Shown: positions 1 through 64,000 of the stretch, piece after piece
Position numbering within the stretch: the stretch's first letter is position 1
How the letters are laid out: every line of letters starts with the position of its first letter
Origin: a virus
Lineage: Duplodnaviria > Heunggongvirae > Uroviricota > Caudoviricetes
Direction: 5' to 3' (one strand)
IMG/VR virus record: IMGVR_UViG_2571042445_000002
Length of the DNA stretch: 64,000 nucleotides
Position numbers and translations under genes: made by a program
The notes under the pieces: generated by a model
The model's input: the letters and a program-made list of their open reading frames with translations, nothing else
Told to the model about the DNA's origin: nothing
The model's database searches: none

Positions 1-41
1 GTGAGGACAGGGGCTTCTTTGGCTCGCTATTTGATTCAACT

Positions 42-593
42 GTGTCAGGGCTTAACCAGGTAGGCTCCGCCGTCCTCCCCGCCGTTGGAGATAACCTCTC
101 GCGACTTGTGGGCGGTATTGATAGCACCGGAATGTTAAATGACTTTGTATTGCAGTCCTCTGGACAGAATACCGATGTTGCTCGCGCTATTAGTCCGTTA
201 ACAAGGAGTGTTGGCGGTTGGCTGAATGGTGGCATACAGAAAACGGCGGATACGATCAGGGACACAACTGGCGCAATCAATCAAAGCCTGTTTGCTTCGG
301 GCGTGGCTGCTAAAGAACCGTTCCTTGCAATGCCTCCGCAGCTACCAATCGTCACGGACCTCGCACGAAGCGGAATAAGGCAGATGCTAACAACAGATAC
401 CGCAAATAACGATCCGGCTATGTTGAAAGCACTGGAGAACGTTTATTCCGTTCTTAAAGAGATTCTTGGCGTAAGCAAAGACAACCGCAAAGGCGATCAG
501 GACAAAGTTGTGAACACATCACAACCACAACCTCGTCAGCGTGCCAGCACGACTATCAATGACCCATCTCTTGACAAATTACTGGAGGATTAA
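42..593 (+). CDS. tail/baseplate-associated hypothetical protein; frame is open to the window edge so the gene may start upstream
   Basis: GTG-initiated 183-aa ORF, no in-frame stop between position 3 and 42; first gene of a co-oriented baseplate/tail-fibre block. Confidence 0.3.
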   Translation: MSGLNQVGSAVLPAVGDNLSRLVGGIDSTGMLNDFVLQSSGQNTDVARAISPLTRSVGGWLNGGIQKTADTIRDTTGAINQSLFASGVAAKEPFLAMPPQLPIVTDLARSGIRQMLTTDTANNDPAMLKALENVYSVLKEILGVSKDNRKGDQDKVVNTSQPQPRQRASTTINDPSLDKLLED

Positions 594-598
594 GACCG

Positions 599-973
599 AT
601 GCTTTATGAGATTGATGCCCGCCTTCAGACAAACGAGAGCGGGGTGGTGATCGCTGAAGGCGACACAAACGCCTGGATAGCCCGACTCGATGAATGGCTA
701 CGGACACCAAATGGCAGCGTTTACGGATTGCCGTCATGGGGGAATCCGATGGAGGAGTTCAAACACGAACCCTTCGGTTCTGATACGTCACACATTGTTG
801 AAGTGGCGATTGAAGCGCGAATGATGACGAAGCTACAGCAGGACTTACCAGGGCTTGGACTCCAGGCGATCCGCTGCGCGACTGTCTCTGAAGACCAGTT
901 ACTAATTAGCTTCCAGGCAAAAGGAGGCACCGTGAATGTTGTTATGCAGAAAGATAGCGGAGATACAGCGTGA
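599..973 (+). CDS. putative baseplate wedge protein (gp25/W-like size class)
   Basis: 124 aa, tightly packed before a baseplate J-like gene; assignment by size and synteny. Confidence 0.3.
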   Translation: MLYEIDARLQTNESGVVIAEGDTNAWIARLDEWLRTPNGSVYGLPSWGNPMEEFKHEPFGSDTSHIVEVAIEARMMTKLQQDLPGLGLQAIRCATVSEDQLLISFQAKGGTVNVVMQKDSGDTA

Positions 974-2400
974 GTATTACCGAATTACTGGACAAGTTTA
1001 ATGCCAAGCTGAACGAAAACCCCTGGTGGGCGCGATTTGTAAACAGCCAGTTTATTCAAATGCAGTCCGTTTTGGGCGCGCAGATTGTTTATATTGCGCG
1101 TACATTTGCAAGCCGTGCACTTACAGAAGGATTCATTTCCACCGCGACGCGTAGAGCAAGTATTCTCGCGGCAGCGGAAGACCGTGGCTATGTCGGTCGT
1201 TTGGTCGATGCGTCATACGGCACTGTTTCCATCACCAACAAAACCGACAGGGATATTACTCTACCCGGAGGGGCTGAATTACTGACAAGTGACCAGACAC
1301 CAATTGCAACCAGCAGTAGTGTTGTTATCCCTGCTGGTGAAACAGTACCCGGCATAGAAGTAAAACAGCATGAAGCAGTCAGCGTAACGTTCGACGTGGT
1401 GCAAGAAACACCATTCTTGACGCTGTTACTTTCCCGTGAGTTAACAGCAGAAGTCGCCAGCCTGGAAGTTGTCGTGATAACTAATGGTGTCGAGGAAAAA
1501 TGGACACATAACCCCCTGTTCCGCATGTCCAGGGATAACAGTAAACATTATGTGTTGGTTTATAAGCCGACAGAACAGATCGGCGTGCGCTTCGGTGATG
1601 GATCAATGGGGATGATGCCAGCGGCAGGGAGTCAGGTACGCATTGATATTATGGCAAGCCTCGGTGATTACACGCTGGCTGAAGGCCAGAAACTTGAACC
1701 AGCAGGGAACATCTCCGGGTATGTCGAATCACTGGAAGTAAAAACCGATTCGATCATTTCTGGCGGTGGTGGCATGGAAACTACCGAGGAAACCCGAAAC
1801 AGGGCGCAGTATTATGTGGCCTACGATGAGCAGGTTGTTTGGGGCGGTGATTACCGCCAGTTCATTCAGAACGTGGTCAGTGGCACGTCATGGCTTAACG
1901 TGTGGGGGGAGGCGCTACAGGAGAAAATCACGGGCTTTGATGTGCGTAATATCAACAAAATTTTCTTTTGTGGGCACAAGCCCGGCGTAACACAGGAAGC
2001 TCTGAAAACAGAGATATTATCAGCCCTTGAGAGTATCCCTAATGAGCTGAATAAGAAGTTCGAATACGTCGCCACCAATGAACAGCCGTTCAACATCAAA
2101 TTTACCGGTATCGTAAAAAAGAGTGTGCTGGTGGATGACGCGCTAACTGCAATTAAAGCGGCACTGGAGGAGAACTTCGGTAAAGACTCCATGTCATTTA
2201 GCCAGCTATTGCAGAGTGATGACGATTCACAGCAATGTTATGCACAGGTCAAAGTAAAAGATATCTGGCGAGTAATCGAATCGCTGGATATGTTCCTGTC
2301 TTATGACGTGGCTACGCAGAACATGAAAGAAGCTGTGTACTTTAATGATTTTGTTTATCTGGACGTGGAATCATCAACGTTCAGCATAACCTATCCGTAA
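970..2400 (+). CDS. baseplate J-like protein
   Basis: 476 aa; overlapping stop/start with flanking genes; position and size typical of J/gp47-type baseplate component. Confidence 0.4.
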   Translation: MSITELLDKFNAKLNENPWWARFVNSQFIQMQSVLGAQIVYIARTFASRALTEGFISTATRRASILAAAEDRGYVGRLVDASYGTVSITNKTDRDITLPGGAELLTSDQTPIATSSSVVIPAGETVPGIEVKQHEAVSVTFDVVQETPFLTLLLSRELTAEVASLEVVVITNGVEEKWTHNPLFRMSRDNSKHYVLVYKPTEQIGVRFGDGSMGMMPAAGSQVRIDIMASLGDYTLAEGQKLEPAGNISGYVESLEVKTDSIISGGGGMETTEETRNRAQYYVAYDEQVVWGGDYRQFIQNVVSGTSWLNVWGEALQEKITGFDVRNINKIFFCGHKPGVTQEALKTEILSALESIPNELNKKFEYVATNEQPFNIKFTGIVKKSVLVDDALTAIKAALEENFGKDSMSFSQLLQSDDDSQQCYAQVKVKDIWRVIESLDMFLSYDVATQNMKEAVYFNDFVYLDVESSTFSITYP

Positions 2401-2409
2401 GAGGTCACA

Positions 2410-3252
2410 ATGCAGAATAACTGGCTAAAAGAGCGTCTGACGCAATTTAAACAGGATTCTAAATTGTGGGCCGCCTTTGTTGATACGATTCAGGACGTGT
2501 GGAATGAATCGGTTGAACCTATTCTCACGCGAATAAGCAACCGTAAATCGTTTTTCACAATGGCAAGGGAGGATATGGACACTCGCATTGCTGAATATGG
2601 TCGTTTCTTTGTTATCACAGAAACGGACAAAACACGCAGGCCAATGCTATTAGCTCAACGACTGGATGAGGTGCACTTCAAAGGAACAGTAAGGCCGATA
2701 GAGCAAACGTTCTGGCGTGAATTTGGCACAATCCCCGTCTCATGGGAACCTTTGTATGCGCCTGTCGATACAGAAAAACATCCCTATGGTTCATTCTTCG
2801 CGACTGCAAATGAAATACCGACTGCTCAGGCACAATATGGTGAGTTTTTCCTGACATCCAGAGGGCTGGTTGTCGTCAACCAAAATAAGCTGTATCGAGC
2901 TTATGATAGCGATGACAGAGACGTTGCTGTACAGAAGCTACTTGCTGATTTTGATACGGTTATAGCGCCGCTATTGCCATTGCATATCGTGTTTGATGGT
3001 GTTTCTTTCCAGTTGAGCGCAACATTGCCGGAAATGGCGGAGATCCTGAATTGCTTATCTGCGGAAGTGTCCTTTATTGAGGGGGTGTACACGACGCAAG
3101 AGATGGTCGATGAACTATCTATTAGCGATACGATCATTCAATTAGACGGCATCCAGTTCGCAGGAAGGCCAGACCGGACGACGGAAAGAGTGCTTCATCT
3201 CGATGAACTCCCGCTCGACGCCTGGGCGCTGGATTATAATTTTGCACCTTAG
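2410..3252 (+). CDS. putative tail/baseplate protein
   Basis: 280 aa, follows baseplate J-like gene, followed by strong hairpin. Confidence 0.3.
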   Translation: MQNNWLKERLTQFKQDSKLWAAFVDTIQDVWNESVEPILTRISNRKSFFTMAREDMDTRIAEYGRFFVITETDKTRRPMLLAQRLDEVHFKGTVRPIEQTFWREFGTIPVSWEPLYAPVDTEKHPYGSFFATANEIPTAQAQYGEFFLTSRGLVVVNQNKLYRAYDSDDRDVAVQKLLADFDTVIAPLLPLHIVFDGVSFQLSATLPEMAEILNCLSAEVSFIEGVYTTQEMVDELSISDTIIQLDGIQFAGRPDRTTERVLHLDELPLDAWALDYNFAP

Positions 3253-3259
3253 CAAACCA

Positions 3260-3290
3260 GGCCCCACCAACCTGGGTGGGGCCATTTCTC
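3260..3290 (+). terminator. hairpin terminator candidate after baseplate genes
   Basis: 9-bp GC stem ggccccacc/ggtggggcc with 6-nt loop, then T-rich tract. Confidence 0.4.
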
Positions 3291-3308
3291 AAAACAAAAG
3301 ACCACTGG

Positions 3309-3324
3309 AAATCACAAACTGAAC
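3309..3324 (+). promoter_or_regulatory. candidate late-promoter element (AAATCACAAACTGAAC)
   Basis: one of four copies of a conserved 16-bp motif, 45 bp upstream of the tail-fibre operon start. Confidence 0.4.
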
Positions 3325-3368
3325 ATACTGCCCTTCGATTTATTGCTTGTTAAAGGGGCTATGTTCGT

Positions 3369-3815
3369 ATGGCTGAAACTTTAAAATCCCAAAGCGATTC
3401 AAGTATTTACAAGGCGCAACTCCTTTCTTACTACTACTCTCGCCGTGCAGAGTCTGCAATCGGCAGGGGTGAGCGTTTTGTTATGACAAAGGCTTATTGG
3501 TGCAAGTCCGATCTTGTGACGGTAAATAGTGCTGGTGGCTGGACTATTTCTGATATTCCGCTCGACTTCAAGTTAAGTGATGCACAGCATTTTGCTGAAT
3601 CCAATCTCATTCTTTCCAGCCTCGATGGTGTCATTACGATTAATGCCGCTTTTCCACAAGAAACGATGCCGGACGATACACCTTACGATTTCAATACGCT
3701 GGTTCTCGTAGATGCAGAGGATCAGGCTTTTGGGGTTGTTTGTACTCAACAGGACACCTTATTCAAAGGTAAGCGATACAGCTTGCTCATGACCATTGAA
3801 CAGGTCGAGGGATAA
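3369..3815 (+). CDS. tail-fibre operon protein (position equivalent to P1 R)
   Basis: 148 aa, immediately upstream of tail fibre gene. Confidence 0.3.
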   Translation: MAETLKSQSDSSIYKAQLLSYYYSRRAESAIGRGERFVMTKAYWCKSDLVTVNSAGGWTISDIPLDFKLSDAQHFAESNLILSSLDGVITINAAFPQETMPDDTPYDFNTLVLVDAEDQAFGVVCTQQDTLFKGKRYSLLMTIEQVEG

Positions 3816-3817
3816 TT

Positions 3818-6800
3818 ATGTGCGCAGATAAAGTAAAGAATATTGTCACCTTATCTTCGGACATTTCCGCTCCACTAATTGCAGACATGCAATACTTTGA
3901 GCTGTATAGCACCGAAGCTCTAAACAGGAAGATGAAAAATATCGTTCTGCCCGGAGTGTACTGTGGGTTTGAACCGGTGCCAGGGGATGGTCTGTTTGTG
4001 CGTATTACATCCGAGAAAACAGAGGGAAGAGGGGCGGCTTCAATTGACGTGGGTAAATGTCAGATATCCGTGCAGCAAGTCAGTGATGTTCTTGTTCCTG
4101 TAGAAGCTGGTGTAACGACAATCATCGTTCTTGAAGCTAATTACGAACATGGAGTGAAAACCAGCCAGGTAGATAGCTCATCGGATATTAGCGCAGCGAG
4201 AATTATTGCTCTCGTTGATGAGGAAATAGCATCTAACCAGATTGAGCTATGCCGCGTGATCGTGCCTGACAATGCTCAAGCCGTTACCGCAGATATGATT
4301 AGCACTGAATATCGTGCTAATCGTGCTGTTGGTGTTGAGTTTTCCAGTGCTTTGGATAGTGACGAAGAATATAAAGCCGCAACACCTCTTGCTATCAGCA
4401 CGTTAAACAAACTAAAAGCTCCGGTTGATAGCCCGGAGTTTATTGGTATACCTAAATCTCCAACTCCGGAACAAGGTACAAACAGTACACAAATCGCAAA
4501 CACTGCCTTTGTTCAGGCCGCAATAACCGCCCTTATTGATGGTTCTCCTTCGGCGTTGGATACGCTGAAAAAAATTGCAGATGCAATTAACAATGATCCT
4601 CAGTTTAGCCAGACGATTAATGCTGCTTTAGCTCTTAAAGCACCGTTATTAAGCCCGGCATTTACAGGGGTGCCAACAGCGCCTACAGCGTCACAAGGTA
4701 CGAACAACACTCAGATTGCAACAACCGCTTATGTTCGTGCCGCTATTTCTGCATTGGTCGGCTCATCACCAGAAGCTCTTGATACTCTTAATGAGCTTGC
4801 TGCGGCGCTGGGCAATGACCCGAACTTTGCGGCTACAATGACAAATGCCCTGGCAGGTAAGCAGCCTCTCGACGCAACCTTAACCGCGCTCGCTGACCTG
4901 GCGACGGGGGCAAATAAATTACCGTACTTTACCGGAACAGACACTGTAGCCCAGACTGATTTAACGTCAGTCGGTCGCGATATTCTTGCTAAAACAAGCA
5001 CACTGGCTGTTATCCAATACCTTGGTTTAAGAGAACTCGGAACCAGCGGAGAAAAGCTCCCCCTGTTGAGCACAGCTAATACCTGGAGTGCACGCCAGAC
5101 TTTCAGCGCGGGGATCACTGGTACGCTGACCGGGAACGCCGATACTGCGACGAAATTAAAAACAGCCAGAAAGATTAACGGTGTGGCATTTGATGGGTCG
5201 GCAGATATTACTCTGACCCCTGAAGATCTTGGCTTAACGGATATTGCTTCTCAAGCTGGTAACGCAGTTCAGCGTTCTGGCGACACAATGGGGGGGCAGC
5301 TAAAAATTGGCACAATAAATGCCCTTCGAATATTTAACCAGGACTTTGGCCTTATCTTCAGGAGATCCGAGGAATATCTTCATCTTATCCCGACAAATGA
5401 AGGGGAGGGTGAAAATGGTGACATCGGGCCATTAAGACCATTTTCTATAAACTTAAGAACTGGGTTGGTGTCCATCGGTAACGGCGTAAAAGTTGGCGGT
5501 GGTATTACTGGTAATTTGACGGGAAACGCAGATACTGCCACAAAGCTCAAGATAGCTCGAACGATCGGCGGAGTGTCATTTGATGGCAGCGCCAATATCG
5601 ACCTGCCTGGCGTGAATAAAACAGGTAATCAGAGCACTACCGGCAATGCTGCAACCGCAACGAAACTTCAGACGGCACGCACAATCGGCGGAGTGTCATT
5701 TGATGGCAGCGCCAATATCGACCTGCCTGGCGTGAATAAAACAGGTAATCAGAGCACTACCGGCAATGCTGCAACCGCAACGAAACTTCAGACGGCACGC
5801 ACAATCGGCGGAGTGTCATTTGATGGCAGCGCCAATATCGACCTGCCTGGCGTGAATAAAACGGGTAATCAGAGCACTACCGGCAATGCTGCAACCGCAA
5901 CGAAACTTCAGACGGCAAGAACAATCGGCGGGGTGGCATTTGATGGCACTGCCAATATCAACCTGCCGGGTGTGAACATTGCTGGTAACCAGAACACAAC
6001 AGGTAATGCTGCAACCGCTACAAAACTGCAAACAGCCCGCACAATCAACGGTGTTAAGTTTGATGGTTCTGCGAACATTTCGATACCAACAATTACGTCC
6101 AGAGGGCGTGTTACTGCGCTCACCAGTACAACGCAAGGTGCTACTACTGGATTGCAGATGTATGAGGCGTACAACAACGGCTATCCTTCTGCTTACGGGA
6201 ATGTGCTTCATCTTAAGGGCGCAACTGCCGCTGGTGAAGGCGAGTTGTTCATAGGTTGGAGCGGCACAAGTGGTGCTCATGCGCCTGTACATGTACGTTC
6301 GCGACGAGATACTGATACAGCCAGTTGGTCTGAGTGGGCGCAGGTCTACACATCGAAGGATTCCATCCCTGGTGTAAATACAACAGGCAACCAGAACACA
6401 ACCGGAAACGCGGCGTCTGCAACGAAATTACAAACGGCAAGAACTATTGGTGGTGTTTCATTTAATGGCACCGCAAACATCGACCTGCCGGGCGTGAATA
6501 AAACAGGTAATCAGAGCACTACCGGCAATGCTGCAACTGCAACGAAACTACAAACAGCGCGCACAATAGGCGGGGTTTCGTTTGATGGTACAGCAAACAT
6601 CAATCTTCCGGGCGTTAATATTGCCGGAAATCAAAATACAAGTGGTAATGCAGCTACAGCGACAAAGTTAAAAACTGCCAGAAAAATAAGTGGAGTGGCT
6701 TTTGATGGTTCTGCAGACATCACATTAACGGCAAGTCATGTTGGTGCGTTACCAACAACAGGTGGTACTGTTACCGGTGAAATTATATCCAGCAGCCAAA

Positions 6801-7327
6801 ATGCTATACGCCTAACTTATAATAATAACTATGGATTCCTAATAACTAATACTGGATATAGTTTCCAGATATCAACCACTGGGCAAAATGTTAATGGTGA
6901 TGTCGTTTACACTCCATTAAAGATAGATGGCGGTGATGGTCGCGTAGAATTAGGACGTGCTGATGGTCATGTAAGGGTTATGGGGAATTTATCTGCCGCT
7001 GGTCAGATTACCCCTGGTAACTATAGTAATTTCAACACGAAATATCAGGCTAAAAACACAGCATATGCCAACATTCATGGATGGCATAAGGATACATCAA
7101 CTAAGGTGATGATGCAGTGGGGGTTTATAACAAATTTAACTCCAGGAAGCGTGGTTAAATTTCCGACTACTTTTCCTGAGGCGTGTGCGGTAGTTGTGAT
7201 TTCGCCTCACAGCGGGAATGCTGTCAATTCAATTCTTTATACATACAACCACTCAGTCACTGGTTTTACAGTGAAAAGTAGCTCCACTGATAAAATATAT
7301 GCACAGTATGTTGCTTATGGTTATTAA
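3818..7327 (+). CDS. tail fibre protein with internal 40-aa shaft repeats
   Basis: 1169 aa; about 8 copies of the unit TGNQSTTGNAATATKLQTARTIGGVSFDGSANIDLPGVNK; followed directly by a Tfa gene. Confidence 0.8.
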   Translation: MCADKVKNIVTLSSDISAPLIADMQYFELYSTEALNRKMKNIVLPGVYCGFEPVPGDGLFVRITSEKTEGRGAASIDVGKCQISVQQVSDVLVPVEAGVTTIIVLEANYEHGVKTSQVDSSSDISAARIIALVDEEIASNQIELCRVIVPDNAQAVTADMISTEYRANRAVGVEFSSALDSDEEYKAATPLAISTLNKLKAPVDSPEFIGIPKSPTPEQGTNSTQIANTAFVQAAITALIDGSPSALDTLKKIADAINNDPQFSQTINAALALKAPLLSPAFTGVPTAPTASQGTNNTQIATTAYVRAAISALVGSSPEALDTLNELAAALGNDPNFAATMTNALAGKQPLDATLTALADLATGANKLPYFTGTDTVAQTDLTSVGRDILAKTSTLAVIQYLGLRELGTSGEKLPLLSTANTWSARQTFSAGITGTLTGNADTATKLKTARKINGVAFDGSADITLTPEDLGLTDIASQAGNAVQRSGDTMGGQLKIGTINALRIFNQDFGLIFRRSEEYLHLIPTNEGEGENGDIGPLRPFSINLRTGLVSIGNGVKVGGGITGNLTGNADTATKLKIARTIGGVSFDGSANIDLPGVNKTGNQSTTGNAATATKLQTARTIGGVSFDGSANIDLPGVNKTGNQSTTGNAATATKLQTARTIGGVSFDGSANIDLPGVNKTGNQSTTGNAATATKLQTARTIGGVAFDGTANINLPGVNIAGNQNTTGNAATATKLQTARTINGVKFDGSANISIPTITSRGRVTALTSTTQGATTGLQMYEAYNNGYPSAYGNVLHLKGATAAGEGELFIGWSGTSGAHAPVHVRSRRDTDTASWSEWAQVYTSKDSIPGVNTTGNQNTTGNAASATKLQTARTIGGVSFNGTANIDLPGVNKTGNQSTTGNAATATKLQTARTIGGVSFDGTANINLPGVNIAGNQNTSGNAATATKLKTARKISGVAFDGSADITLTASHVGALPTTGGTVTGEIISSSQNAIRLTYNNNYGFLITNTGYSFQISTTGQNVNGDVVYTPLKIDGGDGRVELGRADGHVRVMGNLSAAGQITPGNYSNFNTKYQAKNTAYANIHGWHKDTSTKVMMQWGFITNLTPGSVVKFPTTFPEACAVVVISPHSGNAVNSILYTYNHSVTGFTVKSSSTDKIYAQYVAYGY
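5564..5923 (+). repeat. three near-identical tandem 120-bp repeats inside the tail fibre gene
   Basis: period exactly 120 bp (5564, 5684, 5804); more diverged copies continue to about 6720. Confidence 0.9.
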
Positions 7328-7358
7328 AAATATAGTTAATTAGAATGAAGGTGCTTAA

Positions 7359-7781
7359 ATGGCAAAGTATTACAGCAAAGAGACTGGTGGTTTCTACGAC
7401 GACAGACTAAAAGAAGATTACGATAAAAACGGTTCATGGCCGTCCGATACTGTACATATACCTGATGACTTATATGATGAATTGTTATCAGGGTATGGCA
7501 ATGGGAAAATAATAATTGCAAATGGCGATGGTTATCCAATGTTATCTGACCCACAACCTATGAGCTTAGAGGATAGAGTCAGCATTGCTGAAAACACCAA
7601 AAGTAGTCTTATGAATGATGTGAGCATAAAAATATCAACGCTTCAGGATGCTGTTGATATGGATATTGCCACTGATGAGGAAATAGAAATGTTGACAAAG
7701 TTAAAGAGGTATAGAGTTCTTCTTAATAGAGTTGACACTTCTGTTGATGCAGATATCTCATGGCCTGAGATGCCTGTATAA
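7359..7781 (+). CDS. tfa: tail fibre assembly protein (Tfa / P1 U family)
   Basis: 140 aa; C-terminal RYRVLLNRVDTSVDADISWPEMP is the hallmark Tfa motif. Confidence 0.85.
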   Translation: MAKYYSKETGGFYDDRLKEDYDKNGSWPSDTVHIPDDLYDELLSGYGNGKIIIANGDGYPMLSDPQPMSLEDRVSIAENTKSSLMNDVSIKISTLQDAVDMDIATDEEIEMLTKLKRYRVLLNRVDTSVDADISWPEMPV

Positions 7782-8188
7782 ACAATCATAACAATCCAAT
7801 CAGCACTGCTTTTTTGATATTTCAAGCCCTCTTTTGTTGAGGGCTTTATTAGTGAGTGCTTTTGTGACCTTTTTTAGTAATACAATCCTTTGGTACAAAA
7901 AAGCCGCCGTCCAGTCAATGACGGCGGGCAAAATGAACACTCAGTTAGTGGTATCTGAGAGGGGGGCATTATATTCACTGAATGACGCTTGTGAAGACTC
8001 ACATGTCATCATTTTGTCCTCAAGAATCAGCTCACATCTTGCGCATTCAAGCGTATTTCTCTTTAAAGCCGTGTTTGGACCATTTTGTTGATACGCGAAT
8101 TTGGCATCCTCCACGCTCTGAGTGACGAGGTTTACGGACCACCGGGCCATCATATGCATCCATTTTGTGTGAATGGCATTTAGTCGGG

Positions 8189-8204
8189 AAATAACAAACT
8201 GGAT
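8189..8204 (+). promoter_or_regulatory. candidate late-promoter element (AAATAACAAACTGGAT)
   Basis: conserved 16-bp motif 38 bp upstream of the lysis/dar-like operon. Confidence 0.4.
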
Positions 8205-8241
8205 AAGTTGAAGCCGCGTTAAACGTCATTTCTGGAGGGGT

Positions 8242-8568
8242 ATGTTTGCAGATTATGAAAATCTGGCTGTAGCAGTCATAACATCCCTGCTGAGTGGAAC
8301 CGGCGTATTCCTTCTCGGAGTTAGAGACGGGCGCATTTCTGCGTCACTGCTCAACCTCGCGAGTGAATTGTTTACTGCGGTAACTGCCGGGCTTGCGGGG
8401 TTTTGGGTGGCTGATAGCTATGAATGGCCGGAAGGCATCATTTACTGCGTTGTTCTGATTGCCAGTAACAACGGAAGTGAAATTTTACAGGGCTTGAAGT
8501 CCAGAGCTAGTAACGTCTTGAATCTCTTAAGCGTAATAGCGAGTGGGGGAAAAGGTGGAGAGAAGTAA
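8242..8568 (+). CDS. holin-like small membrane protein (P1 LydA position)
   Basis: 108 aa with 2-3 hydrophobic helices and a charged C-terminus. Confidence 0.35.
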   Translation: MFADYENLAVAVITSLLSGTGVFLLGVRDGRISASLLNLASELFTAVTAGLAGFWVADSYEWPEGIIYCVVLIASNNGSEILQGLKSRASNVLNLLSVIASGGKGGEK

Positions 8569-9014
8569 TGGGTGACTTTGGAAATTATTTCATTTTTATC
8601 ATGGCATTTGTTGCCGTTATTGACCGTTTCTTATTTCGTCGCAAGAGTGTTGATATTTTGAGCATTGGCGAAGCTGTAGTGAAAGAGTCTGCTATAGCGT
8701 TTCCCGTGTCGCTTCGCGTTAAGCGAAGCTGGGTAAGCAATGCACAAATCGAATATTGGTTGCAGGACTTGAAAAATCCATCTGTGGTTATTTCGGGGAA
8801 AACAAGACCAGTTGACGCATCAAAACGCGGTGAGAGAGAAGAATATTTGCTCATCGACACGAAATATCTTGAGCCAGCGAAGTGGGATCTAAAGGTCACA
8901 TTGACTAACGGTAATTGCCGCCTGAATCCGCTTTATCGCATTTTCCCTATCAATGACTGCATAGAACGCCAGTTTATGATTGAAAAGTGTGAAGGAGACT
9001 GGAATGTCAAATAA
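8568..9014 (+). CDS. hypothetical protein (P1 LydB position, possible antiholin)
   Basis: 148 aa, stop/start coupled to the holin-like gene. Confidence 0.25.
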   Translation: MGDFGNYFIFIMAFVAVIDRFLFRRKSVDILSIGEAVVKESAIAFPVSLRVKRSWVSNAQIEYWLQDLKNPSVVISGKTRPVDASKRGEREEYLLIDTKYLEPAKWDLKVTLTNGNCRLNPLYRIFPINDCIERQFMIEKCEGDWNVK

Positions 9015-9621
9015 GTCTAATTATGTTCTTCTTAATTATGATGAGTTAAACGAAAAGGGGCTGGCAAAACTCGTCAAAGAAATCGGTAAAGGAGGCTACA
9101 AGATAGCGAGGGTGATCCCCGCCAGTAATGGCAGGAAGAAAGACGGGATCATGACGCGCACGTTTACCCTTATCGGAATCGATGAGCAGACGATGGACGT
9201 TCAGGTTAATGATACTGGTGATATTTCTGGTGTAAAACTGAACGGAAAAATTGTTCCTTTCAAGCCAGTTAAAACGCTGATGGCTTTAGGGCAATCACTG
9301 GCTGCTTTATTTAATAAAGGCGCATCATCATTTCAGAAATCATTGGCGCGTAAGTTAGCTCGTGCGGCGAAAGATATTGATGATGGGAATAAGAAAATAA
9401 AAGGCGTTAAGTCCAATGCGCAGAAACTAGCAGAGGCAAAGGAATCTCGCGATGCGATCCGCGAGGATATTGAAAGGGCCAAAGAAAAATTAAATCAGGT
9501 GCAAGGTAATTCAGACCGCGCAACAAGAGAAACTGAAATCATTAGAACCGAGATGGCGCAGGAACTGGCGAAAACTCGCGTATTGAAAGAAGAAATAGCG
9601 CGCCTGGAGGAAGATGCATGA
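9004..9621 (+). CDS. coiled-coil virion-associated protein (P1 Hdf-like position)
   Basis: ATG at 9004 six nt after AAGGAG; coiled-coil rich; overlaps next gene (ATGA). Confidence 0.3.
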   Translation: MSNKSNYVLLNYDELNEKGLAKLVKEIGKGGYKIARVIPASNGRKKDGIMTRTFTLIGIDEQTMDVQVNDTGDISGVKLNGKIVPFKPVKTLMALGQSLAALFNKGASSFQKSLARKLARAAKDIDDGNKKIKGVKSNAQKLAEAKESRDAIREDIERAKEKLNQVQGNSDRATRETEIIRTEMAQELAKTRVLKEEIARLEEDA

Positions 9622-11570
9622 TAAAGAAACCTATTCGAATAAATATCCAGTCCACTTTTGCAGATACGCTCACTGGATATACGCCTAATCGTTGGGTGGC
9701 GGAGGATATCACCGAGGATGATTTACTTATCGAGCCTGCGACGCTGGAAGATATCGAGCTGGCCTATATGGGCAACGAAATTTTGGTAACTACCAATGAG
9801 GCAATGTTCGAAGCTATAACCACAACAAAATTGCGGTTAGCGCAAACAATGCGAGCATTTGTCCGGGCGCTTAATCGCGGCCTGAATGGCACTGACATTG
9901 CTGCGGGTACGGATGAGGCAGGTGAATATGAAGACGGACGTAATAGTATCGGTGGGGCAATCATTGGGCGCGTGCGCCGGGTTGCTAATATCCCTGTTGT
10001 AACAGCACAAATACCTCTAACCGATGGACAAACGACAAGCATAATTTTCCATTCTCCAACCGCAGACGGCACAAGAATTAAAGGGGATGACGAGCTGGTT
10101 GCGTTTCAGTTTCTTCTTAACAAAAGAAACGTTACGCATGTTGTTGCGCCAATCGGTGGGCGTGATGTATCTCTGAGCCAGGTGTGTCAGGCGCTTTCTA
10201 ACCTCATTGAGCGTAACAGTGCAAAATTCAAAAAAGCAAAGGAGCGCCAGGACAAAATGAAGGCTGATATTGAGGGGTATCTCAATGAAGCCGACAAGCT
10301 GGCAGAAGAACGTTCTGTGCTGATTGAGCAGGTTGAAGACGCACAGCGGGGGCTGGCAGAGAAACGCTCAACACTCAATGATATGCAGAATAAATTAGAC
10401 GCACAAAAAGCCCTTAACGCGGAATTGCAGGCTAAGCGCGATAATTTATTGTCAGCTAAGAGCCAAGGAACTAAAGAGCGAGCCTTCAATGATCAACTGC
10501 GACACATAAAACATAATCTTGCTACAGAAGGCCAAACAACGCTGGATAATGGTGCTGTAGTTAAGTATGTCACGTCAGGCAGTGATAGCTTTGTCACGAT
10601 TGAGGCACCAGAAGGCAATTTCAGTATTGATGTCAGTGCTGTTAAAGGTGGGAGTTCAGCGGACGCTGCAACCAAATTACTTAAAGCCTATCGTGAACAT
10701 AATGCTGATCAATACAAAGTGGATGTGTTGCCGGGCCAGCCTGAGCCAACTGATCAGCCGCAGCCTGAACAGGAGCCACAACCAGCATCACATCCTGATC
10801 CCCTGGAGGTTGGTAAATATCGCTATGCGCTCCAATCTCGCCCGGCGGGTGTTGGTGCGGTTCCTGAAGGAAATAAAGCTGTACTTGACCGTCCTGATCA
10901 GGCTGATCCGTATTACGAATATGCTCGTCACGGAATCATTACGTATGACCGCAAACTGACAGATGAAGAAGTCAGTCAGTACGAGTTGCTATATCTCCCT
11001 GGTGACGATGAATTGAAAGAGATTGCAGGCGAATTGGTTGCGTCCAGTATGTCGAACCATATTGATGGCTACGTTGATCTGTTTGGAAGCGACTTGAAAA
11101 CCTTTAAGGCGCAGATAAAAATCCTCTTCCGCAAAGCATTTCCTAACGTCGCTTATCCACTTGGAGATGGGGAGAACCTTTTTATAATGGATATCTATAA
11201 CGCGCTTCAGAATCAATCAGAAGTAGTCGAAGCTGAACAGACATTAGATCAGGCGCCGGAAGCAGTACAAGAACCAGAACCTGAGTCTGAACCTGAATCC
11301 CCCCAAGAGTCTGATACAGGTTCAGATGGGCCAGTAGTTAGTGAGGCTGATCAGGAGGCGGACAGTGCGCTGGAATATCTGAAATCCGTGCCGTTGCAGT
11401 TTACGTCCCGTGATTTGACGGTGATTAGAGCGGAGTTTGATCGCATTCAGGAGGCAGCTAATGTTCTTATCAACGCAGGTCGATATGATGAGAACGAGTC
11501 ACTTGTTGGTGCGGCAGCCGATCACCTGATCAACATTCTGGCAGAGATACAACAAGGGGGCGTGTGGTGA
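9618..11570 (+). CDS. DarA-like head-associated antirestriction protein (putative)
   Basis: 650 aa (P1 DarA is about 639 aa as I recall) in the lysis-hdf-darA position; central coiled coil, acidic PEPE-rich linkers. Confidence 0.35.
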   Translation: MIKKPIRINIQSTFADTLTGYTPNRWVAEDITEDDLLIEPATLEDIELAYMGNEILVTTNEAMFEAITTTKLRLAQTMRAFVRALNRGLNGTDIAAGTDEAGEYEDGRNSIGGAIIGRVRRVANIPVVTAQIPLTDGQTTSIIFHSPTADGTRIKGDDELVAFQFLLNKRNVTHVVAPIGGRDVSLSQVCQALSNLIERNSAKFKKAKERQDKMKADIEGYLNEADKLAEERSVLIEQVEDAQRGLAEKRSTLNDMQNKLDAQKALNAELQAKRDNLLSAKSQGTKERAFNDQLRHIKHNLATEGQTTLDNGAVVKYVTSGSDSFVTIEAPEGNFSIDVSAVKGGSSADAATKLLKAYREHNADQYKVDVLPGQPEPTDQPQPEQEPQPASHPDPLEVGKYRYALQSRPAGVGAVPEGNKAVLDRPDQADPYYEYARHGIITYDRKLTDEEVSQYELLYLPGDDELKEIAGELVASSMSNHIDGYVDLFGSDLKTFKAQIKILFRKAFPNVAYPLGDGENLFIMDIYNALQNQSEVVEAEQTLDQAPEAVQEPEPESEPESPQESDTGSDGPVVSEADQEADSALEYLKSVPLQFTSRDLTVIRAEFDRIQEAANVLINAGRYDENESLVGAAADHLINILAEIQQGGVW

Positions 11571-11935
11571 AAATATCAGTAACGGAGCGCCTTAGCTTAG
11601 GCAAAGAACTGTCTGAGCTGATGTCTGCGCAAAAAAGCGCGACTGCGGTACAACGTGTCACTATTGGCGTGCGGATAGTTGAAGTGATGATGAAGCTGGG
11701 GCTTGGTTCATCGAATAATCCAGCACAACAGCAAGAAGAGGAAGTGCAACCGGCGGCACAAGAAACGCCTAAAATTGTTGCTGACTTCCTTAGTGGTGCA
11801 TTTACTAAATCATCACAAATGGAGTTCATCGATGCTTTGAGAGGCATATCTCAATATGTTGGTGAATTTTTGACACTCGACCAGGCCAAAGAACAGACCG
11901 TAAACTGGGTTTCAGCTAACGGGTATGCAGCGTAA
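11564..11935 (+). CDS. hypothetical protein (DdrA-like position)
   Basis: 123-aa ORF overlapping the upstream gene end. Confidence 0.25.
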   Translation: MVKISVTERLSLGKELSELMSAQKSATAVQRVTIGVRIVEVMMKLGLGSSNNPAQQQEEEVQPAAQETPKIVADFLSGAFTKSSQMEFIDALRGISQYVGEFLTLDQAKEQTVNWVSANGYAA

Positions 11936-12026
11936 AAGAGAGGGGCAGAATGCCCCTTTCTTCTTAAAATAGTCACCGAAATAACACACTTTTTACACTG
12001 CCTTTTTTACAGAAAGGTGGTTAATT

Positions 12027-13412
12027 GTGACTCAAAACGTAACATCAGCACTTCTGGCCGCAGCGAACATTGAGGGGGTTATCGCTGTGGTGTCATCTCT
12101 TGAAAAGCAAGAGACGAAGTTGGGGCGTAGCAGCTATGTCGTCACCAGCAAAGGCGACGAAGTTAAAACAGCGTTCAAGGTTATTGATGCCAAAAAGCTC
12201 ATCATTTCTAACAACCTGGACGGAAGTATAAATCCGTCATTTCCGGAGGAACTCCAGCCTCGCGATCGCACCCGACTGTCAAGTAAGCTCCAGGTTAACC
12301 GTATCGCCGCCAATTTACGCCCGGCACAACTCACTGATTCGGGTATGAGTAGTCATGGTTCCCCGATTGTTGGTCCGGATAATGTCGTTGAGTCTGGTAA
12401 TGGTCGAAGCATGGGAATCTGGCGTGCTTATGAACAAGGGCAGGCTGAAGATTACCGACAATATCTTATCGATCACGCTAAAGAGTTTGGCCTTAATCCC
12501 GAAGACGTCAGGGCAATGGTGATGCCTGTACTGGTTCGCGAGCGCCTCACTGACGTTGATCGTGCTCAATTTGCACGCGACTCAAACATCAGCGATCTGC
12601 AAGAGATGGCTGCAAGTGAGAAAGCGTATGCGGATGCGCAATTTCTCACTGAGAGCGTCATGGCGCTATTTAATCCTTCAGATGATGGAAATCTACTGGC
12701 GCGGTCCAATGATGCGTTTATTCGTGCGTTTTTGCACGAAATAGGTGATACCGCGACGGCAGGTTTGCTTACAGCCGATGGACGTCCAACGAAACAGCTT
12801 ATCGATCGCATTCAGAATGCGATTTTTGCCAAAGCCTATAAGGATGAGCGACTTGTTCGGCTTGTGGCGGAAGAACCGGATCCGGAAATGCGCAATATCC
12901 TGACCGCGCTTAATACAGCGGCCAGTGACTTTGCGCAAATGCAGTCGATTTCTGGCGATGCACATCATGATGCTGTAACTGGTCTGGTTGATGGTATAGA
13001 GCAGGTGAACGGTCTGGATAAACAGGCTATAGCAGCACTCCAGGACGCGATTAACCTTGTTCGTGAAGCCAAAGACAACGGTCAGGCAGTGGAAGAGGTG
13101 ATAGCCCAGCGCGGACTCTTCGGTGATAGCACGCCGGAAGCTGAGGCGTTGGCGCTATTCATCGTGGCAAATAATCGAAGCGCGAAGCGCATGGGGGCTG
13201 CATTCAAAAAAATGGCACAAAAAATCAACGACGAACTGATTCATAAACAGCAGGCGTTGGGCGATATGTTCGGCGGTGGAGATGTCGATCTACGTAGTAT
13301 TTTGACCGCTGTTTCTAATGAGATTGAACTGGAACATGGAGAGGGGAAAGGGCTTAACTTCACGATGTTCGAAGCCAAAACAGAACAAAGCGATTTTGGG
13401 CTGGAAACCTGA
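12027..13412 (+). CDS. hypothetical protein (DdrB-like position)
   Basis: 461 aa, GTG start with AAAGGTGG RBS; last gene of the operon before a terminator. Confidence 0.3.
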   Translation: MTQNVTSALLAAANIEGVIAVVSSLEKQETKLGRSSYVVTSKGDEVKTAFKVIDAKKLIISNNLDGSINPSFPEELQPRDRTRLSSKLQVNRIAANLRPAQLTDSGMSSHGSPIVGPDNVVESGNGRSMGIWRAYEQGQAEDYRQYLIDHAKEFGLNPEDVRAMVMPVLVRERLTDVDRAQFARDSNISDLQEMAASEKAYADAQFLTESVMALFNPSDDGNLLARSNDAFIRAFLHEIGDTATAGLLTADGRPTKQLIDRIQNAIFAKAYKDERLVRLVAEEPDPEMRNILTALNTAASDFAQMQSISGDAHHDAVTGLVDGIEQVNGLDKQAIAALQDAINLVREAKDNGQAVEEVIAQRGLFGDSTPEAEALALFIVANNRSAKRMGAAFKKMAQKINDELIHKQQALGDMFGGGDVDLRSILTAVSNEIELEHGEGKGLNFTMFEAKTEQSDFGLET

Positions 13413-13427
13413 CCTGGCGACCGGACA

Positions 13428-13465
13428 CCCCGGATAACCTCCGGGGGATTCGGTATTTCTTCTTT
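13428..13465 (+). terminator. terminator candidate after the dar-like operon
   Basis: ccccgga/tccgggg stem followed by T-rich tract. Confidence 0.4.
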
Positions 13466-13523
13466 GAATAGAGCGTTTTTAACAAATACCCCGTAAATCC
13501 TCGCCCAGCAGGGCGGGGAGCAG

Positions 13524-13955
13524 TCACCGCATTGGTGTGACAGATACGACGATATTTTTATTCAGTTGATGCAGTGCCAGCTCGACAGTTTCAACTTTCG
13601 ATGAATGTTCGACGTCGAGAAGCCGATCAATCTGAGTTCCATTTTTTCCGAGTTTGCGCGCCAACTCTGCTTTGCGTGTGCCGGTTTCTATCATCGCGTT
13701 GTGGAGTGCAGCCTTCATTGCTGGTAGCACTGGCAAAGAGACAACGTACTCACCTTCTTTTGGCTCGCTACCAGTGGGAACAGGTCGGCGTTCTTCAATC
13801 TCAATCGCAACCGCTGCGACCAATCCATAACCAGCCTCAAGCAACGCTTCTTCAACTGAGTCACCCACGGAATTAAACAATGGTAGGTCGCGGCATGATA
13901 CGACATACGCGCCGGTTTTGTCGTCGCGCTCCAGTTTTACCGGATAGTTAAACAT
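13524..13955 (-). CDS. hicB: HicB-family antitoxin
   Basis: 143 aa, N-terminal HicB fold-like region plus C-terminal HTH; directly downstream of hicA. Confidence 0.8.
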   Translation of the reverse strand: MFNYPVKLERDDKTGAYVVSCRDLPLFNSVGDSVEEALLEAGYGLVAAVAIEIEERRPVPTGSEPKEGEYVVSLPVLPAMKAALHNAMIETGTRKAELARKLGKNGTQIDRLLDVEHSSKVETVELALHQLNKNIVVSVTPMR

Positions 13956-13985
13956 AGAGAAGCTCCTAGTGAAAAAGGCTGGGGC

Positions 13986-14168
13986 TTAAAGCCCCAGGTC
14001 CTTCATTATTTTCTTGCGTAGCGGTTCAGGCATTTCCTTTGAACCGTGGTCCGGGAAAACCGACCGCTTTCCGTTCAGGTTCACTTTCTGATGACTGCCG
14101 CCACCAGGCGCTTTCCTGAACTCTGCCCCTTGCTGGATTAACCAGCGTTTGAACTCTGAATACTTCAC
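13986..14168 (-). CDS. hicA: HicA-family mRNA interferase toxin
   Basis: 60 aa, GGGSHQK motif typical of HicA. Confidence 0.8.
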   Translation of the reverse strand: MKYSEFKRWLIQQGAEFRKAPGGGSHQKVNLNGKRSVFPDHGSKEMPEPLRKKIMKDLGL

Positions 14169-14347
14169 AAGTTTCCTTATGCAATTTATCCATCATGGGC
14201 GATAAGAATAGTAACACAAAAGATATAAAACACAACAAAAATGTTTATAAACATAACTTCCTTGTTTGGTGGTTGCGTTTTTGGAAAAGCATTTCCGCAT
14301 ATGGAAAAACATCAGCATATGGTGAAAACAACGAAAAATTACTGATG

Positions 14348-14363
14348 AAATCACACACTGGAT
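14348..14363 (+). promoter_or_regulatory. candidate late-promoter element (AAATCACACACTGGAT)
   Basis: conserved 16-bp motif 38 bp upstream of the portal-like gene. Confidence 0.4.
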
Positions 14364-14400
14364 AAGCTGCCACGAAATCGGAAACCTTTTGCGGTGAATC

Positions 14401-16086
14401 ATGGCAACGAAAGACAAAAACAAGGGCTTTCTGTCGGCATTGAAGAAAGCCTTCAGCGGTGGTGATGTTACGCCTGCCGATCCGGTCGTATTTGCGAGCG
14501 GGCATAGCGTCGTTGCTCGTTCTGGCCTGTCCGCCTTGCGTCCTGGCATCCTGGGGAGCAATAGCGATGGCATGACAAGCGCGGCGGATACTGTATCTAT
14601 ATCGGCAGAATTACCGAGTGACCGCCTGCAAAAATACAACATACTGGAGACGATGGCGAAAAGTCCGACTATCTCCACAGCATTAAACATTCACATTGCG
14701 CATTCTCTGGCTCCATCAAAAAAAACAGGCCTCGCATTTATTCTCTCTCCGAAAAATGGGGCGGATAAGGAGGCTGTAAGTCGATGTGAGGAATTGACCG
14801 CTGATTTAAGCTCAATGATTAATGATGGCCTGCCATCGTGGGCCATGATCATGGCTATTTTCGGTGTGTCGTATATCCGTCCATATGCAGAGCAAGGGAA
14901 GGGGATAACTGGAATTGAGTCGAGCTATTACACGCTCCCTCATTTCGTTCAGGAGTTTTATCGCGGTAGCCAACTTGTCGGATTCAGCGGTGATTATATT
15001 CTGGATACGCATACTTTGCGCAGAGTTATAACCGAACCGTGGAATCTGGTTTCCATGAAAAACCCGTACTGGACGCCTCAGCATAAAGTAATGCCAGTAA
15101 CTTACGGCACTAAAGGCTATTCCTTGCTTAGTGAACAGCAGGACAAGCCGTTAATGGAGACGCAGAACTACGGTACGTCGTTTCTTGAATACAGTTATGA
15201 ACCCTACCTGAATTTATGTGCCGCGCTTGCTGCGCTGAAAGCAACGCGAAACAACGCTGCAAAAATTGATCGCCTGATTGCACTCACAACGAACACGATA
15301 GATCCGGTAAACGCGGCGAATTATACGCGCGGGATCAGCCAGGCACTGAAGCGTCATAGCGACCTCGTAGCGCAACGGTCGATTAATTCTAATGCTCTCC
15401 CATCTGTACTTAACCATCTGATACCCGTCATGGGGGATGGGAAGAACGGGATCACCATTGATACGCAATCTATACCCGCAGATATCAGTGGTATCGAAGA
15501 CGTTATGTTTCATCTCCGACAGCTCGCGGCAAGCCTCGGTATTGACGCAACAATGCTTGGCTGGGCTGATCAGATGAGTGGTGGACTTGGAGAAGGCGGT
15601 TGGCAGCAAACAGCTATCCAGGCCGCCTTACGCGCGAACTGGATCAGGCAGGCCGCCCAGCGGACTATTTATCGGCTTCATGACATTCACCTCGCTTATA
15701 AATACGGGAAGGTTTACACCGAAAAAAACCGTCCTTATGACGTGCAATTCAACTCAATGAACACAGCTATCCAGGAAGAGGAAAACCGAGAGCTGGATGC
15801 GCGCGCCAACTTCGTAGCTGTCATCTCGCAAATAATGGACCAGATCCAGAACAACCCGAAACTGGCGGGTAGCGACGCGTTTATGCGTTATCTGTTCACC
15901 GAACAGCTTCGTATCGACGATGACACTCTCAACGTAATGATCCAAGAGTTTAAGGCGAATGAATCAGAGCAAAACAACGAGCATGGTATGTACGAATCCG
16001 CGCCGTTGTCGTCCGGTGACGATCCGGAAAACTGGACGCAAGAACAATTAATCAACTTTGCAAAATTTGTGATGAGCAATAATTAA
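14401..16086 (+). CDS. portal-like head protein (putative)
   Basis: 561 aa acidic protein heading a late operon, followed by a protease/scaffold-like gene. Confidence 0.35.
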   Translation: MATKDKNKGFLSALKKAFSGGDVTPADPVVFASGHSVVARSGLSALRPGILGSNSDGMTSAADTVSISAELPSDRLQKYNILETMAKSPTISTALNIHIAHSLAPSKKTGLAFILSPKNGADKEAVSRCEELTADLSSMINDGLPSWAMIMAIFGVSYIRPYAEQGKGITGIESSYYTLPHFVQEFYRGSQLVGFSGDYILDTHTLRRVITEPWNLVSMKNPYWTPQHKVMPVTYGTKGYSLLSEQQDKPLMETQNYGTSFLEYSYEPYLNLCAALAALKATRNNAAKIDRLIALTTNTIDPVNAANYTRGISQALKRHSDLVAQRSINSNALPSVLNHLIPVMGDGKNGITIDTQSIPADISGIEDVMFHLRQLAASLGIDATMLGWADQMSGGLGEGGWQQTAIQAALRANWIRQAAQRTIYRLHDIHLAYKYGKVYTEKNRPYDVQFNSMNTAIQEEENRELDARANFVAVISQIMDQIQNNPKLAGSDAFMRYLFTEQLRIDDDTLNVMIQEFKANESEQNNEHGMYESAPLSSGDDPENWTQEQLINFAKFVMSNN

Positions 16087-16099
16087 CCGGAGGGAAATA

Positions 16100-17098
16100 A
16101 TGCAATCACTGAATACCGTTACGGATCGCTTCTCCCTGGTAGAGAAAATCCGCAAACACACACCTCAGAACAATCGCAATTACGTTATCCAGTCGGTACG
16201 AGACACATTCAACTCGCCAGAAACAAAAGAGCGTATCGCACTGGGTGAGATGTATGGTTATTACGGTCATGGTCGCCGGGCGATGCACTATAACAAAACG
16301 AAAAGCCTGGACTTGCCGGAAGTCTCTGTTGTGATGGTAGATGGGAAGCCTGTTGTATTGGAGAACGTGCCGTCAAACAGGACTATCGACATTTCAATTG
16401 ACGACAACGGCATTGTTACCCATACACAGGAAATACTGGATACGGACACCGGACGTATTGTTCAGGGTATGATTAATTCTGGCGCAGGTGGTTGGTCATG
16501 GGCTACATCTGGTCCAGATTACTCTGTATCCCTGGTAAAGTCTTTTCACGGTTTTGATTACGTAACTGTGCCTAACTATATCAGCCTCGACAAGAAAAGC
16601 CTGATGCTTGAATCAGCAGAAGAACGCGACGCGGCGATTCATGCGGCACTTATCGAACAAGGTTTTACCGATAATGCTGCTACGGATCTGGTTCACCACT
16701 TTTCAGCAATGAAGAGTCAGCAAGCCATATTCGAATCAGCACAACGTGAAGTTCTGGAGTCGGAACTGATACATCTTGAAGTGGAAAATATGCAGCTTCG
16801 CGACAAACTACGCGACCAGGCCGCGATGATGGAAAGCCAGGGGGAGAACGCGAAGAAATGCCGCCGTATTTTGCGTGATGCTATCCAGGAAATGCCTGTT
16901 TTTATCAGCGCAGAACAGCGCCGGGCGCTCTGCCGTATGCAGTCAGAGGATGATGCACGCATTGTCGCAGCGATGCTTGAATCCCTGGGGGCTAATGCCA
17001 CTTATGGTCTGCCAATATCAGCCAATAAACAACAAGAAATACCGGTGAAAGAGAACAAGACGGTGACTCCGCTGATCTTTGTGTCTAAGAGGATGTGA
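16100..17098 (+). CDS. head maturation protease/scaffold-like protein (putative)
   Basis: 332 aa, globular N-terminal part plus C-terminal coiled coil (Mu I-like architecture). Confidence 0.3.
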   Translation: MQSLNTVTDRFSLVEKIRKHTPQNNRNYVIQSVRDTFNSPETKERIALGEMYGYYGHGRRAMHYNKTKSLDLPEVSVVMVDGKPVVLENVPSNRTIDISIDDNGIVTHTQEILDTDTGRIVQGMINSGAGGWSWATSGPDYSVSLVKSFHGFDYVTVPNYISLDKKSLMLESAEERDAAIHAALIEQGFTDNAATDLVHHFSAMKSQQAIFESAQREVLESELIHLEVENMQLRDKLRDQAAMMESQGENAKKCRRILRDAIQEMPVFISAEQRRALCRMQSEDDARIVAAMLESLGANATYGLPISANKQQEIPVKENKTVTPLIFVSKRM

Positions 17099-17111
17099 GC
17101 TAAAAGCTAGC

Positions 17112-17128
17112 TTAATTTTCTAACACAG
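17112..17128. promoter_or_regulatory. operator-like motif TTAATTTTCTAACA
   Basis: member of the dispersed 14-bp motif family. Confidence 0.5.
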
Positions 17129-17215
17129 TGTGTTTTTATACACTGTTGATCCGACGGCACGTGATCGAGTAGGATCGCGGTCACTGCTCCGGTAGCGACT
17201 GCCAAAAAAAGCAAA

Positions 17216-17237
17216 AGCCGCTGAGTAGCGGCTTTTG
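17216..17237 (+). terminator. rho-independent terminator candidate
   Basis: agccgct-gagt-agcggct then TTTTGGG. Confidence 0.5.
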
Positions 17238-17297
17238 GGTGTATAAATCCACTGGCATAGATTTATACGGTAGATAGATTTTTCACGGAACTATCTG

Positions 17298-17930
17298 GTG
17301 AGTATTTTAAATTCAGTTTCAGTTACTTTCAACACTTCTGAGTATAAAAACAACACTGAATACCACAAAAAAATCAAAGGTCATCAGTTGAGTTTTTTTG
17401 CTCGTCATAGCGGTTTTCTTTCCCCTTCACATAGCGCCATTATTGCCGAGTTCGCCAACCTGGCAGGAGCTACCGATGAATACATGATCCGTCGCTCATA
17501 TGCGGATATGTCCGAGATTACAGGACGCAGTATTTCTACTGTGCGCCGGGCATTTGCCGAAGCGACGAAGTGCGGAATGCTTGTTAAGCAGCATCAGGTA
17601 GCGAATAACAATGCTCAGGTGTGTAACGTGTACCGGTTTACAACACAATTTCTCCACTTCATTCATGTAGCAATGGAGATAGGGAGTAAGCAGGGCATCA
17701 AATTTGCCAACGCCACAAAACTGGTTAAGCAGTTGATTTCAAAGGTTCGTTATTTTTTTGAAACTGGGAACCCCCTGTTCAAATTGAACAAGTCCCCCCA
17801 TGTTCAAAATGAACAGCCAATAGAAAATAAGAGTCACTCTATAGCCAAAAGAAGAGAAAGATCATGCGCGGTTCAGCCAAAGGCTTCACCAGCAGATAGT
17901 TCTCAAGCGGATAATGGGGGGGCTGGATAA
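17298..17930 (+). CDS. HTH protein, possible RepL-like lytic replication protein
   Basis: 210 aa, GTG start; winged-helix-like segment ITGRSISTVRRAFAEATKCGML; downstream of an operator motif as P1 kilA-repL is. Confidence 0.3.
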   Translation: MSILNSVSVTFNTSEYKNNTEYHKKIKGHQLSFFARHSGFLSPSHSAIIAEFANLAGATDEYMIRRSYADMSEITGRSISTVRRAFAEATKCGMLVKQHQVANNNAQVCNVYRFTTQFLHFIHVAMEIGSKQGIKFANATKLVKQLISKVRYFFETGNPLFKLNKSPHVQNEQPIENKSHSIAKRRERSCAVQPKASPADSSQADNGGAG

Positions 17931-18261
17931 AAAACCAGTAATCAGGGAAGAACATACCAACCACTGCCTGGCGGCGGCAAAAGCGAGAGCTGCAAAGCGT
18001 CGTTCAGATGAGGGGCACGCAAAACGGCAGGCTCTGTATCGTACCGCTGAAAAGCTGGCAAAAAAATTTGCATGGATACGTAGTGCCGCTACAGCAGTGA
18101 ATAAGCCTAAACAATCCAGTGCCCTGGATTTCTCAATGGATTATTCTGGCTCCCAGGGGTGTGCAACCATTGGTGAAGCCTTTGACCTGATGAAACAGCG
18201 TGGCTATCGGTCTGAATTTGACCGGGAAGACTGGTCAATTCCGGAGGGCTTTCGGGGATGA
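17914..18261 (+). CDS. basic hypothetical protein
   Basis: 115 aa, overlaps upstream gene. Confidence 0.25.
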   Translation: MGGLDKKPVIREEHTNHCLAAAKARAAKRRSDEGHAKRQALYRTAEKLAKKFAWIRSAATAVNKPKQSSALDFSMDYSGSQGCATIGEAFDLMKQRGYRSEFDREDWSIPEGFRG

Positions 18262-18317
18262 TGTTGCGATTGACTGTACAATAACCGTGCGGCGGGAATT
18301 TCATCGCTCGAAAATGT

Positions 18318-18350
18318 ATGTTAGAAAATTAAATTGATGTTTCTAATCAA
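18318..18350. promoter_or_regulatory. operator-like motif pair
   Basis: ATGTTAGAAAATTAAA plus partial inverted copy TTTCTAA. Confidence 0.45.
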
Positions 18351-18539
18351 GAATGTATGATTTATATCGTCACTAAAAAACAGCATCTGATAAAAATTCT
18401 GTTGATCTTTCTAATGTTCAGGCTTATATTCATGCCGTCGTAGCAAATTCTGCGACCGGGTTTAGCAGCCTGAATGTTAGTGCGGACAACCGCAGATATC
18501 CGATATTGCGGTATTTTTGTGTCCGTAAAACCGCGTTAC

Positions 18540-18677
18540 GCCCAAATTATGGTGGGGCGTGATGGGGAGGCTTCGGCCTGCTGGTTTCACTAACGCCAGT
18601 CTGCTAACCCCGTCACGTCCTGCCACCTGTTTAGCAGCGGGTAGCAGGTTGTTAAACCTGTTAGTGAGGCCGTAACT
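18540..18677 (+). ncRNA. candidate c4-like antisense RNA / structured leader
   Basis: hairpins (e.g. gaggc-UUCG-gcctg) in the leader just upstream of icd-like gene. Confidence 0.25.
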
Positions 18678-18902
18678 ATGGTTAATGCCAATCCTTGCTC
18701 ACGTCCAGAATTCATCTGGCGTTTTCACTCCCTGCAAAAACACTGCGATCACTTCGCAATTGCCGCAACTGAAAAAGAAGCCCGTTCTCTGATCCCTGAT
18801 CAGTATGGCGTTCTCACTGGTCGTTTCTCTACTTCCCCACAACCAAACACCAATCCCTGGTATCGCAATATTACCAATCCCGGCATTGCGGAGGCTCACT
18901 GA
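18678..18902 (+). CDS. Icd-like small protein
   Basis: 74 aa, stop overlaps the ant start (TGATG); paralogue at 59521. Confidence 0.4.
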   Translation: MVNANPCSRPEFIWRFHSLQKHCDHFAIAATEKEARSLIPDQYGVLTGRFSTSPQPNTNPWYRNITNPGIAEAH

Positions 18903-19609
18903 TGGATATCTGCATTCTCGAAAAGCCATCAATGACCAGCATTGAGATCGCGGAGCTGGTGGGAAAACGTCATGACAATGTGAAACGCACTATTGAGACA
19001 TTAGACAAAGGTGGCGTTATTGTTCGTCCTCAAATTGAGGTTTTCGAAAAAATCAATAACTTAGGACTACGACGTAGTGTTGAGGCTTACGTCTTCGAAG
19101 GCGAGCAAGGCAAGCGCGATAGCATTATCGTCGTCGCGCAGCTCTCTCCCGAATTCACCGCCCGGCTGGTGGACCGCTGGCGCGAACTGGAAGAACAAGT
19201 ACGCCAGCCGTTGACCGAAATAGAGATGATCGCTGCAATGGCTGCAAATGCAGTTCAGCAGCAAAAGCGGCTTCATGTTGTTGAGTCAAAGGTTAGCCAG
19301 GTTGCTGAAACCGTCGAGCAGATCAAGAAGGGCAACATGCCAGAAGGTTACATTGGCTATCGTCAGTTAGCGGCGAAATGTGGCCTGACTGAAGCCAAAT
19401 GCCGTAACCTGGTCAACGCTAACCGGATTCCCACAGATACGCATGAGTTTTTGACGCCAGAGGGGGTATTGTCGCGTCGTACTATTGTGGCCTTATCTCC
19501 CTTCATGAATGCCTTTACCCTGATGATGTCGGAGGCTGAACACCGAGGAAAACGCTGGTATCACCCAAGGATGGGACAATTCCAGGTGATCGGTTGGGGA
19601 GGCGAGTGA
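18902..19609 (+). CDS. ant: antirepressor, Rha-family N-terminal domain protein (split form)
   Basis: MTSIEIAELVGKRHDNVKRTIE matches the Rha/antirepressor N-terminal signature. Confidence 0.55.
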   Translation: MDICILEKPSMTSIEIAELVGKRHDNVKRTIETLDKGGVIVRPQIEVFEKINNLGLRRSVEAYVFEGEQGKRDSIIVVAQLSPEFTARLVDRWRELEEQVRQPLTEIEMIAAMAANAVQQQKRLHVVESKVSQVAETVEQIKKGNMPEGYIGYRQLAAKCGLTEAKCRNLVNANRIPTDTHEFLTPEGVLSRRTIVALSPFMNAFTLMMSEAEHRGKRWYHPRMGQFQVIGWGGE

Positions 19610-19806
19610 TGGACATCATGCAGGCGGTAAAAAAAATCAGGGAAGGACAGGCTGAAGTGTGCCGCCGTAAAGCATGGAGTGTTGGTATATGGATCTGGCC
19701 TGATAATTGCTCTACTACCGGATGGTTTTGTATTAATGGATGCCAGATCCGGGAAGTCGATTTATCGACGGCGGATGCAGTCGGTAATGATTGGATCGTA
19801 ACTTGA
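19609..19806 (+). CDS. antirepressor C-terminal domain as a separate coupled ORF
   Basis: ATG at 19609 overlaps upstream stop (TGATG), GGAGG seven nt upstream; product aligns to the C-terminus of the fused Ant at 59736-60662. Confidence 0.4.
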   Translation: MDIMQAVKKIREGQAEVCRRKAWSVGIWIWPDNCSTTGWFCINGCQIREVDLSTADAVGNDWIVT

Positions 19807-19814
19807 AGTGTGAT

Positions 19815-19840
19815 GCCCCGGCCTGGCCGGGGCTTTTTCA
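19815..19840. terminator. bidirectional terminator candidate
   Basis: gccccgg-cctgg-ccggggc followed by TTTTT, between convergent genes. Confidence 0.55.
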
Positions 19841-20329
19841 TGCCTCATTAGTTGAGGTTGCTGCGTCGCCGACAGGTAACAGAACTGTATTGCGTGGTTC
19901 GCCAGCAGGCCAGCGATAGCCAGACACTCTTGATGTTGGGAATGCGCGAATATTAACAGCATCCCCCTGGTTCCCACCCAAGACAAGCAGATCGCCATTG
20001 GCGCGGCGTCCGACAACAAAGCCTACATGCCCACCGCCTGCGCGAGTAAATACAACGATACATCCGTATGCCGGTGTATCTAATTTCTCGCCCCAATCCA
20101 GATAGGATTTTGCCGACTCAAATCTTGTTGAGCGGATGCCTACACGTTCCAGCATTGCACCGACAAATGCTGCGCACCACGGCGTTTCATCGTCTTTAAT
20201 TCCACCGCGCTTAATATCCCGCCAGAACTGGACGATCTCAGGATTGTGTTTCGCTCCTTTTATTTCGGTGACTCCAATATTTTTACGGGCTTCAATAAGC
20301 CAGCGAGGTTCATTATTGATCATAATCAT
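19838..20329 (-). CDS. NlpC/P60- or CHAP-like cell-wall peptidase family protein (TIGR02594-like)
   Basis: 163 aa with conserved Cys (PWCAAFV) and His (GGHVGFV) spaced as in papain-like amidases. Confidence 0.45.
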   Translation of the reverse strand: MIMINNEPRWLIEARKNIGVTEIKGAKHNPEIVQFWRDIKRGGIKDDETPWCAAFVGAMLERVGIRSTRFESAKSYLDWGEKLDTPAYGCIVVFTRAGGGHVGFVVGRRANGDLLVLGGNQGDAVNIRAFPTSRVSGYRWPAGEPRNTVLLPVGDAATSTNEA

Positions 20330-20516
20330 GCTCCGAATGAAAAAAGAGCAATAACTATGTTGAGAATGTGATTTCTATTACACCAAACATTATTAAACGG
20401 CATTCATCTTTAACTTTATTCAATGTATTATCTAACAGAAAAGTTAAGTTGCGCTAAGTTAATGATAACACTGGTTATTATTGGTTTGCGTTATTTATTT
20501 GAGAAAAGAGAAAGTT

Positions 20517-21014
20517 ATGAAAAAAGCAATATTAGCGACTATTGTTTGTGCATTTGCATTATCAGGATGCGCTCCGGTTCAGACATACAACAAGCCTCAG
20601 CAAGTAAAACAGTTTGTTAAACGCCCAGCATTCCCTGTAGAGGAATATCAGGCATTGCCGAAAAAAGGCACAGGTAAGGTTAAGGGGGAATTATTTGGAG
20701 TAACTCGCGGAGGGGATGTGAAGATTGGTGCTGGCTCCAATATCATACTGCGTCCGTATACTTCATATATCAAAAATACCCCCAAAATTGATTACGACAC
20801 TCAGACCTTAGAAATAATCGACGGCAGGGTTGCGGAATATGACAGAACTGTCCTGACTGATGCTCAAGGCAAATTTGAGTTCGAAAACGTACCACCAGGC
20901 CAGTATGAAGTGATTGGTTCGTTCAGTTGGTATGCTGGAAATTTCCCGCAAATCGTTCTTCTGAACAAAATCATTACCGTTAAGAACGGTGATGTTATCC
21001 AGGTTCAACCATGA
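20517..21014 (+). CDS. lipoprotein with carboxypeptidase-regulatory-like beta domain
   Basis: MKKAILATIVCAFALSGC signal peptide and lipobox; DAQGKFEFENVPPGQYEV motif. Confidence 0.55.
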   Translation: MKKAILATIVCAFALSGCAPVQTYNKPQQVKQFVKRPAFPVEEYQALPKKGTGKVKGELFGVTRGGDVKIGAGSNIILRPYTSYIKNTPKIDYDTQTLEIIDGRVAEYDRTVLTDAQGKFEFENVPPGQYEVIGSFSWYAGNFPQIVLLNKIITVKNGDVIQVQP

Positions 21015-21126
21015 TCCCCTTTTGAGTAAGAACCTTCGGGGTGTGATTCTGCGAAATTAACACACTCCATACCCTCTCAAACCGTACCGCTTAAGGCGGA
21101 TTTAACGGTTTTGAGGGGGGCTTCCT

Positions 21127-24100
21127 TTGGACAAAATAATTGATTCAATTAGCCAGGCCACCAGCATTGGGGCGCTGATTGAAATTGTTAGTCGGTTGCA
21201 TAAACCGCGAGCTGTAGTGACCTTTGGCGTTAAGAAAGTCGATGGCGTCAGTATTCAGAAAACACGCCGGGCAGCAAACAACGCCGCAGTAAATCTTCTT
21301 AATTCCCTTCCGCCTGGCTTCGATGGGGCGAAATTAACTGACGAACAGCGCCAGATTCTTGCCGGGTATACCGGTGAAGGCGGCCTGACAGATGGTGAGG
21401 GCAGCCAATACGAATACTATACGCCACAGTTTATGGCAGAAGGTATATGGGATCTCTTCGGCGACTACGGTATTGATAGCGGTCACGTACTGGAACCGTC
21501 AGCAGGCACAGGTATTTTCCAGGAGACAAAACGGCAGGGCATGATAATGACCAGTGCCGAACTGTCTCCGATCTCCGGTCGAATAAACCAGCTTTTGCAC
21601 CCGGAAGATGATGTGAATATCGGGGCGTTTGAGGCGCTGGCGGCGAAAGATGCAATGTATGACCACGCAGTTGGTAACGTACCGTTTGGCGAAGGGCGTT
21701 CCGGCGTCGCCGGGCTTGATCCGGCATATGCAAACGAGAAGAACGTTGGCAATTATTTTGTGCTGCGCACGATCGACAAGGTTAAGCCTGGTGGACTAAT
21801 TGTATTGGTGGTGCCGAATGGCATGACCGATGGTACGAAATACAAAAAATTGCGCGATAAAGTCAGCCGTAAAGCGGAATTTTTGGGCGCGCATCGTATG
21901 CCTTCTGGTACGTTCAGCGAATCCGGTACAGATACCGTGGTGGACGTATGGGTATTGCGTAAACACCCGGAAACCTTCCTGGAGATGATCCCCGACACGG
22001 ATGATGCAACGCTCAAATCGGCAAACGTCCTTTGGGATACCTTCCTCAAAGGGAAATGGTTTACAACCGAAGGGAAGCGATTTGTTTACGGCGACATGGA
22101 ACGCACCAGCTTCCGCAATACCCTGGTGGTGAAAAAGGACGGTCGTGTATCCAATGAGTCGATGAAAACCGCGTTATCATGCCGCTTTGAAAGCCGTATT
22201 AATTGGGATTTGCTCGGAGTAACTACCCAGGCATGGCAGGGCGCAAAAGTAGGGGATAAGCGTCTTGTAGGCGGTATCTGGCATGAGTTTGATGGCCTGA
22301 AATGGGTTAAGGACACGACAACCAAATCCTCCGCGCTTGATGTAAGTCGATATGGTGTTTCGACGTTTGGCGATCTGCAGATCGCGTTCCAGTCAACAAA
22401 CGGGATTCTGGCTTTGTCATGGGACCAGATATCGGCGATCGCGTCCGACTATCCATCGGTTGTCAGTGATGAAGTGGCAGCAATGATTCGCTTTGCTGGC
22501 AAACAGCGAGAAAAAGACAGGGAGCGCGTTATGCGCGGTGCGTTGATAGGGCAGTTGATCAACAAGGCACTTGATTTGCGTAACCTGGGGGTGAACGTTG
22601 ATGACAAACTGGCAGATGCATCCCGCCTGGCGGCAGCAGAAGTTGCGAAGTATGGACCACCGCACGCGATTAAGCTGAATGGGCTTGCTGAAGCTGGCGC
22701 TAAAAACTGGATGACGTTCACTGGCAATGTGAAACAGGATGGTTCCACTTCTGACCTTCTGGCAGGGCGACTTGATGTAACGGATGGTGCTGCCGGTATT
22801 GACTTTACACGTCCGGAACAAGTGATAGCACATCTTTTCAGTGATGTAGCCCTTAATCCTATAACGCTGGGCGACTTTCGTGAGGCGTTTGCTGGTGAAC
22901 TGCCAGAGGACGACGACGCGGCCCTTGAATACCTGGCGAAATTTGATGATATCGCTATTGATGGGTATGGCTGCCTGCTGCCGATGGACCGCGCCACCAG
23001 CGGCGATATTGTAACCAAAACAGCATTGCTGGTGGGCTGGCGTGATGCATCAACAGGTGAGCAGAAAGCGAACTTTGAGCGTCAGTTGGCGAAAATCGAA
23101 GAGAAACGCATTTTCACGCCACTAAATAAAGTCACCGTTAATCTGAACGCCCGCTGGCTGGATCGCCGCTTGATAAAAGAGTTCCTGGCAGAGCAGGGCT
23201 ATGACGAGTTTAAGTACACTGAACCTGATCTGAAGGTCGTCGATGGCATTCTGGTATCTCCGGACGATTACGAAGGTAAGGACGGGGTATTTACCGGCTA
23301 TCAGCTACGAACCGTAAACGGCAAAAACGGGAATGAGTTCAAGAAGGCCAACAATAAAGACGGCTTCCTGAACCAGTTAGAAAACTACCTGAACGGTGTT
23401 AAACCGCGTGGGCAGAACGCTAACGAGTACCTGGATAAAATTGCTCAACTGGAAGTTAGCTTTAACGACTGGTTACGCACCCACCCGCAGGCGGATCAGA
23501 TAGCCCGTGACTATAACGACGCATTCAATGGCTTCATTCCGTTCACGCACTCTAACGCACCGCTTGGCCTGGAAGGGATTAGTGGAAAGCGCATTCCTCT
23601 GACTTATCAGAATGAAGAAGTTCGTCGCTTGTCAGAAGATGGGCGCGGCATCATGGGATTTGGTACCGGGCTGGGTAAAACCACGACCGCGCTTGCGCTT
23701 GAGGCGTATAACTTCGAAACAGGTCGTACTAAACGCACGTGTATTGTTGTTCCGAAGGCGGTTTATCAGAACTGGTATCACGAGGCACAGAGCTTCTACA
23801 GTGCTGATGCCTTCGCCAATATGATGTTTATCGGTCTGGATGAAGTTCGTGATGACAGCGGAAATATTCTGACCGCTCCGGTGCTTGATGAAAATGGCGA
23901 ACCCCGCCTCGACAGTAACGGGCAGCCTCTTACCAGAAATGTTGTGAAAGAGTCCGCCAGCGCCGTTATCGTTCAGCGCATGAACATGATCCCGTCGTCA
24001 AATTGGCGAACGGTCATCATGACAAAAGAACAATTCGCGTCTATCCCGCTACGAGAAAAAACCATCGAGGAGAACTCACAGCAAGCTGTCTTTAATGCTG

Positions 24101-27100
24101 TGGAAATGGGGCGTCTTGACCTGGCGTCTGGTAAACACCGTGATGCGCAGAAGAAGAACAAGATTAAGGATCAGGCCGCGAATACCGGTACAACGAAGAA
24201 GCAGAATATCCCGTACTTTGAGGATATGAACTTCGATAGCGTGATAGCCGACGAGGGGCATAACTACCGCAACTCCTTTAATGCCGGGCGTGAAGCGGGA
24301 CAACTGGCATATTTGCCTAACCCGGCAGTATCCAAGATGGCCCGCGACATGGCTGTAAAAGCTGCGTACATGATGAAACGCAACAACGGGCGTGGTGTAG
24401 TCATGCTGACGGCAACACCGCTGGTGAACAGTCCGATTGATGCCTTCAACATGCTGTCTACTGTCATTCCGCAGGAAGAGTGGATGCGCATGGGCATCAT
24501 TACGCCTGATGATTTCGTTCGTGTGTTTGGTAAAACAGCCACAGTTCAGGTCCAGAAAATTTCCGGGGAAGTGGAAGAGAAGCAGGGGCTGGTTGGCTTC
24601 CAGAACCTTGATGGCCTGCGTGGTATTTTCCATCGCTGGACTACTCTGAAGACTGCTGCGGACGTCGGGGCGACGGTTAAAATCCCTGATATTGTCGAGA
24701 ATACCTTGCAGATCCCGATGACAGGGGAGCAGGAGGCTGCTTATGAAGAGCTTCGTAAGCGTGCACAGGAGTTAAGTAGTAAAGATGCGCTGACGGTTGA
24801 TGAAAACGGGCATATCACAAACGAAAAACCGGATGATTTCATCTTCTCCATCATCCGCGACATGGATAAGGTTGCTATAGATCCGGATCTGTATGCCAGT
24901 GCGATTACATTCCAGTTCCCCGTTGAGCTTGCAGACAAGGTAAAAGCTATTGCTGATGCCCTGCCAAAAGTAGCTGGCGGTAAAGTGGCAGATGATGCAG
25001 ACGAGGCCGAAGAAGACGGCGCTGGTGGGCTGGTTAGTACGCGCACCAGTAAGGTAGTGAAGACCACCTTTAGTGAACATCCGGCGCATGTTGAAATACG
25101 TGCCAGCATTGAACTGGAAGCTGAAATACTGAAGGCCATTGCTGCCGCCGGGATTGATATGCAGCAGGTATCACACCCAATCCCGCCGAAGTATGCCGCG
25201 CTGATCGAAAACCTTCGTGAAGGTCTGAAGAACGGTAAACAAATTGTCTTCATTGATGAAAAAGCCCAGCACCAGAAGCTGCGCCGTATTATCGCCAGTG
25301 CACTGCAAATGCCGGAGCAGGAGATAGGCATTATCAATGCGACGACCGTTAGCCAGGCTGGCGGCATCAAGCTGAAGAAGGTGAATAAGCCGACTGAACC
25401 TACTCCGAATAAAAATGGTGAATACAAAGAAGGGGCATGGGAAACCTACTACAGCAAACTTGCCCAATATGAGGATTATCTCTCAGCTAAAAATGATGCT
25501 GGCCTTGAGGGTATGGAAGGCATTGCCGCCGACTATAACGAAGGGCGCACGCGCATAATTATCTGTAACAAGAAGGCTGAAGTAGGTATTAACCTGCATA
25601 TCGGGACAACCGATATCCACCACCTGACACTACCCTGGACACCAGCCAGTATCGACCAACGAAATGGGCGCGGTGCGCGCGTAGGTTCACCGCAAGAGAA
25701 GGTCAATGTTCACTACTATTGTGGCAAAGGCACATTCGACGACTTCCGTCTGGATACGCTGAAACGTAAGAAAGACTGGATCAAGATGGTGATGACCTCC
25801 GACATGTCAGAGATCGCCAATGGTGATGCGGATGATGCTGATGAACGCGCCATTATGCTGGCGGCAAACCCGGAAGAACGCCGCGCAATCATGGCTCGCC
25901 AGGCGCAAGAGCGTGAAGAACGTCTGAAACTGAAAGCACAGCGCGAGGCCAACAATGCTCTCGATATCTACCTGAAAGCGGCAAACGCCGCTGGAAAAGA
26001 TATCGGCATGATGGAGACAGAACTGAAAAGCGCGATGGAACAGATAGAGTATTACCAGCGAAATCTTGACGACCTGATAAAAGCGGGTACGAACAGGAAT
26101 GGGCAAAAATTCGCGCTTGAGCAGTTGAGTAGCTACAGAAAACGTGCGCGGGTGCTGCGGTTTGCGATCACCAGGGCAAAAGACGCGGATACCATAATGA
26201 AACGCTCTCGTGGTGATGTGGAGCGCGCTATTAAGTCTGGTGTGCTGGATATCAGTATCGATGTTATTCAGAACCCACAGGAATATATGCGCACTGACAA
26301 GAATATCCTGTTGCATAAAGGTAGTTATTACCGTGCAGTCATTGATGATCGCGAAACAACAGCGATTGTCCGGGTGGAAAAAATTGACGGTGAAAAAGCA
26401 CAATACCTCTGCCGTATCGCCTGGCTGGATAGAGCAAGTCGTTACGCTCGAGCACCGGGGTCAATCGTTACATTGCCGTTTGACTCTGTGATTGAAGCGG
26501 TAACTTTTGAAGAGGGGGTAGCTGAATCGCGCGCAACGGCTGCGCGTGGTGTTCAGTGCCACCAGCTATCAACAATACTTACTCGCGATCAGTTCTATGA
26601 TGCTATTCGCAATGGGGTAATGAATGTTATTGCTGGTAAACCTGGTAATGCATGGGGCGGTGGGTCAGCTATTAAATACTGGGCATATCGCACAGATGAT
26701 GGTCAGATCGCGCTGTCATCGGCCTATGATGGCGTGATAGGCCAAAAAATCGGGCGAGCATCGGATATAGCACCTGAACGATGGATATATCCAGATGGCA
26801 ACGATGAGGCGCTGAAGCGTGAAGTGGCAAAAATACAAGCCAGTGATAACCCGCTGAATATCGTGGACGGCGAGGGATTCCTCCAGGCATTGTATGGGTA
26901 TGATTACATCCAGGGAATGCAGGCATGGGGCGCACAGGCAACGATGGATGATGTTGTCCAGGAGTTCGAAAACTGGATGGCTGGGCGTGGTCTGTCAGGT
27001 CGTTCGCTTAATAAAGTCACTTCTGAAGATATTCTTAGCTTGTTCCGCAAACCGTCCGGAGAAGGTCTGGAATCATTCTGGAGGACCGTGCTGGCATACC

Positions 27101-27963
27101 GTTTATTCAAGGGCAGAATGAAAGCCTTTAGCAATATCGATGATATTGAACGGATGTTTAATCAGGTCAAGATCGCCAAAATTAAGACGAAGATCGAAAA
27201 AACACGTTCTGCGCTGGTGGCCTGGCGCGATGCATTGTTTGAGCAATATAAATCACTCAGTGATGCAGATGGATGGGCGGCATTGGAACAGTTGGCGAAT
27301 AATGGGGTAGATGGAGCGAAACTCGCCATAGTCCAGGCTGATAACCCCCTGGAATCACCGGCAGCACAGTGGATTAAGGTGGGGGCTGTCATCAATGCAT
27401 TTGATGAAAAACACATTAGTAAGGACGATTTTGCTGATGCTGTTTCTGTTAATCGCCTGGTAGAAATGGCTACCCGCCGCGCCCGTGAGTTGAAAGACGG
27501 TGACTATGTGAATGAGTTGCCGGATGCGCTCAAATCAGCAACGTGGCAAGACTATGTATCGCTGAAAAACGGCGGGGCCACCGAATCAGAGATCGCGGAA
27601 AGGCTTGAACAGGCTGAAAGCAAAAGAGAAGAGCAGGCGGCAGTGGCTGAAGCCAGAGCTGATGAAGCGGCGAATGATGACTATATCATTGTGGTTAATG
27701 ATAAGCCGATTCGCGCTAAGGCGCGTGTTCGCGGGCGCTGGTGGAGTGTCAGCGAGGACGTCGGTGCGGTTTATCTCATTGCCGACCAACCAGGTTCCTC
27801 GACAATACGGAACGCCAAAGACGCGATTAAGAAGATTGGCGGGCGTTTCTGGAATTTTGAAGCAAACCCGGTTGCTGATGTGAACTTTGACCGTCCTGCA
27901 TGGATGGTATCTACGCGTTACTCGGTAGATGAACTGCGTAAAATAATCGCCGATGCGGCCTAA
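21127..27963 (+). CDS. darB: DarB-like giant methyltransferase-helicase, putative antirestriction protein
   Basis: 2278 aa, TTG start after GAGGGGGG; MTase-like motifs LEPSAGTGIF and VGNVPFG; SF2 helicase motifs GFGTGLGKTTT, DEGHNYRN, QRNGRGARVG; size near P1 DarB. Confidence 0.65.
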   Translation: MDKIIDSISQATSIGALIEIVSRLHKPRAVVTFGVKKVDGVSIQKTRRAANNAAVNLLNSLPPGFDGAKLTDEQRQILAGYTGEGGLTDGEGSQYEYYTPQFMAEGIWDLFGDYGIDSGHVLEPSAGTGIFQETKRQGMIMTSAELSPISGRINQLLHPEDDVNIGAFEALAAKDAMYDHAVGNVPFGEGRSGVAGLDPAYANEKNVGNYFVLRTIDKVKPGGLIVLVVPNGMTDGTKYKKLRDKVSRKAEFLGAHRMPSGTFSESGTDTVVDVWVLRKHPETFLEMIPDTDDATLKSANVLWDTFLKGKWFTTEGKRFVYGDMERTSFRNTLVVKKDGRVSNESMKTALSCRFESRINWDLLGVTTQAWQGAKVGDKRLVGGIWHEFDGLKWVKDTTTKSSALDVSRYGVSTFGDLQIAFQSTNGILALSWDQISAIASDYPSVVSDEVAAMIRFAGKQREKDRERVMRGALIGQLINKALDLRNLGVNVDDKLADASRLAAAEVAKYGPPHAIKLNGLAEAGAKNWMTFTGNVKQDGSTSDLLAGRLDVTDGAAGIDFTRPEQVIAHLFSDVALNPITLGDFREAFAGELPEDDDAALEYLAKFDDIAIDGYGCLLPMDRATSGDIVTKTALLVGWRDASTGEQKANFERQLAKIEEKRIFTPLNKVTVNLNARWLDRRLIKEFLAEQGYDEFKYTEPDLKVVDGILVSPDDYEGKDGVFTGYQLRTVNGKNGNEFKKANNKDGFLNQLENYLNGVKPRGQNANEYLDKIAQLEVSFNDWLRTHPQADQIARDYNDAFNGFIPFTHSNAPLGLEGISGKRIPLTYQNEEVRRLSEDGRGIMGFGTGLGKTTTALALEAYNFETGRTKRTCIVVPKAVYQNWYHEAQSFYSADAFANMMFIGLDEVRDDSGNILTAPVLDENGEPRLDSNGQPLTRNVVKESASAVIVQRMNMIPSSNWRTVIMTKEQFASIPLREKTIEENSQQAVFNAVEMGRLDLASGKHRDAQKKNKIKDQAANTGTTKKQNIPYFEDMNFDSVIADEGHNYRNSFNAGREAGQLAYLPNPAVSKMARDMAVKAAYMMKRNNGRGVVMLTATPLVNSPIDAFNMLSTVIPQEEWMRMGIITPDDFVRVFGKTATVQVQKISGEVEEKQGLVGFQNLDGLRGIFHRWTTLKTAADVGATVKIPDIVENTLQIPMTGEQEAAYEELRKRAQELSSKDALTVDENGHITNEKPDDFIFSIIRDMDKVAIDPDLYASAITFQFPVELADKVKAIADALPKVAGGKVADDADEAEEDGAGGLVSTRTSKVVKTTFSEHPAHVEIRASIELEAEILKAIAAAGIDMQQVSHPIPPKYAALIENLREGLKNGKQIVFIDEKAQHQKLRRIIASALQMPEQEIGIINATTVSQAGGIKLKKVNKPTEPTPNKNGEYKEGAWETYYSKLAQYEDYLSAKNDAGLEGMEGIAADYNEGRTRIIICNKKAEVGINLHIGTTDIHHLTLPWTPASIDQRNGRGARVGSPQEKVNVHYYCGKGTFDDFRLDTLKRKKDWIKMVMTSDMSEIANGDADDADERAIMLAANPEERRAIMARQAQEREERLKLKAQREANNALDIYLKAANAAGKDIGMMETELKSAMEQIEYYQRNLDDLIKAGTNRNGQKFALEQLSSYRKRARVLRFAITRAKDADTIMKRSRGDVERAIKSGVLDISIDVIQNPQEYMRTDKNILLHKGSYYRAVIDDRETTAIVRVEKIDGEKAQYLCRIAWLDRASRYARAPGSIVTLPFDSVIEAVTFEEGVAESRATAARGVQCHQLSTILTRDQFYDAIRNGVMNVIAGKPGNAWGGGSAIKYWAYRTDDGQIALSSAYDGVIGQKIGRASDIAPERWIYPDGNDEALKREVAKIQASDNPLNIVDGEGFLQALYGYDYIQGMQAWGAQATMDDVVQEFENWMAGRGLSGRSLNKVTSEDILSLFRKPSGEGLESFWRTVLAYRLFKGRMKAFSNIDDIERMFNQVKIAKIKTKIEKTRSALVAWRDALFEQYKSLSDADGWAALEQLANNGVDGAKLAIVQADNPLESPAAQWIKVGAVINAFDEKHISKDDFADAVSVNRLVEMATRRARELKDGDYVNELPDALKSATWQDYVSLKNGGATESEIAERLEQAESKREEQAAVAEARADEAANDDYIIVVNDKPIRAKARVRGRWWSVSEDVGAVYLIADQPGSSTIRNAKDAIKKIGGRFWNFEANPVADVNFDRPAWMVSTRYSVDELRKIIADAA

Positions 27964-27999
27964 CAGATAAGGAGCGGCCCCAACCGGGGCCGAATTTGA

Positions 28000-28434
28000 A
28001 TGACGACATTAATTGACACTGTAAAACCGACGGAATCCTACCTTGAGGACATTTTGCCGCAGGCGCTCAATGGCAGGAGTGAAGAGGCGTTTCTGGATGC
28101 ATATCTGGATGGCATGGCGGAAAGGCTGAAAAGAGATCCACAGCTTTATCATCTTTATGGGCCGTGGTGGCCTGCGCTTAAAACGTTATTGCTGGAGCGT
28201 GGCGACATATCATTTGGACAAGTTGTAGATAGTGATGTGGCAGAAATCTACAAAATGAGTCGCCCGGCGCTTACGGTTTTAGCCGGGCATCTGTATTCGA
28301 GCGATCGCCTGGAAAATGACGCGGTATACAATCCCGTTCATGCTCTGGAAGTCGCGCCTTATGCTGATGATACAGAGCCATACGTATACACAAGTTACGA
28401 CGAGTCTATAGAGAAATATCGAATCGTGGGGTAG
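28000..28434 (+). CDS. hypothetical protein
   Basis: 144-aa ORF 36 bp after darB-like stop. Confidence 0.35.
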   Translation: MTTLIDTVKPTESYLEDILPQALNGRSEEAFLDAYLDGMAERLKRDPQLYHLYGPWWPALKTLLLERGDISFGQVVDSDVAEIYKMSRPALTVLAGHLYSSDRLENDAVYNPVHALEVAPYADDTEPYVYTSYDESIEKYRIVG

Positions 28435-28436
28435 CC

Positions 28437-28697
28437 ATGCGGAAGAATCGTAGGTTTACGATCGACGACTTAAAAGCGTACTCACAAGGGAAGGGATACG
28501 CCCTTGAATACCACCGTTATAAGCGGGTATTTACCCTGCGGCATATAGAAAACCCTTCGAAATGGGGATGGATTTATTTTCCGCACACTGACGATAAGCT
28601 GGTGGGACTTGTTGATGATTTATCCTATGAAGGATGGATGATTGCTATCGACAAGGCGGTTACGGAAATTAACGAACCTGATAAAATAAACCATTAA
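28437..28697 (+). CDS. hypothetical protein
   Basis: 86 aa, 2-bp spacing from upstream ORF. Confidence 0.3.
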   Translation: MRKNRRFTIDDLKAYSQGKGYALEYHRYKRVFTLRHIENPSKWGWIYFPHTDDKLVGLVDDLSYEGWMIAIDKAVTEINEPDKINH

Positions 28698-28872
28698 AAA
28701 TAACAAGTTGGGTAAATGACATACAATTTACCCGGCTTGTTGACCCGCATCACCATTTACTCTAAAAACAAGTCCGACCTGTTGCATCCGCCTATCTCTT
28801 CAGTAGTATTCCCCTCGGTTTTGATAAAACTAACGCTCTTGTTATTATCGTGTTCATGATTTCAGGAAGTTT

Positions 28873-28888
28873 GTGTTAGAAATTTGAT
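28873..28888. promoter_or_regulatory. operator-like motif TGTGTTAGAAATTTGA overlapping a start codon
   Basis: motif family member overlapping the VRR-NUC gene start. Confidence 0.5.
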
Positions 28889-29330
28889 GCGAAGACGCAG
28901 GCATCATAGTGCGTATTCTGAAATATCCCCGCACGCTGCTGCACTGAGAGAGTTAGAAAGAAATCCTGACTTATTAAAACGGAATTACGAACATTACGAA
29001 CAGGTTCGCGTTCTGGATTGGCTGTATCGCAACATGCGATACGTGTATGAGCACACACACTCAACACCGAACGGCGGCCTGAGAGGCAAAAGGACAGCCA
29101 TTAAGATGGTGGCAGAAGGTCAGAAGAAGGGCTATCCGGACCTTTCTATTGACCTTGCTCGTGGTGGGTATCACGGAATGCGCATTGAGATGAAGCACGG
29201 GAGAAACCGTCTGACTCCCGAACAGCTCGTCTGGATGACTCGCCTCACGGAAGCAGGCTATTACTGCTTTGAGGCGCGCAGTGCCGATGAAGCCATAAAA
29301 GCTATCACTGAATATGTAAATCTTGATTAA
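28887..29330 (+). CDS. VRR-NUC domain nuclease
   Basis: TPNGGLRGKR...GYPDLSIDL...RIEMKHGRNRLTPEQLVWMTRLTEAGYYC fits the VRR-NUC pattern. Confidence 0.5.
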   Translation: MRRRRHHSAYSEISPHAAALRELERNPDLLKRNYEHYEQVRVLDWLYRNMRYVYEHTHSTPNGGLRGKRTAIKMVAEGQKKGYPDLSIDLARGGYHGMRIEMKHGRNRLTPEQLVWMTRLTEAGYYCFEARSADEAIKAITEYVNLD

Positions 29331-29344
29331 ACGGAGAAATCGTT

Positions 29345-29545
29345 TTGCGTTTACTTAACGTGGCTGAACTTATCCCTGCCAGTGCTAACGTTGTTGCTCG
29401 TCGCTGCTCATGGCCTCATTCTTTCTGTATAGAGCTTAAAAAGATGGATGATGGGGCATTAGAAGCCCGAAACATAGTTACCGGCGACAAGGTATGCATT
29501 ACCCCGGAAAGCGCGAAAGCCAATGATTGGGAGTTTGTTCATTGA
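29345..29545 (+). CDS. hypothetical small protein
   Basis: 66-aa ORF within the same operon. Confidence 0.25.
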   Translation: MRLLNVAELIPASANVVARRCSWPHSFCIELKKMDDGALEARNIVTGDKVCITPESAKANDWEFVH

Positions 29546-29853
29546 GCAGAAAACACCACGTAAATCTGACGTTTGCTGATGACGCCGGAAGAACCAGAAG
29601 CATAACCATGAAAGTTGCTTCCAGGAAAGTAACCGCGCCACTTATACGAGAGGCCGTAAGTGAACTTGATATGAGTGAGAATGCAGCTCTGTTATCGGTA
29701 AGCTGGCTGGGGAAAATGACGGATCAGGAATACTCGGATGGTATACCCCACGGTGAGCGGCAGATAGTAAAGCGCGCGTTTAGAATTTCAGAGGTAGTTG
29801 TCGTACTGATAGCTTTGATTTATATGGCATACATGCTACTCCAACACGTCTAA
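29527..29853 (+). CDS. membrane-anchored hypothetical protein
   Basis: 108 aa with C-terminal hydrophobic helix VVVLIALIYMAYMLL; followed by strong terminator. Confidence 0.3.
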   Translation: MGVCSLSRKHHVNLTFADDAGRTRSITMKVASRKVTAPLIREAVSELDMSENAALLSVSWLGKMTDQEYSDGIPHGERQIVKRAFRISEVVVVLIALIYMAYMLLQHV

Positions 29854-29862
29854 ACGGTCATA

Positions 29863-29888
29863 AACCCGCCAGTTGGCGGGTTTTTTGT
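29863..29888 (+). terminator. rho-independent terminator
   Basis: aacccgcc-agtt-ggcgggtt followed by TTTTTTG. Confidence 0.7.
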
Positions 29889-29926
29889 TGCCTGAGTCTT
29901 TTTATTGAAATTGCATACTAATAAAA

Positions 29927-29942
29927 TATGTTAGAAAACTAA
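29927..29942. promoter_or_regulatory. operator-like motif TATGTTAGAAAACTAA
   Basis: motif family member about 20 bp upstream of the 402-aa gene. Confidence 0.5.
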
Positions 29943-29962
29943 TTTCAAGAAAGGGAACAAAC

Positions 29963-31171
29963 ATGAGTCAGCAAGTAGAATCATCAAGCCTGGAGATCAT
30001 CTCAACCGCAATTGAAACGCTGCGGACACAAATCGCGCTTATACAGAAACGAAATCCGGGCGATGACCTGTCAAAGCGACTGCATGAGAGCGTCATTGCC
30101 ACTACAGATAACCTGGTGGCGGAAATCAACCAGCTCCTTGATGATGGGGCAGTTGATTACAATAAGCTGGTGGATCAGTTTGAGGAATATCAGCAAGCCG
30201 TTAATGATGGCTTGATCCGTTTTTCTCAAGTCACTGGTGTATCAGCGACAGTTGAAAGCCTGGGGGATGCAGTTAATCAATTTGCCGCGAATATGCGTAA
30301 TGAGATCGGCAATCTGGAGGCGCGTCTTGAGCAGGCAAATACACTGCGCAAATCTGCTGAAGTCGATTTGAGTCGTTACAAAAAAGACTATCCGCCAAGC
30401 CTGACAAAACGACTGGATGTTGCGGAGAAAGATAACCGCACGCTGAAAAGAGAGCGTCGGGAACTAAAAGAGCGTTTAACCAAGCTAAATCAGCAATGCG
30501 TTGAGTATCAAGGCGAACTCGTCACACTGCGTAAAAAGTTAGCAGCGGCGCAGAGCATTATTGAAACATTGAAACGAGAGTGCTCAGAGCTTGGTCATGA
30601 TCTGAATCGCGCCTGTGGCATGGGGCAAAGGCCAGAGACATTCCCGCTAATGTATGACGGAAGAGAAGCTATTGCCTATATCCATGAGTTTCCGCATGGT
30701 CTGGTCGCGGAGACTGGGCAACGTGGCGAAGCGTTGCTGACGGCAAATTACCATCAGCAAATCAGAACCAGCCGCCTGCTGACGATGGATGTGATCCCGT
30801 CAGTATGGGGAACGCCGCTTTACTACCGAATTCCTGGCTTCGAAACTGACTGGAATACCGACATAGACGAATGTCTGGCAGATAAAATTATGGCGTACCT
30901 TGAAACGGATTTTCCACGCTTGCATCGCCGGATTATGGACTCTAAGGATGCACCGATCGACGAATTGAAAATGCGTCCAGAGACGTTGGAGGCAATCAAG
31001 CAGACTGAGTTTGATACAGTGTTCAGTGTGGCCTGCATTCCAAGCAGCTTTCATGAAAGCATTCCGTTCATGCAGGGCGATCGCCGTCAGGAAATAATTG
31101 ATGCTTGCCGGGTATGGGCGAACGAGTGGGATAAGAAGAACGGTGGAGTTGAAAATCTTTACGGGAAATAA
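29963..31171 (+). CDS. coiled-coil hypothetical protein
   Basis: 402 aa; N-terminal half strongly coiled-coil; good RBS AAGGGAAC. Confidence 0.45.
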   Translation: MSQQVESSSLEIISTAIETLRTQIALIQKRNPGDDLSKRLHESVIATTDNLVAEINQLLDDGAVDYNKLVDQFEEYQQAVNDGLIRFSQVTGVSATVESLGDAVNQFAANMRNEIGNLEARLEQANTLRKSAEVDLSRYKKDYPPSLTKRLDVAEKDNRTLKRERRELKERLTKLNQQCVEYQGELVTLRKKLAAAQSIIETLKRECSELGHDLNRACGMGQRPETFPLMYDGREAIAYIHEFPHGLVAETGQRGEALLTANYHQQIRTSRLLTMDVIPSVWGTPLYYRIPGFETDWNTDIDECLADKIMAYLETDFPRLHRRIMDSKDAPIDELKMRPETLEAIKQTEFDTVFSVACIPSSFHESIPFMQGDRRQEIIDACRVWANEWDKKNGGVENLYGK

Positions 31172-31172
31172 T

Positions 31173-31206
31173 GTATTAGAAAATTAAAATTGTTTTTCTA
31201 ACATAT
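31173..31206. promoter_or_regulatory. operator-like inverted pair
   Basis: TGTATTAGAAAATTAA and inverted TTTTTCTAACATA at the entry to the ncRNA/tRNA island. Confidence 0.5.
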
Positions 31207-31322
31207 TGATTATGTAGTTAACTTAACATAGAATTTTTCGTGCTGGTGGGGAGCTTCCCATGTCGCTTGCGGGTTTGATAGTCACTTCATTGTCTTTCCC
31301 CACCAGCATCAAACAATTTTAA

Positions 31323-31336
31323 GTGTTAGAAAGTAA
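31323..31336. promoter_or_regulatory. operator-like motif GTGTTAGAAAGTAA
   Basis: motif family member. Confidence 0.4.
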
Positions 31337-32515
31337 ATTTTAAGGTAAGGGAAAGCTCCGGCACCGTGCAAATACATGCCCGGCAGGTTTAGTGCGTAAA
31401 GTGGTTTCAGCGAGAGCATTTTACGGAGTAAACGACAGTGACTTGAGCCACGGAAGGTCTTTTTATGGTGTTCATTGATGATGATCTGGCAGTGAGTATG
31501 TTAAGTGGGCCAGGCTGCATCGGGTCATCATCAGTGCACATCCTCAACGTTAAGGAGGCGCAGAGTTGGGTTTTCCTCTTATTTTGCTGACTCTGAGTCT
31601 CCTTAACGTTGCGGTAATGCACCTATGCGGATGTGGCCTTGCATTGTGTCTTGAAAGAATGGGGTAAGGCCGGGGATATCCTCAGGGGGAGGCACCCCCG
31701 CTGCAACGAACAGCCACAGACGGCAGTCGAGTGATGGAAACGTGCAAAGACTTTAAACCTCGTTACGGCTGGCGTGGCAAACGCGACAACCGAGACAGAG
31801 CGGTGACGGGCGGAGAGAGAGCCGCTTCAAGATAAAAGCCGACTATGGATTCCTTTCTGCGGGCCTTTGAAAGTGAATCTTGCTCAGGCAGTCGGCTTTT
31901 ATGTTGATACGTAGCGATAACCGCGACAGGCGCGGCGGTAAGTATGGCGGGGTTATTCCTTCCCCGTTGAGGACACCGAGTTGCCAGGTTGACCATACGC
32001 CTAAGTGGCAATACCGCGAGTGGGATATTTGCCCACCTTCGGGTGGGTGTTTTTTCAGTGTTTTCGTCATGGTTAGCGACTTTGCGGCGGTTTAGAACCC
32101 GACCATTAAAGTAAATGCAAACGATGATCTGATGATGGTAGCGGCCTAAGAAGCCTGACGCCACGGGGTATGAGTCGTCCCCCGTCAAAAAATCGACCGC
32201 AGAGTGTCCCCGTCTGTGTATTAGGGAACGGGGAGGCATAACAGGCAAGGGCGCTGGTGTGATTAACCAGATGAATGAGAAGGGTCAGGTCTTTCTGGTC
32301 AGCGCCCTTACCTGTTACGTCCCTCCCGCGTAACAGCCATTGGTTAATGGCTTTCTGGGATAATGTCTTGTAACGGGTATATCCCGTCATGCTGAAGGCG
32401 CTAATCACGCTGGAAGCCAGGGTTATGCATCCCCTGTTACCGAATTGCAGCCAGGGCGCGGTGCGCCGAAAAGCATACGGAGGTGGAAGCCCTCGCCGGA
32501 GACGTACCCGGCAAG

Positions 32516-32591
32516 TGATGGTGTAGCTCAGTGGTAGAGCAGTTGGCTGTTAACCAACTGGTCGGTGGTTCGAATCCACTCACCATCGCCA
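32516..32591 (+). tRNA. tRNA-Asn (anticodon GTT)
   Basis: 76 nt; acceptor gatggtg/caccatc, anticodon loop CTGTTAA, T-loop TTCGAAT, 3' CCA encoded. Confidence 0.85.
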
Positions 32592-32593
32592 AT

Positions 32594-32669
32594 GCCGGTT
32601 TAGCTCAGTTGGTAGAGCGCCTGCCTTGTAAGCAGGATGTCAGCGGTTCGAGTCCGTTAACCGGCACCA
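32594..32669 (+). tRNA. tRNA-Thr (anticodon TGT)
   Basis: 76 nt, 2 nt after tRNA-Asn; anticodon loop CTTGTAA; T-loop TTCGAGT; CCA encoded. Confidence 0.85.
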
Positions 32670-32671
32670 AC

Positions 32672-32760
32672 ACAACAGGTAAGGGTATTTTGCGACGTCG
32701 GAGATCGCCGAGCTTGGCAGAGGGTTCGAATCCCTACGAAGTACCCTTACCGTTGTGATG
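32672..32760 (+). ncRNA. tRNA-like hairpin element or pseudo-tRNA
   Basis: 15-bp stem acaacaggtaagggta/tacccttaccgttgt enclosing a T-arm-like GGTTCGAATCC; no full cloverleaf. Confidence 0.3.
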
Positions 32761-32857
32761 AATGCACAGGCTGATGTGCCGCAACTACAGTAGTGCGCGC
32801 TTTGCGGGGCTTGCTACAACCCTGTGTCGGAGTTCAGCACCGACCATCACAATCACT

Positions 32858-32944
32858 GGAGAGTAGGGAGCATGGTGCTCAAGCGGTCTTGAAAACCGTC
32901 CCATTGCGCAAGCGATGATGGTTCGATTCCATTACTCTCCGCCA
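32858..32944 (+). tRNA. tRNA-Ser-like (anticodon TGA), long variable arm, atypical D-arm
   Basis: acceptor ggagagt/actctcc, anticodon loop CTTGAAA, long variable arm, T-loop TTCGATT, CCA encoded. Confidence 0.5.
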
Positions 32945-33200
32945 GCGCAACGTTAAGAGTATTTGGCTAATTAAGCGAATGCCGGAAGCAGAACCGGATC
33001 ACCAAATGCTCTTACCATTGCGGTGAATGCGGCTAAGCGCACGCGGAACAGTTAAAACAGTAAAGGTGGTCTTTTTACTGGCGTAACGAGAATCCATAAG
33101 TGATCCGGCGTTAATTGTTAACTGGTTAACGTCACCGGGAGGCACCCGGCACCGCAACCTAACAGCAATGGCGTTTTGTCTTAAAAGGTGGCTGCAAGTG

Positions 33201-33329
33201 ATGGATTTTTGGGCGTTTGCCGATAAAAACCCGGAGTGGACATTATTGTTTCTGCTGGTGGTTGCATACGGGGTAGAGCAAGCGGCAAAAGCCTTACGCG
33301 GTTCTGGCAAAAAGCGTAAGCGTAATTAA
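33201..33329 (+). CDS. small membrane peptide (42 aa)
   Basis: ATG ORF MDFWAFADKNPEWTLLFLLVVAYGVEQAAKALRGSGKKRKRN, one TM helix plus basic tail; below the ORF-track size cutoff. Confidence 0.25.
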   Translation: MDFWAFADKNPEWTLLFLLVVAYGVEQAAKALRGSGKKRKRN

Positions 33330-33338
33330 CAGTAATCT

Positions 33339-33414
33339 GGCCCTTTAGCTCAGTGGTTAGAGCGGGCGACTCATAATCGCACGGTCACCGGTTCAAGTCC
33401 GGTAGGGGCCACCA
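33339..33414 (+). tRNA. tRNA-Ile2 (anticodon CAT, lysidine type)
   Basis: 76 nt, nearly identical over D-arm and anticodon arm to E. coli tRNA-Ile2 as I recall it; CCA encoded. Confidence 0.8.
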
Positions 33415-33866
33415 CATTTGGTTGTAACACGGCGTATGGCACATGCGTCGTTAGCGGTCTGGTGTAGCTGTTAGGTACCTTTTACTAACACTGCATGGGC
33501 ACACCAGGTAGCCGGAATGTGCAAGCCCCGTTCATAGCGTCGGACTGCGGATTCACCATCCTGGCGATTCGGTGTGACAGCCGGAAGAGCACGGCGTACA
33601 ACAGGAAAAGGCGTTTAATTAGCGTGAGCGCCGTTTCCGTTGTGGTAATTGCGGCTATGCGCTCGTGACGAAGCCATTTTCATTCACTACGTTCTGATAA
33701 GTGTCGTCGCCGGGCGTGGCTAACCTGGCAGGTGGAGGCACCACCGCCACAACTCCTTTCAATTCATCATATAGCCGCTCAGGCTGTAACCCTTAATTAA
33801 TACGAAGTTACGACGTCACTACCGGTTCAGCCGGGGGATAGTCGCGCGTGTAAAAAAGGAGACGTT

Positions 33867-34442
33867 ATGTTAACGGCGAACGATAACGCGTATTCAGAAG
33901 ATGATCTCGTTTTGAGTGACTTTATAGGGCGACGAGAATGCTGGACGCAAAAGCGCGAGGAGCTTTATGCAGCGTTAGTTCGTAAAGGCGTCAACATCGA
34001 AACCGCACAGAACGGTGATATGACAGTGGTAAGTGTTGGACTGCACGGCGTAAGTGTGTCAGCAATCAATCATGAGCCGTACATTGCGTTATCCGAGTCG
34101 ATGGTAAGGTTAGTTAAGTTCCTGAAGTACACAGAAGCGAATAACGTGATCATCGCCAAAAAGAACATCCCGTTCTCATCGGCCTTTTACTGGATGATGA
34201 AGGGGCTTGATGCCCGGCGAACATCATGGCCTAAAGGGAGCTATATATCGATGCTCCGTGGCAGTGTTGGTAGCAAAGAAAAGCTCGTCGAATTCCTGCC
34301 GGAAGAGGCATTCGATATTGTTGAAGGTTGTGATGTGATGGTTATGCCTCGCCTGGTAATGATGAATGGGGATTTACAGGCGCAGACAGACTGGTTTGCA
34401 ACTGGAGTTGATATTATCGCTACTGACTGGGAGGTTTTTTGA
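33867..34442 (+). CDS. DUF2829 (Tad2-like) domain protein with N-terminal extension
   Basis: 191 aa; C-terminal region has the W-x3-G-x3-RR-x2-W-x-G signature (FYWMMKGLDARRTSWPKG) and the DIIATDWEVF end. Confidence 0.4.
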   Translation: MLTANDNAYSEDDLVLSDFIGRRECWTQKREELYAALVRKGVNIETAQNGDMTVVSVGLHGVSVSAINHEPYIALSESMVRLVKFLKYTEANNVIIAKKNIPFSSAFYWMMKGLDARRTSWPKGSYISMLRGSVGSKEKLVEFLPEEAFDIVEGCDVMVMPRLVMMNGDLQAQTDWFATGVDIIATDWEVF

Positions 34443-34822
34443 TGTACGAGGCTACTAAATTACGCACTGAGGATGCGATGCACATTGGTTGGGACATCAT
34501 CACCTGCAAGATAACATCATGCAAGGCTACACGCACAGACGCCGGACACAAGAGCACAATATCAGGTTATGTCGTGATGTCAGTCAGGAGTGTGCGCATA
34601 CGCTTCAGATGGAAAGCCTGCCAGGTTACATCATCAATGCCGCTTACCGTCGAGCAGGATTATTTATGCTTACCCGAAATAGACGGAGCGTTGCTGGTGG
34701 GCAATAGTGGTCGAAAAGCCGATTTTGAAGCCAGTCTGAAGATGGCGCAGGCGGTGATCAACAAACATAAAGGGAAGTGGGAGGCAAAAGTTAAGCATGT
34801 TGTTCGTTTATCCCGCTGGTAG
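34439..34822 (+). CDS. hypothetical protein
   Basis: 127-aa ORF coupled to the upstream gene; an alternative-frame ORF overlaps it. Confidence 0.3.
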   Translation: MMYEATKLRTEDAMHIGWDIITCKITSCKATRTDAGHKSTISGYVVMSVRSVRIRFRWKACQVTSSMPLTVEQDYLCLPEIDGALLVGNSGRKADFEASLKMAQAVINKHKGKWEAKVKHVVRLSRW

Positions 34823-34855
34823 TGTTAGCAAATTGATATTAATTTTCTAATACAT
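34823..34855. promoter_or_regulatory. operator-like inverted pair upstream of the Lpa-like gene
   Basis: GTGTTAGCAAATTG and inverted TAATTTTCTAATACA. Confidence 0.5.
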
Positions 34856-34929
34856 CATGTTTTTGACAGTCTTCTCAGTATTAACAAGCTGATTATCATC
34901 CCCTCGGTCTTTTTCTATCCGGGGGATAA

Positions 34930-35322
34930 ATGGAGCAAATCAGTAGCGCCGAAATAGCGGATATCATGATCAGGGCTAACTGCTATCTGACGGTCACCGA
35001 AATCACCAGCCGTGCAAAAGCACAATATCCTCACCTTCATGTGTCGCGCGTAAACGTAAATAACATCATACGTTTTTTTGTTCGTTCCAGTCGTGCCATT
35101 TGCGAAATAGACGACCGCGTATACCCCCGGAAATATTGGTTACATGGCCTGAATGGATACCAGTTCAAGGTGCGCGGGCGCACTCCTGAATTCGGTCGGC
35201 TGTTGGTGAAAAACACCAACCGAAAGATAGAAGCTCAATTACGAAAGGAGCAGCGTCAGTTGGTGGCGATGACTAACCAGCTATGGAACGCCGCTGTGAA
35301 AAAACGTGAGGCTTCCCTATGA
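34930..35322 (+). CDS. Lpa-like late promoter activator (putative)
   Basis: 130 aa basic protein upstream of pacA-pacB (P1 order lpa-pacA-pacB-c1) and preceded by an operator pair. Confidence 0.4.
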   Translation: MEQISSAEIADIMIRANCYLTVTEITSRAKAQYPHLHVSRVNVNNIIRFFVRSSRAICEIDDRVYPRKYWLHGLNGYQFKVRGRTPEFGRLLVKNTNRKIEAQLRKEQRQLVAMTNQLWNAAVKKREASL

Positions 35323-36683
35323 CGTTAATTAACTGGGAAGCGCATCGAGCTAAGTTCCTGGAGTTAAGAGAAGAAACCGGGATCACCATAAAAGAATATT
35401 GCGAGCAGCATGACCTCAGCTTTAACACCGCCAGAAAGCATCTCAATATGAAAAAAAATGAGGTTAAGGCGAAAGCTAAGGCTACCGGGAAAAGTACAAA
35501 ACAGCGCGCAAAAAGCAGTGCCACCGGCTCAAAAAAAGAGCAAAAAAAGGCTAATAAAAGCACAGAATTTACAAAAACTGACAAATCGTTGGCTGGTGGA
35601 CGGTTCCGCGCCATGCCGCAAAAACAAAATGCGGATCACAAAGAAAAGCCAAGTAATAACAACAAGATACACAAGGATGTGAAGGGATCATTTTGTGATG
35701 AAATGGGAGAAATGATCCCTAAAAGCAGCGATAAAGCCCAACGAAACAAGGGATCATTGCAAATGATCCCTGATTCATCAGCTCAAAGCACCACTTTGCC
35801 TGCCACCAACGTCGCCCGTGAGATGATGAAGAACGGCGCGACTGAACATTTACGACTTGCGATACAGATGGCGCAGGAACGAGCAATTCAGTATCAGGCT
35901 ATCGTTGACCAGGAAGCGGAGCGACTACAGGAAGAGATTGACGCTCTCGGTGATACACAGCCAGAGGGGATGCACCCAGGGCAGCGTCTTCTCGGACTGA
36001 TCAGCGATGCGGCCTACTACATGAATGACTTTATCACCAGGCTGGCAGCCATCTATCAGAACGAGCAGAAGCTACGCCAGGGGGATGAAAAACTTGCGCA
36101 GGGCGCGCGTCAGCAGGCATTCAGGGAGGCTGAGGCCAGAGAAAAACTGGCGATTGCCCGCCTACAAGCCGAGCAGCGTGGCAAGGAGATTGAGTATCGC
36201 ATTGGCGCTGACGCACGCGCCGCCAGGGTTATCGCCGCCGCTATACGTATGCGTGAGCGCGAGGAGCTGGATGATATAGGTGTTGCTGAATATATCGAGC
36301 GGCAGGGCGTCAGTGTCCCGGCTATCCTGGCGGCACGAGCGGCAAAAGCGATCTCACTTCTGGAGCCTCCGGTTTCTGACGTTAACGATGTTGATGATGA
36401 GCAACTGGATAAAGAGGCGAAGCAGTTTGCCGAGCAACAAGCTGGACTCCCACAATGGCTTGCACAACGCCGGGCTGAAGTAGCGAAAATCGTTGATAGG
36501 CTTGGGATGGGGGATTACGACCGGAACGGAGAACGTAAAGCCGGTGAATTTGAGGCCAATGATGAAGACCTGAATATAGACCCTTCCGCCACGGCTGATA
36601 TCTACGGTGATTATGACGCGGGGGATACCGGTTTTGATGCTGTAGATGACGAGATTGCGATAGACCAGCCGGAGGATGACTAA
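35319..36683 (+). CDS. pacA: PacA-like terminase small subunit
   Basis: 454 aa; basic Lys-rich N-terminal region, acidic C-terminus; contains the GATC-rich candidate pac site; precedes the terminase ATPase. Confidence 0.5.
   Translation: MTLINWEAHRAKFLELREETGITIKEYCEQHDLSFNTARKHLNMKKNEVKAKAKATGKSTKQRAKSSATGSKKEQKKANKSTEFTKTDKSLAGGRFRAMPQKQNADHKEKPSNNNKIHKDVKGSFCDEMGEMIPKSSDKAQRNKGSLQMIPDSSAQSTTLPATNVAREMMKNGATEHLRLAIQMAQERAIQYQAIVDQEAERLQEEIDALGDTQPEGMHPGQRLLGLISDAAYYMNDFITRLAAIYQNEQKLRQGDEKLAQGARQQAFREAEAREKLAIARLQAEQRGKEIEYRIGADARAARVIAAAIRMREREELDDIGVAEYIERQGVSVPAILAARAAKAISLLEPPVSDVNDVDDEQLDKEAKQFAEQQAGLPQWLAQRRAEVAKIVDRLGMGDYDRNGERKAGEFEANDEDLNIDPSATADIYGDYDAGDTGFDAVDDEIAIDQPEDD
35680..35772. 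promoter_or_regulatory. candidate pac packaging site (four AGGGATCATT elements)
   Basis: GATC at 35686, 35714, 35752, 35765 as two inverted pairs within pacA; P1 pac is a cluster of Dam-site hexamers inside pacA. Confidence 0.4.
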
Positions 36684-38191
36684 TGGCTGGTGGTCGTAAG
36701 ATTAAGTGCGTCACCAGTGATCCACGTTGGCGCGATATGGTTATCAGGTATCGATACAACTTTACCCAGGCGGTTGTCGATATTTTTGGGATGTTCCCCT
36801 CCCACCAGCAGCAGCAGATCATTCAGTCAGTGCAGGAGACGGGGAGCAGGACGACCGTTACGTCCGGACACGGAACGGGTAAGTCGTCCCTTACCGCGAT
36901 GTTGCTACTAATTTTCATGATCCTGTTCCCCGACGCCCGCGTCATTATTGTTGCGAACAAAATAGGCCAGGTAAAAACAGGCGTATTCAAATACGTGAAA
37001 CAGTTTTGGGCGAATGCTGTTAAGCGTCACGGCTGGTTACAGACCTATTTTGTCCTGTCTGACACCATGTTTTATGAGCGTTCCCGTAAAGGGATATGGG
37101 AAGTGCTCTGTAAAGGTTATCGACTCGGTAACGAAGAGGCACTGGCGGGGGAGCACGCTGAGCATTTACTGCTAATCCTTGATGAAGCATCGGGCATATC
37201 CGATAAGGCGATTAACGTCATGACGGGGGCGTTAACGCAGAAAGATAACCGTATGCTCATGCTTTCCCAGCCTACGCGTCCAAGCGGTTACTTTTATGAA
37301 TCTCACCATTCAAGGGCAAAGGCAGAAGGCAATCCGGAAGGTGTCTGGACGGCAATAGTCCTTAACTCTGAAGAATCACCATTCGTTGAACCGAGCTTTA
37401 TTCGTGAGAAATTGCTGGAGTACGGCGGCAGGGATTCGCTGGAGTACATGGTTAAGGTGCTGGGCCAGTTCCCGCGTGCAATTAACGGGTATTTGCTTGG
37501 TCGTGATGAGTGCGACCGCGCCGCACGGCGTAAAGTGTTGCTGGAGAAAGATTGGGGCTGGGTAGCGACCGCTGACGTCGGTAATGGTCGCGACAAATCG
37601 GTGCTCAATATATGCAAAGTATCCGGTTATCGTGAGAAACGACGCGTTGTGAACTTTAAGATACTGGAGATGCCAGGCACTATGGACCCGTTGGCTTTTG
37701 CCGACTTTATCTATAACGAATGCACTCCTGATAAATACCCGAACATCACCATTGCTGTGGATGCTGATGGCTTTGGTTCAGATACGTGTGCGCAGCTTGT
37801 CCGCCGTGGTGCTAATCCCGTTCGCATCCGTTGGGGTAAGCCTATGTTTGCGCTGAGAGACAGAGAACGCTTTGTCAATCAGCGTGCTTACGCCAATATT
37901 ATGGCAGGGGATGCCATTAAATCCGGGCGTATGCGTATCGATAGTGACCCCAAAACCGCAGATCAGGCATCAAAAATCCCGTATATGCTTAACGAAGAAG
38001 GGAAGGTAGCGATGATGCGCAAGGAGCACATGCGGCAGAAGTTAAACATCAAGTCACCGGACAGATGGGATACCTACTGCTTCACTATGCTGGTGGATTA
38101 CGTGCCTGCTAATGAAGACATTGGCGCAGAACTCGCAACATTCCGCGATCAGGTGTTGGCAGAAGTGGATATTCCTGATATTGACATTTAA
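36683..38191 (+). CDS. pacB: PacB-like terminase large subunit
   Basis: 502 aa; Walker A-like SGHGTGKSSL; ATGA overlap with pacA. Confidence 0.55.
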   Translation: MAGGRKIKCVTSDPRWRDMVIRYRYNFTQAVVDIFGMFPSHQQQQIIQSVQETGSRTTVTSGHGTGKSSLTAMLLLIFMILFPDARVIIVANKIGQVKTGVFKYVKQFWANAVKRHGWLQTYFVLSDTMFYERSRKGIWEVLCKGYRLGNEEALAGEHAEHLLLILDEASGISDKAINVMTGALTQKDNRMLMLSQPTRPSGYFYESHHSRAKAEGNPEGVWTAIVLNSEESPFVEPSFIREKLLEYGGRDSLEYMVKVLGQFPRAINGYLLGRDECDRAARRKVLLEKDWGWVATADVGNGRDKSVLNICKVSGYREKRRVVNFKILEMPGTMDPLAFADFIYNECTPDKYPNITIAVDADGFGSDTCAQLVRRGANPVRIRWGKPMFALRDRERFVNQRAYANIMAGDAIKSGRMRIDSDPKTADQASKIPYMLNEEGKVAMMRKEHMRQKLNIKSPDRWDTYCFTMLVDYVPANEDIGAELATFRDQVLAEVDIPDIDI

Positions 38192-38192
38192 A

Positions 38193-38212
38193 AGCCCCGG
38201 CGATTCGGGGCT
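38193..38212. terminator. bidirectional hairpin between convergent genes
   Basis: agcccc-ggcgattc-ggggct. Confidence 0.4.
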
Positions 38213-38228
38213 TGTGGGTGGCTTGCGA

Positions 38229-39266
38229 TTACCAGAGTTTTGCCGCGTACATCGTTTGTGTGAATGTGTACCCATAGCGTTCTTCAACGCTTTTACCGTA
38301 TTTTTTCCTGGCTTCAGTAAGGCGGATGCCTGTCAGGTCATCGCCGGAGGCAATCATAACTTCCAGTAGTTCCAGGTCCATTTTATCCAGCCTTGCCATT
38401 GCATCTTTAGCCTCTTGAATTTTCCGGCTAACGATCTGGTGTATGGCTGGATCGGCTTCGGCCAGCATTTTATCTGATTTGTTTTTTAAACTCTGATTGC
38501 GGATATCAATGTTTCTCAGGATATATGACTTCACGACGTAGCTTGGCTGCTGCTTTTCCAGATCACGAACCCGATAAAGGTCAAATTCGCCGAGAAGTCC
38601 GCACGGAAGCGGTTTAATGCCAGTGTAAATGGTAAGGGTGCGGCGCTCACCAACGTTGTTAACAACGGGAATCTCTGTGTTTGCTTTTTTTGCAAAGATC
38701 AGCGCACCGTGCGTACCCACTCTGAAGCGTGAAAGTCCATTGTTGCCCTCAATATTGGTGGTAATCACCACATCGGTATAACCTTCTTTTCTTGCGCGGT
38801 ATACCTCGCCCTCACGTTCAGCGGCGAAGAATCTGCGTTCTTCTTCAAGCGCACCGACAACCTGTGAAAATATCCTGTTTTTCATGCTTTTCTTTATAGT
38901 TTTATCGTATTTTTTCAACAGGTCTTCGCGCGTAAATGTTCTCGTTGTGGTTGCGCTTTGCATAACGATATGCGTACTCTGATTAGTATCCTCAACAATG
39001 AATGGGATCGGTAAATAAACCGACTCAACAATGTTTGAGGCTTTGTCATCATCCTTGCGACACAGATCAACAAAGGCTTTCCATTCGGCTATGCATTTTT
39101 CAGCTTCTTCTAATACAGCCGGATCATGTGTTAATGCAACATGGCGAAATTCCTCGCCAACATAACTGGTATCATGGAAAACAGAGTTTGCGACCACCAG
39201 CTCTTTCCACCGTTCAGCGGTTTGCAGGAACCGTTTGTACTCATTCTCGATCGACTTCTTACTCAT
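38229..39266 (-). CDS. candidate master repressor (C1 position); function unproven
   Basis: 345 aa from the internal Met (MSKKSIENEY); convergent with pacB as P1 c1 is; operator motifs in its own 5' region. Confidence 0.3.
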   Translation of the reverse strand: MSKKSIENEYKRFLQTAERWKELVVANSVFHDTSYVGEEFRHVALTHDPAVLEEAEKCIAEWKAFVDLCRKDDDKASNIVESVYLPIPFIVEDTNQSTHIVMQSATTTRTFTREDLLKKYDKTIKKSMKNRIFSQVVGALEEERRFFAAEREGEVYRARKEGYTDVVITTNIEGNNGLSRFRVGTHGALIFAKKANTEIPVVNNVGERRTLTIYTGIKPLPCGLLGEFDLYRVRDLEKQQPSYVVKSYILRNIDIRNQSLKNKSDKMLAEADPAIHQIVSRKIQEAKDAMARLDKMDLELLEVMIASGDDLTGIRLTEARKKYGKSVEERYGYTFTQTMYAAKLW

Positions 39267-39279
39267 TATTCCTACTCGA

Positions 39280-39296
39280 TTTAGTTTTCTAACATA
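39280..39296. promoter_or_regulatory. operator-like motif in the candidate repressor promoter
   Basis: TTTAGTTTTCTAACATA about 15 bp upstream of the proposed start. Confidence 0.5.
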
Positions 39297-39366
39297 AAAG
39301 TCCTGTGACAAATTTATGCCGAATAACAAGGTGAGTAAAGGATAAAACCGCTTTTTTTTGATTGTT

Positions 39367-39383
39367 CCTATTAGAAAATGTAA
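39367..39383. promoter_or_regulatory. operator-like motif
   Basis: CCTATTAGAAAATGTAA. Confidence 0.45.
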
Positions 39384-39462
39384 CCAGGAGCGGCTACCGC
39401 ATGGCTGACGGATTTGCGAAGTGATCTGGTCGGTGTTTTTTTTTGGGAAAAAGTCCCGATTT

Positions 39463-39496
39463 CTAACTTTAAATAATTGGCATTATTTAAAGTTAG
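39463..39496. other. lox-like recombination site (13-8-13)
   Basis: CTAACTTTAAATA-ATTGGCAT-TATTTAAAGTTAG; perfect 13-bp inverted arms, asymmetric 8-bp spacer, 150 bp upstream of the Cre-like gene. Confidence 0.65.
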
Positions 39497-39647
39497 GCTA
39501 TAATCTCCAGTAAACAGGCAGTATTGACAAGGATGAAAAATCATGCCTCGAATCAAAGGCTTGAATTTTGAAAATTAACTTATAACTACCCTGTCAGTTT
39601 TCTATTTTTCACGTAGCGTTATCTGTATATAGAGGTTTAATAGTTTC

Positions 39648-40676
39648 ATGGGTGAACTAGTTATCTCCGGCGGTTCTGGTGGTTTTCTGCGCGATATTGG
39701 CACCGAATACCAGGAAGCTGCAAAAAACTTTATGCAGTTCATGAACGACCAGGGAGCTTATGCCCCAAATACACTTCGTGATCTCCGTCTGGTGTTTCAT
39801 TCCTGGGCGCGGTGGTGTAACTCGCGCCAGCGCCCCTGGTTCCCGATTACGCCGGAAATGGCCCGCGAGTATCTTCTCCAGTTGCATGAGGCCGATCTGG
39901 CTTCGACCACCATTGATAAGCACTATGCCATGCTTAACATGCTGCTTTCGCAATGTGGCCTCCCGCCGCTGTCGGACGATAAAAGTGTGTCTCTGGCCAT
40001 GCGGCGCATCCGGCGCGAAGCGGCAACGGAAAAAGGCGAGCGAACAGGCCAGGCTATACCGTTGCGGTGGGATGATCTGAAATTGCTCGACGTGTTGCTG
40101 TCCCGTTCCGAGCGGCTGGTGGACCTGCGCAATCGGGCGTTTCTCTTCGTGGCATACAATACCCTGATGCGTATGTCAGAAATCTCGCGCATCCGCGTCG
40201 GAGATCTGGACCAAACAGGTGACACTGTAACGCTGCATATTTCACACACGAAGACCATCACGACCGCCGCCGGACTTGATAAGGTGCTTTCTCGTTACAC
40301 TACCGCCGTACTGAACGACTGGCTGGAGGTGTCCGGACTTCGAGAACATCCGGACGCGGTGCTATTCCCGCCAATACACCGCAGTAATAAGGCCAGAATC
40401 ACGACAACGCCCCTTACTGCACCTGCAATGGAGAAAATATTCAGCGATGCCTGGGGGTTGCTGAACAAACGAGATGCCACGCCGAACAAGGGAAGATACC
40501 GGACGTGGACAGGCCATAGTGCGCGTGTTGGTGCGGCAATTGATATGGCTGAGAAACAGGTGTCAATGGTCGAGATCATGCAGGAAGGCACATGGAAAAA
40601 GCCCGAAACACTTATGCGATATTTGCGCCGTAGCGGGGCATCCGTTGGTGCAAATAGTCGCCTGATGGATTCATAA
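39648..40676 (+). CDS. cre: Cre-family tyrosine recombinase
   Basis: 342 aa; aligns along its length to P1 Cre as I recall it, including NTLMRMSEISRIRVGDL, WTGHSARVGAAIDMA, GTW and MRYLR (catalytic Arg, His-x-x-Arg, Trp, Tyr). Confidence 0.8.
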   Translation: MGELVISGGSGGFLRDIGTEYQEAAKNFMQFMNDQGAYAPNTLRDLRLVFHSWARWCNSRQRPWFPITPEMAREYLLQLHEADLASTTIDKHYAMLNMLLSQCGLPPLSDDKSVSLAMRRIRREAATEKGERTGQAIPLRWDDLKLLDVLLSRSERLVDLRNRAFLFVAYNTLMRMSEISRIRVGDLDQTGDTVTLHISHTKTITTAAGLDKVLSRYTTAVLNDWLEVSGLREHPDAVLFPPIHRSNKARITTTPLTAPAMEKIFSDAWGLLNKRDATPNKGRYRTWTGHSARVGAAIDMAEKQVSMVEIMQEGTWKKPETLMRYLRRSGASVGANSRLMDS

Positions 40677-40694
40677 ATTAATTTTCTAACAATC
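40675..40694. promoter_or_regulatory. operator-like motif
   Basis: AAATTAATTTTCTAACAATC after cre, upstream of the next operon. Confidence 0.5.
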
Positions 40695-40748
40695 TTTTTA
40701 GACAGTGCATTTTAATGTAAAGTACCCTCGCCTATTGCGGAGGGTACT

Positions 40749-41093
40749 TTGCACAATCGTATTACGGAATCAAAACGCTTCACTGTTGACGGTTACACCA
40801 TAACCTTCACTGCGGGCGTTAAGCGCGACCAGGCGGTCGTGGTGTTCGGTGTTATGACCGGACTTGATGCCGTTCCCGTATTTACCCTCGAAAAAAACTG
40901 GCGAAATCTGGAGGAAGCTGAACGCTACGTCCGGAAAGTAACCGTCATTGCTGCTGAAAAACTCCTGGCCCACTATCAGGAAAATTATCGCGCTATGACC
41001 GAGAAAATTAACCATGTTTTCACTCGCCCCACCAGCGGCTTCATTGCCCCTGATGCGAATGCCGGGCGCTATCCGGCAAGGGGGCGCAAATGA
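40749..41093 (+). CDS. hypothetical protein
   Basis: 114-aa ORF, first of an operator-controlled operon. Confidence 0.3.
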   Translation: MHNRITESKRFTVDGYTITFTAGVKRDQAVVVFGVMTGLDAVPVFTLEKNWRNLEEAERYVRKVTVIAAEKLLAHYQENYRAMTEKINHVFTRPTSGFIAPDANAGRYPARGRK

Positions 41094-41578
41094 AAACTTA
41101 CTACCCATCCCTGAACTGTTATCCAACCACTAATCCTGAGCTGTCAGGGAAACTTCTGTCCCTCCTGGCTGATAGTCCTGATGAATGGCATAAGCCTGGT
41201 GATATCAACACACAGTTCCCTGAGTACGGGTGTATCCGCACCAGAAATGAGCTGAAGAACCTCATTGCTCACGGTTTTGTTCGTCACCGTAGCGGGAAAG
41301 GCTATCAGTTGGCTATCCCACAAGGAGAGGCAAGAGAACTCTTTGGCTATCGAGAAAGCCAGACGCAAGCGCGGGTGATCGCAGAAATTATCCGTAATGG
41401 CAGCGTCTATGCCCGCAAATTCTGGCTGTCTGGCGGTGGTGATGCATCACAGTTCTTGCGTGCTGTGCGATCGCTGGAGGAACAAGGTGTTATCGAGAAT
41501 ACCTGCGTCTCCGTTCCGACCGCTCCGCATATCAAACGCCGGATTTATACATTTACCCGGAGAGCTAAAAAGCAATGA
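41090..41578 (+). CDS. hypothetical protein
   Basis: 162 aa, ATGA overlap on both sides. Confidence 0.3.
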   Translation: MKTYYPSLNCYPTTNPELSGKLLSLLADSPDEWHKPGDINTQFPEYGCIRTRNELKNLIAHGFVRHRSGKGYQLAIPQGEARELFGYRESQTQARVIAEIIRNGSVYARKFWLSGGGDASQFLRAVRSLEEQGVIENTCVSVPTAPHIKRRIYTFTRRAKKQ

Positions 41579-42069
41579 TTAACGTGAAAGTGAAACGCCT
41601 TCATCCGGCGGCAAAACTCCCCGTTTACGCCACCGCCGGATCGGCGGCGATGGATTTTGTTGCTGTTGAAATAACGCCGGGTATCGATAGCAACGGCGCT
41701 ATTTCCTCAAGCTGGTGGGTGCATACCGGCCTCGCTATGGCGATCCCTCCTGGCTGGTGTCTGAAACTTTATCCTCGTTCCGGATTGGGCTGTAAAAAGC
41801 ATACGCGCCTGGCTAACTGCGTAGGAATTATCGACTCCGATTATCGCGGTGAAATCATGGCAAAACTGATTACAGATCCCGGTGGTGAAGGCGTTTGCCT
41901 CAAGCCAGGAATGGCGGTCATGCAAGGCATTTTTGAGCGTGTTGAACCGGTATCGCTGGTAGAAGTTGATGAACTCGATGAAACAGAGCGAGGCGCTGGT
42001 GGCTTTGGTAGCACATCGGAAGACCGCGTTGAAATCAAGCGTACACCGCTTCAGTACGCAAAGTTTTAA
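41575..42069 (+). CDS. dut: dUTP diphosphatase (dUTPase)
   Basis: 164 aa; motifs AGSAAMDF, RSGLG, GIIDSDYRGE, C-terminal FGSTS. Confidence 0.7.
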   Translation: MINVKVKRLHPAAKLPVYATAGSAAMDFVAVEITPGIDSNGAISSSWWVHTGLAMAIPPGWCLKLYPRSGLGCKKHTRLANCVGIIDSDYRGEIMAKLITDPGGEGVCLKPGMAVMQGIFERVEPVSLVEVDELDETERGAGGFGSTSEDRVEIKRTPLQYAKF

Positions 42070-42083
42070 GTAGAGGAAGGATT

Positions 42084-42746
42084 ATGGTCAGCACTTTTCA
42101 GGTGTTCCCCAAATACAAATGCCACAGCATCATTCGGGCATCGAAAATCAAAGATATTGTTATTGTCGGCGAAGCTTATGCGCCCATTTTTGGCAGTATC
42201 GAAGTCGTTGAGCCAAAAGGAATGACGCTTCGTGTTGATGGTGTGTTCTTGGAAAAATTCCGACCGCAAATAGGAGGATATCTCGTCACTGCTGAAAATG
42301 GCTATCTGGTCTATGTGCCAGAGAAAGCATTTGAAAAATGCTATAGCCGGGTTAACGACGCCTCCGAAAATGGGGTATCGCTCAGCATTGAAGGTCACAA
42401 TGGGGTGACATTCATTACAGCCAGGGACGTAACTATTTCTGCTGGCGGTATCGCTACTCTACAAGAAGAAATCGACCTTGAAGCAGCCGACTTTTCTGAC
42501 GCGCTGATGTGGCTGAAGGATGGCAAGAAAGTTGCCCGACGTGGGTGGAACGGCGAAAACCAATTCTGCTGGCTGGTTCCTGAAGGACAGTACCCGGCAC
42601 GAATGGAAGCCATTAAGGGATATTTTCCCGGCGACCTCGTTCCGTATGGTGCTTATTTCGCCTTAAAAAATGCACAAGGTGTAGTTGTTCCGTGGGTGCC
42701 TTCAGTTGGCGACCTGCTGGCCTGTGACTGGTTTGTTGTGGAGTGA
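42084..42746 (+). CDS. DUF2829 (Tad2-like) domain protein with N-terminal extension
   Basis: 220 aa; C-terminal ALMWLKDGKKVARRGWNGENQFCWLVPEG...VVPWVPSVGDLLACDWFVVE matches the DUF2829 signature. Confidence 0.5.
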   Translation: MVSTFQVFPKYKCHSIIRASKIKDIVIVGEAYAPIFGSIEVVEPKGMTLRVDGVFLEKFRPQIGGYLVTAENGYLVYVPEKAFEKCYSRVNDASENGVSLSIEGHNGVTFITARDVTISAGGIATLQEEIDLEAADFSDALMWLKDGKKVARRGWNGENQFCWLVPEGQYPARMEAIKGYFPGDLVPYGAYFALKNAQGVVVPWVPSVGDLLACDWFVVE

Positions 42747-42752
42747 TTTAAC

Positions 42753-43550
42753 GTGGAAAATACCAAGAACATTCAATATCGCCTGCGTAACGGCCTGCTG
42801 GTGGATGTAAACGATGATATGTCCCTGCCCTTTGCCACCATTGAGCGAACCATCCTTACATACCTGGGTTTAGACGAAGAGTTAGATAGTGAGAATGGCA
42901 TTGCTATCTGGCGTGACGGAAAAACGGGAGTCAGACGTTTTATTACGGCAAGAGGCATTCAGTGCACACAGGAAGAATTGTTTGAACTGGCGCAGTCTTA
43001 TGGATGCATCGCGTTAGATCCCCTGCATGACCCAGCCATAGCGCAACAACTCATTCGAGAGCTGTCGCTTTCGGTCACGCCAATAATCTTCCGCCAGGGA
43101 ACCTTAACCGGCACATGGCGTGTAGAACGCATCTCTAAATATCAGCCATATAATATCCATTTGAACGGCACTATTACTGGTGTGGATCAACCAGTAGCAG
43201 GTGAAAACAAAGACCTGGAACTTGCAGTAATGATGGCTGCTTGTCGCGTGCTTGGCCTGGGCAAGCAGATGTTTATCCATTTCCCAAACGGCGCGGAAGG
43301 CGAAGTAGAGCTGATTTCCTGCGACTTTTCCTTAACCTGGATGCTTGATGAATTCCTGGACAAAACAGTATTCCGTGCTGAAGAACTGGATATGTATGTC
43401 ACCTCAAGTATTCCTAATGACGTGAAAGTTGAGGCCATCGCTACAGCCAGGGCGAAATGCCGTGCGGCGATTGCAGAACAGGCCAAAGAAGAACAGTCCG
43501 ATGAAGTCGCGGCAGATGTGGAAGCAGAGGATGCTGATGCTGACGCCTAA
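42753..43550 (+). CDS. hypothetical protein with acidic tail
   Basis: 265 aa, C-terminus EEQSDEVAADVEAEDADADA. Confidence 0.35.
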   Translation: MENTKNIQYRLRNGLLVDVNDDMSLPFATIERTILTYLGLDEELDSENGIAIWRDGKTGVRRFITARGIQCTQEELFELAQSYGCIALDPLHDPAIAQQLIRELSLSVTPIIFRQGTLTGTWRVERISKYQPYNIHLNGTITGVDQPVAGENKDLELAVMMAACRVLGLGKQMFIHFPNGAEGEVELISCDFSLTWMLDEFLDKTVFRAEELDMYVTSSIPNDVKVEAIATARAKCRAAIAEQAKEEQSDEVAADVEAEDADADA

Positions 43551-43630
43551 AAGCAAGAAATTAGCTGGCTGACAGCAGAAAAAATCATTGAGTGATAGTA
43601 GGAAGGCCGCTTGGTTGAGCGGGCTTCTTT

Positions 43631-44011
43631 TCAAATATTGGAACCATATAGTTCACGTAGTTTTTCCGCTACTGAAGATACGGGGATTTCACCAGTTGCA
43701 GCCCCCACCGCAAGTTCCACCAGCACGGGAGAATCATATACCTGTATACCGTTACGGCGTAGAAATAGCAGCGCACTGTTTAGCGCGGTACGCTTATTGG
43801 CATCATTGAATATATGCCCTCTCGCTGTAGCCACCAGGTAGGTGGCGGAGACTTCGAAAAGGTCGGTGATCTCTTCGTAGGCAACTCTGGCCTGAACTCT
43901 CCCGATAATGGCCTCTGCCCTACCCGGATCTGACATTCCCGGCAGGCCGCCGTAGCGGTTTATATTCGCATCATGAAGCGCAATAAGTTCTTCCGGTGAT
44001 ATATGCCTCAT
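43631..44011 (-). CDS. doc: Doc toxin (Fic-family)
   Basis: 126 aa, near-identical to P1 Doc as I recall it ([17 protein letters not shown]...[19 protein letters not shown]). Confidence 0.9.
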
Positions 44012-44232
44012 TATCGGTTAACCAGTTCCTTGTTGGTGGAGTCCAGGGTGTCAAACAGGGATGCAAATTCAGCATCCAGCGCCGCTTTTTTGTAGGCTTC
44101 GAAAGTAGCCTTGCTGACAATTACTGCTGGCTCACGGCCTCTGCGGGTGATTTCAACCTCTTCCCCAGCTTCAACATTGTTGAGCACTTCAGAAAGGTTG
44201 CCGCGCGCGGTACGGAAGTTAATGGATTGCAT
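44011..44232 (-). CDS. phd: Phd antitoxin
   Basis: 73 aa from [41 protein letters not shown]; overlaps doc by 1 nt. Confidence 0.9.
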
Positions 44233-44408
44233 AAACACCTCGTGTACTCGTTATGTGTACACAATTATAAACCTCACAGGCATAAAGCACCAGCACTTTG
44301 CGGCTTAACAAACCTCTAGGCAGGTCATTCGTTGCCTAATGTCCGAACTGCTAAAGCATCCAAGTTGCTGTAGAATCACCGCCAATTACTTAAACCTGAA
44401 ATAAGTGG

Positions 44409-45971
44409 ATGAAAATGACAAGTATTCAACAACGTGCAGAGCTTCATCGCCAGATCTGGCAAATTGCTAACGATGTCAGGGGGTCAGTCGATGGATGGGA
44501 TTTTAAGCAATACGTTCTGGGCGCACTTTTCTACCGTTTTATCAGCGAAAATTTTTCCAGCTATATTGAAGCCGGTGATGACAGTATCTGTTATGCGAAA
44601 CTGGATGACAGCGTAATTACTGATGACATTAAAGACGATGCCATCAAAACTAAAGGCTACTTCATCTACCCCAGTCAGCTTTTCTGCAACGTAGCTGCGA
44701 AAGCAAATACCAATGACAGACTGAATGCGGATTTAAACAGCATCTTCGTTGCTATCGAAAGTTCTGCTTACGGTTACCCTTCAGAAGCTGACATCAAAGG
44801 TTTGTTTGCTGATTTCGATACTACCAGTAACCGCCTGGGTAACACCGTTAAAGATAAAAATGCCCGCCTGGCTGCGGTTCTGAAAGGGGTTGAAGGGCTA
44901 AAACTTGGTGACTTCCACGAACATCAGATTGACCTGTTCGGTGACGCCTATGAGTTCCTGATTTCTAACTATGCGGCGAATGCTGGTAAGTCAGGCGGCG
45001 AGTTCTTTACACCGCAGCACGTCTCTAAGCTGATTGCACAACTGGCTATGCACGGGCAGACCCACGTTAACAAAATCTACGACCCGGCAGCAGGTTCCGG
45101 TTCGCTGTTGTTGCAAGCTAAAAAACAGTTTGATGACCATATCATCGAAGAAGGTTTTTTTGGTCAGGAAATCAACCATACGACCTATAACCTGGCGCGT
45201 ATGAACATGTTTTTGCACAACATCAACTACGACAAGTTTGATATCAAGCTGGGCAATACGCTGACTGAACCGCACTTCAGAGATGAAAAACCGTTTGATG
45301 CCATCGTTTCTAACCCGCCGTATTCGGTGAAATGGATTGGCAGCGATGACCCGACGCTGATTAACGATGAACGTTTTGCCCCGGCTGGCGTTCTGGCCCC
45401 CAAATCCAAAGCTGACTTTGCGTTTGTATTACATGCACTGAACTATCTTTCTGCCAAAGGTCGTGCTGCGATTGTCTGCTTCCCAGGCATTTTTTACCGT
45501 GGCGGCGCGGAGCAGAAAATCCGTCAGTATCTGGTTGATAATAACTATGTCGAAACCGTGATTTCACTGGCACCGAACCTGTTCTTTGGCACCACCATTG
45601 CCGTAAACATTCTGGTGTTGTCTAAACATAAAACAGATACAAAAGTTCAGTTTATTGATGCCAGCGAACTGTTCAAAAAAGAGACTAACAACAATATCCT
45701 GACCGATGCCCATATCGAACAGATTATGCAGGTATTTGCCAGCAAGGAAGATGTTGCTCATCTGGCGAAATCTGTTGCGTTTGAGACTGTTGTCGCGAAT
45801 GACTATAACCTGTCGGTGAGCAGCTATGTGGAAGCGAAAGATAATCGCGAAATTATCGATATCGCTGAGCTGAATGCGGAACTGAAAACCACGGTCAGCA
45901 AAATCGACCAGTTGCGCAAAGATATTGATGCGATTGTGGCTGAAATTGAAGGCTGCGAGGTGCAGAAATGA
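44409..45971 (+). CDS. hsdM: Type I restriction-modification methyltransferase subunit
   Basis: 520 aa; SAM motif [10 protein letters not shown] and catalytic SNPPYSVKW. Confidence 0.85.
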
Positions 45972-47254
45972 GCGAGTTGAGTTATCTGGAAAAATTGCTG
46001 GATGGGGTTGAGGTTAAGTGGTTGCCATTGGGGAACGTCGCTGAAATTTATGGTGGCCTAACAGGAAAGAGTAAATCTGATTTTGAGAACGGTAATGCCA
46101 GATATGTTTCATACAAAAAAATATTTGGTTATTTAGATGTGAATGATTACCCTACTGATTATGTATATATTAGTGAGGGAGAAAGACAAAATAAAGTAAG
46201 ATATGGGGATGTTTTATTTACTGGCTCATCTGAAATTGCTGATGAAGCAGGCATGTCCTCCGCCGTTACAGTACACTTCGATGAATCAGTGTATTTAAAC
46301 AGCTTTTCTTTTGGTATCAGATTCAGTAACAGCATAAAAATCAAACCGGAGTTCGCAAAATACCTTTTTCGAACCCATTTCATGCGCTCTGAAATAGCAA
46401 AAACAGCTAGTGGTGTAACACGCTTTAATATTTCAAAATCAAGATTTAAAAAAATACTGGTTCCTATCATTTGTCCTAATGATCCAGAAAAATCCCTTGC
46501 CATCCAGTCTGAAATCGTTCGGATTCTGGATAAATTTACTGAGCTTACAGCTGAGCTTACAGCTGAGCTTACAGCTGAGCTTACCATGCGTAAAAAACAG
46601 TACAACTACTATCTTGACCAGTCGCTAAGTTTTAAAGAGGGTGAGGTCGAGTTGAAAACGTTGGGAGAGATGGGGACACTTATAAGAGGCAAACGCTTTG
46701 TGAAATCCGACATAATTCCCAAGGGAGTACCGTGTATTCACTACGGTGAAATGTATACCCATTACCGCATCTGGGCGGATAAAGCAAAATCGTATATCTC
46801 TGTTGAATTAGCGTCCAAGTTAAGAAAAGCCTCATGCGGAGATGTTGTTTTTGTCTCTGCGGGTGAAACAATTGCAGATATTGGTCGTGGAACAGCCTGG
46901 TTAGGCGATGAAGATGTTGTTATTCATGACGCATGTTTTTTCTATAAAAGTTCATTGAACCCCAAGTATGTGGCCTACTTCTCAAGAACAAATTTCTTCC
47001 ACGATCAGATTAAAAAATCGATCTCTTCGGGGAAAATTTCTGCCATCAATGCCAAAGGCTTTGAAAAAGTGATTATTCCAGTTCCTTCACCAGAAGAACA
47101 AGCACGCATCGTTGCTTTCTTGGACAAATTCGACACATTGACAAGCTCCATCACCGAAGGCTTACCCCGTGAAATAGAACTACGCCAGAAGCAGTACGAG
47201 TACTATCGTGATTTACTGTTCAGTTTCCCAAAACCTGAAACTGTCAGTAATTAA
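45968..47254 (+). CDS. hsdS: Type I restriction-modification specificity subunit
   Basis: 428 aa; two AT-rich target-recognition domains around a central conserved region with TAEL repeats; ATGA overlap with hsdM. Confidence 0.8.
46541..46585 (+). repeat. 12-bp tandem repeat (gagcttacagct, 3.75 copies) encoding (TAEL)n in HsdS
   Basis: direct read of the sequence; protein [22 protein letters not shown]. Confidence 0.9.
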
Positions 47255-47375
47255 TTGACCATTGCTACCGACCGGGCCACCTTAACACCCGGTCAGTATA
47301 TAGACTATTTTTTACACGCTGGAAGTCACCATTAACGCCCTTCCGGCCCTTGCCAGACGGCACAAAGGATGCGCT

Positions 47376-50300
47376 ATGACTCATCAAACACACACCATTG
47401 CTGAATCCAATAACTTTATCGTTCTTGATAAATACATCAAAGCTGAGCAAACAGGCGACAGCTATCAGAGCGAATCGGACCTGGAACGTGAACTGATTCA
47501 GGACCTGCAAAATCAGGGCTATGAATTTATATCCGTAAAATCACAGTCAGCGATGCTGGCCAACGTTCGGGAACAGCTTCAGAGCCTCAATGGTGTGATG
47601 TTTAATGACAGAGAGTGGCGGCGTTTCACGGAGCAGTATCTGGACAACCCGAGCGATGGCATTCTGGATAAGACCCGTAAAATCCATATCGACTATATTT
47701 GCGACTTTATTTTTGATGACGGGCGTCTTGAAAATATCTATCTGATAGATAAAAAGAATCTCATGCGCAATAAGGTGCAGATTATCCAGCAGTTTGAACA
47801 GACGGGTTCTCATGCTAACCGTTATGACGTCACGATCCTGGTTAATGGTTTACCGCTGGTGCAAATCGAACTAAAAAAACGCGGGGTGGCGATTCGTGAG
47901 GCTTTCAACCAGATACATCGTTACAGTAAAGAGAGTTTTAACAGCGAAAATTCCCTGTTTAAGTATCTGCAACTGTTTGTCATTTCTAACGGCACCGATA
48001 CCCGTTACTTTGCCAACACCACAAAGCGCGATAAAAACAGTTTTGACTTCACAATGAACTGGGCGAAATCAGACAACACGCTGATTAAAGACCTCAAAGA
48101 CTTTACCGCTACCTTTTTCCAGAAACATACTCTGCTGAATGTTCTGGTGAACTACAGCGTTTTTGACAGTAGTCAGACGCTACTGGTGATGCGACCGTAC
48201 CAGATTGCAGCTACCGAACGAATTTTATGGAAAATCAACAGTTCCTATAAAGCGAAAAACTGGTCCACTCCCGAAAGTGGTGGCTTTATCTGGCACACCA
48301 CCGGTTCCGGTAAAACACTGACCAGCTTTAAAGCCGCGCGTCTGGCAACAGAACTGGACTTTATTGATAAAGTCTTCTTCGTGGTCGACAGAAAAGACCT
48401 CGATTACCAGACGATGAAGGAATATCAGCGTTTTTCGCCAGACAGCGTCAACGGCTCGGAAAATACCGCAGGACTTAAACGAAATCTGGATAAGGACGAT
48501 AACAAAATTATCGTCACCACTATTCAGAAACTTAATAACCTGATGAAAGCAGAAAGCGACCTGCCTGTATACAATCAGCAAGTGGTGTTTATATTTGATG
48601 AATGTCACCGCAGCCAGTTTGGAGAAGCACAGAAAAACCTGAAGAAGAAATTCAAACGCTATTATCAGTTTGGTTTTACCGGCACACCTATTTTCCCGGA
48701 AAACGCCTTAGGCTCAGAAACAACCGCCAGCGTATTTGGCCGTGAATTGCATTCATATGTTATTACCGATGCGATTCGTGACGAAAAAGTGCTCAAATTC
48801 AAGGTGGACTACAACGATGTGCGGCCACAGTTTAAGTCTTTAGAGACAGAAACTGACGAGAAAAAACTGAGTGCGGCTGAAAATCAGCAGGCGTTTCTTC
48901 ATCCCATGCGTATTCAGGAAATCACGCAATATATCCTGAACAACTTCCGCCAGAAAACCCACCGTACTTTCCCTGGTTCCAAAGGTTTTAATGCCATGCT
49001 GGCAGTAAGCAGCGTGGATGCTGCAAAAGCCTATTATGCGACGTTTAAACGGTTACAAGAGGAAGCCGCTAATAAATCGGCTACCTATAAACCGCTGCGT
49101 ATTGCGACAATCTTCTCCTTTGCCGCCAATGAAGAACAAAATGCCATTGGTGAAATTTCCGATGAAACTTTTGATACCAGCGCAATGGACAGCAGTGCTA
49201 AAGAGTTTCTGGACGCTGCAATTCGTGAATATAACAGCCATTTTAAAACTAACTTTAGCACCGACAGTAACGGTTTTCAGAACTACTATCGTGATTTAGC
49301 CCAGCGGGTTAAAAATCAGGATATCGATCTGCTAATTGTCGTGGGGATGTTCTTAACCGGCTTCGATGCTCCAACATTGAACACGCTATTCGTCGATAAA
49401 AACTTACGTTATCACGGCCTGATGCAGGCATTTTCCCGCACTAACCGCATTTATGACGCCACTAAAACCTTCGGTAATATCGTCACTTTCCGGGATCTGG
49501 AACGCTCAACTATTGATGCCATAACGCTGTTTGGTGACAAAAACACCAAAAATGTGGTGTTAGAAAAGAGTTATACAGAGTATATGGAAGGCTTTACTGA
49601 TGCTGCTACAGGTGAAGCTAAACGCGGCTTCATGACAGTAGTTTCAGAACTGGAACAACGGTTCCCTGACCCTACCAGTATTGAAAGTGAAAAAGAGAAG
49701 AAAGACTTCGTTAAACTGTTTGGCGAATACCTGCGTGCCGAGAACATCCTGCAAAACTATGATGAATTTGCCACGCTAAAAGCCCTGCAACAAATCGATC
49801 TTAGCGATCCTGTTGCGGTAGAAAAATTCAAAGCAGAACATTATGTGGATGATGAAAAGTTCGCTGAATTGCAAACAATTCGTCTCCCTGCTGATCGCAA
49901 GATTCAGGATTATCGTTCTGCCTATAACGATATTCGCGACTGGCAGCGCCGTGAGAAAGAAGCTGAGAAAAAAGAGAAATCAACCACTGACTGGGATGAC
50001 GTAGTTTTTGAGGTCGATTTGCTGAAGTCTCAGGAAATAAACCTGGATTATATCCTTGGACTGATTTTCGAACACAACAGACAAAATAAAGGCAAGGGCG
50101 AAATGATCGAAGAGGTCAAACGCTTAATTCGTTCAAGTCTAGGGAACCGTGCTAAAGAGGGCCTGGTGGTCGATTTTATTCAGCAAACGAACCTGGATGA
50201 TTTACCGGACAAAGCCAGCATCATTGACGCATTCTTTACGTTTGCTCAACGCGAACAGAAACGTGAAGCAGAAGCATTGATAAAAGAAGAAAATCTCAAT

Positions 50301-50492
50301 GAAGAGGCGGCGAAACGCTATATTCGCACATCTTTAAAACGCGAATACGCCACCGAAAATGGTACAGGATTAAATGATACATTACCAAAACTTAGTCCGT
50401 TAAATCCGCAATATAAAACGAAAAAACAGACGGTTTTCCAGAAAATCGTCTCGTTTATTGAGAAGTTTAAAGGCGTAGGCGGAAAAATATAG
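47376..50492 (+). CDS. hsdR: Type I restriction-modification endonuclease subunit
   Basis: 1038 aa; Walker [15 protein letters not shown]-box [12 protein letters not shown]2 helicase layout. Confidence 0.85.
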
Positions 50493-50523
50493 CCCAATTC
50501 GTGTTTTTCTTGCGGGTTCTTAA

Positions 50524-50907
50524 TTAAACCCGCAAGAGATCGTGGGATTCTAAATAGCTAATATACTCCCCTTCCCCATCCGAGATAACACCTTCGTAAT
50601 ACTCGCGCTGCTCGTTGAGTCTGGATTTTGCAGCTTCCAGTTGTTTTGTTAGCTCTGCAATACGGCAAACATCGTTGATACGCCTTTCCTCTAATGCGTT
50701 GTTCTCATTCAGTAGTGCCAAAGCAACCTTTGGATTAAAGGCAGCAATAAATTCAGCGTTGTTTTTCAGAACGTGTTGCGCAATGGCCTGACTACTTAGT
50801 CGGACCTCATAACCACGTGCGCCACGGTGTGGTTTATATGAGTCCCAGTCTCCCCACGTTGCTTTCACTGCCGCCTCACGCAGTACCTGATAGTCAATCT
50901 TGCTCAC
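50524..50907 (-). CDS. Ead/Ea22-like prophage early protein (paralogue family)
   Basis: 127 aa; N-terminal 65 aa near-identical to the gene at 55782-56273; GTG start after GGAGGCAACCA. Confidence 0.4.
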   Translation of the reverse strand: MSKIDYQVLREAAVKATWGDWDSYKPHRGARGYEVRLSSQAIAQHVLKNNAEFIAAFNPKVALALLNENNALEERRINDVCRIAELTKQLEAAKSRLNEQREYYEGVISDGEGEYISYLESHDLLRV

Positions 50908-51352
50908 TGGTTGCCTCCTTATTAATCAGTTTATACAGGTGCACCACAGTCACAGAGAGTGCATCCATCGCTCGTTTATCCAGGCGCGGGGCCAGAGCAA
51001 CCAGTTCATTTATTGCAATCTGAATACGCTGCTCCGCCGCCAGCGTCGCGCGATTGCTCTCCAGTTCTGCAATTCGGCACATGGCATCAATATTTGTGTC
51101 TTCCAGGCGCTTAATTTCGCCCAGGAGTGCCAGCGCAACTTTTGGTGGGATAGCCGCGATATAACGGGCATTAGCACCAGCATTCCTTTGCCCATCAATG
51201 CCAGGCCAGTCAATAAAGTATCCGCAATGCCTACCCTCAGACGTGCGCGCAGGATAAATGCCGTTATGACCCGGCAAAATATATGCTACCCATTCATCTT
51301 GCGTTGCCTGTTCCGCCGCCTCGCGCAGTTCTTGATAGTTAATTTTGCTCAC
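50894..51352 (-). CDS. Ead/Ea22-like prophage early protein (paralogue family)
   Basis: 152 aa; MSKINYQELREAAE N-terminus related to neighbours. Confidence 0.4.
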   Translation of the reverse strand: MSKINYQELREAAEQATQDEWVAYILPGHNGIYPARTSEGRHCGYFIDWPGIDGQRNAGANARYIAAIPPKVALALLGEIKRLEDTNIDAMCRIAELESNRATLAAEQRIQIAINELVALAPRLDKRAMDALSVTVVHLYKLINKEATSEQD

Positions 51353-51605
51353 TGGTTGCCTCCGCTTCCCACGTTTTCAGACTTTCACCACAGAACGGGC
51401 AAAATGAAACTCGAATAGGCGATTTAGAAAATTCACCAGACCGCAGCATGATCAGGTCTTGTGAATTAATTAATGCATGGTTATAAATTCTGTATTTCAG
51501 AAGCCCTTTTCGCGTCGTGTATTCAGCGTCATACTCCAGCGATTGTGCCAAAGCCGCGCACGGTTCTATCTTGTTGCCATTAATTTGGCATTTTGACTCA
51601 CTCAC
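51339..51605 (-). CDS. hypothetical protein with C-terminal Cys motif
   Basis: 88 aa, CPFCG motif; same conserved initiation region. Confidence 0.3.
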   Translation of the reverse strand: MSESKCQINGNKIEPCAALAQSLEYDAEYTTRKGLLKYRIYNHALINSQDLIMLRSGEFSKSPIRVSFCPFCGESLKTWEAEATSEQN

Positions 51606-52188
51606 TGGTTGCCCCCTGAATACGCTTAAACTCGATTACCCATACCCACGGGTTAGATAGCCAGTTATCCTGCCCGTAAATACTGCGCCAGATATCACCA
51701 AAACCAACGCGATAAACAGCTTCAGGTGGCGTAATCTTGTACGTCGCCGGAGTTGCGCCTTCTGCTTTAGCATCTGCCTCGCTCATGTCATGCAGCCGTT
51801 CCACACGCACGTCGGTAATTTCCAGAAGAATGCGCGATGCCCAGCGCGGCATGTGAATTGATGGCGTCCACTTTTCTGATACTGGTTTATTACAAACATC
51901 GACCGGAACCCGGTGCGTTTGTTCTGTCCAGGAGTTACGCACGCTTGCGCGATAAACCAGCGTTGCGACGTCCGTCGCTTTGCCATGTACCCGGTAGGTT
52001 TCGCGAACCCAAATACGATCGCCCGGTTGACCATATGGACAATGCTTGGCAAGCAACTCTGCGGCAACTGCTCGTCCATAGAATTTTTCTTCAACAATCC
52101 TGCGAGTCTGTGTTTTATTCCCGCCAAGAATTGCCCGGACCATCTCATCGTTAAAAATCATCCCGCGTTCTTTCATTTTTTGATCCAC
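51598..52188 (-). CDS. ASCH-like domain prophage protein (putative)
   Basis: 196 aa; N-terminal MIFNDEMVRAILGGNKTQTRR...GDRIWVRE resembles ASCH/PUA-like domains. Confidence 0.35.
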   Translation of the reverse strand: MDQKMKERGMIFNDEMVRAILGGNKTQTRRIVEEKFYGRAVAAELLAKHCPYGQPGDRIWVRETYRVHGKATDVATLVYRASVRNSWTEQTHRVPVDVCNKPVSEKWTPSIHMPRWASRILLEITDVRVERLHDMSEADAKAEGATPATYKITPPEAVYRVGFGDIWRSIYGQDNWLSNPWVWVIEFKRIQGATSE

Positions 52189-52192
52189 TCCA

Positions 52193-53188
52193 TCAGTTAT
52201 TGAACGTGATCACTCCGCGCTCGATGGCGAAGTCGAAAAGCTGGTTGGCGGCTACGTAAAGGCGTATGCCATGTGCTTTTTCCCATGCCCGGACATCGTT
52301 TTCTGCGCTTCTGGCGCATTCATCGCAAAGAGGAACGGCCCAGCGATCGTGTTCGTTTAACGAGCGGGCGCGGTACATGAACGGGTGATTAACTTTGCCT
52401 CCGCATCCGATGCACGGACGAGAAATCACAAACCGGAGATAAGCCGGGCTTTTACCGAGAACCGCTTTTGGTCGGCGCATATACAGCAGGCCGGAATCCT
52501 CATCTACAGACAGGTTGACGATCTGCTCTGCGGTTATGTCCACCAGCTCACGGGTGCTGTGCTCCCAGGTGATATCCGATTCTTTCAGTGTGCCGGTAGG
52601 GATTTCCTGTTTTGGCTGACAAAATGCAATGCGACCGGCTTCATCTGGCAGCTCGTCTTTCAGATTCCGGCGAATGGCCCAAAAAGTGAGTTCAACCATG
52701 CTCAGATCGCGTTCTGGCGGTAGTTTTAACTCGCTCGCAGCCCAGTTCATAACCCAGTTGGCACGATTCAGGGATAACTGGTCGTCCAGCTTGCTGTACC
52801 CCTTCATCATGTATTCCGCATCATGCTTCCAGCACAGGCGAACGGCAGAGCCGTTATAGAAATGAGTGGTTAGCTGGTGGCTGCAATCGCGCTTATCGTG
52901 CGCCTGGCAATCGTGGATATTGGAACTTACCCAATGAACAAGCGAATCTTCACCGCCTAATGCGTTAAATACGCGCTCGCTTTGAAAAAATGCTTTCAGA
53001 GACTGGTTGGCAACCAGCGAATAGTTCAGATCCACTACGCCATCTGGCGTGTTTTCAGCCTGTTCGCGCGGAAGTGGAGAGATAATGAAACGGCGACCTG
53101 CGCCAATGTAGTTGCTGGTGGGCTTGTCTACCGGAAAGACAGCCACACCAGCTCCGTTTACGAAATGAGGTGTGATTATTGCACTCAT
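52193..53188 (-). CDS. DUF968-like Cys-rich prophage protein (putative)
   Basis: 331 aa; paired Cys motifs CIGCGG...CDECA near the C-terminus. Confidence 0.35.
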   Translation of the reverse strand: MSAIITPHFVNGAGVAVFPVDKPTSNYIGAGRRFIISPLPREQAENTPDGVVDLNYSLVANQSLKAFFQSERVFNALGGEDSLVHWVSSNIHDCQAHDKRDCSHQLTTHFYNGSAVRLCWKHDAEYMMKGYSKLDDQLSLNRANWVMNWAASELKLPPERDLSMVELTFWAIRRNLKDELPDEAGRIAFCQPKQEIPTGTLKESDITWEHSTRELVDITAEQIVNLSVDEDSGLLYMRRPKAVLGKSPAYLRFVISRPCIGCGGKVNHPFMYRARSLNEHDRWAVPLCDECARSAENDVRAWEKAHGIRLYVAANQLFDFAIERGVITFNN

Positions 53189-53230
53189 AATGTATACCGA
53201 CTCTGTTTTGTTCCGAGCGGTAAAATAATC

Positions 53231-53263
53231 TGTTAGAAAATTAAAATCAATATTCTAATATCA
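53231..53263. promoter_or_regulatory. operator-like inverted pair
   Basis: TGTTAGAAAATTAAAA and TATTCTAATATCA upstream of the minus-strand DUF968 gene. Confidence 0.5.
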
Positions 53264-53292
53264 TTTTGAGTGCATAAACGATGTGTTCAGGA

Positions 53293-54009
53293 TTACGACT
53301 GCCCTCCCTTCACCTGCTTTAGCGTCAGATTTCCGCAAAAAACCGCACCAGTGTCTATGTAGTGCTGGTTCCAGAAAGATTTCGGGCTGCTTACTGGCGT
53401 ATGCCCGAAAATAAAGCTATCTGCACCAGTGATCATTCCACCAACACCATCAACCGCGTCATAAAATCGCTCACGCCGCCAGGTAACATTGAGATCGCTA
53501 ACAGGTTTACCAAACTGGTATTCGTTATCAGGATAGTCGGCATGGGCTATAACGATAGTTTCATGCCCGGTGTTCAACTCAATGATATAGGGCAAACGTC
53601 TTACCAGCTCCACCAGCGCCCTGGCTAATATTTCCCGATCAGCGTCCAGCATGAAGAACCATTGACCACCATTCATTAGCCAGTTATTCACGTTGCCTGC
53701 GGGACTTAACGCATCGATCATTAATCGCTCGTGGTTTCCCATAACCGACCGAAACCAGGGCATCTGCAATAGCTCCAGGCATTCAACATTTTCGGTGCCG
53801 CGATCGATAAGGTCGCCAACCGATATCAGTAAATCCTGTGTCGGGTCAAAGTCCACACGATGAAGTTCAGACATCAATCTGGTGTAGCAACCATGCAGAT
53901 CACCAACAACCCATATGTTTCTGTAGCCTGAACCATCAATACGGGTATATAAATTCACTTCATGCAGCGCCTGGGTCATGCGGCAACCTTCTCCCGCAGC
54001 CAGATACAA
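53293..54009 (-). CDS. Ser/Thr protein phosphatase (PPP-family metallophosphatase)
   Basis: 238 aa; motifs [20 protein letters not shown]. Confidence 0.7.
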
Positions 54010-54287
54010 ACCGGGCCATCTTCAGTGTCATGAATAGAGCCAACAAACCATCCTTCGCCCTCTGGTCGCTCTGGTTCCCAGGCGGCAATATCGGGACCAT
54101 CTGCGTCCAGATTAAAATGATCTTCATCCATACTGCGAATAGTCCACTGAAGATTATTTTCCTTCATCCAGGCGTCAAATTCCTCAGTGGATATATATTC
54201 ACGACCTGCGCAAAACTTTTCATACTCCGGATGTGTCCAGCAGCCATATTCATCACGTTCTACCGGCATTTCTTTAATGATGCTCAC
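53976..54287 (-). CDS. hypothetical protein
   Basis: 103-aa acidic ORF. Confidence 0.3.
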
Positions 54288-54508
54288 TCTTCATCCTCCA
54301 AGTCGGCAACGGCCTCCATCACATCAGAACCGCGAATAACCTCAAAAGCACGGCAGGCCATTTCAAACACCTGTTGTTCTTGCGGATGCGGTGACTCCCA
54401 ATACTTAAAACCAGGTCGATGCTCGTAACCCAACATGGAATAAAAATCGCCAGCAAGTTCAATCGCGGCATCAACAAGTTCGCGATTTGTCATCGTCTGT
54501 TCTGTCAT
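54284..54508 (-). CDS. hypothetical protein
   Basis: 74-aa acidic ORF, coupled. Confidence 0.3.
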   Translation of the reverse strand: MTEQTMTNRELVDAAIELAGDFYSMLGYEHRPGFKYWESPHPQEQQVFEMACRAFEVIRGSDVMEAVADLEDEE

Positions 54509-54780
54509 TTTGTTTTCTCCTGTCTGAACATCACTATCATCAGGTCGCCTTTTGTCGCTATCCTGGCTGTTGTACCTGGTTCAATGCGGCTAAGCTCAAA
54601 TGCGTCATAGAACGCTTCTAATGCCTTCTGGCGTAGTTCCTGTTTGCGCCGTTTTTTCCACTGTTTCAGGAAAATGGAACCCAGCCAACGCCATGTACGG
54701 GACATGATGTAAAGCCAACCGAGAAGTGCCAGACCGGTATTTAGGAGCGTATCGATCGTTATTGTCGTGTCGATATTCAC
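54505..54780 (-). CDS. small membrane protein
   Basis: 91 aa, N-terminal TM helix then basic region. Confidence 0.3.
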   Translation of the reverse strand: MNIDTTITIDTLLNTGLALLGWLYIMSRTWRWLGSIFLKQWKKRRKQELRQKALEAFYDAFELSRIEPGTTARIATKGDLMIVMFRQEKTK

Positions 54781-55460
54781 TGGCTGCCTCCTTTGCGAAG
54801 CTGTTCAGCAATACTTACGCATATCTCTGCGCCTCTAATCAGCCCCGGAACGTTCTTGTTTGGCCCAACTTCACCATCGACAAAATCAATCATCGCGTTA
54901 CGAGCCATATCCACGCCCTGCGCACGTACTTCAGCCAGGAAAGCATCGGTGGCTGGCGTTTCCCGTGAACGGTAAGACCAAACAATGTCGTCTGTTTCAC
55001 TGGGTTCTTCATGAGAGCAATTTGGGCAGACAGCAGTACAACCAGCATGATCTTCTATGAGCATCTTCAGCCACGAGTTCTCCTCCGCCAGCGTCACGCG
55101 ACTGGCCTCCAGTTCTGCTACGCGCTGTTTTGCAGCATCCAGTTCAATCGACAATTTTTCCAACTGCTCTTTATGCTTTTTATATTCCTGATATGCGTGC
55201 CAAGACTGACCTTTGCGCACACTATCCGTGATATCAGTAATCTGTTCTGGTGTTAGCGTGGTCAGTGGCTGTGCTGGGAAAATCAGCACTTTCCCGGCAT
55301 CCCAATCAAAACCCACCTGAATTGACTGAACCTCAACTGATGGTGTTGAACCGATGCGACCAGGCGAATGAACAACGATCGTTACATCCATATCGCGACG
55401 ATGGCTGTGGTTGTTGGACAAAATACGATTCACCAACTCCGAGAATTTGGAAAATTTCAT
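54777..55460 (-). CDS. Ea22-like coiled-coil protein
   Basis: start at internal Met (MKFSKFSEL) overlapping upstream stop (ATGA); C-terminal half aligns with the paralogue at 56270-56944. Confidence 0.4.
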
Positions 55461-55813
55461 GCTGATTCCCTTTGCTCTTCCTGGATAATGTTGTTGCAAT
55501 CTTTCACGCACTCGTTGCAGATGAAAACGTTGTCCCCGGCAATTAACTTTTTAACGGTGTGCTGGGATTTGTTGCAGAAGCTGCAATAAAGCGTTGGACT
55601 GGCTGATACGGATGGTGCGCCAGATGTCAGCCGCGCGATGTCGTTCTTGCGACGCAATATCACACGGCTGCACTCGACCAGCATCTCCGGGGATATATCC
55701 TCCTCCGTGGCGAGCGCCTCCAGACGTTCGAGCAAGCGAAATACTTTTTCCTGGGTGATTGCAGAATGCGATGTGGTCATCTCACTCTCCTTTGAGGCGA
55801 ATGCCTGTTGCAA
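55457..55813 (-). CDS. small protein with C-terminal ClpX-type zinc-binding domain
   Basis: 118 aa; [39 protein letters not shown] closely matches the ClpX N-terminal C4 zinc-binding domain as I recall it. Confidence 0.55.
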
Positions 55814-56273
55814 TGCTGTTTATGATGCTGTCAGTGCATGGGGTAGAAAGCTGGGCATCTCCAGCAATTTTCATGACCTCAACATCTGCATATCGAATAC
55901 CGAGGTGTATCAGACCGGCTATGCCTGACTTAAGCCGAGCATTTTCCATAAATAGAACCTTTGCCCGCTGTTTTTCTGCTTCAAGCTCAACACGCAGTTT
56001 CCCTACCGTAAGCGCAATATCCTCGTTCTCCTGGTCGCGGCGTTTTATGTATTGCTGGTTTCTTTCCCGTTCATCCAGTAGTGCCAAAGCAACCTTTGGA
56101 TTAAAGGCAGCAATAAATTCAGCGTTGTTTTTCAGAACGTGTTGCGCAATGGCCTGACTACTTAGTCGGACCTCATAACCACGTGTGCCACGGTGTGGTT
56201 TATATGAGTCCCAGTCTCCCCACGTTGCTTTTTCTGCCGCTTCACGCAGTGCCTGATAGTCAATCTTGCTCAC
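55782..56273 (-). CDS. Ead/Ea22-like prophage early protein (paralogue family)
   Basis: 163 aa; 5' about 200 nt near-identical to 50700-50907. Confidence 0.4.
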
Positions 56274-56944
56274 TGGTTGCCTCCTTTGCGAAGCTGGGCA
56301 GCGAACCTATCAGCTGCATCCGCGCAAGCAGAAGCAACGGAATCAAAAAATGGATCATCTCCTGTATCGCGCATCGTCAAAGCGAATGCCTCCACCCCTT
56401 GTGCCTGTATTTCTACAAGGGATGCCTTAGATGTAGTGCTTTTCGCCTCGCCTAATTCGTTATGAGCGATGTTCGCTATACATGCGATGTCTATATCTGG
56501 ATGATTAATTGGGCAATGGCTAAGAATTGCCTCAAGTGCTGCTTTTTTGCTTTGGCATTCCGCCACCAGCGCCCCGCAATTGCTTTCCAGCTCTGCAATA
56601 CACTTTTTAGCGGCCTCCAGCTCAACACGCAGATTCTCAAGCGTTAGAGCCTTCTCCACGTTCTCGTCCAGCAGTTCAATCACATCAGGATCGCTACCAT
56701 CAACTACTGATATGCGCGAATTTTTGTAATGCTCGTCAGCATAAGTTCGTCCAGTTTTGAAGCATCCGTCATCCTCCATGCCGGAACAGGCATAAACAAC
56801 ATGTGATCCAGATATGCGCTGCATTGACATTTCCTCGCCACAAACAGGGCATTTAGGCGCTGGTTTCGGTGAATAACGTTCACGTAACGGATAGTAAAGC
56901 TCGATCTCCGCCAGTTGCTCTGGCGTTAAACCTTCAGACTTCAT
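56270..56944 (-). CDS. Ea22-like coiled-coil protein
   Basis: 224 aa; C-terminus ends with the same AEQLRKGG(S/N)Q motif as the 54777 gene. Confidence 0.4.
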   Translation of the reverse strand: MKSEGLTPEQLAEIELYYPLRERYSPKPAPKCPVCGEEMSMQRISGSHVVYACSGMEDDGCFKTGRTYADEHYKNSRISVVDGSDPDVIELLDENVEKALTLENLRVELEAAKKCIAELESNCGALVAECQSKKAALEAILSHCPINHPDIDIACIANIAHNELGEAKSTTSKASLVEIQAQGVEAFALTMRDTGDDPFFDSVASACADAADRFAAQLRKGGNQ

Positions 56945-57251
56945 GTACTCTCCTTTCGAAATAAACGTACTGATTAATCATTCCCAGGGGCATTTCGAGT
57001 TTTTCTGCGATCTCACGGCGGGGAACACCACACTGATGAAGCTGCCGCGCCAGTTCTATATCGCTCTGCCGGTATTTGGCTGACTGGTGAAAGTCTCCTT
57101 TCAGAATCATGCTGATCCGCAGTTGCCGCGCTTTAGTCCTGACAGCACCACCGGTACGCCCGATCAGTCTCCCAATACCCTCGACTGTCATAGTCCCGGC
57201 GCACTGGCGGAGTATCATGATTTCTGCCCTTCCCCATCCCCGCCAGCTCAC
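56934..57251 (-). CDS. HTH-containing small regulatory protein (putative)
   Basis: 105 aa with HTH-like segment GVPRREIAEKLEMP. Confidence 0.3.
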   Translation of the reverse strand: MSWRGWGRAEIMILRQCAGTMTVEGIGRLIGRTGGAVRTKARQLRISMILKGDFHQSAKYRQSDIELARQLHQCGVPRREIAEKLEMPLGMINQYVYFERRVHEV

Positions 57252-57886
57252 GCAGAACTCCTTCTAACCAAAAGAACGCCATCTTCAGAAACAATGTTGC
57301 AGGACTTCAGGTAATTCATTGCCACTTTCGGTAATGGATTCTTTGGATCGGCGTTTGCCAGGGATTTCGATAACCTCAAGATAAATTTGATCATTACCTT
57401 CTGACGGAGCTTGTGCTCATGAGATGCAGACAGGTAATAGGAAATGGTATGGGCTAAACGCTCACGAAGCTGTTCTGTGCCGTGATATACAGCAGCGATA
57501 TCACGCAGTGCATTGACCAGTTCCCGGTAAATATGCGGAGCAACCTGGCATTCAATGTTGGTTGGTGACTCATAAATTACATTCAGCCCCAGCTTTTGAG
57601 CCAGCTCGTGCTCTGCACGAGCGCCAACTGATTCCTCCCACCCCTTGAGCAAATAGACCGCATTAGCCGAACGCAACATTGCAAGGCAAATATCCATGTA
57701 TTCACTCTGGCAGAGGCCAGCAGGTAACAGCGCCGGATTCAGAACAATATGCCCTACCTCCATCAGCTCTTTTGCTTTCGAAAAAAACGCTGTGCGGTTG
57801 TAGTCGGGATAACCAGTCATCGGACCCGCGATGTAAATTTTCATAATGCGTTTTGACATCAAAGTTTCCCCAGGAACGTTACGCAA
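57248..57886 (-). CDS. DUF4406-like (nucleoside deoxyribosyltransferase-fold) protein
   Basis: 212 aa; N-terminal YIAGPMTG...VLNP...LKGWEESVGARAEHE matches the DUF4406 pattern. Confidence 0.4.
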   Translation of the reverse strand: MRNVPGETLMSKRIMKIYIAGPMTGYPDYNRTAFFSKAKELMEVGHIVLNPALLPAGLCQSEYMDICLAMLRSANAVYLLKGWEESVGARAEHELAQKLGLNVIYESPTNIECQVAPHIYRELVNALRDIAAVYHGTEQLRERLAHTISYYLSASHEHKLRQKVMIKFILRLSKSLANADPKNPLPKVAMNYLKSCNIVSEDGVLLVRRSSA

Positions 57887-58053
57887 AAGTTGATGAGAGC
57901 AAAGAGTTCAATGCCCAGCTCAAACAACGCCAGGACAGTGAAAAACAGGGCATATAGCAACCCAATTTCTGTACCGGATTGCTGGTGGATTGCACTTATT
58001 GCGACAAGCATCATGACCTCCTGATATAGCGTCTGAAAAAAAAGTATCTTCAT
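57859..58053 (-). CDS. small membrane protein
   Basis: 64 aa, two hydrophobic helices. Confidence 0.25.
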   Translation of the reverse strand: MKILFFQTLYQEVMMLVAISAIHQQSGTEIGLLYALFFTVLALFELGIELFALINFCVTFLGKL

Positions 58054-58055
58054 TT

Positions 58056-58089
58056 TGTGTTAGAAAATCAATTTTGATTTTCTAACACA
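58056..58089. promoter_or_regulatory. perfect palindromic operator
   Basis: TGTGTTAGAAAATCAATTTTGATTTTCTAACACA between divergent genes. Confidence 0.6.
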
Positions 58090-58132
58090 TTTGATCAACC
58101 ATAGCGGCGATGTAGACAAACCGGGTATTTCT

Positions 58133-58708
58133 ATGAAGCAAAGCTATTGGGAGAAACAGACACAAAAAGCCCTGCAAAAACTGGCTGATCCGAAATGGCG
58201 GGAGGAACAAAGGGCAAAGCGTCTTCAGCAAGCTCAACGCCAGCAGCAGCGTGCGCGAGAAAAAGCCGCATCGCCTGAATATCGGCAAAAGAAAATTGAA
58301 AAAGCGAAGCAATATGAACAGCGAAGAAAAGAGAAGGCCGCTTCTGCTCCTGTCAAAAAAACTCGCGCGTCACGCGGCCTGAAAGGCAGAACACTCACAG
58401 CAGATGAGCGCCGGATACAAACTGCCATCGGTGCTCTCCCCTGCATTGCCTGCCATATGCACGGACAGCATAGCCCTGTGGTATCCCTGCACCACATCTT
58501 CGGGAGAACAGCAGAGAACGCGCATAAATACGTCCTCCCTTTGTGTAAATGGCACCATCAACACGCAGCGCCAGCAGAGATCCGCGAGCAATACCCCTGG
58601 TTGGTTCCTGTTCATGCTGATGGAAAAATAGGCGGCAAAGCAGATTTCAGGCGGCACAATGCTGATGAAATGACGTTGTATCAGATGGTGACTGAATTAA
58701 TAAATTAA
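58133..58708 (+). CDS. HNH-type nuclease, Ref-like (putative)
   Basis: basic Q/R/K-rich N-terminus then Cys/His core LPCIACHMHG...LHHIFGR...CKWHHQH; ATG at 58133 chosen because the upstream TTG abuts the operator. Confidence 0.4.
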   Translation: MKQSYWEKQTQKALQKLADPKWREEQRAKRLQQAQRQQQRAREKAASPEYRQKKIEKAKQYEQRRKEKAASAPVKKTRASRGLKGRTLTADERRIQTAIGALPCIACHMHGQHSPVVSLHHIFGRTAENAHKYVLPLCKWHHQHAAPAEIREQYPWLVPVHADGKIGGKADFRRHNADEMTLYQMVTELIN

Positions 58709-58720
58709 TTTTCTAACATT
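58703..58720. promoter_or_regulatory. operator-like motif
   Basis: AATTAATTTTCTAACATT overlapping the ref-like stop. Confidence 0.5.
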
Positions 58721-59369
58721 TTAAGTTGAATTGTGAGATTCGCCGTTGTACATTCACAACCGATTGGTACACCGGTCAACTTTTTGAGACAAACCGTTTG
58801 GTTTTTCGTATGATTGCCGCCGCCATACCAATGGCGGTGCAATATAGGTGGCTGAAAAGCCCCCGTTGACTCACGGTGTTCCAACCTTTATTGCGCCGCC
58901 ACCAGACCGTGGAACAGTCGATGGCGGCTCCGAAAGCAAGGAGTCACTACACTATGAACAGCTACTGTCTTTTCCCATCACTCGTTGTCCGCCACTCACG
59001 CGATAATCTGCATTCTTTACTCGCGCTGGGGGTGTCAAAATGACCGTTCGCTACCTCAACTTTCAAATCCAGAACATCACTGGCGGTTGCTATGACTGGT
59101 TTGTCACTCTCGGAAAAGAAGTGATCACCGGAAAGCTGGATGAAGTGAAAGCTAAAGCAATGGCCTACGCCTGCAAGCAAGCCCAAAAGAAGAAAAGAAA
59201 AGCATAAGAAAACACACAGTTGCGCCCTGGCATTATCGTGGGGTATATTTCTACGGCACCTTAGAAAAACGGGTGCCGGGATTGGAACCCCGGATAATGT
59301 CAAAGGCGACACAGACGCCGAACGCGTCTTTTTTTGTGTCATGCCATCGCACAGCCATACTTAGCGTTT

Positions 59370-59520
59370 AGCTCAGAGATCAATGGTAGTGCTGGCTGGG
59401 CTGCCGAAAGGCAGGCCGGTTCCCTTTGACGCCGGTAGTTCCAACCCAGTCAGTGCTACCGCCATTGAGATTGGAACCTCACGCGGTAGCTCCTTAACTT
59501 AGTCAAAGGAGGCTGCCAAT
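59370..59520 (+). ncRNA. candidate c4-like antisense RNA / structured leader (copy 2)
   Basis: hairpins (ctgcc-GAAA-ggcag) upstream of the second icd-like gene. Confidence 0.25.
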
Positions 59521-59736
59521 ATGGCTACTATCCCTACCCCAACTCATTCTGAATTTATCTGGCGTTTCTATTCCTGCCAAAAACACCTGTATATCTGCGT
59601 CATGGCTGCAACCGAAGCAGAAGCGCGCTCATACCTTCCCGAAGAACCCTGCATTTTTGCTGCTCGCTTCACTCTTGATGCGATGGAGATCCTCAATTAC
59701 TGGAATCTGCCAATGAACTGCGTGGAGGTGCACTGA
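59521..59736 (+). CDS. Icd-like small protein (copy 2)
   Basis: 71 aa, shares SEFIWRF...CQKH...AATEAEAR with the copy at 18678; stop overlaps ant start. Confidence 0.4.
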   Translation: MATIPTPTHSEFIWRFYSCQKHLYICVMAATEAEARSYLPEEPCIFAARFTLDAMEILNYWNLPMNCVEVH

Positions 59737-60662
59737 TGAATCTGTCCATCTCTCAAAAAGCGACAATGACCAGTATTGAGATCGCGGAGCTGGTGGGTAA
59801 GCGTCCTGACAACGTTAAACGCACCATTGAACACCTGGCGGAACGGGGCGTAATAACTTTTCCTCAAATTGAGGAAAAGCCCACTGCAGGCCGCCCGGCG
59901 AGCTATTACGTCTTCGAAGGCGAACAAGGCAAGCGCGATAGTATTATCGTCGTCGCGCAGCTCTCTCCCGAATTCACCGCCCGGCTGGTGGACCGCTGGC
60001 GCGAACTGGAGAATGCCAGAGGACCGTTAAAATCAAAAGCCGAAATTCTGGCCGAAATGGCGCAAATGCATCTTGAGCATGAACGCCGGATCAACGCCGT
60101 TAATACCCAGGTAGCCGAAGTATCGGCACAAGTGACCAAAGTCGCTGAAACCGTCGAGCAAATAAAGAAAGGCAATATTCCGGAAGGCTACATTGGCTAT
60201 CGCCAGTTAGCGGCGAAATGCGGCCTGACTGAAGCCAAATGCCGCAACCTGGTCAACGCTTACCGGATCCCCACAGATACGCATGAGTTTTTAACTCCCG
60301 ATGGTTTGCTTGCGAGACGCTCCATTGTGGCCCTGGCCCCCTTCCGGAAAGCCTTTAAGCAGGTTATGTCGGAGGCTGAACCACGCAACAAACGCTGGTA
60401 TCATCCCAGGATGGGGCTATTTCAGGCCATTCACCATCCTGTGCCTGAAAGTCCAAAGGCAAACCTGTCGTTGCATACCGCCAGAGAGAAGATTAAAACA
60501 GGGTATGCAACCGTATGCCGTCGAGCATCCTGGCCTGAAAGTGTCTGGGTATGGCCCGAAAGAGGCTCACGGAAAAACTGGCGCACCTTTCGCGACGGCA
60601 AGATCTGTGCGATTGATTTACAGCCAGAAGATGTAGCAGCGACCGACTGGATTGTTAGTTAA
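59736..60662 (+). CDS. ant: antirepressor, Rha-family (fused form)
   Basis: 308 aa; N-terminal MTSIEIAELVGKRPDNVKRTIE; about 100-bp stretches identical to copy 1. Confidence 0.6.
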   Translation: MNLSISQKATMTSIEIAELVGKRPDNVKRTIEHLAERGVITFPQIEEKPTAGRPASYYVFEGEQGKRDSIIVVAQLSPEFTARLVDRWRELENARGPLKSKAEILAEMAQMHLEHERRINAVNTQVAEVSAQVTKVAETVEQIKKGNIPEGYIGYRQLAAKCGLTEAKCRNLVNAYRIPTDTHEFLTPDGLLARRSIVALAPFRKAFKQVMSEAEPRNKRWYHPRMGLFQAIHHPVPESPKANLSLHTAREKIKTGYATVCRRASWPESVWVWPERGSRKNWRTFRDGKICAIDLQPEDVAATDWIVS

Positions 60663-60669
60663 TAGATTT

Positions 60670-60692
60670 GCCCCGGTCATGCCGGGGCTTTA
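60670..60692 (+). terminator. terminator candidate after ant
   Basis: ccccgg-tcatg-ccgggg followed by CTTT. Confidence 0.4.
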
Positions 60693-60700
60693 ACTACTAA

Positions 60701-61039
60701 GTGACCGGACACAGCAAAATGTATGTCACGAAAAAAATTGATTTCACTTATTCTTCCGCCACAATTGAGCGGCGCTTCACCCTCATTAGAGAGTTGGAAC
60801 TGTCAAAAGTCTGGTATCAAATTCTACTGGATGAAGAGTTCTCACTGATGATAATGGCTGAAAAAGAAGCAATGCCGAATGACCGGCATAAAGTCATTGC
60901 CAGCCTTGACCTGGTGACAAACAGATACTGGGAGACAGAGGAACTGCGTGAAGCGGGAGTAATTCGTGACCTGATGGAGAGTTCCGTTCCCCGCCGCTAT
61001 CGTGCGGGAAACGAAATCTCCGTGATTAAAGGGGCTTAA
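60701..61039 (+). CDS. hypothetical protein
   Basis: 112-aa ORF. Confidence 0.3.
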   Translation: MTGHSKMYVTKKIDFTYSSATIERRFTLIRELELSKVWYQILLDEEFSLMIMAEKEAMPNDRHKVIASLDLVTNRYWETEELREAGVIRDLMESSVPRRYRAGNEISVIKGA

Positions 61040-61515
61040 AGCTCACCAGCACGCTGTTTTTCAAGCGTAGATTTAACATTGGGCGCTTTCCCTTTAAAAG
61101 AATGGAAAGTGCCACATTTTTCTGTTTTAACCTCGCGCAGAGCTTCGCCATCGGCGTTCTGCCATTGATGAGATAACGTCATATCACCGCGAGAAGGAAC
61201 ATCCAGCGAGTACAACGTGTAAGTTCCCCCCATCTCGGCATACTCCTGGAACACATAGCTCATTACGTCAGATTCAGTTTTCCGGTGCGCGTTATCAACC
61301 TTATTCCCATTCAGAAATATGGCGTTCGGATAGATTTTTATATCAAACCTACCGCACTTTACCTGCAAATTCCCAGCATTAGCAATCAAAGGAAAAAACA
61401 TTAATGCCGCTATAGCCAGCTTATTCAAGTTTGATGTCTTTGTTGAAGAAAATGGTTTCTCTTTTTTTATGCGTATCATTTCATTAACTCCAGACATTGT
61501 TGTCTTTTCATCCAA
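61036..61515 (-). CDS. secreted/periplasmic hypothetical protein
   Basis: 159 aa with internal signal-peptide-like segment KLAIAALMFFPLIANA. Confidence 0.35.
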   Translation of the reverse strand: MDEKTTMSGVNEMIRIKKEKPFSSTKTSNLNKLAIAALMFFPLIANAGNLQVKCGRFDIKIYPNAIFLNGNKVDNAHRKTESDVMSYVFQEYAEMGGTYTLYSLDVPSRGDMTLSHQWQNADGEALREVKTEKCGTFHSFKGKAPNVKSTLEKQRAGEL

Positions 61516-61522
61516 TTTGAGG

Positions 61523-62152
61523 TTAATTAGTACAATTCATTTTTGCAGCGACTTCGGCTACCCCACGATCAATGTAAGGCTGCTCACTTAATATCTTTTG
61601 GATCTCACTACGAATGCATTCCGCTGTAGGTTGCTTAGGTGCTTGTTTTTGCTTCGCGGATCGTTCAAGTTCCATCATGTTATTGAATCCTGCCACATCA
61701 CTTTGCCGAAGCATCCCTTTCCGGATAAGAAACTGCTGCCCTTCAGGCACCCAAGCCAGCATATACAAAGGCTGCAATAGATCTCCCATTCCTTGCTGAC
61801 GATAAAGCTCAAACTGCAACACGCCGTTACTTAACACCGACATTGTGTCTTTGGTGGAATACCCTGTCTTTTGTATGGCTTTGCCTGTTTCATCTGCTGC
61901 ATATGCAAATACACAGAACTCAATGTTGCTTTTAAAGAATGGCTCTACAGGTTTCAGCGGGATATTTTCTTTCTGGCAATAGTTTGAAACTTCATCAGGC
62001 GTATAGTTTGTTTTGGCGTTTCGCAACACCTTCAGCCCAGCCTCATACTTTGCAGGTAACGCGCCTGCATAGGCAGCATTAAGAGAAACTCCCCCCAATA
62101 TAACCGCGAGCACTGCTCCCAAAACCCTTAACTTCACAAAACCATCCTTCAT
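61523..62152 (-). CDS. secreted hypothetical protein
   Basis: start at internal Met giving signal peptide MKDGFVKLRVLGAVLAVILGGVSLNAAYAG. Confidence 0.35.
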   Translation of the reverse strand: MKDGFVKLRVLGAVLAVILGGVSLNAAYAGALPAKYEAGLKVLRNAKTNYTPDEVSNYCQKENIPLKPVEPFFKSNIEFCVFAYAADETGKAIQKTGYSTKDTMSVLSNGVLQFELYRQQGMGDLLQPLYMLAWVPEGQQFLIRKGMLRQSDVAGFNNMMELERSAKQKQAPKQPTAECIRSEIQKILSEQPYIDRGVAEVAAKMNCTN

Positions 62153-62260
62153 GTAAAAAAACTGAAGTTTTATGTTACAAAAGCAAACATCTACGCCAAA
62201 ATGACCTAGGCCAAATTCAGCGCGAATAAAAAATTCAAAAAAATTGTTGACACTATTCTG

Positions 62261-62276
62261 GAAATCACAATCTGGA
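62261..62276 (+). promoter_or_regulatory. candidate late-promoter element (AAATCACAATCTGGAC)
   Basis: conserved 16-bp motif next to a TTGACA hexamer. Confidence 0.35.
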
Positions 62277-62366
62277 CAAAATCCATTGCGCAAACGGCTC
62301 CCGTTGAAGGTTCTTTTGACGACTAACTTTCAGCCGATGCGCGGTAGGGAGTCATAACGCCAAAGC

Positions 62367-62392
62367 AGGCCGCCATGTGCGGCCTTTTTTTG
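62367..62392 (+). terminator. rho-independent terminator or attenuator candidate
   Basis: aggccgc-catgt-gcggcct followed by TTTTTTT, in the leader of the 62418 gene. Confidence 0.5.
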
Positions 62393-62417
62393 TGCCTGCT
62401 ATCGTGGAGTAAAAGCC

Positions 62418-63071
62418 ATGCAAAAGATCGCAATATTCAGTCTTTCTACTAACAAGCCGCTGATGGCTACGGCAGTCCTGAAAGACGGCGCGCTTGTAAT
62501 TGACAAAGTAAAGCCGCTCCCTGCATCTGCTATTGAACAAAAACGAAAAATTCCACCAGCAATTGCCGAGCTGCGTAAAAGTGAATTTAAGGTGCTGGTT
62601 GACGAAATCACGCCAACCATTTCAGCCGGTACAGGTGCCAGCCAGGTAACATTAAAAACACGGCACGCCGACGGCAGAGCAGCGATCATTGTCGGCATGG
62701 AGAGATACCGGGAGCTGAAACTACAAAGGCTGCTATCCCTGCCTGACAAGAACAAAGGGGCATTTGAGATCCCCGACTCTATCGTCGATACCGAATACAA
62801 CGGCAACGGTGAAGAGGTTTATCGAGTTAACTGGCAAGATATCCGACCAGAGCACATCCTGATGATTCTGTGCTGCTATGCAACGGTATACCATAATGTT
62901 GCCAGCGCGGATTACCTGAAACAAATGACAGGAGCGGTAGAGAAAGAAAACAAAGCAGGGATAATGGCCTCGTTCCTGTCCATTATCAGCGATCAAAAAG
63001 CTAAAGCAGGAAATACCCAACCAAAATCGCTGGCCGGGCAAGTAATTGATGAAGATACGGTGATACTTTAA
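62418..63071 (+). CDS. hypothetical protein
   Basis: 217-aa ORF. Confidence 0.35.
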   Translation: MQKIAIFSLSTNKPLMATAVLKDGALVIDKVKPLPASAIEQKRKIPPAIAELRKSEFKVLVDEITPTISAGTGASQVTLKTRHADGRAAIIVGMERYRELKLQRLLSLPDKNKGAFEIPDSIVDTEYNGNGEEVYRVNWQDIRPEHILMILCCYATVYHNVASADYLKQMTGAVEKENKAGIMASFLSIISDQKAKAGNTQPKSLAGQVIDEDTVIL

Positions 63072-63402
63072 TCAACTCAGTAGTTTTGTTAACTCCCTTA
63101 ATACCAGGTAGAAGAGTAACAAAAATACTAACGCCAGTATTTGCGTGGTCAACGAGGCGTTCATAAACAGAACAATTAGCTTTAACAATTCGAGAATAAC
63201 GTCCATGTCATTCACACTATTTAATTTTTAATCTACAGCCAGCAAACAATGAAGCTGGCCCCCGCATAAAGATTAATGAAAGTCACTTGTCACCAGTGAG
63301 GGGATTTATGAACCACATCCCCCTGAACTGGTGGCCTGTCTGTTTCTCGCATTTCACACCCTGCATACAGTTCCCCCCAGGTTATGACTGTGAGGAACTG
63401 TT

Positions 63403-63732
63403 ATGAGTTACAGCAGGCTCGACGATCGATGCATTGAAGACGATGTGCTGCGCGCACTATTCCATCAGGAGATGATCAAGCGGGTATCGGAGTATCACTC
63501 CGATAATTTCCAGTACACGATAAAAATTGATGAGGTTTATCGCTCAGACCTGGCGGCCTATCGCGCCTATGGCAACGCTGATTTGCGCTGGGTATTTCGC
63601 GTGCTGGTGGGCCATGAGTCAGAAATGGAAGAAATGCCGGTAGGGACAACGTTAACTCTTCCTGACGCAGCATGGCTAAGAAACAAGATTCGCGATTACG
63701 CTGGCTCGGCACCGGAGATAGAAAATGCCTGA
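63403..63732 (+). CDS. hypothetical protein
   Basis: 109-aa ORF. Confidence 0.3.
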   Translation: MSYSRLDDRCIEDDVLRALFHQEMIKRVSEYHSDNFQYTIKIDEVYRSDLAAYRAYGNADLRWVFRVLVGHESEMEEMPVGTTLTLPDAAWLRNKIRDYAGSAPEIENA

Positions 63733-64000
63733 CTTCCTGAAAAATCAGGACGGGCGATATATCACTGACGGCCTGTCCTCTAAGGATTTCACACGCGTAT
63801 TTGAACTCATCAGGAAAGAGCAAAACCGCAAACGCCGCCAGGCGAACAGGACACTCACGCCGGGCAGGCTTAGGAATAAATCAGCCGAAGACATTCTTAA
63901 GCTGGGGAAAAAGAAAGGCGGCACGTTCTTTACGCGTGACGATCTGAAAGGCTTCGAAAAGCTGCGAAGCAAAGCTCGCGAAAAATACGACAGCAAGACG
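63725..64000 (+). CDS. hypothetical basic protein, 3'-truncated at window end
   Basis: ATG at 63725 overlapping the upstream stop; frame open for 92 codons to the window edge. Confidence 0.3.
   Translation, partial: MPDFLKNQDGRYITDGLSSKDFTRVFELIRKEQNRKRRQANRTLTPGRLRNKSAEDILKLGKKKGGTFFTRDDLKGFEKLRSKAREKYDSKT

Follow-up and report, generated by a model that had tools for sequence, protein, structure and literature searches.

A three-copy TAEL repeat in a Type IC hsdS gene of a P1/D6-like phage-plasmid, with one- and two-copy alleles on the same backbone

Results

The hsdMSR operon and its carrier

The stretch of DNA analysed, called the window throughout, is 64 kb long and belongs to a P1/D6-like phage-plasmid. 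Genes in it code for a tail fibre, a portal, a PmgS-like protein, a terminase, a DarB-like protein, a tyrosine recombinase and a dUTPase. Three hsd genes lie in it in the order hsdM-hsdS-hsdR, all intact and all on the plus strand:

44409-45971, + strand: hsdM, 520 aa, overlapping the start of hsdS by 4 nt (ORF list, Pfam, phmmer match to 7bst_D)
45968-47254, + strand: hsdS, 428 aa, intact, made up of an N-terminal conserved stub, TRD1, D1, TRD2 and D2 (ORF list, Pfam PF01420, phmmer, Foldseek)
47376-50492, + strand: hsdR, 1038 aa, with an EcoR124_C domain (ORF list, Pfam, phmmer match to 2w00_A)

In phmmer searches, HsdM aligns with the M protein of EcoR124 (7bst_D) from residue 1 to 520 of both proteins (1160 bits), and HsdR with that of EcoR124I (2w00_A) from residue 1 to 1038 of both (2272 bits). 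HsdR also carries the Pfam domain EcoR124_C (PF12008, E=2.9e-71). The domain match of the hsdS product is Methylase_S (PF01420), and its phmmer match to EcoR124 HsdS (7bst_A, E=1.6e-69) joins residues 1-26 with 1-26 and residues 155-428 with 135-404. The Type IC family has the order hsdM-hsdS-hsdR with hsdR set apart; here hsdR follows after a gap of 121 bp, in which there is a weak promoter-like site (47282-47311), and the promoter and terminator scans gave scores at or near the shuffled background. The Type IC organisation of HsdS is a circular-permutation state that begins and ends within D2 and has D1 at its centre (PMC3874165). HsdS of the window matches this layout, with a short conserved N-terminus, a central D1 and a conserved C-terminus, as seen in the alignment to 7bst_A and in the helices of the structural model.

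Because M and R match EcoR124 end to end and S has the EcoR124 layout, hsdMSR is, as judged from sequence, a Type IC system of the EcoR124 family. This agrees with the initial annotation, which had called the gene hsdS and likened it to EcoR124-type enzymes: the Pfam match, the full-length matches of M and R, and the alignment with 7bst_A, in which two TAEL units stand at the same position, all bear it out. Genetic complementation by EcoR124 subunits, or antibody cross-reaction with them, would very likely be positive, M and R being near-identical. Among solved structures HsdS matched only EcoR124 HsdS, in the conserved parts and in a weak alignment of TRD2, and half-site prediction gave no assignable half-site, neither recognition domain being close enough to that of a characterised enzyme.

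A phd-doc addiction module lies directly upstream of hsdM in divergent orientation (doc (Fic) and phd, 43631-44232, minus strand). The block of phd-doc and hsdMSR recurs on many IncY/IncF plasmids and P1-like phages, with different recognition domains. A search of the literature on hsd cassettes of P1-like phage-plasmids found nothing relevant. Elsewhere in the window, a 2278-aa ORF (21127-27963) has a full-length match to phrog_1685 and matches DarB-like antirestriction, DNA methyltransferase and helicase families. The window element therefore combines an anti-Type-I-restriction protein, of a kind that P1 packages into its virion, with a Type IC system of its own. A 220-aa ORF (42084-42746) lies between the dUTPase gene and the phd-doc/hsd block. 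Its counterparts in the two closest relatives described below (L001 and L002) match Pfam PF11195 (Tad2-like), and it could be an anti-defence gene.

A TAEL-encoding repeat in the D1 helix of HsdS

Tandem Repeats Finder (TRF) places a perfect period-12 tandem repeat at 46539-46584 (3.8 copies, 100% matches, no indels, score 92), and an independent repeat search finds three 22-nt copies at the same tract, in register and spaced by 12. Chance cannot account for the 34 consecutive lag-12 matches in 64 kb. The features of hsdS around the tract are as follows.

46040-46486, + strand: TRD1, the variable N-terminal target-recognition domain ("A"), limits approximate (similarity to hsdS of NZ_CP043218.1 stops at 46039 and restarts at ~46487)
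46115-46121, + strand: A7 homopolymer in TRD1, in the codons tac aaa aaa ata (sequence; A6 in the 1-copy relative L001)
46484-46624, + strand: D1, the central conserved alpha-helix, residues 173-219, which holds the repeat (AlphaFold2 model, DSSP helix H173-219, pLDDT ~80-89; conserved columns)
46539-46584, + strand: 12-bp tandem repeat, unit CTGAGCTTACAG / gagcttacagct (TRF, repeat search, sequence)
46547-46582, + strand: codons for (TAEL)3, HsdS residues 194-205 (translation; the closest relatives are without one unit, L002, or two, L001)
46675-47070, + strand: TRD2, the variable C-terminal target-recognition domain ("B"), limits approximate (match limits of relatives; identical in NZ_CP043218.1)
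47090-47218, + strand: D2, the C-terminal conserved helix, residues 375-417, antiparallel partner of D1 (AlphaFold2 model, sequence, linker counts)

The initial annotation had described a unit gagcttacagct running from 46541 to 46585. The unit and its start stand, while the end moves back by one base, base 46585 (c) breaking the unit and the last match being at 46584; the periodic tract itself begins at 46539, 2 nt before the start of the unit. The repeat is in frame in hsdS (45968-47254), where codon 192 begins at 46541, and encodes (TAEL)3, as that annotation also had it. The translated peptide across it reads LDKF-T-E-L-(T-A-E-L)x3-T-M-RKKQY. Every full TAEL unit has the codons ACA GCT GAG CTT; the DNA itself is therefore repetitive, and not the peptide alone.

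Elsewhere in the 64-kb window, only two tandem arrays have a TRF score of at least 50, both of them in the tail-fibre gene and built of 120-bp units. That gene (3818-7327, 1169 aa) carries these 120-bp (40-aa) repeats at 5564-6046 (4.0 copies, 92% matches) and 6377-6620 (2.0 copies, 78% matches). A repeat search at hsdS gave no inverted repeats. A 148-aa minus-strand ORF with a TTG start (46159-46605) is antisense to hsdS and spans the repeat; it was rejected as a gene, being probably a mechanical ORF within the well-supported hsdS.

The AlphaFold2 model of HsdS (mean pLDDT 86.7, 46 homologues used) has 7bst_A as its top Foldseek match. In the model, helix 173-219 is unbroken through the repeat and is partnered by helix 375-417, which upholds the earlier placement of the repeat in the central conserved region of HsdS. 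The limits of TRD2 are reflected in many hsdS relatives, which match just query positions 1 to ~673-707 plus the 3' end. In the alignment with 7bst_A, the TAEL-TAEL of EcoR124 stands opposite the three-TAEL tract with a 4-residue gap. The D1 linker, counted from LDKF to RKKQY, is 17 aa long with three TAEL units, equal to the D2 linker from LDKF to RQKQY, and 13 aa long with two. The equal length at three copies fits a published remark that three looks like the "optimum" number.

One, two and three copies in near-identical genes

The initial annotation would have failed had copy number been fixed across isolates; 1-, 2- and 3-copy alleles were instead found on one backbone that is at least 99.7% identical. 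The window combines recognition domains A + B with three copies. The commonest form of this pair, P0121 (424 aa, 151 contigs), has two copies and is identical to HsdS of the window minus one TAEL; all members of its cluster (11 of 11, ~186 contigs in all) are 424 aa long with two copies. The locus L002, which encodes the cluster representative P0001 (A + B, two copies), is 99.73% identical to the window over 13.3 kb, and within the 6.1-kb hsdMSR operon the two differ by 2 SNPs and exactly one 12-bp unit.

A third state occurs in P0003 (locus L001), which has A + B in the same neighbourhood with one copy: two units are lost, and a 1-bp deletion in the A7 tract (46115-46121) to A6 splits hsdS into ORFs of 55 aa and 363 aa. 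This 1-copy form was seen on 2 contigs, in which hsdS is also frameshifted. As a single observation, the A6 frameshift recalls the homopolymer that truncates HsdS of NgoAV; it may reflect nothing beyond the decay of an allele that was disabled before.

The three-copy allele itself recurs in L004, an 80-kb metagenome contig (ENA ERZ1673748 NODE_287; A + B), whose hsdS DNA is 100% identical to that of the window. The two differ further downstream of hsdS by 68 substitutions and a rearranged segment, which shows that the three-copy allele is real and inherited in at least two distinct elements. For the A + B pair the tallies are thus ~186 contigs with two copies, 2 records with three and 2 contigs with one.

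The plasmid NZ_CP043218.1 (pET6.1-IncY) has another TRD1, here called C, with the same D1, array and TRD2 (C + B, three copies). P0035 (C + B, two copies) differs from the HsdS of this plasmid only by ELTA, so a second domain pair exists in 2- and 3-copy forms and shows the same variation as A + B. Whole 12-bp TAEL units are the sole difference in hsdS between the window (three) and P0121 (two), and likewise between the C + B alleles. As an observation apart, the D1 + TRD2 module of the window is identical over 861 bp to that of NZ_CP043218.1 (L003, 2545-3765), which suggests that phage-plasmid and IncY hsd cassettes exchange modules.

Both 2- and 3-copy states are common in the family on plasmids. 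An even sample along the ranked plasmid matches to the D1 region gave 57 informative records, ~25 with three-copy spans and ~32 with two-copy spans. Nine other domain-pair clusters have essentially one length each, with the exception of P0171 (428 vs 424 aa). The exact 428-aa protein of the window was absent from a collection of ~15 billion proteins. None of the 120 best cluster representatives carried a clean three-copy tract; clustering at 90% identity hides copy-number variants. Scans of viral contigs with a flank-anchored variable-gap pattern and of genome contigs with a TRD1-anchored pattern gave no match. With a synthetic 4-copy query, matches in E. coli genomes were two overlapping pieces on 2-copy targets (spans 139-140 nt), merged to an apparent coverage of 100%, and are uninformative on 4-copy alleles.

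Long TAEL arrays in other phyla

A codon-degenerate scan for at least four consecutive TAEL units, with one genome per species, gave 30 loci (L005-L034), about two dozen of which are HsdS-like ORFs from many phyla. Carriers include Thiothrix, Enterocloster, Acetobacter, Psychrobacter, Acinetobacter, Suttonella, Oxalobacter, Mycoplasma and Mucispirillum. The arrays are perfect, lie at the same D1 position and have 4, 5, 6, 7, 9 or 10 units, copy numbers from short reads being uncertain. Examples from the scan of genome contigs are:

L023, 5554-5648: long TAEL array
L012, 3177-3223: long TAEL array
L028, 7618-7712: long TAEL array

The D2 linker was 17 residues in every full-length long-array ORF in which it was found, and several long-array ORFs stop soon after D1 and resemble half-size subunits. 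Characterised Type IC enzymes of E. coli have 2 or 3 copies, a far narrower range than these 4-10 units.

Discussion

Expected effect on the recognition sequence

The setting of spacer length by TAEL repeats has been a textbook case since 1989. In this Type IC specificity subunit the repeat is the TAEL array of the D1 coiled-coil helix, and D1 with the antiparallel D2 holds the two target-recognition domains apart. EcoR124I, with two TAEL units, recognises GAA N6 RTCG, and EcoR124II, with three, recognises GAA N7 RTCG (Loenen et al. 2014, PMC3874165). Three units likewise go with N7 spacers in EcoDXXI and EcoprrI, engineered hybrids of EcoR124 and EcoDXXI keep the copy-number rule regardless of recognition domains, and copy number changes through unequal crossing-over at the repeat (PMC3874165). 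In practice, EcoR124II is converted to EcoR124I by deletion of one TAEL unit (PMC10644984). The initial annotation had stated that the copy number, two versus three, sets the spacer length and shifts through unequal crossing-over, in line with the literature on EcoR124 (PMC3874165).

From this published Type IC work we infer both the effect on spacer length and the mechanism of recombination. Under the rule of 1 bp per TAEL unit, the three-copy enzyme would recognise the same two half-sites as its common 2-copy sibling with one more unspecified base pair between them, and the methylated adenines would be 8 nt apart rather than 7. The equal 17-aa D1 and D2 linkers at three copies count as support for this. 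It is thus highly probable that the tract is a TAEL array in D1 of a Type IC HsdS whose 3-copy form has a spacer 1 bp longer than its 2-copy sibling, and so a distinct specificity.

Comparison with known systems

The closest known system is that of EcoR124I and EcoR124II (EcoR124/3), the Type IC prototype from plasmid R124. The window shares with it the order hsdM-hsdS-hsdR and the end-to-end match of M (520 aa) and R (1038 aa). It also shares the conserved regions of HsdS, the TAEL array at the same place in D1 and the 2-vs-3-copy polymorphism between otherwise identical genes. However, both recognition domains differ from those of EcoR124, so the half-sites of the window enzyme would not be GAA and RTCG. 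The repeat codons are ACA GCT GAG CTT in the window and ACC GCT GAG CTT in EcoR124 (primers in PMC10644984). The carriers also differ, being a P1/D6-like phage-plasmid with the system next to phd-doc in the one case and R124 in the other, and the lineage of the window has a 1-copy form as well. EcoDXXI and EcoprrI resemble the window in having three TAEL units and D1 and D2 equally long, but have other recognition domains; EcoprrI in addition has an embedded prrC anticodon nuclease, whereas the hsd genes of the window have nothing of this kind between them.

A comparable effect is seen in NgoAV of Neisseria gonorrhoeae, a Type IC system with LEAT/EATL repeats, where repeat number shifts the spacer from GAC N6 TGC to N7 among natural isolates (PMC6789123). 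As in the EcoR124-type switch, the count of a tetra-amino-acid repeat in the central region of HsdS sets the spacer. In NgoAV, however, the effect goes together with a frameshift in a homopolymer, by which HsdS is cut down to a half-subunit that forms homodimers, whereas hsdS of the window is full length with A7 intact. Phase-variable Type I systems that invert or shuffle hsdS, such as pneumococcal SpnD39III, or that have simple sequence repeats (SSRs) in hsdS or hsdM, likewise yield alternative methylation and restriction specificities from one locus. They do so by site-specific inversion among several hsdS copies or by frameshifting SSRs, while the window has a single hsdS with an in-frame 12-bp unit and no inverted repeats, and its changes are apparently rare.

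Origin of the third unit and rate of change

One 12-bp unit was probably added to the array, whether through unequal crossing-over, through slippage or by gene conversion. The simplest reading of the sequences would be that a 2-copy ancestor gained this unit de novo, because the window and L002 agree on either side of the array; nor does the gain of a single unit require a donor. Alternatively, the 3-copy tract might have been imported, with function unchanged, by homologous recombination or gene conversion from a 3-copy Type IC hsdS such as that of NZ_CP043218.1, which shares TRD2. We regard this import as possible but rather doubtful. Base for base, the window matches that plasmid from 46487 to 47347, including the 3-copy array and all of TRD2, and there is one mismatch in the 2.3 kb that follow. 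Moreover, 3-copy alleles are abundant on co-resident plasmid types, and domain shuffling through conserved regions is an established route of Type I diversification (PMC3874165). Against this, no SNP separates the window from the 2-copy L002 between 45974 and 51897, save the indel, and hsdM matches that of L002 (1 SNP) but that of NZ_CP043218.1 at only 95.8%, so that any conversion tract would need to begin in the 53 bp that separate TRD1 from the repeat. Given the 861 bp shared with a 3-copy allele that has another TRD1, gene conversion is as possible as de novo duplication; each would be recombination at or around the repeat.

A different question is how often the length changes. The array could be a contingency locus, switching reversibly and at high frequency within a clone so that specificity is phase-variable, rather than a site of rare, stable allele change. 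Three length states on a backbone at least 99.7% identical, and the occurrence across many phyla of hsdS genes with 4 to 10 units in the corresponding place, speak for such switching, as does the description of SSR-driven phase variation in Type I systems, to which a variable TAEL region has been proposed to contribute as well (PMC7383803). It is nonetheless improbable here. The 11 full-length variants of the A + B pair all have two copies (~186 contigs), the nine other domain-pair clusters keep essentially one length each save P0171, the 3-copy allele has been inherited unchanged in two diverged elements, and three or four 12-bp units make a short slippage substrate. Because length is fixed within most domain-pair clusters, the observations argue for rare change in copy number.

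It is also conceivable that the extra TAEL is a passenger polymorphism, either neutral, leaving the spacer the same, or inactivating, preventing productive DNA binding. The frameshifted 1-copy relative indicates that non-functional hsdS alleles persist in the lineage. However, all three hsd genes are intact in the window, an identical 3-copy hsdS persists in the second, diverged element (L004), three copies is the state of the active EcoR124II, EcoDXXI and EcoprrI with D1 and D2 of equal length, and engineered swaps between two and three copies shifted the spacer as predicted across domain contexts (PMC3874165); a passenger role is therefore very unlikely. Assemblers can miscount tandem repeats, and the third copy might in principle be an artefact of sequencing or assembly. 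The chance of this is negligible, as the tract of 46 bp is below any current read length, and the artefact was rejected because the same 3-copy DNA recurs in three independent records, the L004 metagenome contig and the closed plasmids NZ_CP043218.1 and NZ_CP117651.1.

Significance

The mechanism is already known, being a textbook one, and nothing here is new in principle; it gains fresh instances in the allele of the window and in the natural one-, two- and three-copy series of a single phage-plasmid backbone. The series is a clean natural case outside R124, with the same domain pair carrying one, two or three TAEL units. It suits a test of the rule of 1 bp per unit with new recognition domains. 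A 2014 review (PMC3874165) listed as an open point how the coiled coil copes when just one of its helices changes by 4 residues, and the series also suits a study of how it handles such a one-sided change. For annotation, hsdS alleles more than 99% identical can differ in specificity, and clustering at 90% identity masks such variants.

A bolder view is that the TAEL array on P1/D6-like phage-plasmids is an actively used switch through which sibling elements restrict one another, and that the long arrays give widespread spacer-length or on/off phase variation. We think this unlikely. If it were true, near-identical phage-plasmids could be excluded or out-competed and their methylation "passport" escaped, and the arrays of 4-10 units would point to widespread, largely uncharted phase variation of Type I systems.

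Follow-up and report, generated by a model that had tools for sequence, protein, structure and literature searches.

Ea22-like gene cassettes in the early operon of a D6-like phage-plasmid and their likely exchange at short start-codon linkers

Ea22 of phage lambda, a protein with reported pro-lysogenic activity, belongs to the Ead/Ea22-like family (PF13935), together with eaD of P22, hkaG of HK620 and the Ea22 variants of Stx phages. The Ea22 proteins of lambda and Stx phages consist of a short N-terminal part, a coiled coil and a variable C-terminal domain, and their organisation is mosaic (PMC10834534). Lambdoid mosaicism has been ascribed to 'short conserved boundary (linker) sequences' (Susskind and Botstein 1978; Clark et al. 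2001 on HK620; as cited in PMC3029335). In the Stx1- and Stx2-converting phages, depositors annotated the gene pool around Ea22 (DUF4752, Ea22-like/DUF551) as alternative repeat-unit arrangements ('arrangement c/d/e/f, region II', repeat_region entries of NC_004913 and AP004402). Phage-plasmids and phages frequently exchange genes (PMC10879196). Here we describe an operon that draws on the same gene pool and holds five Ea22-like copies, whereas known Ea22 phages hold one or two.

A phage-plasmid operon with five Ea22-like genes

The 64-kb stretch of DNA analysed here (the window) represents an E. coli phage-plasmid of the D6-like type (P1 group 2), because the best plasmid match was 98.6% identical over 93% of the locus, phage D6 was 92% identical with 61% covered, and the window contains ppp and pdcB, which are backbone genes of P1/P7/SJ46. 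The initial annotation had spoken of a lambdoid-type early region; this is right for the gene pool, which is of the exo-xis or 'ea' type, but the replicon is of the D6/P1 type, unlike the integrated lambdoid phage that carries lambda Ea22. The Stx-converting phages likewise differ in replicon, and they have fewer cassettes.

The array lies in a tightly packed operon that is divergent from ref, and it appears to make up the accessory portion of an early operon that runs leftward on the minus strand from ~58050 to ~50520. The adjoining ref gene encodes a Ref-family RecA-dependent nuclease. Two variable blocks seem to be set into a conserved backbone of DUF4406, a DNA-binding gene, DUF4752, two small genes, a phosphatase and DUF968. 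The DNA-binding (105 aa) and DUF4406 genes form the conserved 5' part (56934-57886), the DUF4752 gene (54505-54780) is the anchor downstream of variable block V1, and the DUF968 (pdcB-like) and Ser/Thr phosphatase (ppp-like) genes (52193-53979) are P1/D6 backbone between both blocks. Phage D6 and other P1-group-2 phage-plasmids have the same order (DUF4406, DUF4752, ppp, pdcB-like) beside ref, and D6 has two ead/Ea22-like genes at equivalent places. Cassette content differs from the window in almost every D6-like relative, and in the window the left end adjoins a type I restriction module where D6 has its pmgU-side genes. The blocks would carry interchangeable cassettes from the lambdoid pool, five of them encoding Ead/Ea22-type proteins. 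Cassettes outside the family are a 107-aa ClpX-C4 zinc-finger gene within the array (55457-55780; PF06689; RefSeq coordinates of the nearly identical plasmid L001) and the 88-aa (phrog_4030) and 196-aa (phrog_874) genes (51339-52188), which have type-1 linkers (see below) on their flanks. DUF4752 and a small zinc-finger protein are neighbours of Ea22 in Stx phages as well.

Between ref and the operon start lies an inverted pair of the 14-mer TTGATTTTCTAACA (58058-58087), a candidate repressor operator. This 14-mer occurs 15 times in the window (0.8 expected), 12 of these copies being outside every ORF of at least 150 aa, and its dispersal resembles that of the P1 C1 operators. By this analogy, the pair in the promoter region suggests that the plasmid prophage probably keeps the operon repressed.

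The five genes are all members of the Ead/Ea22 family, as had been proposed: four of the five passed the Pfam threshold for PF13935 and all five matched phrog_368. The most upstream gene (56270-56944; PF13935 41 bits, phrog_368 E=2e-49) encodes a 224-aa protein with a small Cys-rich N-domain (CPVC...C), a long coiled coil and a helical C-terminal domain. Its AF2 model, of low-to-moderate confidence (pLDDT 64), has a beta N-domain, a helix at 86-142 and an all-helical C-domain at 153-220, while the lambda Ea22 C-domain is described as mixed alpha/beta. It has 739 relatives, many with a partial-length match at 85-95% identity. The second gene (55782-56273; 163 aa, PF13935 114 bits) combines a WGDW-type Ead N-module with a lambda-Ea22-type coiled coil and ends in GIRLKGE-stop; a 34-residue block is common to it and lambda Ea22, and this allele is very frequent among E. 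coli chromosomes and plasmids. The third gene lies in a 244-aa ORF (to 55511) whose start is most likely at 55460, giving 54777-55460 and 227 aa (MKFSKF...), as judged from the RefSeq coordinates of plasmid L001 and the phrog_6026 alignment. It found no match in the Pfam search but matched phrog_368 (E=2e-59), and it consists of a phrog_6026 N-domain, a coiled coil and a C-domain.

The fourth gene (50894-51352; 152 aa, PF13935 70 bits) has a QDEW-type Ead N-module and a coiled coil, and its tail (KEATSEQD-stop) runs through the next linker. The fifth (50524-50907; 127 aa, PF13935 68 bits) has a WGDW N-module and a partial lambda-Ea22-like coiled coil, and like the 163-aa protein it shares identical or nearly identical blocks with lambda Ea22. 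It is probably a 3'-truncated copy: its final ~17 codons derive from the flank of the hsd module, its homologue in another locus (L006) is 229 aa long with homology stopping at 50576, and break points at 50570-50589 were seen in 16 loci.

The modules anticipated by the initial annotation for these five minus-strand genes are present. An N-terminal module is common to the 127-, 152- and 163-aa proteins (71%, 47% and 40% identity), and a coiled-coil plus C-terminal module to the 224-aa protein and the 244-aa ORF (30% over 141 aa, BLASTP E=8e-9). Weaker coiled-coil patches were seen in the DNA at 51032-51070, 55080-55118 and 56558-56596. Ead/Ea22-type proteins may thus be pictured as a coiled coil between a variable N-module and a variable C-module, the three-part layout and mosaicism described for lambda and Stx Ea22 (PMC10834534). 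A search of PDB chains with three of the proteins (224-, 163- and 244-aa) returned no significant match. By analogy with lambda Ea22 alone, these proteins are probably oligomeric coiled-coil scaffolds whose variable end domains are displayed to partners from the host or the phage.

Repeats and linkers at the gene junctions

Self-alignment revealed repeats far beyond chance. The longest is a direct repeat of 216 nt, 97.2% identical with 6 mismatches (50705-50920 and 56071-56286; BLAST E=1.5e-102), which comprises a linker and the N-module up to the PKVALALL box. The near-identity of ~200 bp reported earlier for 50700-50907 and 56065-56273 is therefore real, with coordinates ~5-13 nt off. The recurring initiation region was also confirmed: the genes ending at 50907, 51352 and 56273 share the 19-mer GGAGGCAACCAGTGAGCAA, without a mismatch, at their starts, and the diverged copies suggested at 51605 and 54780 correspond to a 16-mer with one and two mismatches (from 51601 and 54776).

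This 16-mer, GGAGGCAACCAGTGAG, is the type-1 linker and occurs five times in the window, always at minus-strand gene junctions, against 0.37 expected from shuffles (0 of 100 shuffles attained five). It reads GGAGG-CAACCA-GTG-AG: a 6-nt spacer separates a Shine-Dalgarno sequence from a GTG start, which overlaps the stop of the upstream gene, with that stop inside GTGA or a few codons on. The exact copies are at 50903-50918 (upstream gene reading EATSEQD-stop), 51348-51363 (88-aa gene, EATSEQN-stop) and 56269-56284 (KGGNQ-stop, stop inside GTGA). The copy with one mismatch, GGGGGCAACCAGTGAG, is at 51601-51616 (196-aa gene, GATSE-stop), and that with two, GGAGGCAGCCAGTGAA, is at 54776-54791, where the Ea22-like gene (KGGSQ-stop, stop inside GTGA) meets the DUF4752 gene. 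The upstream genes, which are unrelated to each other, translate the linker in three different frames (...RKGGNQ-stop, ...EATSE-stop and ...EATSEQN-stop), and therefore the conservation is at the DNA level, not that of the protein. At least eight unrelated gene types were found downstream of it. A type-2 linker, AAAGGAGAGTGAgATG, lies at 55778-55802 (there as ATTCGCCTCAAAGGAGAGTGAGATG), where ...IRLKGE-stop has a Shine-Dalgarno sequence inside its last codons, followed by the ATG of the next gene; 89 copies were present in 87 of 207 loci, with at least 15 different genes downstream.

The linkers are not confined to phage-plasmids. The type-1 motif had 130 exact copies in IMG/VR, and since all 130 were in the same context, these matches are not due to chance. 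The type-1 linker was also found in HK620, Stx, mEp and P22-like phages. A 70-nt junction patch was present in 475 phage records, including HK620 at the hkaH/hkaG junction, the site of a type-1 linker in that phage; a type-2 linker lies at hkaG/hkaF. As far as the description in PMC3029335 allows a comparison, the boundary-sequence model likewise places at the joints of non-homologous modules a short conserved sequence that recurs both in one genome and from genome to genome, with recombinants that have their crossover inside it. Unlike in that model, the linker of the window lies inside coding sequence, constitutes a Shine-Dalgarno sequence plus start codon, and is common to integrative lambdoid phages and plasmid prophages.

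Reassortment of cassettes and its possible origins

The locus is highly variable among relatives. The 24 D6-like loci showed 15 different gene arrangements between two conserved anchors, N- and C-modules occurred in 92 combinations, and at least 80% of the locus was covered in only 3 of 1,336 matching plasmids. In 80 related loci, 18 upstream and 15 downstream sequence classes at the type-1 motif gave 41 combinations. The probability of the same downstream class given the same upstream class was 0.39 at motif junctions and 0.94 at other gene starts of the same loci, a contrast inflated by the conserved core genes and some spurious ORFs in the control set. Homology break points lay within 20 nt of motif copies in 21% of cases, although these copies take up 3.8% of the region; with break points counted as distinct 10-nt bins, this share is 13 of 61 (p=4e-7). 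Additional break points were located at intragenic boxes (55060-70, 55960-70 and 56080). Junctions that have no linker, such as both ends of the phosphatase gene (52-53 loci each), were mosaic boundaries too, and exchange can therefore proceed without the linker.

A single crossover was captured in plasmid NZ_CP122510, which lacks 1,493 bp of the window (the 163-aa, ClpX zinc-finger and 227-aa genes) and otherwise equals it. Its two HSPs against the window overlap by exactly a 33-nt repeat (54777-54809, 91% identical to 56270-56302), so that the crossover lies inside a linker patch and has left no scar.

With a probability of roughly three in four, the best explanation of the whole is that early-operon cassettes are exchanged by homologous recombination at short Shine-Dalgarno/start-codon linkers, much as the initial annotation had supposed. 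This reading draws on the reassortment of classes at the linker, on the crossover in NZ_CP122510 and on the limits of homology in an alignment (A1) of one N-module, 95-98% conserved with at least five upstream flanks and two downstream continuations, where homology begins at the linker and ends after ALALL. The linker would have two roles. As can be read from the sequence, it supplies the downstream gene with its ribosome-binding site and start codon while the upstream gene is still in its final codons, which suggests translational coupling across linkers. With its immediate flanks (CAGCTTCGCAAA upstream, AGCAAGATTGACTATCAGGCACTGCGTGA downstream) it would also offer 16-60 nt of homology in which general or phage-encoded recombination could cross over between co-resident lambdoid prophages and phage-plasmids, or between copies within one genome. 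This mechanism is inferred from comparative patterns, and RecA, Red/RecET/Erf-type and Ref-stimulated recombination would be candidates for the step.

Tandem duplication in place, followed by divergence with 5' ends kept alike by gene conversion within the plasmid (concerted evolution), could also place the N-module twice in one genome at 97% identity, and among the loci examined this doubling was seen only in the window and a sister plasmid. We nevertheless give this account little credence. The closest relatives of each array gene are by far outside the array: more than 120 protein clusters, of chromosomal and plasmid origin, contain the 163-aa allele at 95-99% identity, and other plasmids carry the 224-aa gene at 95%, while identity within the array is just 26-47% outside the shared module. 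N-module paralogues appear not to cluster by genome, and the in-genome paralogue (97.2%) is not closer than a copy from another genome (98.1%, L177). As judged from these sequences, recent intragenomic conversion is not indicated by the 97% identity between the two 5' ends, because eight other loci carry this module in different contexts at 95-98% identity and the six differences between both copies persist in the sister plasmid, with no homogenisation signal. The 5' ends would instead represent one widely circulating N-module fronting two different coiled-coil/C-terminal parts. The deletion predicted between the two 216-nt repeats was found in 0 of 336 matching plasmids, and recombination between them within a genome is therefore rare or selected against.

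A stronger competitor, though still an improbable one, holds that the linker is a translation signal only, kept or independently reached by selection, and that illegitimate recombination followed by selection makes the mosaics with homology playing no role. The motif is indeed a textbook Shine-Dalgarno-N6-start with GTGA overlap, the same grammar recurs with other spacers at operon junctions (GGAGttctgcGTGAGC at 57251, GGAGGatgaagaGTGAGC at 54287), break points also cluster at linker-free junctions, and illegitimate recombination is favoured in the literature for most phage mosaic joints (PMC3029335). A translation signal, however, has no need of the spacer CAACCA or the first codon after the start, both of which are conserved despite unrelated flanking genes; flanks are far less linked at linker junctions than across the other tightly packed ones, and the scarless NZ_CP122510 crossover fell inside a patch of homology. 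The two roles are compatible, and this competitor stands only as a sole explanation; selection for an optimal initiation site could add to linker conservation. Least probable is a dedicated site-specific or nuclease-targeted system (integron- or shufflon-like) with the linker as its recognition site. Identical short sequences at many junctions across replicon types and the adjoining ref gene would fit such a system, but no gene for a recombinase or integrase consistently accompanies the arrays, the linker lacks the architecture of an inverted repeat or core site, intragenic boxes and linker-free junctions also exchange, and linker-bearing lambdoid phages have no ref.

Under homologous exchange at the linkers, a crossover would add, remove or replace whole genes while keeping their translation signals, and conserved boxes within the genes, PKVALALL where the N-module ends and another where the coiled coil starts, may serve the same purpose for N- and C-modules. 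Since Ea22 mosaicism and the boundary-sequence model of recombination have both been published, the array is a clear example of a known phenomenon.

The Ea22-like genes and their replicon

By its sequence, the element is a D6-like (P1 group 2) phage-plasmid of E. coli. Its top plasmid match was NZ_CP085065 (93% coverage, 98.6% identity), and phage D6 matched the locus with 92% identity at 61% coverage, while P1, P7 and SJ46 had only the backbone genes ppp and the pdcB-like gene in common with it. Coverage of the locus reached at least 80% in 3 of 1,336 matching plasmids. The region 50524-57886 contains about 15 tightly packed minus-strand genes. This operon diverges from the adjoining gene for a Ref-family nuclease (58091-58708; RecA-dependent recombination enhancement), and the type I restriction gene hsdR (47376-50580; 1,038 aa) converges on its left end, where a hairpin (50509-50536) spans the stop codon of the 127-aa array gene (50524-50907). 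The initial annotation had proposed a lambdoid-type early region. This holds for the gene pool and the linkers, which are all that the operon has in common with the lambdoid exo-xis or 'ea' region. It does not hold for the placement: in an integrative lambdoid phage the region belongs to the PL operon, with the recombination genes on one side and xis/int on the other, whereas the replicon here is a D6/P1-type plasmid prophage whose operon diverges from ref and holds ppp and the pdcB-like gene (52193-53979). The paper on the D6 variant does not discuss the region.

A scan with the sigma-70 consensus yielded no convincing operon promoter. A perfect inverted pair of TTGATTTTCTAACA (58058/58074) is situated between ref and the first operon gene, and this dispersed 14-mer, TT(A/G)ATTTTCTAACA, is present in 15 copies in the window versus 0.8 expected, with 12 of these 15 sites outside any ORF of at least 150 aa. 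Sites were recorded at 17112, 18319, 29929, 31174/31190, 31324, 34839, 39281, 40678, 53231, 58058/58074, 58705 and 62173; the two double entries are inverted pairs, and the site at 53231 is within the operon, upstream of the DUF968 gene. In P1, the C1 operators are dispersed over the genome, and the scattered distribution of the 14-mer resembles theirs. The 14-mer looks like a candidate operator set for a C1-type repressor of the element, and from this resemblance we infer that the operon would be repressed in the prophage and expressed early.

All five array proteins (224 aa, 56270-56944; 163 aa, 55782-56273; 227 aa, 54777-55460; 152 aa, 50894-51352; and 127 aa) matched phrog_368, and by such profile matches they belong to the Ead/Ea22 family. 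Four scored above the 27-bit cut-off of Pfam PF13935 (Ead_Ea22), with 67.5 bits for the 127-aa, 69.6 for the 152-aa, 114.3 for the 163-aa and 41.2 for the 224-aa protein. The 244-aa ORF, a longer call of the 227-aa gene, had no Pfam match but matched phrog_368 with E=2e-59, and its coiled coil and C-domain aligned with those of the 224-aa protein (E=8e-9). The 163-aa protein, for which a homologue search yielded only sequences more than 95% identical, has its start, a coiled-coil block of 34 identical residues and the C-end GIRLKGE in common with lambda Ea22, and the 127-aa protein has AKSRLNEQREYYEGVISDG in common with it. An AF2 model of the 224-aa protein, from which only the domain layout was drawn since the overall pLDDT was 64 and the pTM 0.26, contained a small Cys-rich beta N-domain, a 57-residue helix (86-142; pLDDT 74-84) and a helical C-domain (153-220). 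Together with the lambda alignment, this model points to an architecture of N-part, central coiled coil and separate C-domain. The proteins searched had no significant match to the solved C-terminal domain (CTD) of lambda Ea22, and resemblance to the lambda end was limited to the last 7 residues of the 163-aa protein, as can be expected because published Stx Ea22 variants likewise have unrelated CTDs (PMC10834534).

Lambda Ea22 favours lysogeny by an unknown mechanism (PMC10834534). Sequence searches of the PDB with the 224-, 163- and 244-aa proteins gave coiled-coil noise and no significant match, and PADLOC and NCBIfam searches returned nothing meaningful. A role in defence found no support, as the LmuB and chorismate-mutase matches were sub-threshold coiled-coil matches. 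Because no solved structure, defence family or NCBIfam model was matched, the function of the array proteins can be suggested only by analogy to lambda Ea22.

Truncation of the 127-aa gene is probable. In the related locus L006 the homologue encodes 229 aa, with homology that stops at 50576, and the last 17 codons of the 127-aa gene are flank of the hsd module. The edge of this module lies at ~50576-50580, where homology broke off in 16 related loci, and an Ea22-like gene seems to have lost its 3' half to the module.

Repeats and linkers at the gene starts

Repeats among the array genes had been reported in the initial annotation, and self-comparison recovered them at slightly shifted coordinates. 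The sole strong internal repeat was a direct repeat of 216 nt (50705-50920 versus 56071-56286; 97.2% identical, E=1.5e-102). Patches of 62 nt (84-85% identity) link the 5' ends of the genes starting at 50907, 51352 and 56273, a 33-nt patch (54777-54809 and 56270-56302) is 91% identical, and weaker coiled-coil patches were present at 51032-51070, 55080-55118 and 56558-56596. The start-region sequence that had been said to recur at gene starts does so: the 16-mer GGAGGCAACCAGTGAG has five copies with at most 2 mismatches in the 64-kb window (50903, 51348, 51601, 54776 and 56269), all on the minus strand and all at gene junctions, against 0.37 expected in shuffled sequence, where 0 of 100 shuffles reached five.

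In this type-1 linker, the 6 nt CAACCA separate a GGAGG Shine-Dalgarno (SD) sequence from a GTG start codon. The upstream gene terminates inside GTGA (tail ...RKGG(N/S)Q-stop), 4 nt later (...EATSE-stop) or 10 nt later (...EATSEQ(N/D)-stop), so that unrelated upstream proteins (Ea22-type, phrog_4030, phrog_874 and others) read the linker DNA in three frames. Since it is read in three frames and is followed by at least eight unrelated gene types, the linker is conserved at the nucleotide level. At coupled junctions an SD sequence lies 5-9 nt upstream of a start that overlaps or abuts the upstream stop; the type-1 linker has this layout (GGAGG-6 nt-GTG, with the stop TGA in GTGA or 4 or 10 nt downstream), which suggests translational coupling at the linker junctions. 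A type-2 linker, ATTCGC(A/C)TCAAAGGAGAGTGA(G/T)ATG (55778-55802), separates the 163-aa gene from the ClpX-zinc-finger gene (55457-55780). Here the upstream gene ends in ...IR(I/L)KGE-stop, with the SD sequence within its last codons, followed by the ATG of the next gene. The type-2 linker was present in 89 copies in 87 of the 207 loci compared, followed by at least 15 different genes. The gene starts at 57251 and 54287 share the layout of the type-1 linker but have different spacers (GGAGttctgcGTGAGC and GGAGGatgaagaGTGAGC), and GTG-AGC (Met-Ser) starts are unusually frequent in the operon.

The two near-identical 5' ends could reflect local gene conversion between paralogues or the arrival of a module that circulates more widely. 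The WGDW-type N-module at these ends is 95-98% identical in eight other loci, where at least five different flanks precede it and two continuations follow; its homology begins at the linker and ends after ...ALALL. The two copies in the window are 97.2% identical to each other, which does not exceed their identity with copies from other genomes (98.1% for that in locus L177), and a nearly identical sister plasmid retains the same six differences between them. Both observations argue against local gene conversion, and by these comparisons the two 5' ends are one widely circulating module placed before two different gene bodies. The 5.4-kb deletion expected from crossover between the 216-nt repeats was not found in a PLSDB search.

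Reassortment among relatives and a natural recombinant

We compared the operon with 80 IMG/VR loci around the phosphatase gene, in which the type-1 linker had 117 operon-strand copies. Clustering sorted the 150-nt flanks into 18 upstream and 15 downstream classes, which were joined in 41 combinations, and 9 of the 18 upstream classes were joined to at least two downstream classes. The probability of the same downstream class given the same upstream class was 0.39 at linkers versus 0.94 at the remaining 1,528 gene starts in these loci, a contrast that is somewhat inflated because the control set includes conserved core genes and some spurious ORFs. Homology between the window and the 80 loci had 450 internal ends, of which 21% lay no more than 20 nt from the five linker copies, which make up 3.8% of the region (5.6-fold enrichment; 13 of 61 distinct 10-nt bins, binomial p=4e-7), and 43% lay within 20 nt of some gene junction. 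The same short sequence is thus found at joints between non-homologous genes, both within a genome and across genomes, and reassortment is greater there than elsewhere. Intragenic break clusters were located at 56080 (the end of the PKVALALL box and inner end of the 216-nt repeat), at 55960-70 and 55060-70 (coiled-coil starts), and at 50570-80. Among the proteins, 36 classes of N-module and 43 of C-module occurred in at most 92 combinations, an upper estimate because over-long ORFs pull in DUF4406 and ClpX-zinc-finger proteins.

Order and content of the locus vary across relatives. The backbone order is constant (DUF4406, DNA-binding gene, variable block V1, DUF4752, two small genes, phosphatase, DUF968, variable block V2), and V1 had 15 different arrangements among 24 D6-like loci. 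Two further observations concern other genes. Inside the 196-aa gene (phrog_874), a segment of ~450 bp (51656-52102) is replaced relative to the otherwise 98%-identical NZ_CP085065, with just a 95-nt piece matching at 87%; by this comparison it is an intragenic mosaic patch in a non-Ea22 gene. In addition, the first gene after the DNA-binding gene in IMG/VR loci L010-L027 encodes proteins (class 'N4') that begin MKSEGLTP.QLAE, as does the 224-aa protein, and then resemble the ClpX-zinc-finger protein at its N-terminus (ITQEKAFHILERLE...), which suggests either module exchange between Ea22-like and non-Ea22 genes or over-long ORF calls.

A crossover was captured in NZ_CP122510, where the 224-aa gene is directly followed by the DUF4752 gene (54505-54780 in the window). 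The left side of the junction is identical to the end of the window's 224-aa gene and the right side to its DUF4752 start. The two BLAST segments, window 53949-54809 (99.4% identical) and 56270-57988, overlap in NZ_CP122510 by exactly the 33-nt repeat. This exact overlap and the identical sides define a scar-free indel of 1,493 bp, holding the 163-aa, ClpX-zinc-finger and 227-aa genes, with the crossover inside the linker patch. Sequence comparison therefore locates both the reassortment and a natural crossover at the linker, in support of the proposed cassette shuffling by homologous recombination, in which a recombinase would presumably act. We conclude, with a probability of roughly three in four, that conserved linkers, which also carry the translation start, are the sites of recombination by which cassettes and modules are exchanged. 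The linker would then have a dual role, as a homology patch for exchange and as the translation signal of the downstream gene.

A common cassette pool

Many contigs with the exact 16-mer have the size of lambdoid prophages, and all 130 exact copies among the 120 IMG/VR matches listed were in the same context. A 70-nt junction patch was matched in 475 phage records, including Stx1- and Stx2-converting, mEp, HK and Salmonella P22-like phages. In HK620, the hkaH/hkaG junction carries the type-1 linker and the hkaG/hkaF junction the type-2 linker; in lambda, ea22 starts with GTG-AGC, but the upstream sequence is different. In the Stx phages NC_004913 (locus L204, 3100-3949) and AP004402, repeat units named by the depositors 'arrangement c/d/e/f (also cfe), region II' cover DUF4752 and Ea22-like genes, so variable cassette order was noticed in Stx phages about twenty years ago.

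A more far-reaching proposal, which we regard as improbable, is that the linkers, beyond offering passive homology, are working parts of a cassette-exchange system common to lambdoid prophages and P1/D6 phage-plasmids. Each cassette has its SD sequence and start codon within the end of the gene before it, so that any crossover from one linker to another would give an expressed gene. Co-resident elements, perhaps with stimulation by the neighbouring Ref nuclease, might in this way rapidly re-assort a library of coiled-coil 'adaptors' such as counter-defence or host-takeover factors. Such a system would be functionally similar to an integron, but without an integrase.

Two origins of phage mosaic joints have been debated since 1978: homologous recombination at short linkers, and illegitimate recombination together with selection. 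Linkers are not findable at most phage mosaic joints (PMC3029335). The present locus is a clear, quantifiable case in which the linker is present, is read in three frames, doubles as a start signal and is captured in a crossover. It was already known that Ea22 genes are three-part and mosaic (PMC10834534) and that gene flow between phage-plasmids and phages is frequent (PMC10879196). To this we add the quantified behaviour of the linkers, their three-frame use, their proposed dual role, a natural recombinant and a single pool for integrative and plasmid prophages; on the role of the Ea22-like proteins nothing is added yet. The locus could be used to measure linker-dependent exchange experimentally. 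Altogether, our data show that one cassette pool supplies both integrative lambdoid phages and plasmid prophages.

Follow-up and report, generated by a model that had tools for sequence, protein, structure and literature searches.

A D6-lineage pair of early accessory gene units beside ref, apparently under C1-type repressor control

The 16 genes located at 50524–58053 of the window, that is, of the 64 000-nt stretch of viral DNA analyzed here, are an ordinary early gene block of D6-type plasmid prophages beside ref and not a foreign insert. With a probability of roughly 80%, as judged from sequence comparisons, they represent the form that the P1-family early accessory operons take in the D6 lineage, arranged as two tandem leftward units that would be repressed by C1 and would encode accessory products. 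Such a pair of operons is already known, with a frame that is conserved and a content that is mosaic.

Results

The window was colinear with phage D6 at 72–96% identity and, by its sequence, it is as a whole a D6-like phage-plasmid to which P1 is only distantly related; this colinearity bore out the P1-like backbone proposed in the original prediction, and specified it as D6-like. The proposed limits of the cluster were also accurate, since the last open reading frame (ORF) stops at 50524 and the first, taken at its longest, starts at 58053. All genes in between are on the minus strand, numbering 16 and not the seventeen originally counted, and every one of them matched a PHROG family (E = 1e-26 to 1e-106). 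They overlap or abut, with junctions of −14 to +4 nt, the single exception being a 104-nt gap (53189–53292), which is the sole real intergenic gap of the cluster and contains one of the operator sites described below. The setting is that of a plasmid prophage, with ref at the head of the cluster and a convergent hsdR, of an adjoining type IC restriction–modification locus (hsdMSR), abutting its distal end at 50524. No operator or other mark was found at that end, and neither was any convincing terminator, with a hairpin at 50428–50451 folding no better than shuffled sequences.

The first unit (58011 to 53293) holds 11 genes. It begins with a D6 orf88 homologue encoding a 50-aa hydrophobic protein (57859–58011; phrog_8890), corresponding to residues 15–64 of a 64-aa ORF, for which we prefer the start that follows an AGGAGG Shine–Dalgarno sequence over the one at 58053. 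Thereafter come a nucleoside 2-deoxyribosyltransferase-like DUF4406 protein (57248–57859, D6 orf89; 119.3 bits in Pfam), a putative DNA-binding helix–turn–helix (HTH) protein of 105 aa (56934–57251, D6 orf90; phrog_323) and two Ead/Ea22-like paralogues, d (224 aa, 56270–56944, D6 orf92) and c (163 aa, 55782–56273), the latter being a variable cassette whose N-terminal coding DNA matches lambda ea22 at 94% identity across about 166 nt. The following 107-aa protein (55457–55780, D6 orf93) scored 63.9 bits against the ClpX C4 zinc finger (PF06689, zf-C4_ClpX; gathering threshold 27), aligning only to the N-terminal zinc-finger region of ClpX models and lacking the ATPase part. Another variable cassette (54777–55460; phrog_368/6026) encodes a 227-aa protein that, on the basis of phrog_368 and a C-terminal domain in common with paralogue d, is a fifth Ea22 relative. 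The unit continues with a DUF4752 protein (54505–54780, D6 orf94; 144 bits, above the Pfam gathering threshold), whose homologue is called 'eaf' in the SPN1S record, and with proteins of 74 aa (54284–54508, D6 orf95; phrog_4132) and 103 aa (53976–54287, D6 orf96; phrog_1372), and it ends with a 228-aa Ppp/NinI-like Ser/Thr phosphatase (53293–53979). The PPP-family label first given to the latter agreed well with its Metallophos match (PF00149, 56.7 bits, above the gathering threshold), its match to the NinI-like phosphatases of phrog_246 (E = 7e-106) and its 85% identity to P1 Ppp.

The second unit (53188 to 50524) has five genes, starting with a 331-aa DUF968 protein homologous to P1 PdcB (52193–53188; 153 bits), which is 97–100% identical among D6-like elements. 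It is followed by a 196-aa PmgT/Upf86.8-like protein (51598–52188), assigned through P1/P7 homology, an 88-aa P7 Upf87.4-like protein (51339–51605; phrog_4030) and two more Ead/Ea22-like paralogues, b (152 aa, 50894–51352), being a variable cassette, and a (127 aa, 50524–50907), which over its N-terminal 216 nt has 97% identity to paralogue c. The Ea22-like, DUF968, DUF4406 and ClpX-domain labels proposed at the outset all scored above Pfam gathering thresholds, with Ead_Ea22 (PF13935) found in four proteins in addition to the one relative. An 'ASCH-like' label for the 196-aa protein was not confirmed, since the ASCH profile (PF04266) stayed sub-threshold (E = 0.061, 14.5 bits as compared with a gathering score of 21.2) and searches of NCBIfam and PDB gave no match; comparison with one annotated ASCH protein gave a weak N-terminal motif match (E = 0.17).

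The cluster region covered 66% of its D6 counterpart at 91.5% identity, with the corresponding coverage for plasmid CP085065 being 94% at 98.6% identity. In PLSDB, the head module was present in 111 plasmids and the module of ppp, operator and DUF968 in 109. Nine of the 16 genes, encoding the orf88, DUF4406, HTH, ClpX zinc-finger, DUF4752, 74-aa, 103-aa, Ppp and DUF968 proteins, were found in all six D6-like elements compared (67–100% aa identity), gene order was unchanged in five further elements and the cluster kept its synteny, pointing away from ref on a backbone colinear with D6. The gene set had been proposed to be atypical of the P1 family unless it proved to be a standard conserved part of its genomes, which is what we found for the D6 branch, comprising D6 and about 110 PLSDB plasmids.

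It had also been proposed that these genes are typical of lambdoid prophages 'rather than P1'. This was contradicted by P1 itself, since, besides the close match of Ppp, the DUF968 and 196-aa proteins are 38% and 43% identical to P1 PdcB and PmgT, respectively. It was also contradicted by P7, whose C1-controlled 'hea' operon, with Op(hea) upstream of upf86.8, upf87.4 and the Ead-like upf88.3, already combines an Ead-like gene with counterparts of the 196-aa and 88-aa genes (89% DNA identity to upf86.8/upf87.4). In P1, Oppp precedes pmgN-O-P-ppp-pmgQ, and OpmgT precedes pmgT-U-V. The segment from pmgT to humD is a hyper-variable region in P1-like phage-plasmids, with ea22-containing replacements known (PMC9603915), and a CRISPRi study found ppp, pmgT and pdcB of P1 to be non-essential (PMC10695390).

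The lambdoid likeness was correct in part. The Ea22 paralogues, DUF4752 and the 74-, 103- and 88-aa ORFs fall into families of the lambdoid/P22-like leftward early 'ea' region, but the lambdoid relatives of the DUF968 protein reached only about 26% identity and essentially no full-length homologues of the ClpX zinc-finger and DUF4406 proteins were found in lambdoid phages. In the sense of the original proposal, the cluster would be a lambdoid early-left block that a P1-like backbone acquired recently and that is alien to the P1 family, and it is true that 431 phage records, chiefly Stx/lambdoid, share DNA with it at 90–97% identity, that lambdoid phages have their homologues in the PL operon, with the repressor on one side and int on the other, and that the D6 annotation names homologues in phiV10, mEp213, ES18, SPN1S and 933W. 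Still, we consider such a recent transplant very improbable and largely refuted, as the best coverage of the cluster DNA by a lambdoid phage was ≤9%, chiefly consisting of a module of roughly 100–330 nt with Ea22 N-terminal and boundary sequence, as the frame is kept in D6 and the plasmids, as P1 homologues exist for Ppp, PdcB and PmgT with an Ead-like gene already under a C1 operator in P7, and as the ClpX zinc-finger and DUF4406 proteins are atypical of lambdoids. The junction GGAGGCAACCAGTGAG was present five times and is identical to the Sf6 'bsq3 boundary sequence'. As an interpretation, the original prediction was sound with regards to the P1-like backbone and several ea families, plausible with regards to immunity control, and failed in setting the cluster apart from P1.

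Allowing at most one mismatch, GTTAGAAAATTAA occurred at 11 sites in the window as compared with 0.12 expected; the motif is real, far beyond chance, and was present at both places where operators had been predicted. Sites were located upstream of c1, lpa, repL and the C4 RNA (c4/icd) and at both ends of ref, parallel to the operators annotated in P1 (Oc1, Olpa, Oref and Omat). The same operator sites were found in phage D6, and the motif is kept in D6-like relatives. The head operator (58056–58089) is bivalent, forming a perfect 16+16 nt palindrome of two GTTAGAAAATCAA half-sites with a 2-nt spacer, and lies between the cluster and the plus-strand ref gene (58133–58708), encoding a RecA-dependent nuclease, so placed as to serve both divergently, as does P1 Oref in position; it was kept in six D6-like elements with diverged flanking sequence. 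The internal bivalent operator (53232–53258), sited between ppp and DUF968, has the same 2-nt half-site spacing, with an exact half-site at 53232–53244 and a degenerate inverted one at 53246–53258 having three mismatches in this window, and it is kept in D6 (80710/80725) and five plasmids while its flanks diverge. A further copy (58705–58717), located upstream of isrK-like/C4 RNA-icd-ant, runs into the 3′ end of ref and matches in position P1 Omat, for which the same overlap with ref holds in P1. Yet another (39281–39293) lies just upstream of the minus-strand gene for a C1-type repressor (38229–39266) with 80% identity to D6 C1 and 21% to P1 C1.

With one operator at the promoter-proximal head, the other internal and the distal end at 50524 unmarked, the cluster is therefore not 'bracketed' by operators as had been stated. 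Operator position and conservation nevertheless make the proposed common immunity control plausible, and the cluster is apparently under repressor control. Among the original observations, the coordinates, most family labels and the operator motifs stood, the gene count and the bracketing did not, and the ASCH label was not confirmed.

The P1 C1 operator consensus ATTGCTCTAATAAATTT had no match in the window when allowing up to three mismatches. This unlikeness to P1, the AT-rich nature of GTTAGAAAATTAA, the small DNA-binding protein encoded within the cluster (56934–57251) and the fact that C1 binding is deduced could together suggest a site for another factor, such as a late activator, a nucleoid protein or the HTH protein of the cluster itself, instead of a C1 operator. 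We find that unlikely, as the sites occupy the positions of the mapped C1 operators of P1, as a late activator would be unexpected upstream of lpa and c1, and as P1-type late-promoter −22 boxes, when looked for in the cluster, were not found. The operator probably differs from the P1 consensus because the repressor has diverged. The 13-bp motif (t)GTTAGAAAATTAA may be the signature of a D6-type C1 regulon, of which we found no description in the searchable literature, with the D6 genome paper lying outside it.

For the first unit, we infer a sigma-70 promoter at 58043–58071 on the minus strand (−35 TTGATT at 58071–58066, 17 nt, −10 GATACT at 58048–58043), with an alternative at 58071–58098 (TTGATC at 58098–58093, CAAAAT at 58076–58071). 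The internal operator has a candidate of the same geometry at 53222–53250 (−35 TTGATT at 53250–53245, −10 TATTTT at 53227–53222). These candidates overlapping the operators are weak, having 8 of 12 consensus matches, and a strict promoter scan found none overlapping the operators. Their candidate status, together with the adjacent type IC system and the hyper-variable nature of the region, as often seen for defence hotspots, would suit a moron-like island for lysogenic conversion or defence, with expression from the resident plasmid, rather than an early lytic operon. Such an island nonetheless seems quite improbable, as PADLOC gave no matches among 10 proteins tested, as the only plausible promoters are buried within repressor-type operators, as the P1 and P7 equivalents are annotated as C1-controlled and as translational coupling joins the genes into long units, unlike separate morons.

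Discussion

Two tandem C1-repressed units, the reading that we favor, would operate as follows. In the plasmid prophage state, the D6-type C1 would occupy both operators, silencing both units as well as the ref, lpa, repL and c4-icd-ant modules. Upon infection or induction, both units would be expressed early, the first as a leftward polycistronic unit, from the small membrane peptide through Ppp, using a promoter buried in the palindromic operator back-to-back with ref, and the second, with its DUF968/PdcB-like, PmgT-like and Upf87.4-like genes and two Ea22 cassettes, starting from the weaker bivalent operator in the intergenic gap. The products would be accessory and are probably dispensable for plaque formation, by analogy with the non-essential P1 homologues. 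They would probably tune host physiology or the lysis–lysogeny decision, in analogy with lambda Ea22, which two papers describe as pro-lysogenic (PMC7093339, PMC10834534), with the phosphatase, the ClpX N-domain look-alike and the nucleoside-transferase-like protein as further candidates for such tuning. While the frame stays, Ea22-type cassettes would turn over by recombination at the repeated gene-boundary sequence, which lambdoid PL 'ea' regions use as well.

A wider proposal is tentative and, in our judgment, rather doubtful, namely that the operon and the lambdoid PL 'ea' regions draw on a common cassette pool through bsq3-type exchange, with ea genes re-wired under P1-type immunity in a D6-type C1 regulon, and with the core being a takeover or anti-defence module. 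If true, the invariant non-lambdoid core (the ClpX N-domain look-alike, DUF4406 and the near-identical DUF968) would constitute a phage-plasmid-specific host-takeover or anti-defence module.

The findings have little importance beyond correct annotation and do not contradict current understanding. They identify the window as that of a D6-like phage-plasmid and, for the D6-type immunity regulon, give a usable operator consensus with a list of sites. The early operons of phage-plasmids and the PL regions of lambdoids have Ea22-type cassettes and boundary sequences in common, and this sharing is one concrete route for a gene flow between phages and phage-plasmids that the literature already describes. 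The conserved core genes for the ClpX zinc-finger, DUF4406 and DUF968 proteins are reasonable targets for functional work.

Comparison with known systems

The lambdoid PL 'ea' region (lambda ea22, P22 ead/eaf, Sf6 gene 21) has Ead/Ea22, DUF4752 and several small ORFs in common with the cluster, carries the same boundary sequence at junctions and is likewise early, non-essential and mosaic. Unlike the lambdoid exo–xis region, the cluster lacks the int/xis/exo context and resides on a plasmid prophage, and it would be controlled via P1-type C1 operators and not by cI/N. Lambdoid Ppp (nin region) and DUF968 are encoded in the other genome arm from the 'ea' region, the latter being YdfU, located beside a RusA-like resolvase in the single record seen.

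The P1 Oppp and OpmgT operons and the P7 'hea' operon are likewise operator-headed units of small non-essential genes including ppp, with PmgT/Upf86.8 and Upf87.4 in common with the cluster as well as, in P7, an Ead-like gene, and the operator layout around ref in P1 parallels that of the window. P1 differs in operator sequence and in its distant repressor, encodes PdcB elsewhere and has pmgN-P, pmgQ and pap, all missing from the cluster, with pmgR/S found elsewhere in D6. Furthermore, the cluster unit is fused beside ref, whereas its P1 counterpart lies beside gene 26.

The orf88–orf100 region of D6 (NC_050154/MF356679, 76689–82723) is, like the cluster, divergent from ref and sits ahead of hot/humD/phd-doc, with position and strand logic matching the window. 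Both have two operator sites in common and a core of orf88, DUF4406, HTH, Ea22, ClpX zinc-finger, DUF4752, two small ORFs, Ppp, DUF968 and Upf87.4-like genes. The window differs in having an extra Ea22 paralogue (55782–56273), the 227-aa Ea22-related gene and the PmgT-like gene, in its distal Ea22 cassettes, in lacking D6 orf91 and orf101–109, and in having type IC hsdMSR after the cluster where D6 has pmgU/hot/humD.

Gene content and identity of the region

The early accessory region at 50524-58053, adjoining ref (58133-58708, plus strand), is a standard part of D6-type genomes of the P1 family, in which it is already known and annotated, and it consists of a conserved frame with mosaic Ea22-type cassettes. 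The original prediction was largely right as an observation, as its genes, most of its family labels and its motif sites hold. We found 16 co-directional minus-strand genes from 58011 to 50524 instead of the 17 claimed, and all 16 matched PHROG families (E 1e-26 to 1e-106). Pfam scores above gathering supported the Ead/Ea22 (four proteins), DUF968, phosphatase (Metallophos), ClpX (C4 zinc finger) and DUF4406 labels and additionally identified DUF4752, while the proposed ASCH label stayed below threshold. A 227-aa protein was a fifth Ea22 relative, matching phrog_368 and having its C-terminal domain in common with the 224-aa paralogue (56270-56944). The ASCH identity of the 196-aa protein (51598-52188) is unproven, with a sub-threshold score (E = 0.061) and no match in NCBIfam or PDB searches. 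For the cluster as a whole NCBIfam gave ClpX N-terminal matches only; PDB sequence searches found no match for the PmgT-like (196-aa), DUF4406 and 163-aa Ea22 (55782-56273) proteins, PADLOC defence models gave none among the 10 cluster proteins tested, and no tandem repeats were found. With refined starts, the gene junctions overlap or abut (-14 to +4 nt), the sole exception being a 104-nt gap between ppp (53293-53979) and the DUF968 gene (52193-53188), a predicted layout typical of polycistronic units with translational coupling.

The identity of the conserved region was established by megablast, where the best phage match to 50524-58053 was phage D6 (66% covered, 91.5% identity) and the closest plasmid was E. 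coli NZ_CP085065.1 (94% covered, 98.6% identity), with more than 1000 plasmid records matching some portion. Using blastn, the whole window was colinear with the D6 genome in reverse orientation at 72-96% identity, interrupted at about 44.3-51.3 kb. Because of this colinearity and the P1-type gene names across the D6 record (c1, lpa, pacAB, repL, darB, sit, ref, phd/doc and cre), the backbone is, as judged from sequence comparison, D6-like and a distant P1-family branch; the D6 and P1 comparisons throughout are based on GenBank annotations.

Operator motif and repressor

The P1 C1 operator consensus had no match in the window, and the immunity specificity is therefore not that of P1. The motif GTTAGAAAATTAA, allowing at most one mismatch, was instead found at 11 sites (17112, 18320, 29930, 31175, 34839, 39281, 40678, 53232, 58059, 58074 and 58705), compared with 0.12 expected from shuffles, and some of these sites are bivalent, having weaker partners in inverted orientation (31190, 34824 and 53246). 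The corresponding places in D6 also carry the motif, namely 27 nt upstream of c1, upstream of lpa, repL, icd and hrdC, beside pmgS, in the gap between ref and orf88 (the D6 homologue of the first cluster gene), at the ref 3' end and between ppp and DUF968. In the P1 record, C1 operators named from experiments stand at like positions: Oc1, Olpa, Oref some 100 nt ahead of ref, and Omat, which overlaps the stop of that gene. Both cluster operators were kept in alignments of six D6-like elements, even where the flanks in the ref/orf88 gap had strongly diverged. We thus infer that GTTAGAAAATTAA very probably serves as the operator of D6-type C1 and is bound by this repressor; a literature search, with the D6 genome paper outside its scope, found no description of D6-type operators.

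The C1 homologue of the window (38229-39266, minus strand) was 80% identical to D6 C1 and 21% identical to P1 C1, which fits a related repressor having a different specificity. The D6-type operator and the P1 operator ATTGCTCTAATAAATTT have a TCTAA/TTAGA core in common, whereas the AT-rich flank lies on opposite sides of the two, and repressor and operator may have co-diverged between the D6 type and P1. Two immI-like modules were also seen, at 18424-18630 with c4-a1b1 targets (18424-18476) and at 59256-59466 with an isrK-like RNA (59256-59334); Rfam located a C4 antisense RNA (RF01695) in each (18545-18630 and 59379-59466), downstream of the GTTAGAAAATTAA copies at 18320 and 58705, respectively.

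Operator placement and cluster ends

The cluster had been described as bracketed by operators at 53231 and 58056. Motif sites are real at both places, but the operators head and subdivide the cluster and do not bracket it. The head site forms a perfect 16+16 palindrome (58056-58089); the ref ATG (58133) and the start preferred for the first cluster gene, at 58011 behind an AGGAGG Shine-Dalgarno sequence, each lie some 45 nt downstream of it. The half-sites at 53232-53258 are arranged with the same geometry, but this site is internal to the cluster, in its sole intergenic gap. A relaxed scan (8/12 matches) put a TTGATT -35 box into the right half of both palindromes, followed at 17 nt by a -10 box, whereas a strict sigma-70 scan gave no promoter at either cluster operator; P1-type late-promoter -22 boxes were likewise absent from the cluster.

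The distal end of the cluster (50524) abuts the convergent hsdR. A hairpin with a T-run at 50428-50451 was rejected as a terminator, folding no better than shuffles (z = -0.75). A 7-bp GC-rich hairpin (50505-50532, GCGGGTT...AACCCGC) having no U-run on either strand straddles the stop of the last Ea22 gene and lies 13 nt past the hsdR stop; it may be an RNA stabiliser or a non-canonical bidirectional terminator.

In the model that we infer for operator function, promoters, timing and protein roles, two tandem early units would be repressed by D6-type C1 in the plasmid prophage and derepressed on infection or induction, together with ref, lpa, repL and the c4-icd-ant modules, with both units encoding non-essential accessory proteins.

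Conserved frame and cassette turnover

Gene order was identical in five further D6-like elements, running from ref, the operator, orf88, DUF4406 and an HTH gene, through variable Ea22 cassettes, ClpX-ZnF and a variable gene, to DUF4752, two small ORFs, Ppp, the internal operator and DUF968, and ending in a variable tail of PmgT-like, PAPS-reductase, Ea22 or DUF551 genes. Nine of the 16 cluster genes occurred in all six elements, and among PLSDB plasmids the head module was present in 111 and the ppp-operator-DUF968 module in 109. The DUF968/PdcB-like protein was 97-100% identical across the six elements and its neighbours 67-93%, which suggests unusually strong constraint on this gene, or a recent sweep.

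Five minus-strand copies of the junction repeat GGAGGCAACCAGTGAG (50903-50924, 51348-51369, 51601-51622, 54776-54797 and 56269-56290) each combine a Shine-Dalgarno sequence, a GTG start and an overlapping TGA stop, encode common C-terminal residues of the upstream proteins (TSEQ or KGGxQ), and match the 'bsq3 boundary sequence' of phage Sf6. A 216-nt direct repeat of 97% identity, with its copies 5.4 kb apart (50705-50920 versus 56071-56286), further covers the N-terminal parts of two Ea22 paralogues. These repeats fit cassette turnover through homologous recombination, and a crossover between the 216-nt copies would remove ppp and DUF968 along with nine further genes.

The stretch that separates phd/doc from the cluster holds a type IC (EcoR124-like) restriction-modification locus that is complete (44409-50492; hsdM 44409-45971, hsdS 45968-47254, hsdR 47376-50492) and takes the place of the pmgU-like/hot/humD block of D6. 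According to the P1 GenBank record, the flanks of the EcoDXXI and R124/3 hsd loci are 96-98% identical to the P1 phd-doc and pap/pmgT regions, so that type IC systems seem to have settled repeatedly at this insertion point.

Relation to lambdoid phages, P1 and P7

The cluster had been interpreted as lambdoid-style, with a gene set typical of lambdoid early regions instead of P1. By megablast it matched 431 phage records, mostly Stx or lambdoid phages, but apart from D6 and P1-like phages no record covered more than 9% of it. The majority of the matches were a 100-330 nt Ea22 N-terminal module (94% identity over about 166 nt for lambda ea22), the adjoining junction of which bears the label 'bsq3; boundary sequence' in the Sf6 record, and the two lambdoid phages inspected had the common cassettes between repressor and integrase, as part of the leftward early operon. 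In tblastn searches DUF4752 was a lambdoid/P22-like family (47-65% identity; 'eaf' in the SPN1S record), and full-length ClpX-ZnF homologues were found only in D6, one P1-like phage and P88. DUF4406 matched mainly actinophages and vibriophages. The closest non-D6 relatives of the DUF968 protein were P1/P7 PdcB, with lambdoid YdfU-type proteins at about 26% identity. The interpretation is right only in part: the Ea22-type cassettes are common to lambdoid phages, but the cluster, with its standard D6-type frame and its P1/P7 homologues, is no lambdoid block foreign to the P1 family.

In Vibrio phage VPBES (PV171465.1, ~39158-39981) the DUF4406 and DUF968 matches are adjacent, and in Vibrio phage Strym (KX581099.3, ~20526-21521) the region matched by DUF968 carries the annotation 'nucleoside 2-deoxyribosyltransferase'. 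These two cases hint that the DUF4406 (57248-57859) and DUF968 genes, which stand 4 kb apart in the window, are functionally linked.

Ppp was 85% identical to P1 Ppp, the DUF968 protein 38% identical to P1 PdcB over its full length, and the 196-aa protein matched the N-terminal ~230 residues of P1 PmgT at 43% identity. In a genome-wide CRISPRi screen, P1 ppp, pmgT and pdcB were non-essential (PMC10695390). P1-like phage-plasmids have eight hyper-variable regions, one of them reaching from pmgT to humD; in JL22 pmgT is replaced by a cluster apparently including an ea22-type gene (printed 'ra22'), and ppp and pdcB serve as conserved PCR markers in the same study (PMC9603915). In P1, pmgN-O-P-ppp-pmgQ is preceded by the C1 operator Oppp, and pmgT-U-V by OpmgT. 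In P7, upf86.8 and upf87.4 have 89% DNA identity to the 196-aa and 88-aa (51339-51605) genes, and Op(hea) stands ahead of upf86.8, upf87.4, upf87.6 and upf88.3, of which upf88.3 carries an annotation of similarity to P22 Ead; the P1 family thus already has a recorded case of an Ead-type gene in an early unit under C1 control.

Follow-up and report, generated by a model that had tools for sequence, protein, structure and literature searches.

A NinI-like phosphatase gene, ppp, between putative repressor operators in a P1/D6-like phage-plasmid of Escherichia coli

What use might a temperate phage-plasmid have for a phosphoprotein phosphatase? The question is raised by positions 53293-54009 of a 64,000-nucleotide stretch of viral DNA (the window, by which we mean the whole of this stretch). 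A first-pass annotation had proposed that this interval encodes a phage Ser/Thr phosphatase which, expressed from a repressor-controlled early operon, could counter kinase-based host responses. As a sequence feature, the gene adds nothing: the P1 genome record has included ppp from the start, annotations of it exist for D6 and for hundreds of E. coli plasmids, and laboratories use the lambda homologue as a standard reagent. Its role is another matter. Phosphorylation has recently been recognized as a battleground between phages and bacteria, on which T7 disarms defences with its kinase and bacteria are defended by the KKP and Stk2 kinases, and a role assignment would concern an enzyme that has been an orphan for 30 years.

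Start codon and family of the enzyme

The list of open reading frames, with their translations, contained one long frame within 53293-54009, on the minus strand, and the plus strand of this interval is full of stops. The reading frame of the first-pass annotation is real and intact, but it lies on the minus strand and its start is more likely an ATG at 53979 than a TTG. The 5' end at 54009 is indeed the first TTG of the maximal ORF. We consider the ATG at 53979-53977 as most likely the true start, giving a CDS at 53293-53979 (minus strand, 228 aa), because it forms an ATGA overlap with the TGA stop of the gene before it, is preceded by GAGAAGG, and is the start used both in the RefSeq CDS of plasmid NZ_CP104667 (687 nt, hence of the same length, encoding a 99%-identical protein) and in the annotation of D6 orf97. 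The 30-nt extension from the TTG (53980-54009, minus strand) lies inside the upstream gene (53976-54287) and is probably not translated as part of ppp.

The predicted protein matched Pfam Metallophos (PF00149) with 56.9 bits against a cut-off of 21.5 (E 4.9e-15). Its best match among the PHROGs was PHROG 246, 'NinI-like serine-threonine phosphatase' (E 1.7e-105), and its best match in the PDB was 1G5B, the Ser/Thr phosphatase of bacteriophage lambda (E 5.7e-93), with which residues 10-226 could be aligned without gaps at 64% identity over 217 positions. In this alignment, motif I (GDXHG) reads GDLHG and provides the metal ligands D27 and H29, equivalent to lambda D20 and H22. Motif II (GDXXDRG) reads GDLIDRG, with the bridging Asp D56 and the phosphate-binding R60 in the places of lambda D49 and R53, and motif III (GNH[ED]) reads GNHE, with the metal ligand N82 and the catalytic H83 in the places of N75 and H76. 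The C-terminal metal ligands H146 and H193, as well as R169, correspond to lambda H139, H186 and R162. Ppp keeps all of the nine residues (D20, H22, D49, R53, N75, H76, H139, R162 and H186) that we take as the active-site residues of the lambda enzyme. The phosphatase with three intact motifs that had been proposed at the outset is confirmed, and the matches to PHROG 246 and 1G5B make it a Ppp/NinI orthologue. Judged by sequence, Ppp has every feature of the lambda-phosphatase family that can be assessed at this level, and we regard the family as settled because of the 64%-identical crystal structure and of the PHROG and RefSeq annotations. In comparison with lambda NinI (ORF221, 1G5B, the commercial 'lambda phosphatase'), the protein has the same metal-binding, catalytic and phosphate-binding residues and a similar size, but seven extra N-terminal residues.

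Other phosphoesterase families were compared in the same way. The closest NCBIfam models were the equivalogs of E. coli PrpA and PrpB (NF008516 and NF007425). These two enzymes (PphA/PphB) belong to the same lambda-phosphatase-like subfamily and align end to end with Ppp, yet the scores did not reach the curated cut-offs of the models (269.8 for 326 required and 226.4 for 332), which rules out a PrpA/PrpB equivalog. With the ApaH models NF001204 and TIGR00668, the scores were below cut-off as well (67.1 for 176 and 53.9 for 222.85) and the alignment was confined to residues 22-91 of Ppp. A symmetrical Ap4A hydrolase of the ApaH type is thus ruled out by the scores and by this partial, N-terminal alignment. 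The model for the bacterial Pnkp phosphoesterase of RNA repair (TIGR04075) gave 36.9 bits for a cut-off of 750, and Pfam recognized kinase or ligase domains neither in Ppp itself (228 aa) nor in its neighbours. The low score and the missing kinase and ligase modules rule out this assignment too.

These distant relationships bear on the possibility that Ppp naturally acts on nucleotides or RNA ends rather than on proteins. Ppp might be a 2',3'-cyclic phosphodiesterase/3'-phosphatase healing RNA cut by host anticodon nucleases or other ribonucleases, or an ApaH-like hydrolase acting on dinucleoside polyphosphates or Np4-capped RNA. The native activity may not be that of a 'protein' phosphatase, because the in vitro substrates of lambda phosphatase also include phosphodiesters and 2',3'-cyclic nucleotides, as exemplified by its action on bis-pNPP and on nucleoside 2',3'-cyclic phosphates (PMC2190708). 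Furthermore, the next-best relatives of Ppp after lambda phosphatase are the ApaH Ap4A hydrolases and the Pnkp phosphoesterase domain, and its N-terminal domain is common to PHROG 8238 ('RNA ligase') and other families acting on nucleic acids. Yet, as the ApaH and Pnkp scores indicate, these matches are weak and lie mostly in the N-terminal, metal-binding half of the protein, and the operon provides neither a ligase nor a polynucleotide kinase as a partner. We consider a nucleotide or RNA substrate improbable.

The host element and the ppp gene cluster

By sequence comparison, the gene belongs to a P1/D6-like E. coli phage-plasmid, of which it is the Ppp/NinI orthologue. Its product shares 85% of its amino acids with P1 Ppp (P1_gp090) in local tblastn (81% in a global alignment), 85% with phage D6 orf97 and 62% with the lambda enzyme (tblastn), and is 99% identical to a RefSeq "metallophosphoesterase" of E. 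coli plasmids. Homologues of sit, darA/darB, prt/pro, pacA/pacB, lpa, cre and phd-doc are arranged in the window in the order found in D6, and two C4 antisense RNAs and a tRNA cluster are also present. The phd-doc addiction module (43631-44232, minus strand) encodes proteins that are 100% (Phd) and 91% (Doc) identical to those of P1 (tblastn). Together with a type I restriction-modification (R-M) locus, phd-doc is cargo of the plasmid that would benefit a lysogen.

Matches to the ppp DNA were found in 683 of 5426 complete E. coli genomes. They amounted to 718 places, 702 on plasmids and 16 on chromosomes, indicating a phage- or plasmid-borne gene, in contrast to the chromosomal prpA and prpB of E. 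coli. The best matches were plasmids of about 90 kb (98.7% identity). Among phages, D6 matched at 86% and P1, P7, RCS47 and others at 84%, the gene being annotated as ppp/Ppp, or as ninI in JL22. A megablast search with the D6-type portal gene retrieved 99 genomes only, a number that is uninformative as a denominator for the frequency of ppp among P1-like plasmids; it is low because the P1-type portal is too divergent for megablast.

The gene is the last of a leftward accessory cluster of 11 genes (53293-58014, minus strand), as delimited by ORF coordinates, Pfam and PHROGs. The first gene of the cluster encodes a 51-aa hydrophobic peptide and the second a DUF4406 protein resembling nucleoside 2-deoxyribosyltransferases. 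These are followed by a small DNA-binding protein (gene 3), two Ead/Ea22-like proteins (genes 4 and 5), a protein in which a ClpX C4 zinc finger is the sole recognized domain (gene 6), a 244-aa protein (gene 7), a DUF4752 protein (gene 8) and a 74-aa protein (gene 9). Gene 10 (53976-54287, minus strand) encodes a 103-aa protein of PHROG 1372 that is 94% identical to D6 orf96, and its stop codon overlaps the start of ppp. All junctions within the cluster are overlaps or gaps of no more than 1-2 nt, an arrangement that shows, at the sequence level, a translationally coupled unit. Beyond ppp lie genes for a DUF968/HNH protein (pdcB-like), an ASCH-like protein (pmgT-like), an 88-aa protein and two Ead/Ea22-like proteins (50524-53188, minus strand). 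This group stops at 50524, head-on to hsdR of the type I R-M locus. The array has one sizeable gap, the 104 bp that separate ppp from the DUF968 gene.

The same gene order is found in D6 (orf88-97), where orf97 is the orthologue of ppp. In P1, by contrast, ppp is flanked by pmgN-O-P and pmgQ, whereas the flanking genes here and in D6 are accessory genes of the lambdoid type. The neighbours of ninI in lambda are ninH and Q, whereas those of ppp are the genes for the PHROG 1372 protein and the DUF968 protein.

In the kinase-kinase-phosphatase (KKP) system (PfkA/PfkB/PfpC of Pf6), a prophage encodes a Ser/Thr phosphatase that counteracts the toxicity of kinases and is linked to defence against phages (PMC11341870). 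This phosphatase, however, is of the PP2C type (PF13672) and is encoded beside two Pkinase genes (PMC11341870), whereas Ppp is a PPP/Metallophos enzyme with no adjacent kinase gene. Pfam recognized no kinase domain in 20 proteins scanned around ppp, and Ppp and nine of its neighbours had no match in PADLOC-DB 2.0 at E <= 0.001. The scans of these 20 neighbours (Pfam) and 10 proteins (PADLOC) thus gave no sign of a partner kinase or of a defence context near ppp, and a KKP-type module is ruled out by the Metallophos rather than PP2C fold assignment and by the lack of a Pkinase among the 20 neighbouring proteins. The sole kinase that we found in the element is Doc, about 9 kb from ppp.

Putative operators at both ends of the cluster

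The proposal that ppp belongs to a repressor-controlled early operon was examined through its operators. The P1-type C1 operator ATTGCTCTAATAAATTT was found neither in the window nor in D6 when up to three mismatches were allowed, while the same search gave 9 matches in two segments of P1. As the repressor claim had no footing on P1 operators, the search was moved to a different 17-mer. Allowing one mismatch at most, we counted 19 occurrences of the half-site core TGTTAGAAAAT in the window, for 1.3 expected, and none of 100 shuffles reached 19 sites. The 17-nt consensus of the sites, TGTTAGAAAATTAATTT, is asymmetric and dispersed. It shares with the P1 operator the A/T-rich 3' half (AAT-N-AATTT) and differs from it in the 5' half. 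Fifteen of the 19 sites fall in the 9.5% of the window that is outside long ORFs (binomial p ~1e-12), and two further sites lie immediately 5' of the real start of c1.

Two arrangements of this motif are found at the ends of the ppp cluster. A perfect 16+16 palindrome, TGTGTTAGAAAATCAA-tt-TTGATTTTCTAACACA, occupies 58056-58089, in the intergenic region that separates ref from gene 1 of the cluster. A second palindromic pair, TATTAGAATATTGATTTTAATTTTCTAACA (minus strand), is found at 53231-53260, within the 104-bp gap that follows ppp and precedes the DUF968 gene. The cluster is thus bracketed by palindromic pairs of the 17-mer. We regard the first palindrome as a putative bivalent operator for a C1-like repressor of the D6 type and the pair at 53231-53260 as a second putative one. 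Reading by eye, we noticed that the right arm of each palindrome contains a candidate sigma-70 -35 element (TTGATT) and that the 53231-53260 pair comes with a candidate promoter TTGATT-17-TATTTT for the genes downstream of ppp; a simple promoter scan did not list the sigma-70 candidates linked to the palindromes.

Sites of the motif occupy places where P1 has operators. Sites at 39284 and 39369 are upstream of c1 (P1 counterpart Oc1), those at 34823/34842 upstream of lpa (Olpa), those at 58058/58077 and 58708 on either side of ref (Oref and Omat), and that at 18319 upstream of the first C4 RNA (Oc4). The pair at 53231-53260, directly after ppp, may be compared with Op86 of P1. In D6 and in the sister plasmid NZ_CP104667, the 17-mer stood at the equivalent places, and it was absent from the P1 segments; the putative operators of the D6-type elements are of another type than those of P1. 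Both palindromes were kept in the alignments with D6 and NZ_CP104667 even though their flanks diverge. We considered the possibility that the 17-mer is the element of Lpa-dependent late promoters. This was rejected because the sites match the places of P1 operators (c1, lpa, ref, c4) and not those of late promoters; the -22 boxes of P1 late promoters (AAGTGACTT) are unrelated to it. A text search of the literature for the 17-mer, the scope of which did not extend to the P1 and D6 genome papers, retrieved unrelated primers only.

The presumed binder of the 17-mer is a 345-aa C1-like prophage repressor (38229-39266, minus strand; PHROG 1678), just upstream of which the c1 sites are located. This protein shares 80% of its residues with D6 orf1, which is annotated as 'prophage repressor, similar to P1 C1', and 21% with P1 C1 itself (E 3e-7). 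In the P1 record, ppp belongs to the series pmgN-pmgO-pmgP-ppp-pmgQ, behind an annotated C1 operator, Oppp (former Op83), and an operator pair, Op86a/b, directly follows pmgQ. In lambda, which has a CI-type repressor whereas the present P1/D6-like plasmid prophage has one of the C1 type, ninI lies between the replication gene P and the antiterminator gene Q, in the rightward early block. We place ppp among early genes rather than among cargo expressed in the lysogen because of its place in P1, in lambda and in the D6-type elements. It appears likely that, in the plasmid prophage, the C1-like repressor keeps the cluster silent, and that Ppp is produced early once repression is lifted. The repressor-controlled early operon proposed initially therefore keeps support from the palindromes that bracket the cluster and from the position of the P1 orthologue behind Oppp, even though the P1 operator itself is absent; this support is inferential. 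The D6-type operator set helps to tell which genes stay silent in the prophage state of this common phage-plasmid lineage.

The location of the operators also bears on a benefit to the lysogen, in which Ppp, made by leaky or stress-induced expression, would modulate host signalling like PrpA/PrpB, or would reverse the action of kinases of superinfecting phages (T7 gp0.7) and so restore defences. In keeping with such a role, the PrpA/PrpB-type models were the closest NCBIfam families, the T7 kinase disarms defences through pervasive phosphorylation (PMC13645617), and the same plasmid carries type I R-M and phd-doc. However, ppp is found behind operator-like palindromes among accessory genes of the lytic type, its P1 and lambda orthologues are in repressed early transcription units, and the PrpA/PrpB equivalog cut-offs were not reached. 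We disfavour a lysogen benefit, and judge it quite improbable, because it requires expression in the lysogen, against which the operators argue.

Role during lytic development and selection on ppp

The reading towards which we lean, with modest confidence and from sequence comparisons, is that the gene is a Ppp/NinI orthologue, silenced by the repressor and expressed early, whose product would erase phosphorylation by kinases in favour of lytic growth. The cluster would be transcribed leftward from a promoter with its -35 element inside the palindromic 17-bp operator pair bound by the C1-like repressor, so that the enzyme would be absent in the plasmid-prophage state and produced early on infection or induction. 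It would act as a binuclear-metal phosphoprotein phosphatase of the lambda-phosphatase family (bacterial PPP) and, by analogy with the biochemistry of lambda phosphatase, would remove in the presence of Mn2+ phosphate from Ser, Thr and Tyr (and His) with little sequence preference. In view of this broad activity of the family, the most likely purpose would be to erase kinase marks: phosphorylation by host, toxin or defence kinases would be cancelled and lytic development would proceed. Such a function would be accessory, not essential.

This agrees with the results of genome-wide CRISPRi in E. coli BW25113, in which P1 ppp was non-essential for plaque formation (PMC10695390). The same held for lambda ninI when Q was supplied (PMC10695390), so that the likeness of the two extends to a non-essential gene among the early genes of a temperate phage. 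Dispensability in K-12 fits a conditional role and, equally, a marginal one. Ser/Thr kinases do take part in phage defence, as exemplified by Stk2 and by the prophage KKP modules (PMC11341870). Four KKP modules expressed in E. coli were found to protect against T4 and T-odd phages and "had no effect on" lambda (PMC11341870), a phage that carries NinI. The KKP observation, the dispensability in K-12 and the conservation of the gene are hints that fit the anti-kinase idea, and the earlier suggestion of Ppp as a counter to kinase-based host responses is, by analogy, a reasonable hypothesis. At least three other roles fit equally well. Our literature search retrieved no report of a lambda-phosphatase-type phage enzyme countering kinase defence, and no natural substrate or phenotype of the phage lambda-phosphatase homologues.

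A bolder version, which we hold to be possible and rather unlikely, is that Ppp/NinI enzymes are general early 'erasers' by which temperate phages cancel both Ser/Thr-kinase immunity and kinase toxins. Among their targets would be KKP-like modules and HipA-like kinases, as well as, for elements of the P1 type, the modification of EF-Tu by the element's own Doc kinase. If true, this would explain the insensitivity of lambda to KKP, as well as purifying selection on the gene despite its dispensability in K-12.

More narrowly, Ppp might be the element's antidote to Doc, removing the phosphate of EF-Tu Thr382 on induction and so allowing translation of phage proteins. Phd and Doc are encoded in the window, and Doc phosphorylates EF-Tu on Thr382, which arrests translation (PMC5851678). 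Moreover, doc and ppp are found together in P1, D6 and the present plasmid, and the ppp cluster includes the protein whose only recognized domain is a ClpX zinc finger. Phd is degraded by the ClpXP protease, as reported by Lehnherr and Yarmolinsky in 1995. Yet, lambda NinI has no doc neighbour in the 38-46 kb stretch examined, and lambda is not known to carry doc at all. Here, a distance of about 9 kb, with an inserted hsd locus, lies between ppp and doc, and the two are in separate transcription units. The co-occurrence of doc and ppp is explained by the shared P1-type backbone, and a literature search retrieved no report of Ppp acting on EF-Tu phosphorylated by Doc. We consider an antidote function very improbable.

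By the Nei-Gojobori method, the dN/dS ratio of ppp was 0.19 for the window versus D6 (dS 0.51), 0.15 versus P1 (dS 0.88) and 0.08 versus NZ_CP104667 (dS 0.05), with an overall range of 0.08-0.23 at dS values of up to 0.96. These values indicate that ppp is under purifying selection. That it is a functionless relic, carried along with mosaic lambdoid accessory DNA, would agree with its non-essentiality in P1 and lambda and with the mosaic neighbours, which are unlike between P1 and the D6-type elements, but this reading, disfavoured and hardly credible to us, is contradicted by the selection data, by the intact frame with all catalytic residues, by the matches in 683 of 5426 complete E. coli genomes and by the retention of ppp, as the sole gene of 16, in P1, the D6-type elements and lambda. 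The comparison covered the 16-gene leftward array (from 57859-58014 down to 50524-50907) and, for P1, the sequence outside positions 50001-71816; Ppp alone had a homologue in both P1 and lambda. Two other proteins of the array have distant relatives in P1, the DUF968 protein (pdcB, 37%) and the ASCH-like protein (pmgT, 43%).

The dispersed 17-mer

The P1 operator ATTGCTCTAATAAATTT is absent from the window, where its place is taken by an asymmetric 17-mer, TGTTAGAAAATTAATTT. The core of this 17-mer has 19 occurrences, where 1.3 would be expected. The 19 sites (17115, 18319, 20427, 28874, 29929, 31174/31193, 31324, 34823/34842, 39284, 39369, 40681, 49558, 50064, 53231, 58058/58077 and 58708) are dispersed over the window and lie for the most part in intergenic DNA. 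Palindromic pairs are formed at 31174/31193, 34823/34842, 53231-53260 and 58056-58089. The D6-type C1-like repressor (38229-39266, minus strand) probably uses the 17-mer as its operator. The two sites at 49558 and 50064 both fall within hsdR and are probably chance occurrences.

Conservation and neighbourhood of the phosphatase gene

A megablast comparison with the DNA of ppp, the NinI-like protein phosphatase gene (53293-54009), gave matches in 683 complete E. coli genomes; most of them are at 80-90% identity, in P1-type plasmids. With the element's portal gene (14401-16086), only 99 genomes matched. Between the P1 and D6 lineages, conservation of ppp at the DNA level therefore exceeds that of a core structural gene, which could reflect either constraint or exchange. 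A type I restriction-modification locus (44409-50492, plus strand) sits between the addiction module phd-doc and the accessory operon; it comprises hsdM (44409-45971), hsdS (45968-47254) and hsdR (47376-50492, 1038 aa), all on the plus strand. This doc-hsd-ppp neighbourhood is common to many P1-like plasmids. At the position of hsd, the sister plasmid NZ_CP104667 carries instead hot, humD, DUF551 and other genes, and phage D6 carries hot, humD, a pmgU-like gene and others.

Other genes of the leftward array

The ppp cluster opens with a gene (57859-58014, minus strand) for a strongly hydrophobic 51-aa peptide, MMLVAISAIHQQSGTEIGLLYALFFTVLALFELGIELFALINFCVTFLGKL; its stop codon overlaps the start of the DUF4406 gene (TGATG), and its D6 homologue is orf88. 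The same cluster encodes a 107-aa protein (55457-55780, minus strand), the sole recognisable domain of which is the N-terminal C4 zinc finger of ClpX (Pfam, 1.2e-17). This protein could act as a decoy for adaptor or substrate recognition by ClpX. Since the ClpXP protease degrades this element's Phd antitoxin, the 107-aa protein might also influence the activation of the kinase toxin Doc.

Four Ead/Ea22-like paralogues (50524-50907, 50894-51352, 55782-56273 and 56270-56944, all on the minus strand) belong to a single leftward gene array, and three of them have near-identical N-termini (MSKI[DN]YQ.LREAA...). Such repeats could drive deletions or rearrangements inside the operon. The window, NZ_CP104667 and D6 are not alike in the gene content of the stretch that bears them.

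Antisense RNAs and tRNAs

Two immI-type regions are present on the plus strand (18424-18630 and 59256-59466), each with a C4 antisense RNA (18545-18630 and 59379-59466; Rfam RF01695, 70 and 77 bits, respectively). The former also contains a c4-a1b1 target element (18424-18476, plus strand) and the latter an isrK-like sRNA match (59256-59334, plus strand). D6 likewise has two icd/antirepressor regions. The tRNAs Asn(GTT), Thr(TGT), Ser(TGA) and Met(CAT) form a cluster at 32517-33414 on the plus strand; at the matching place in D6, Ser, Thr and Asn tRNAs are annotated.
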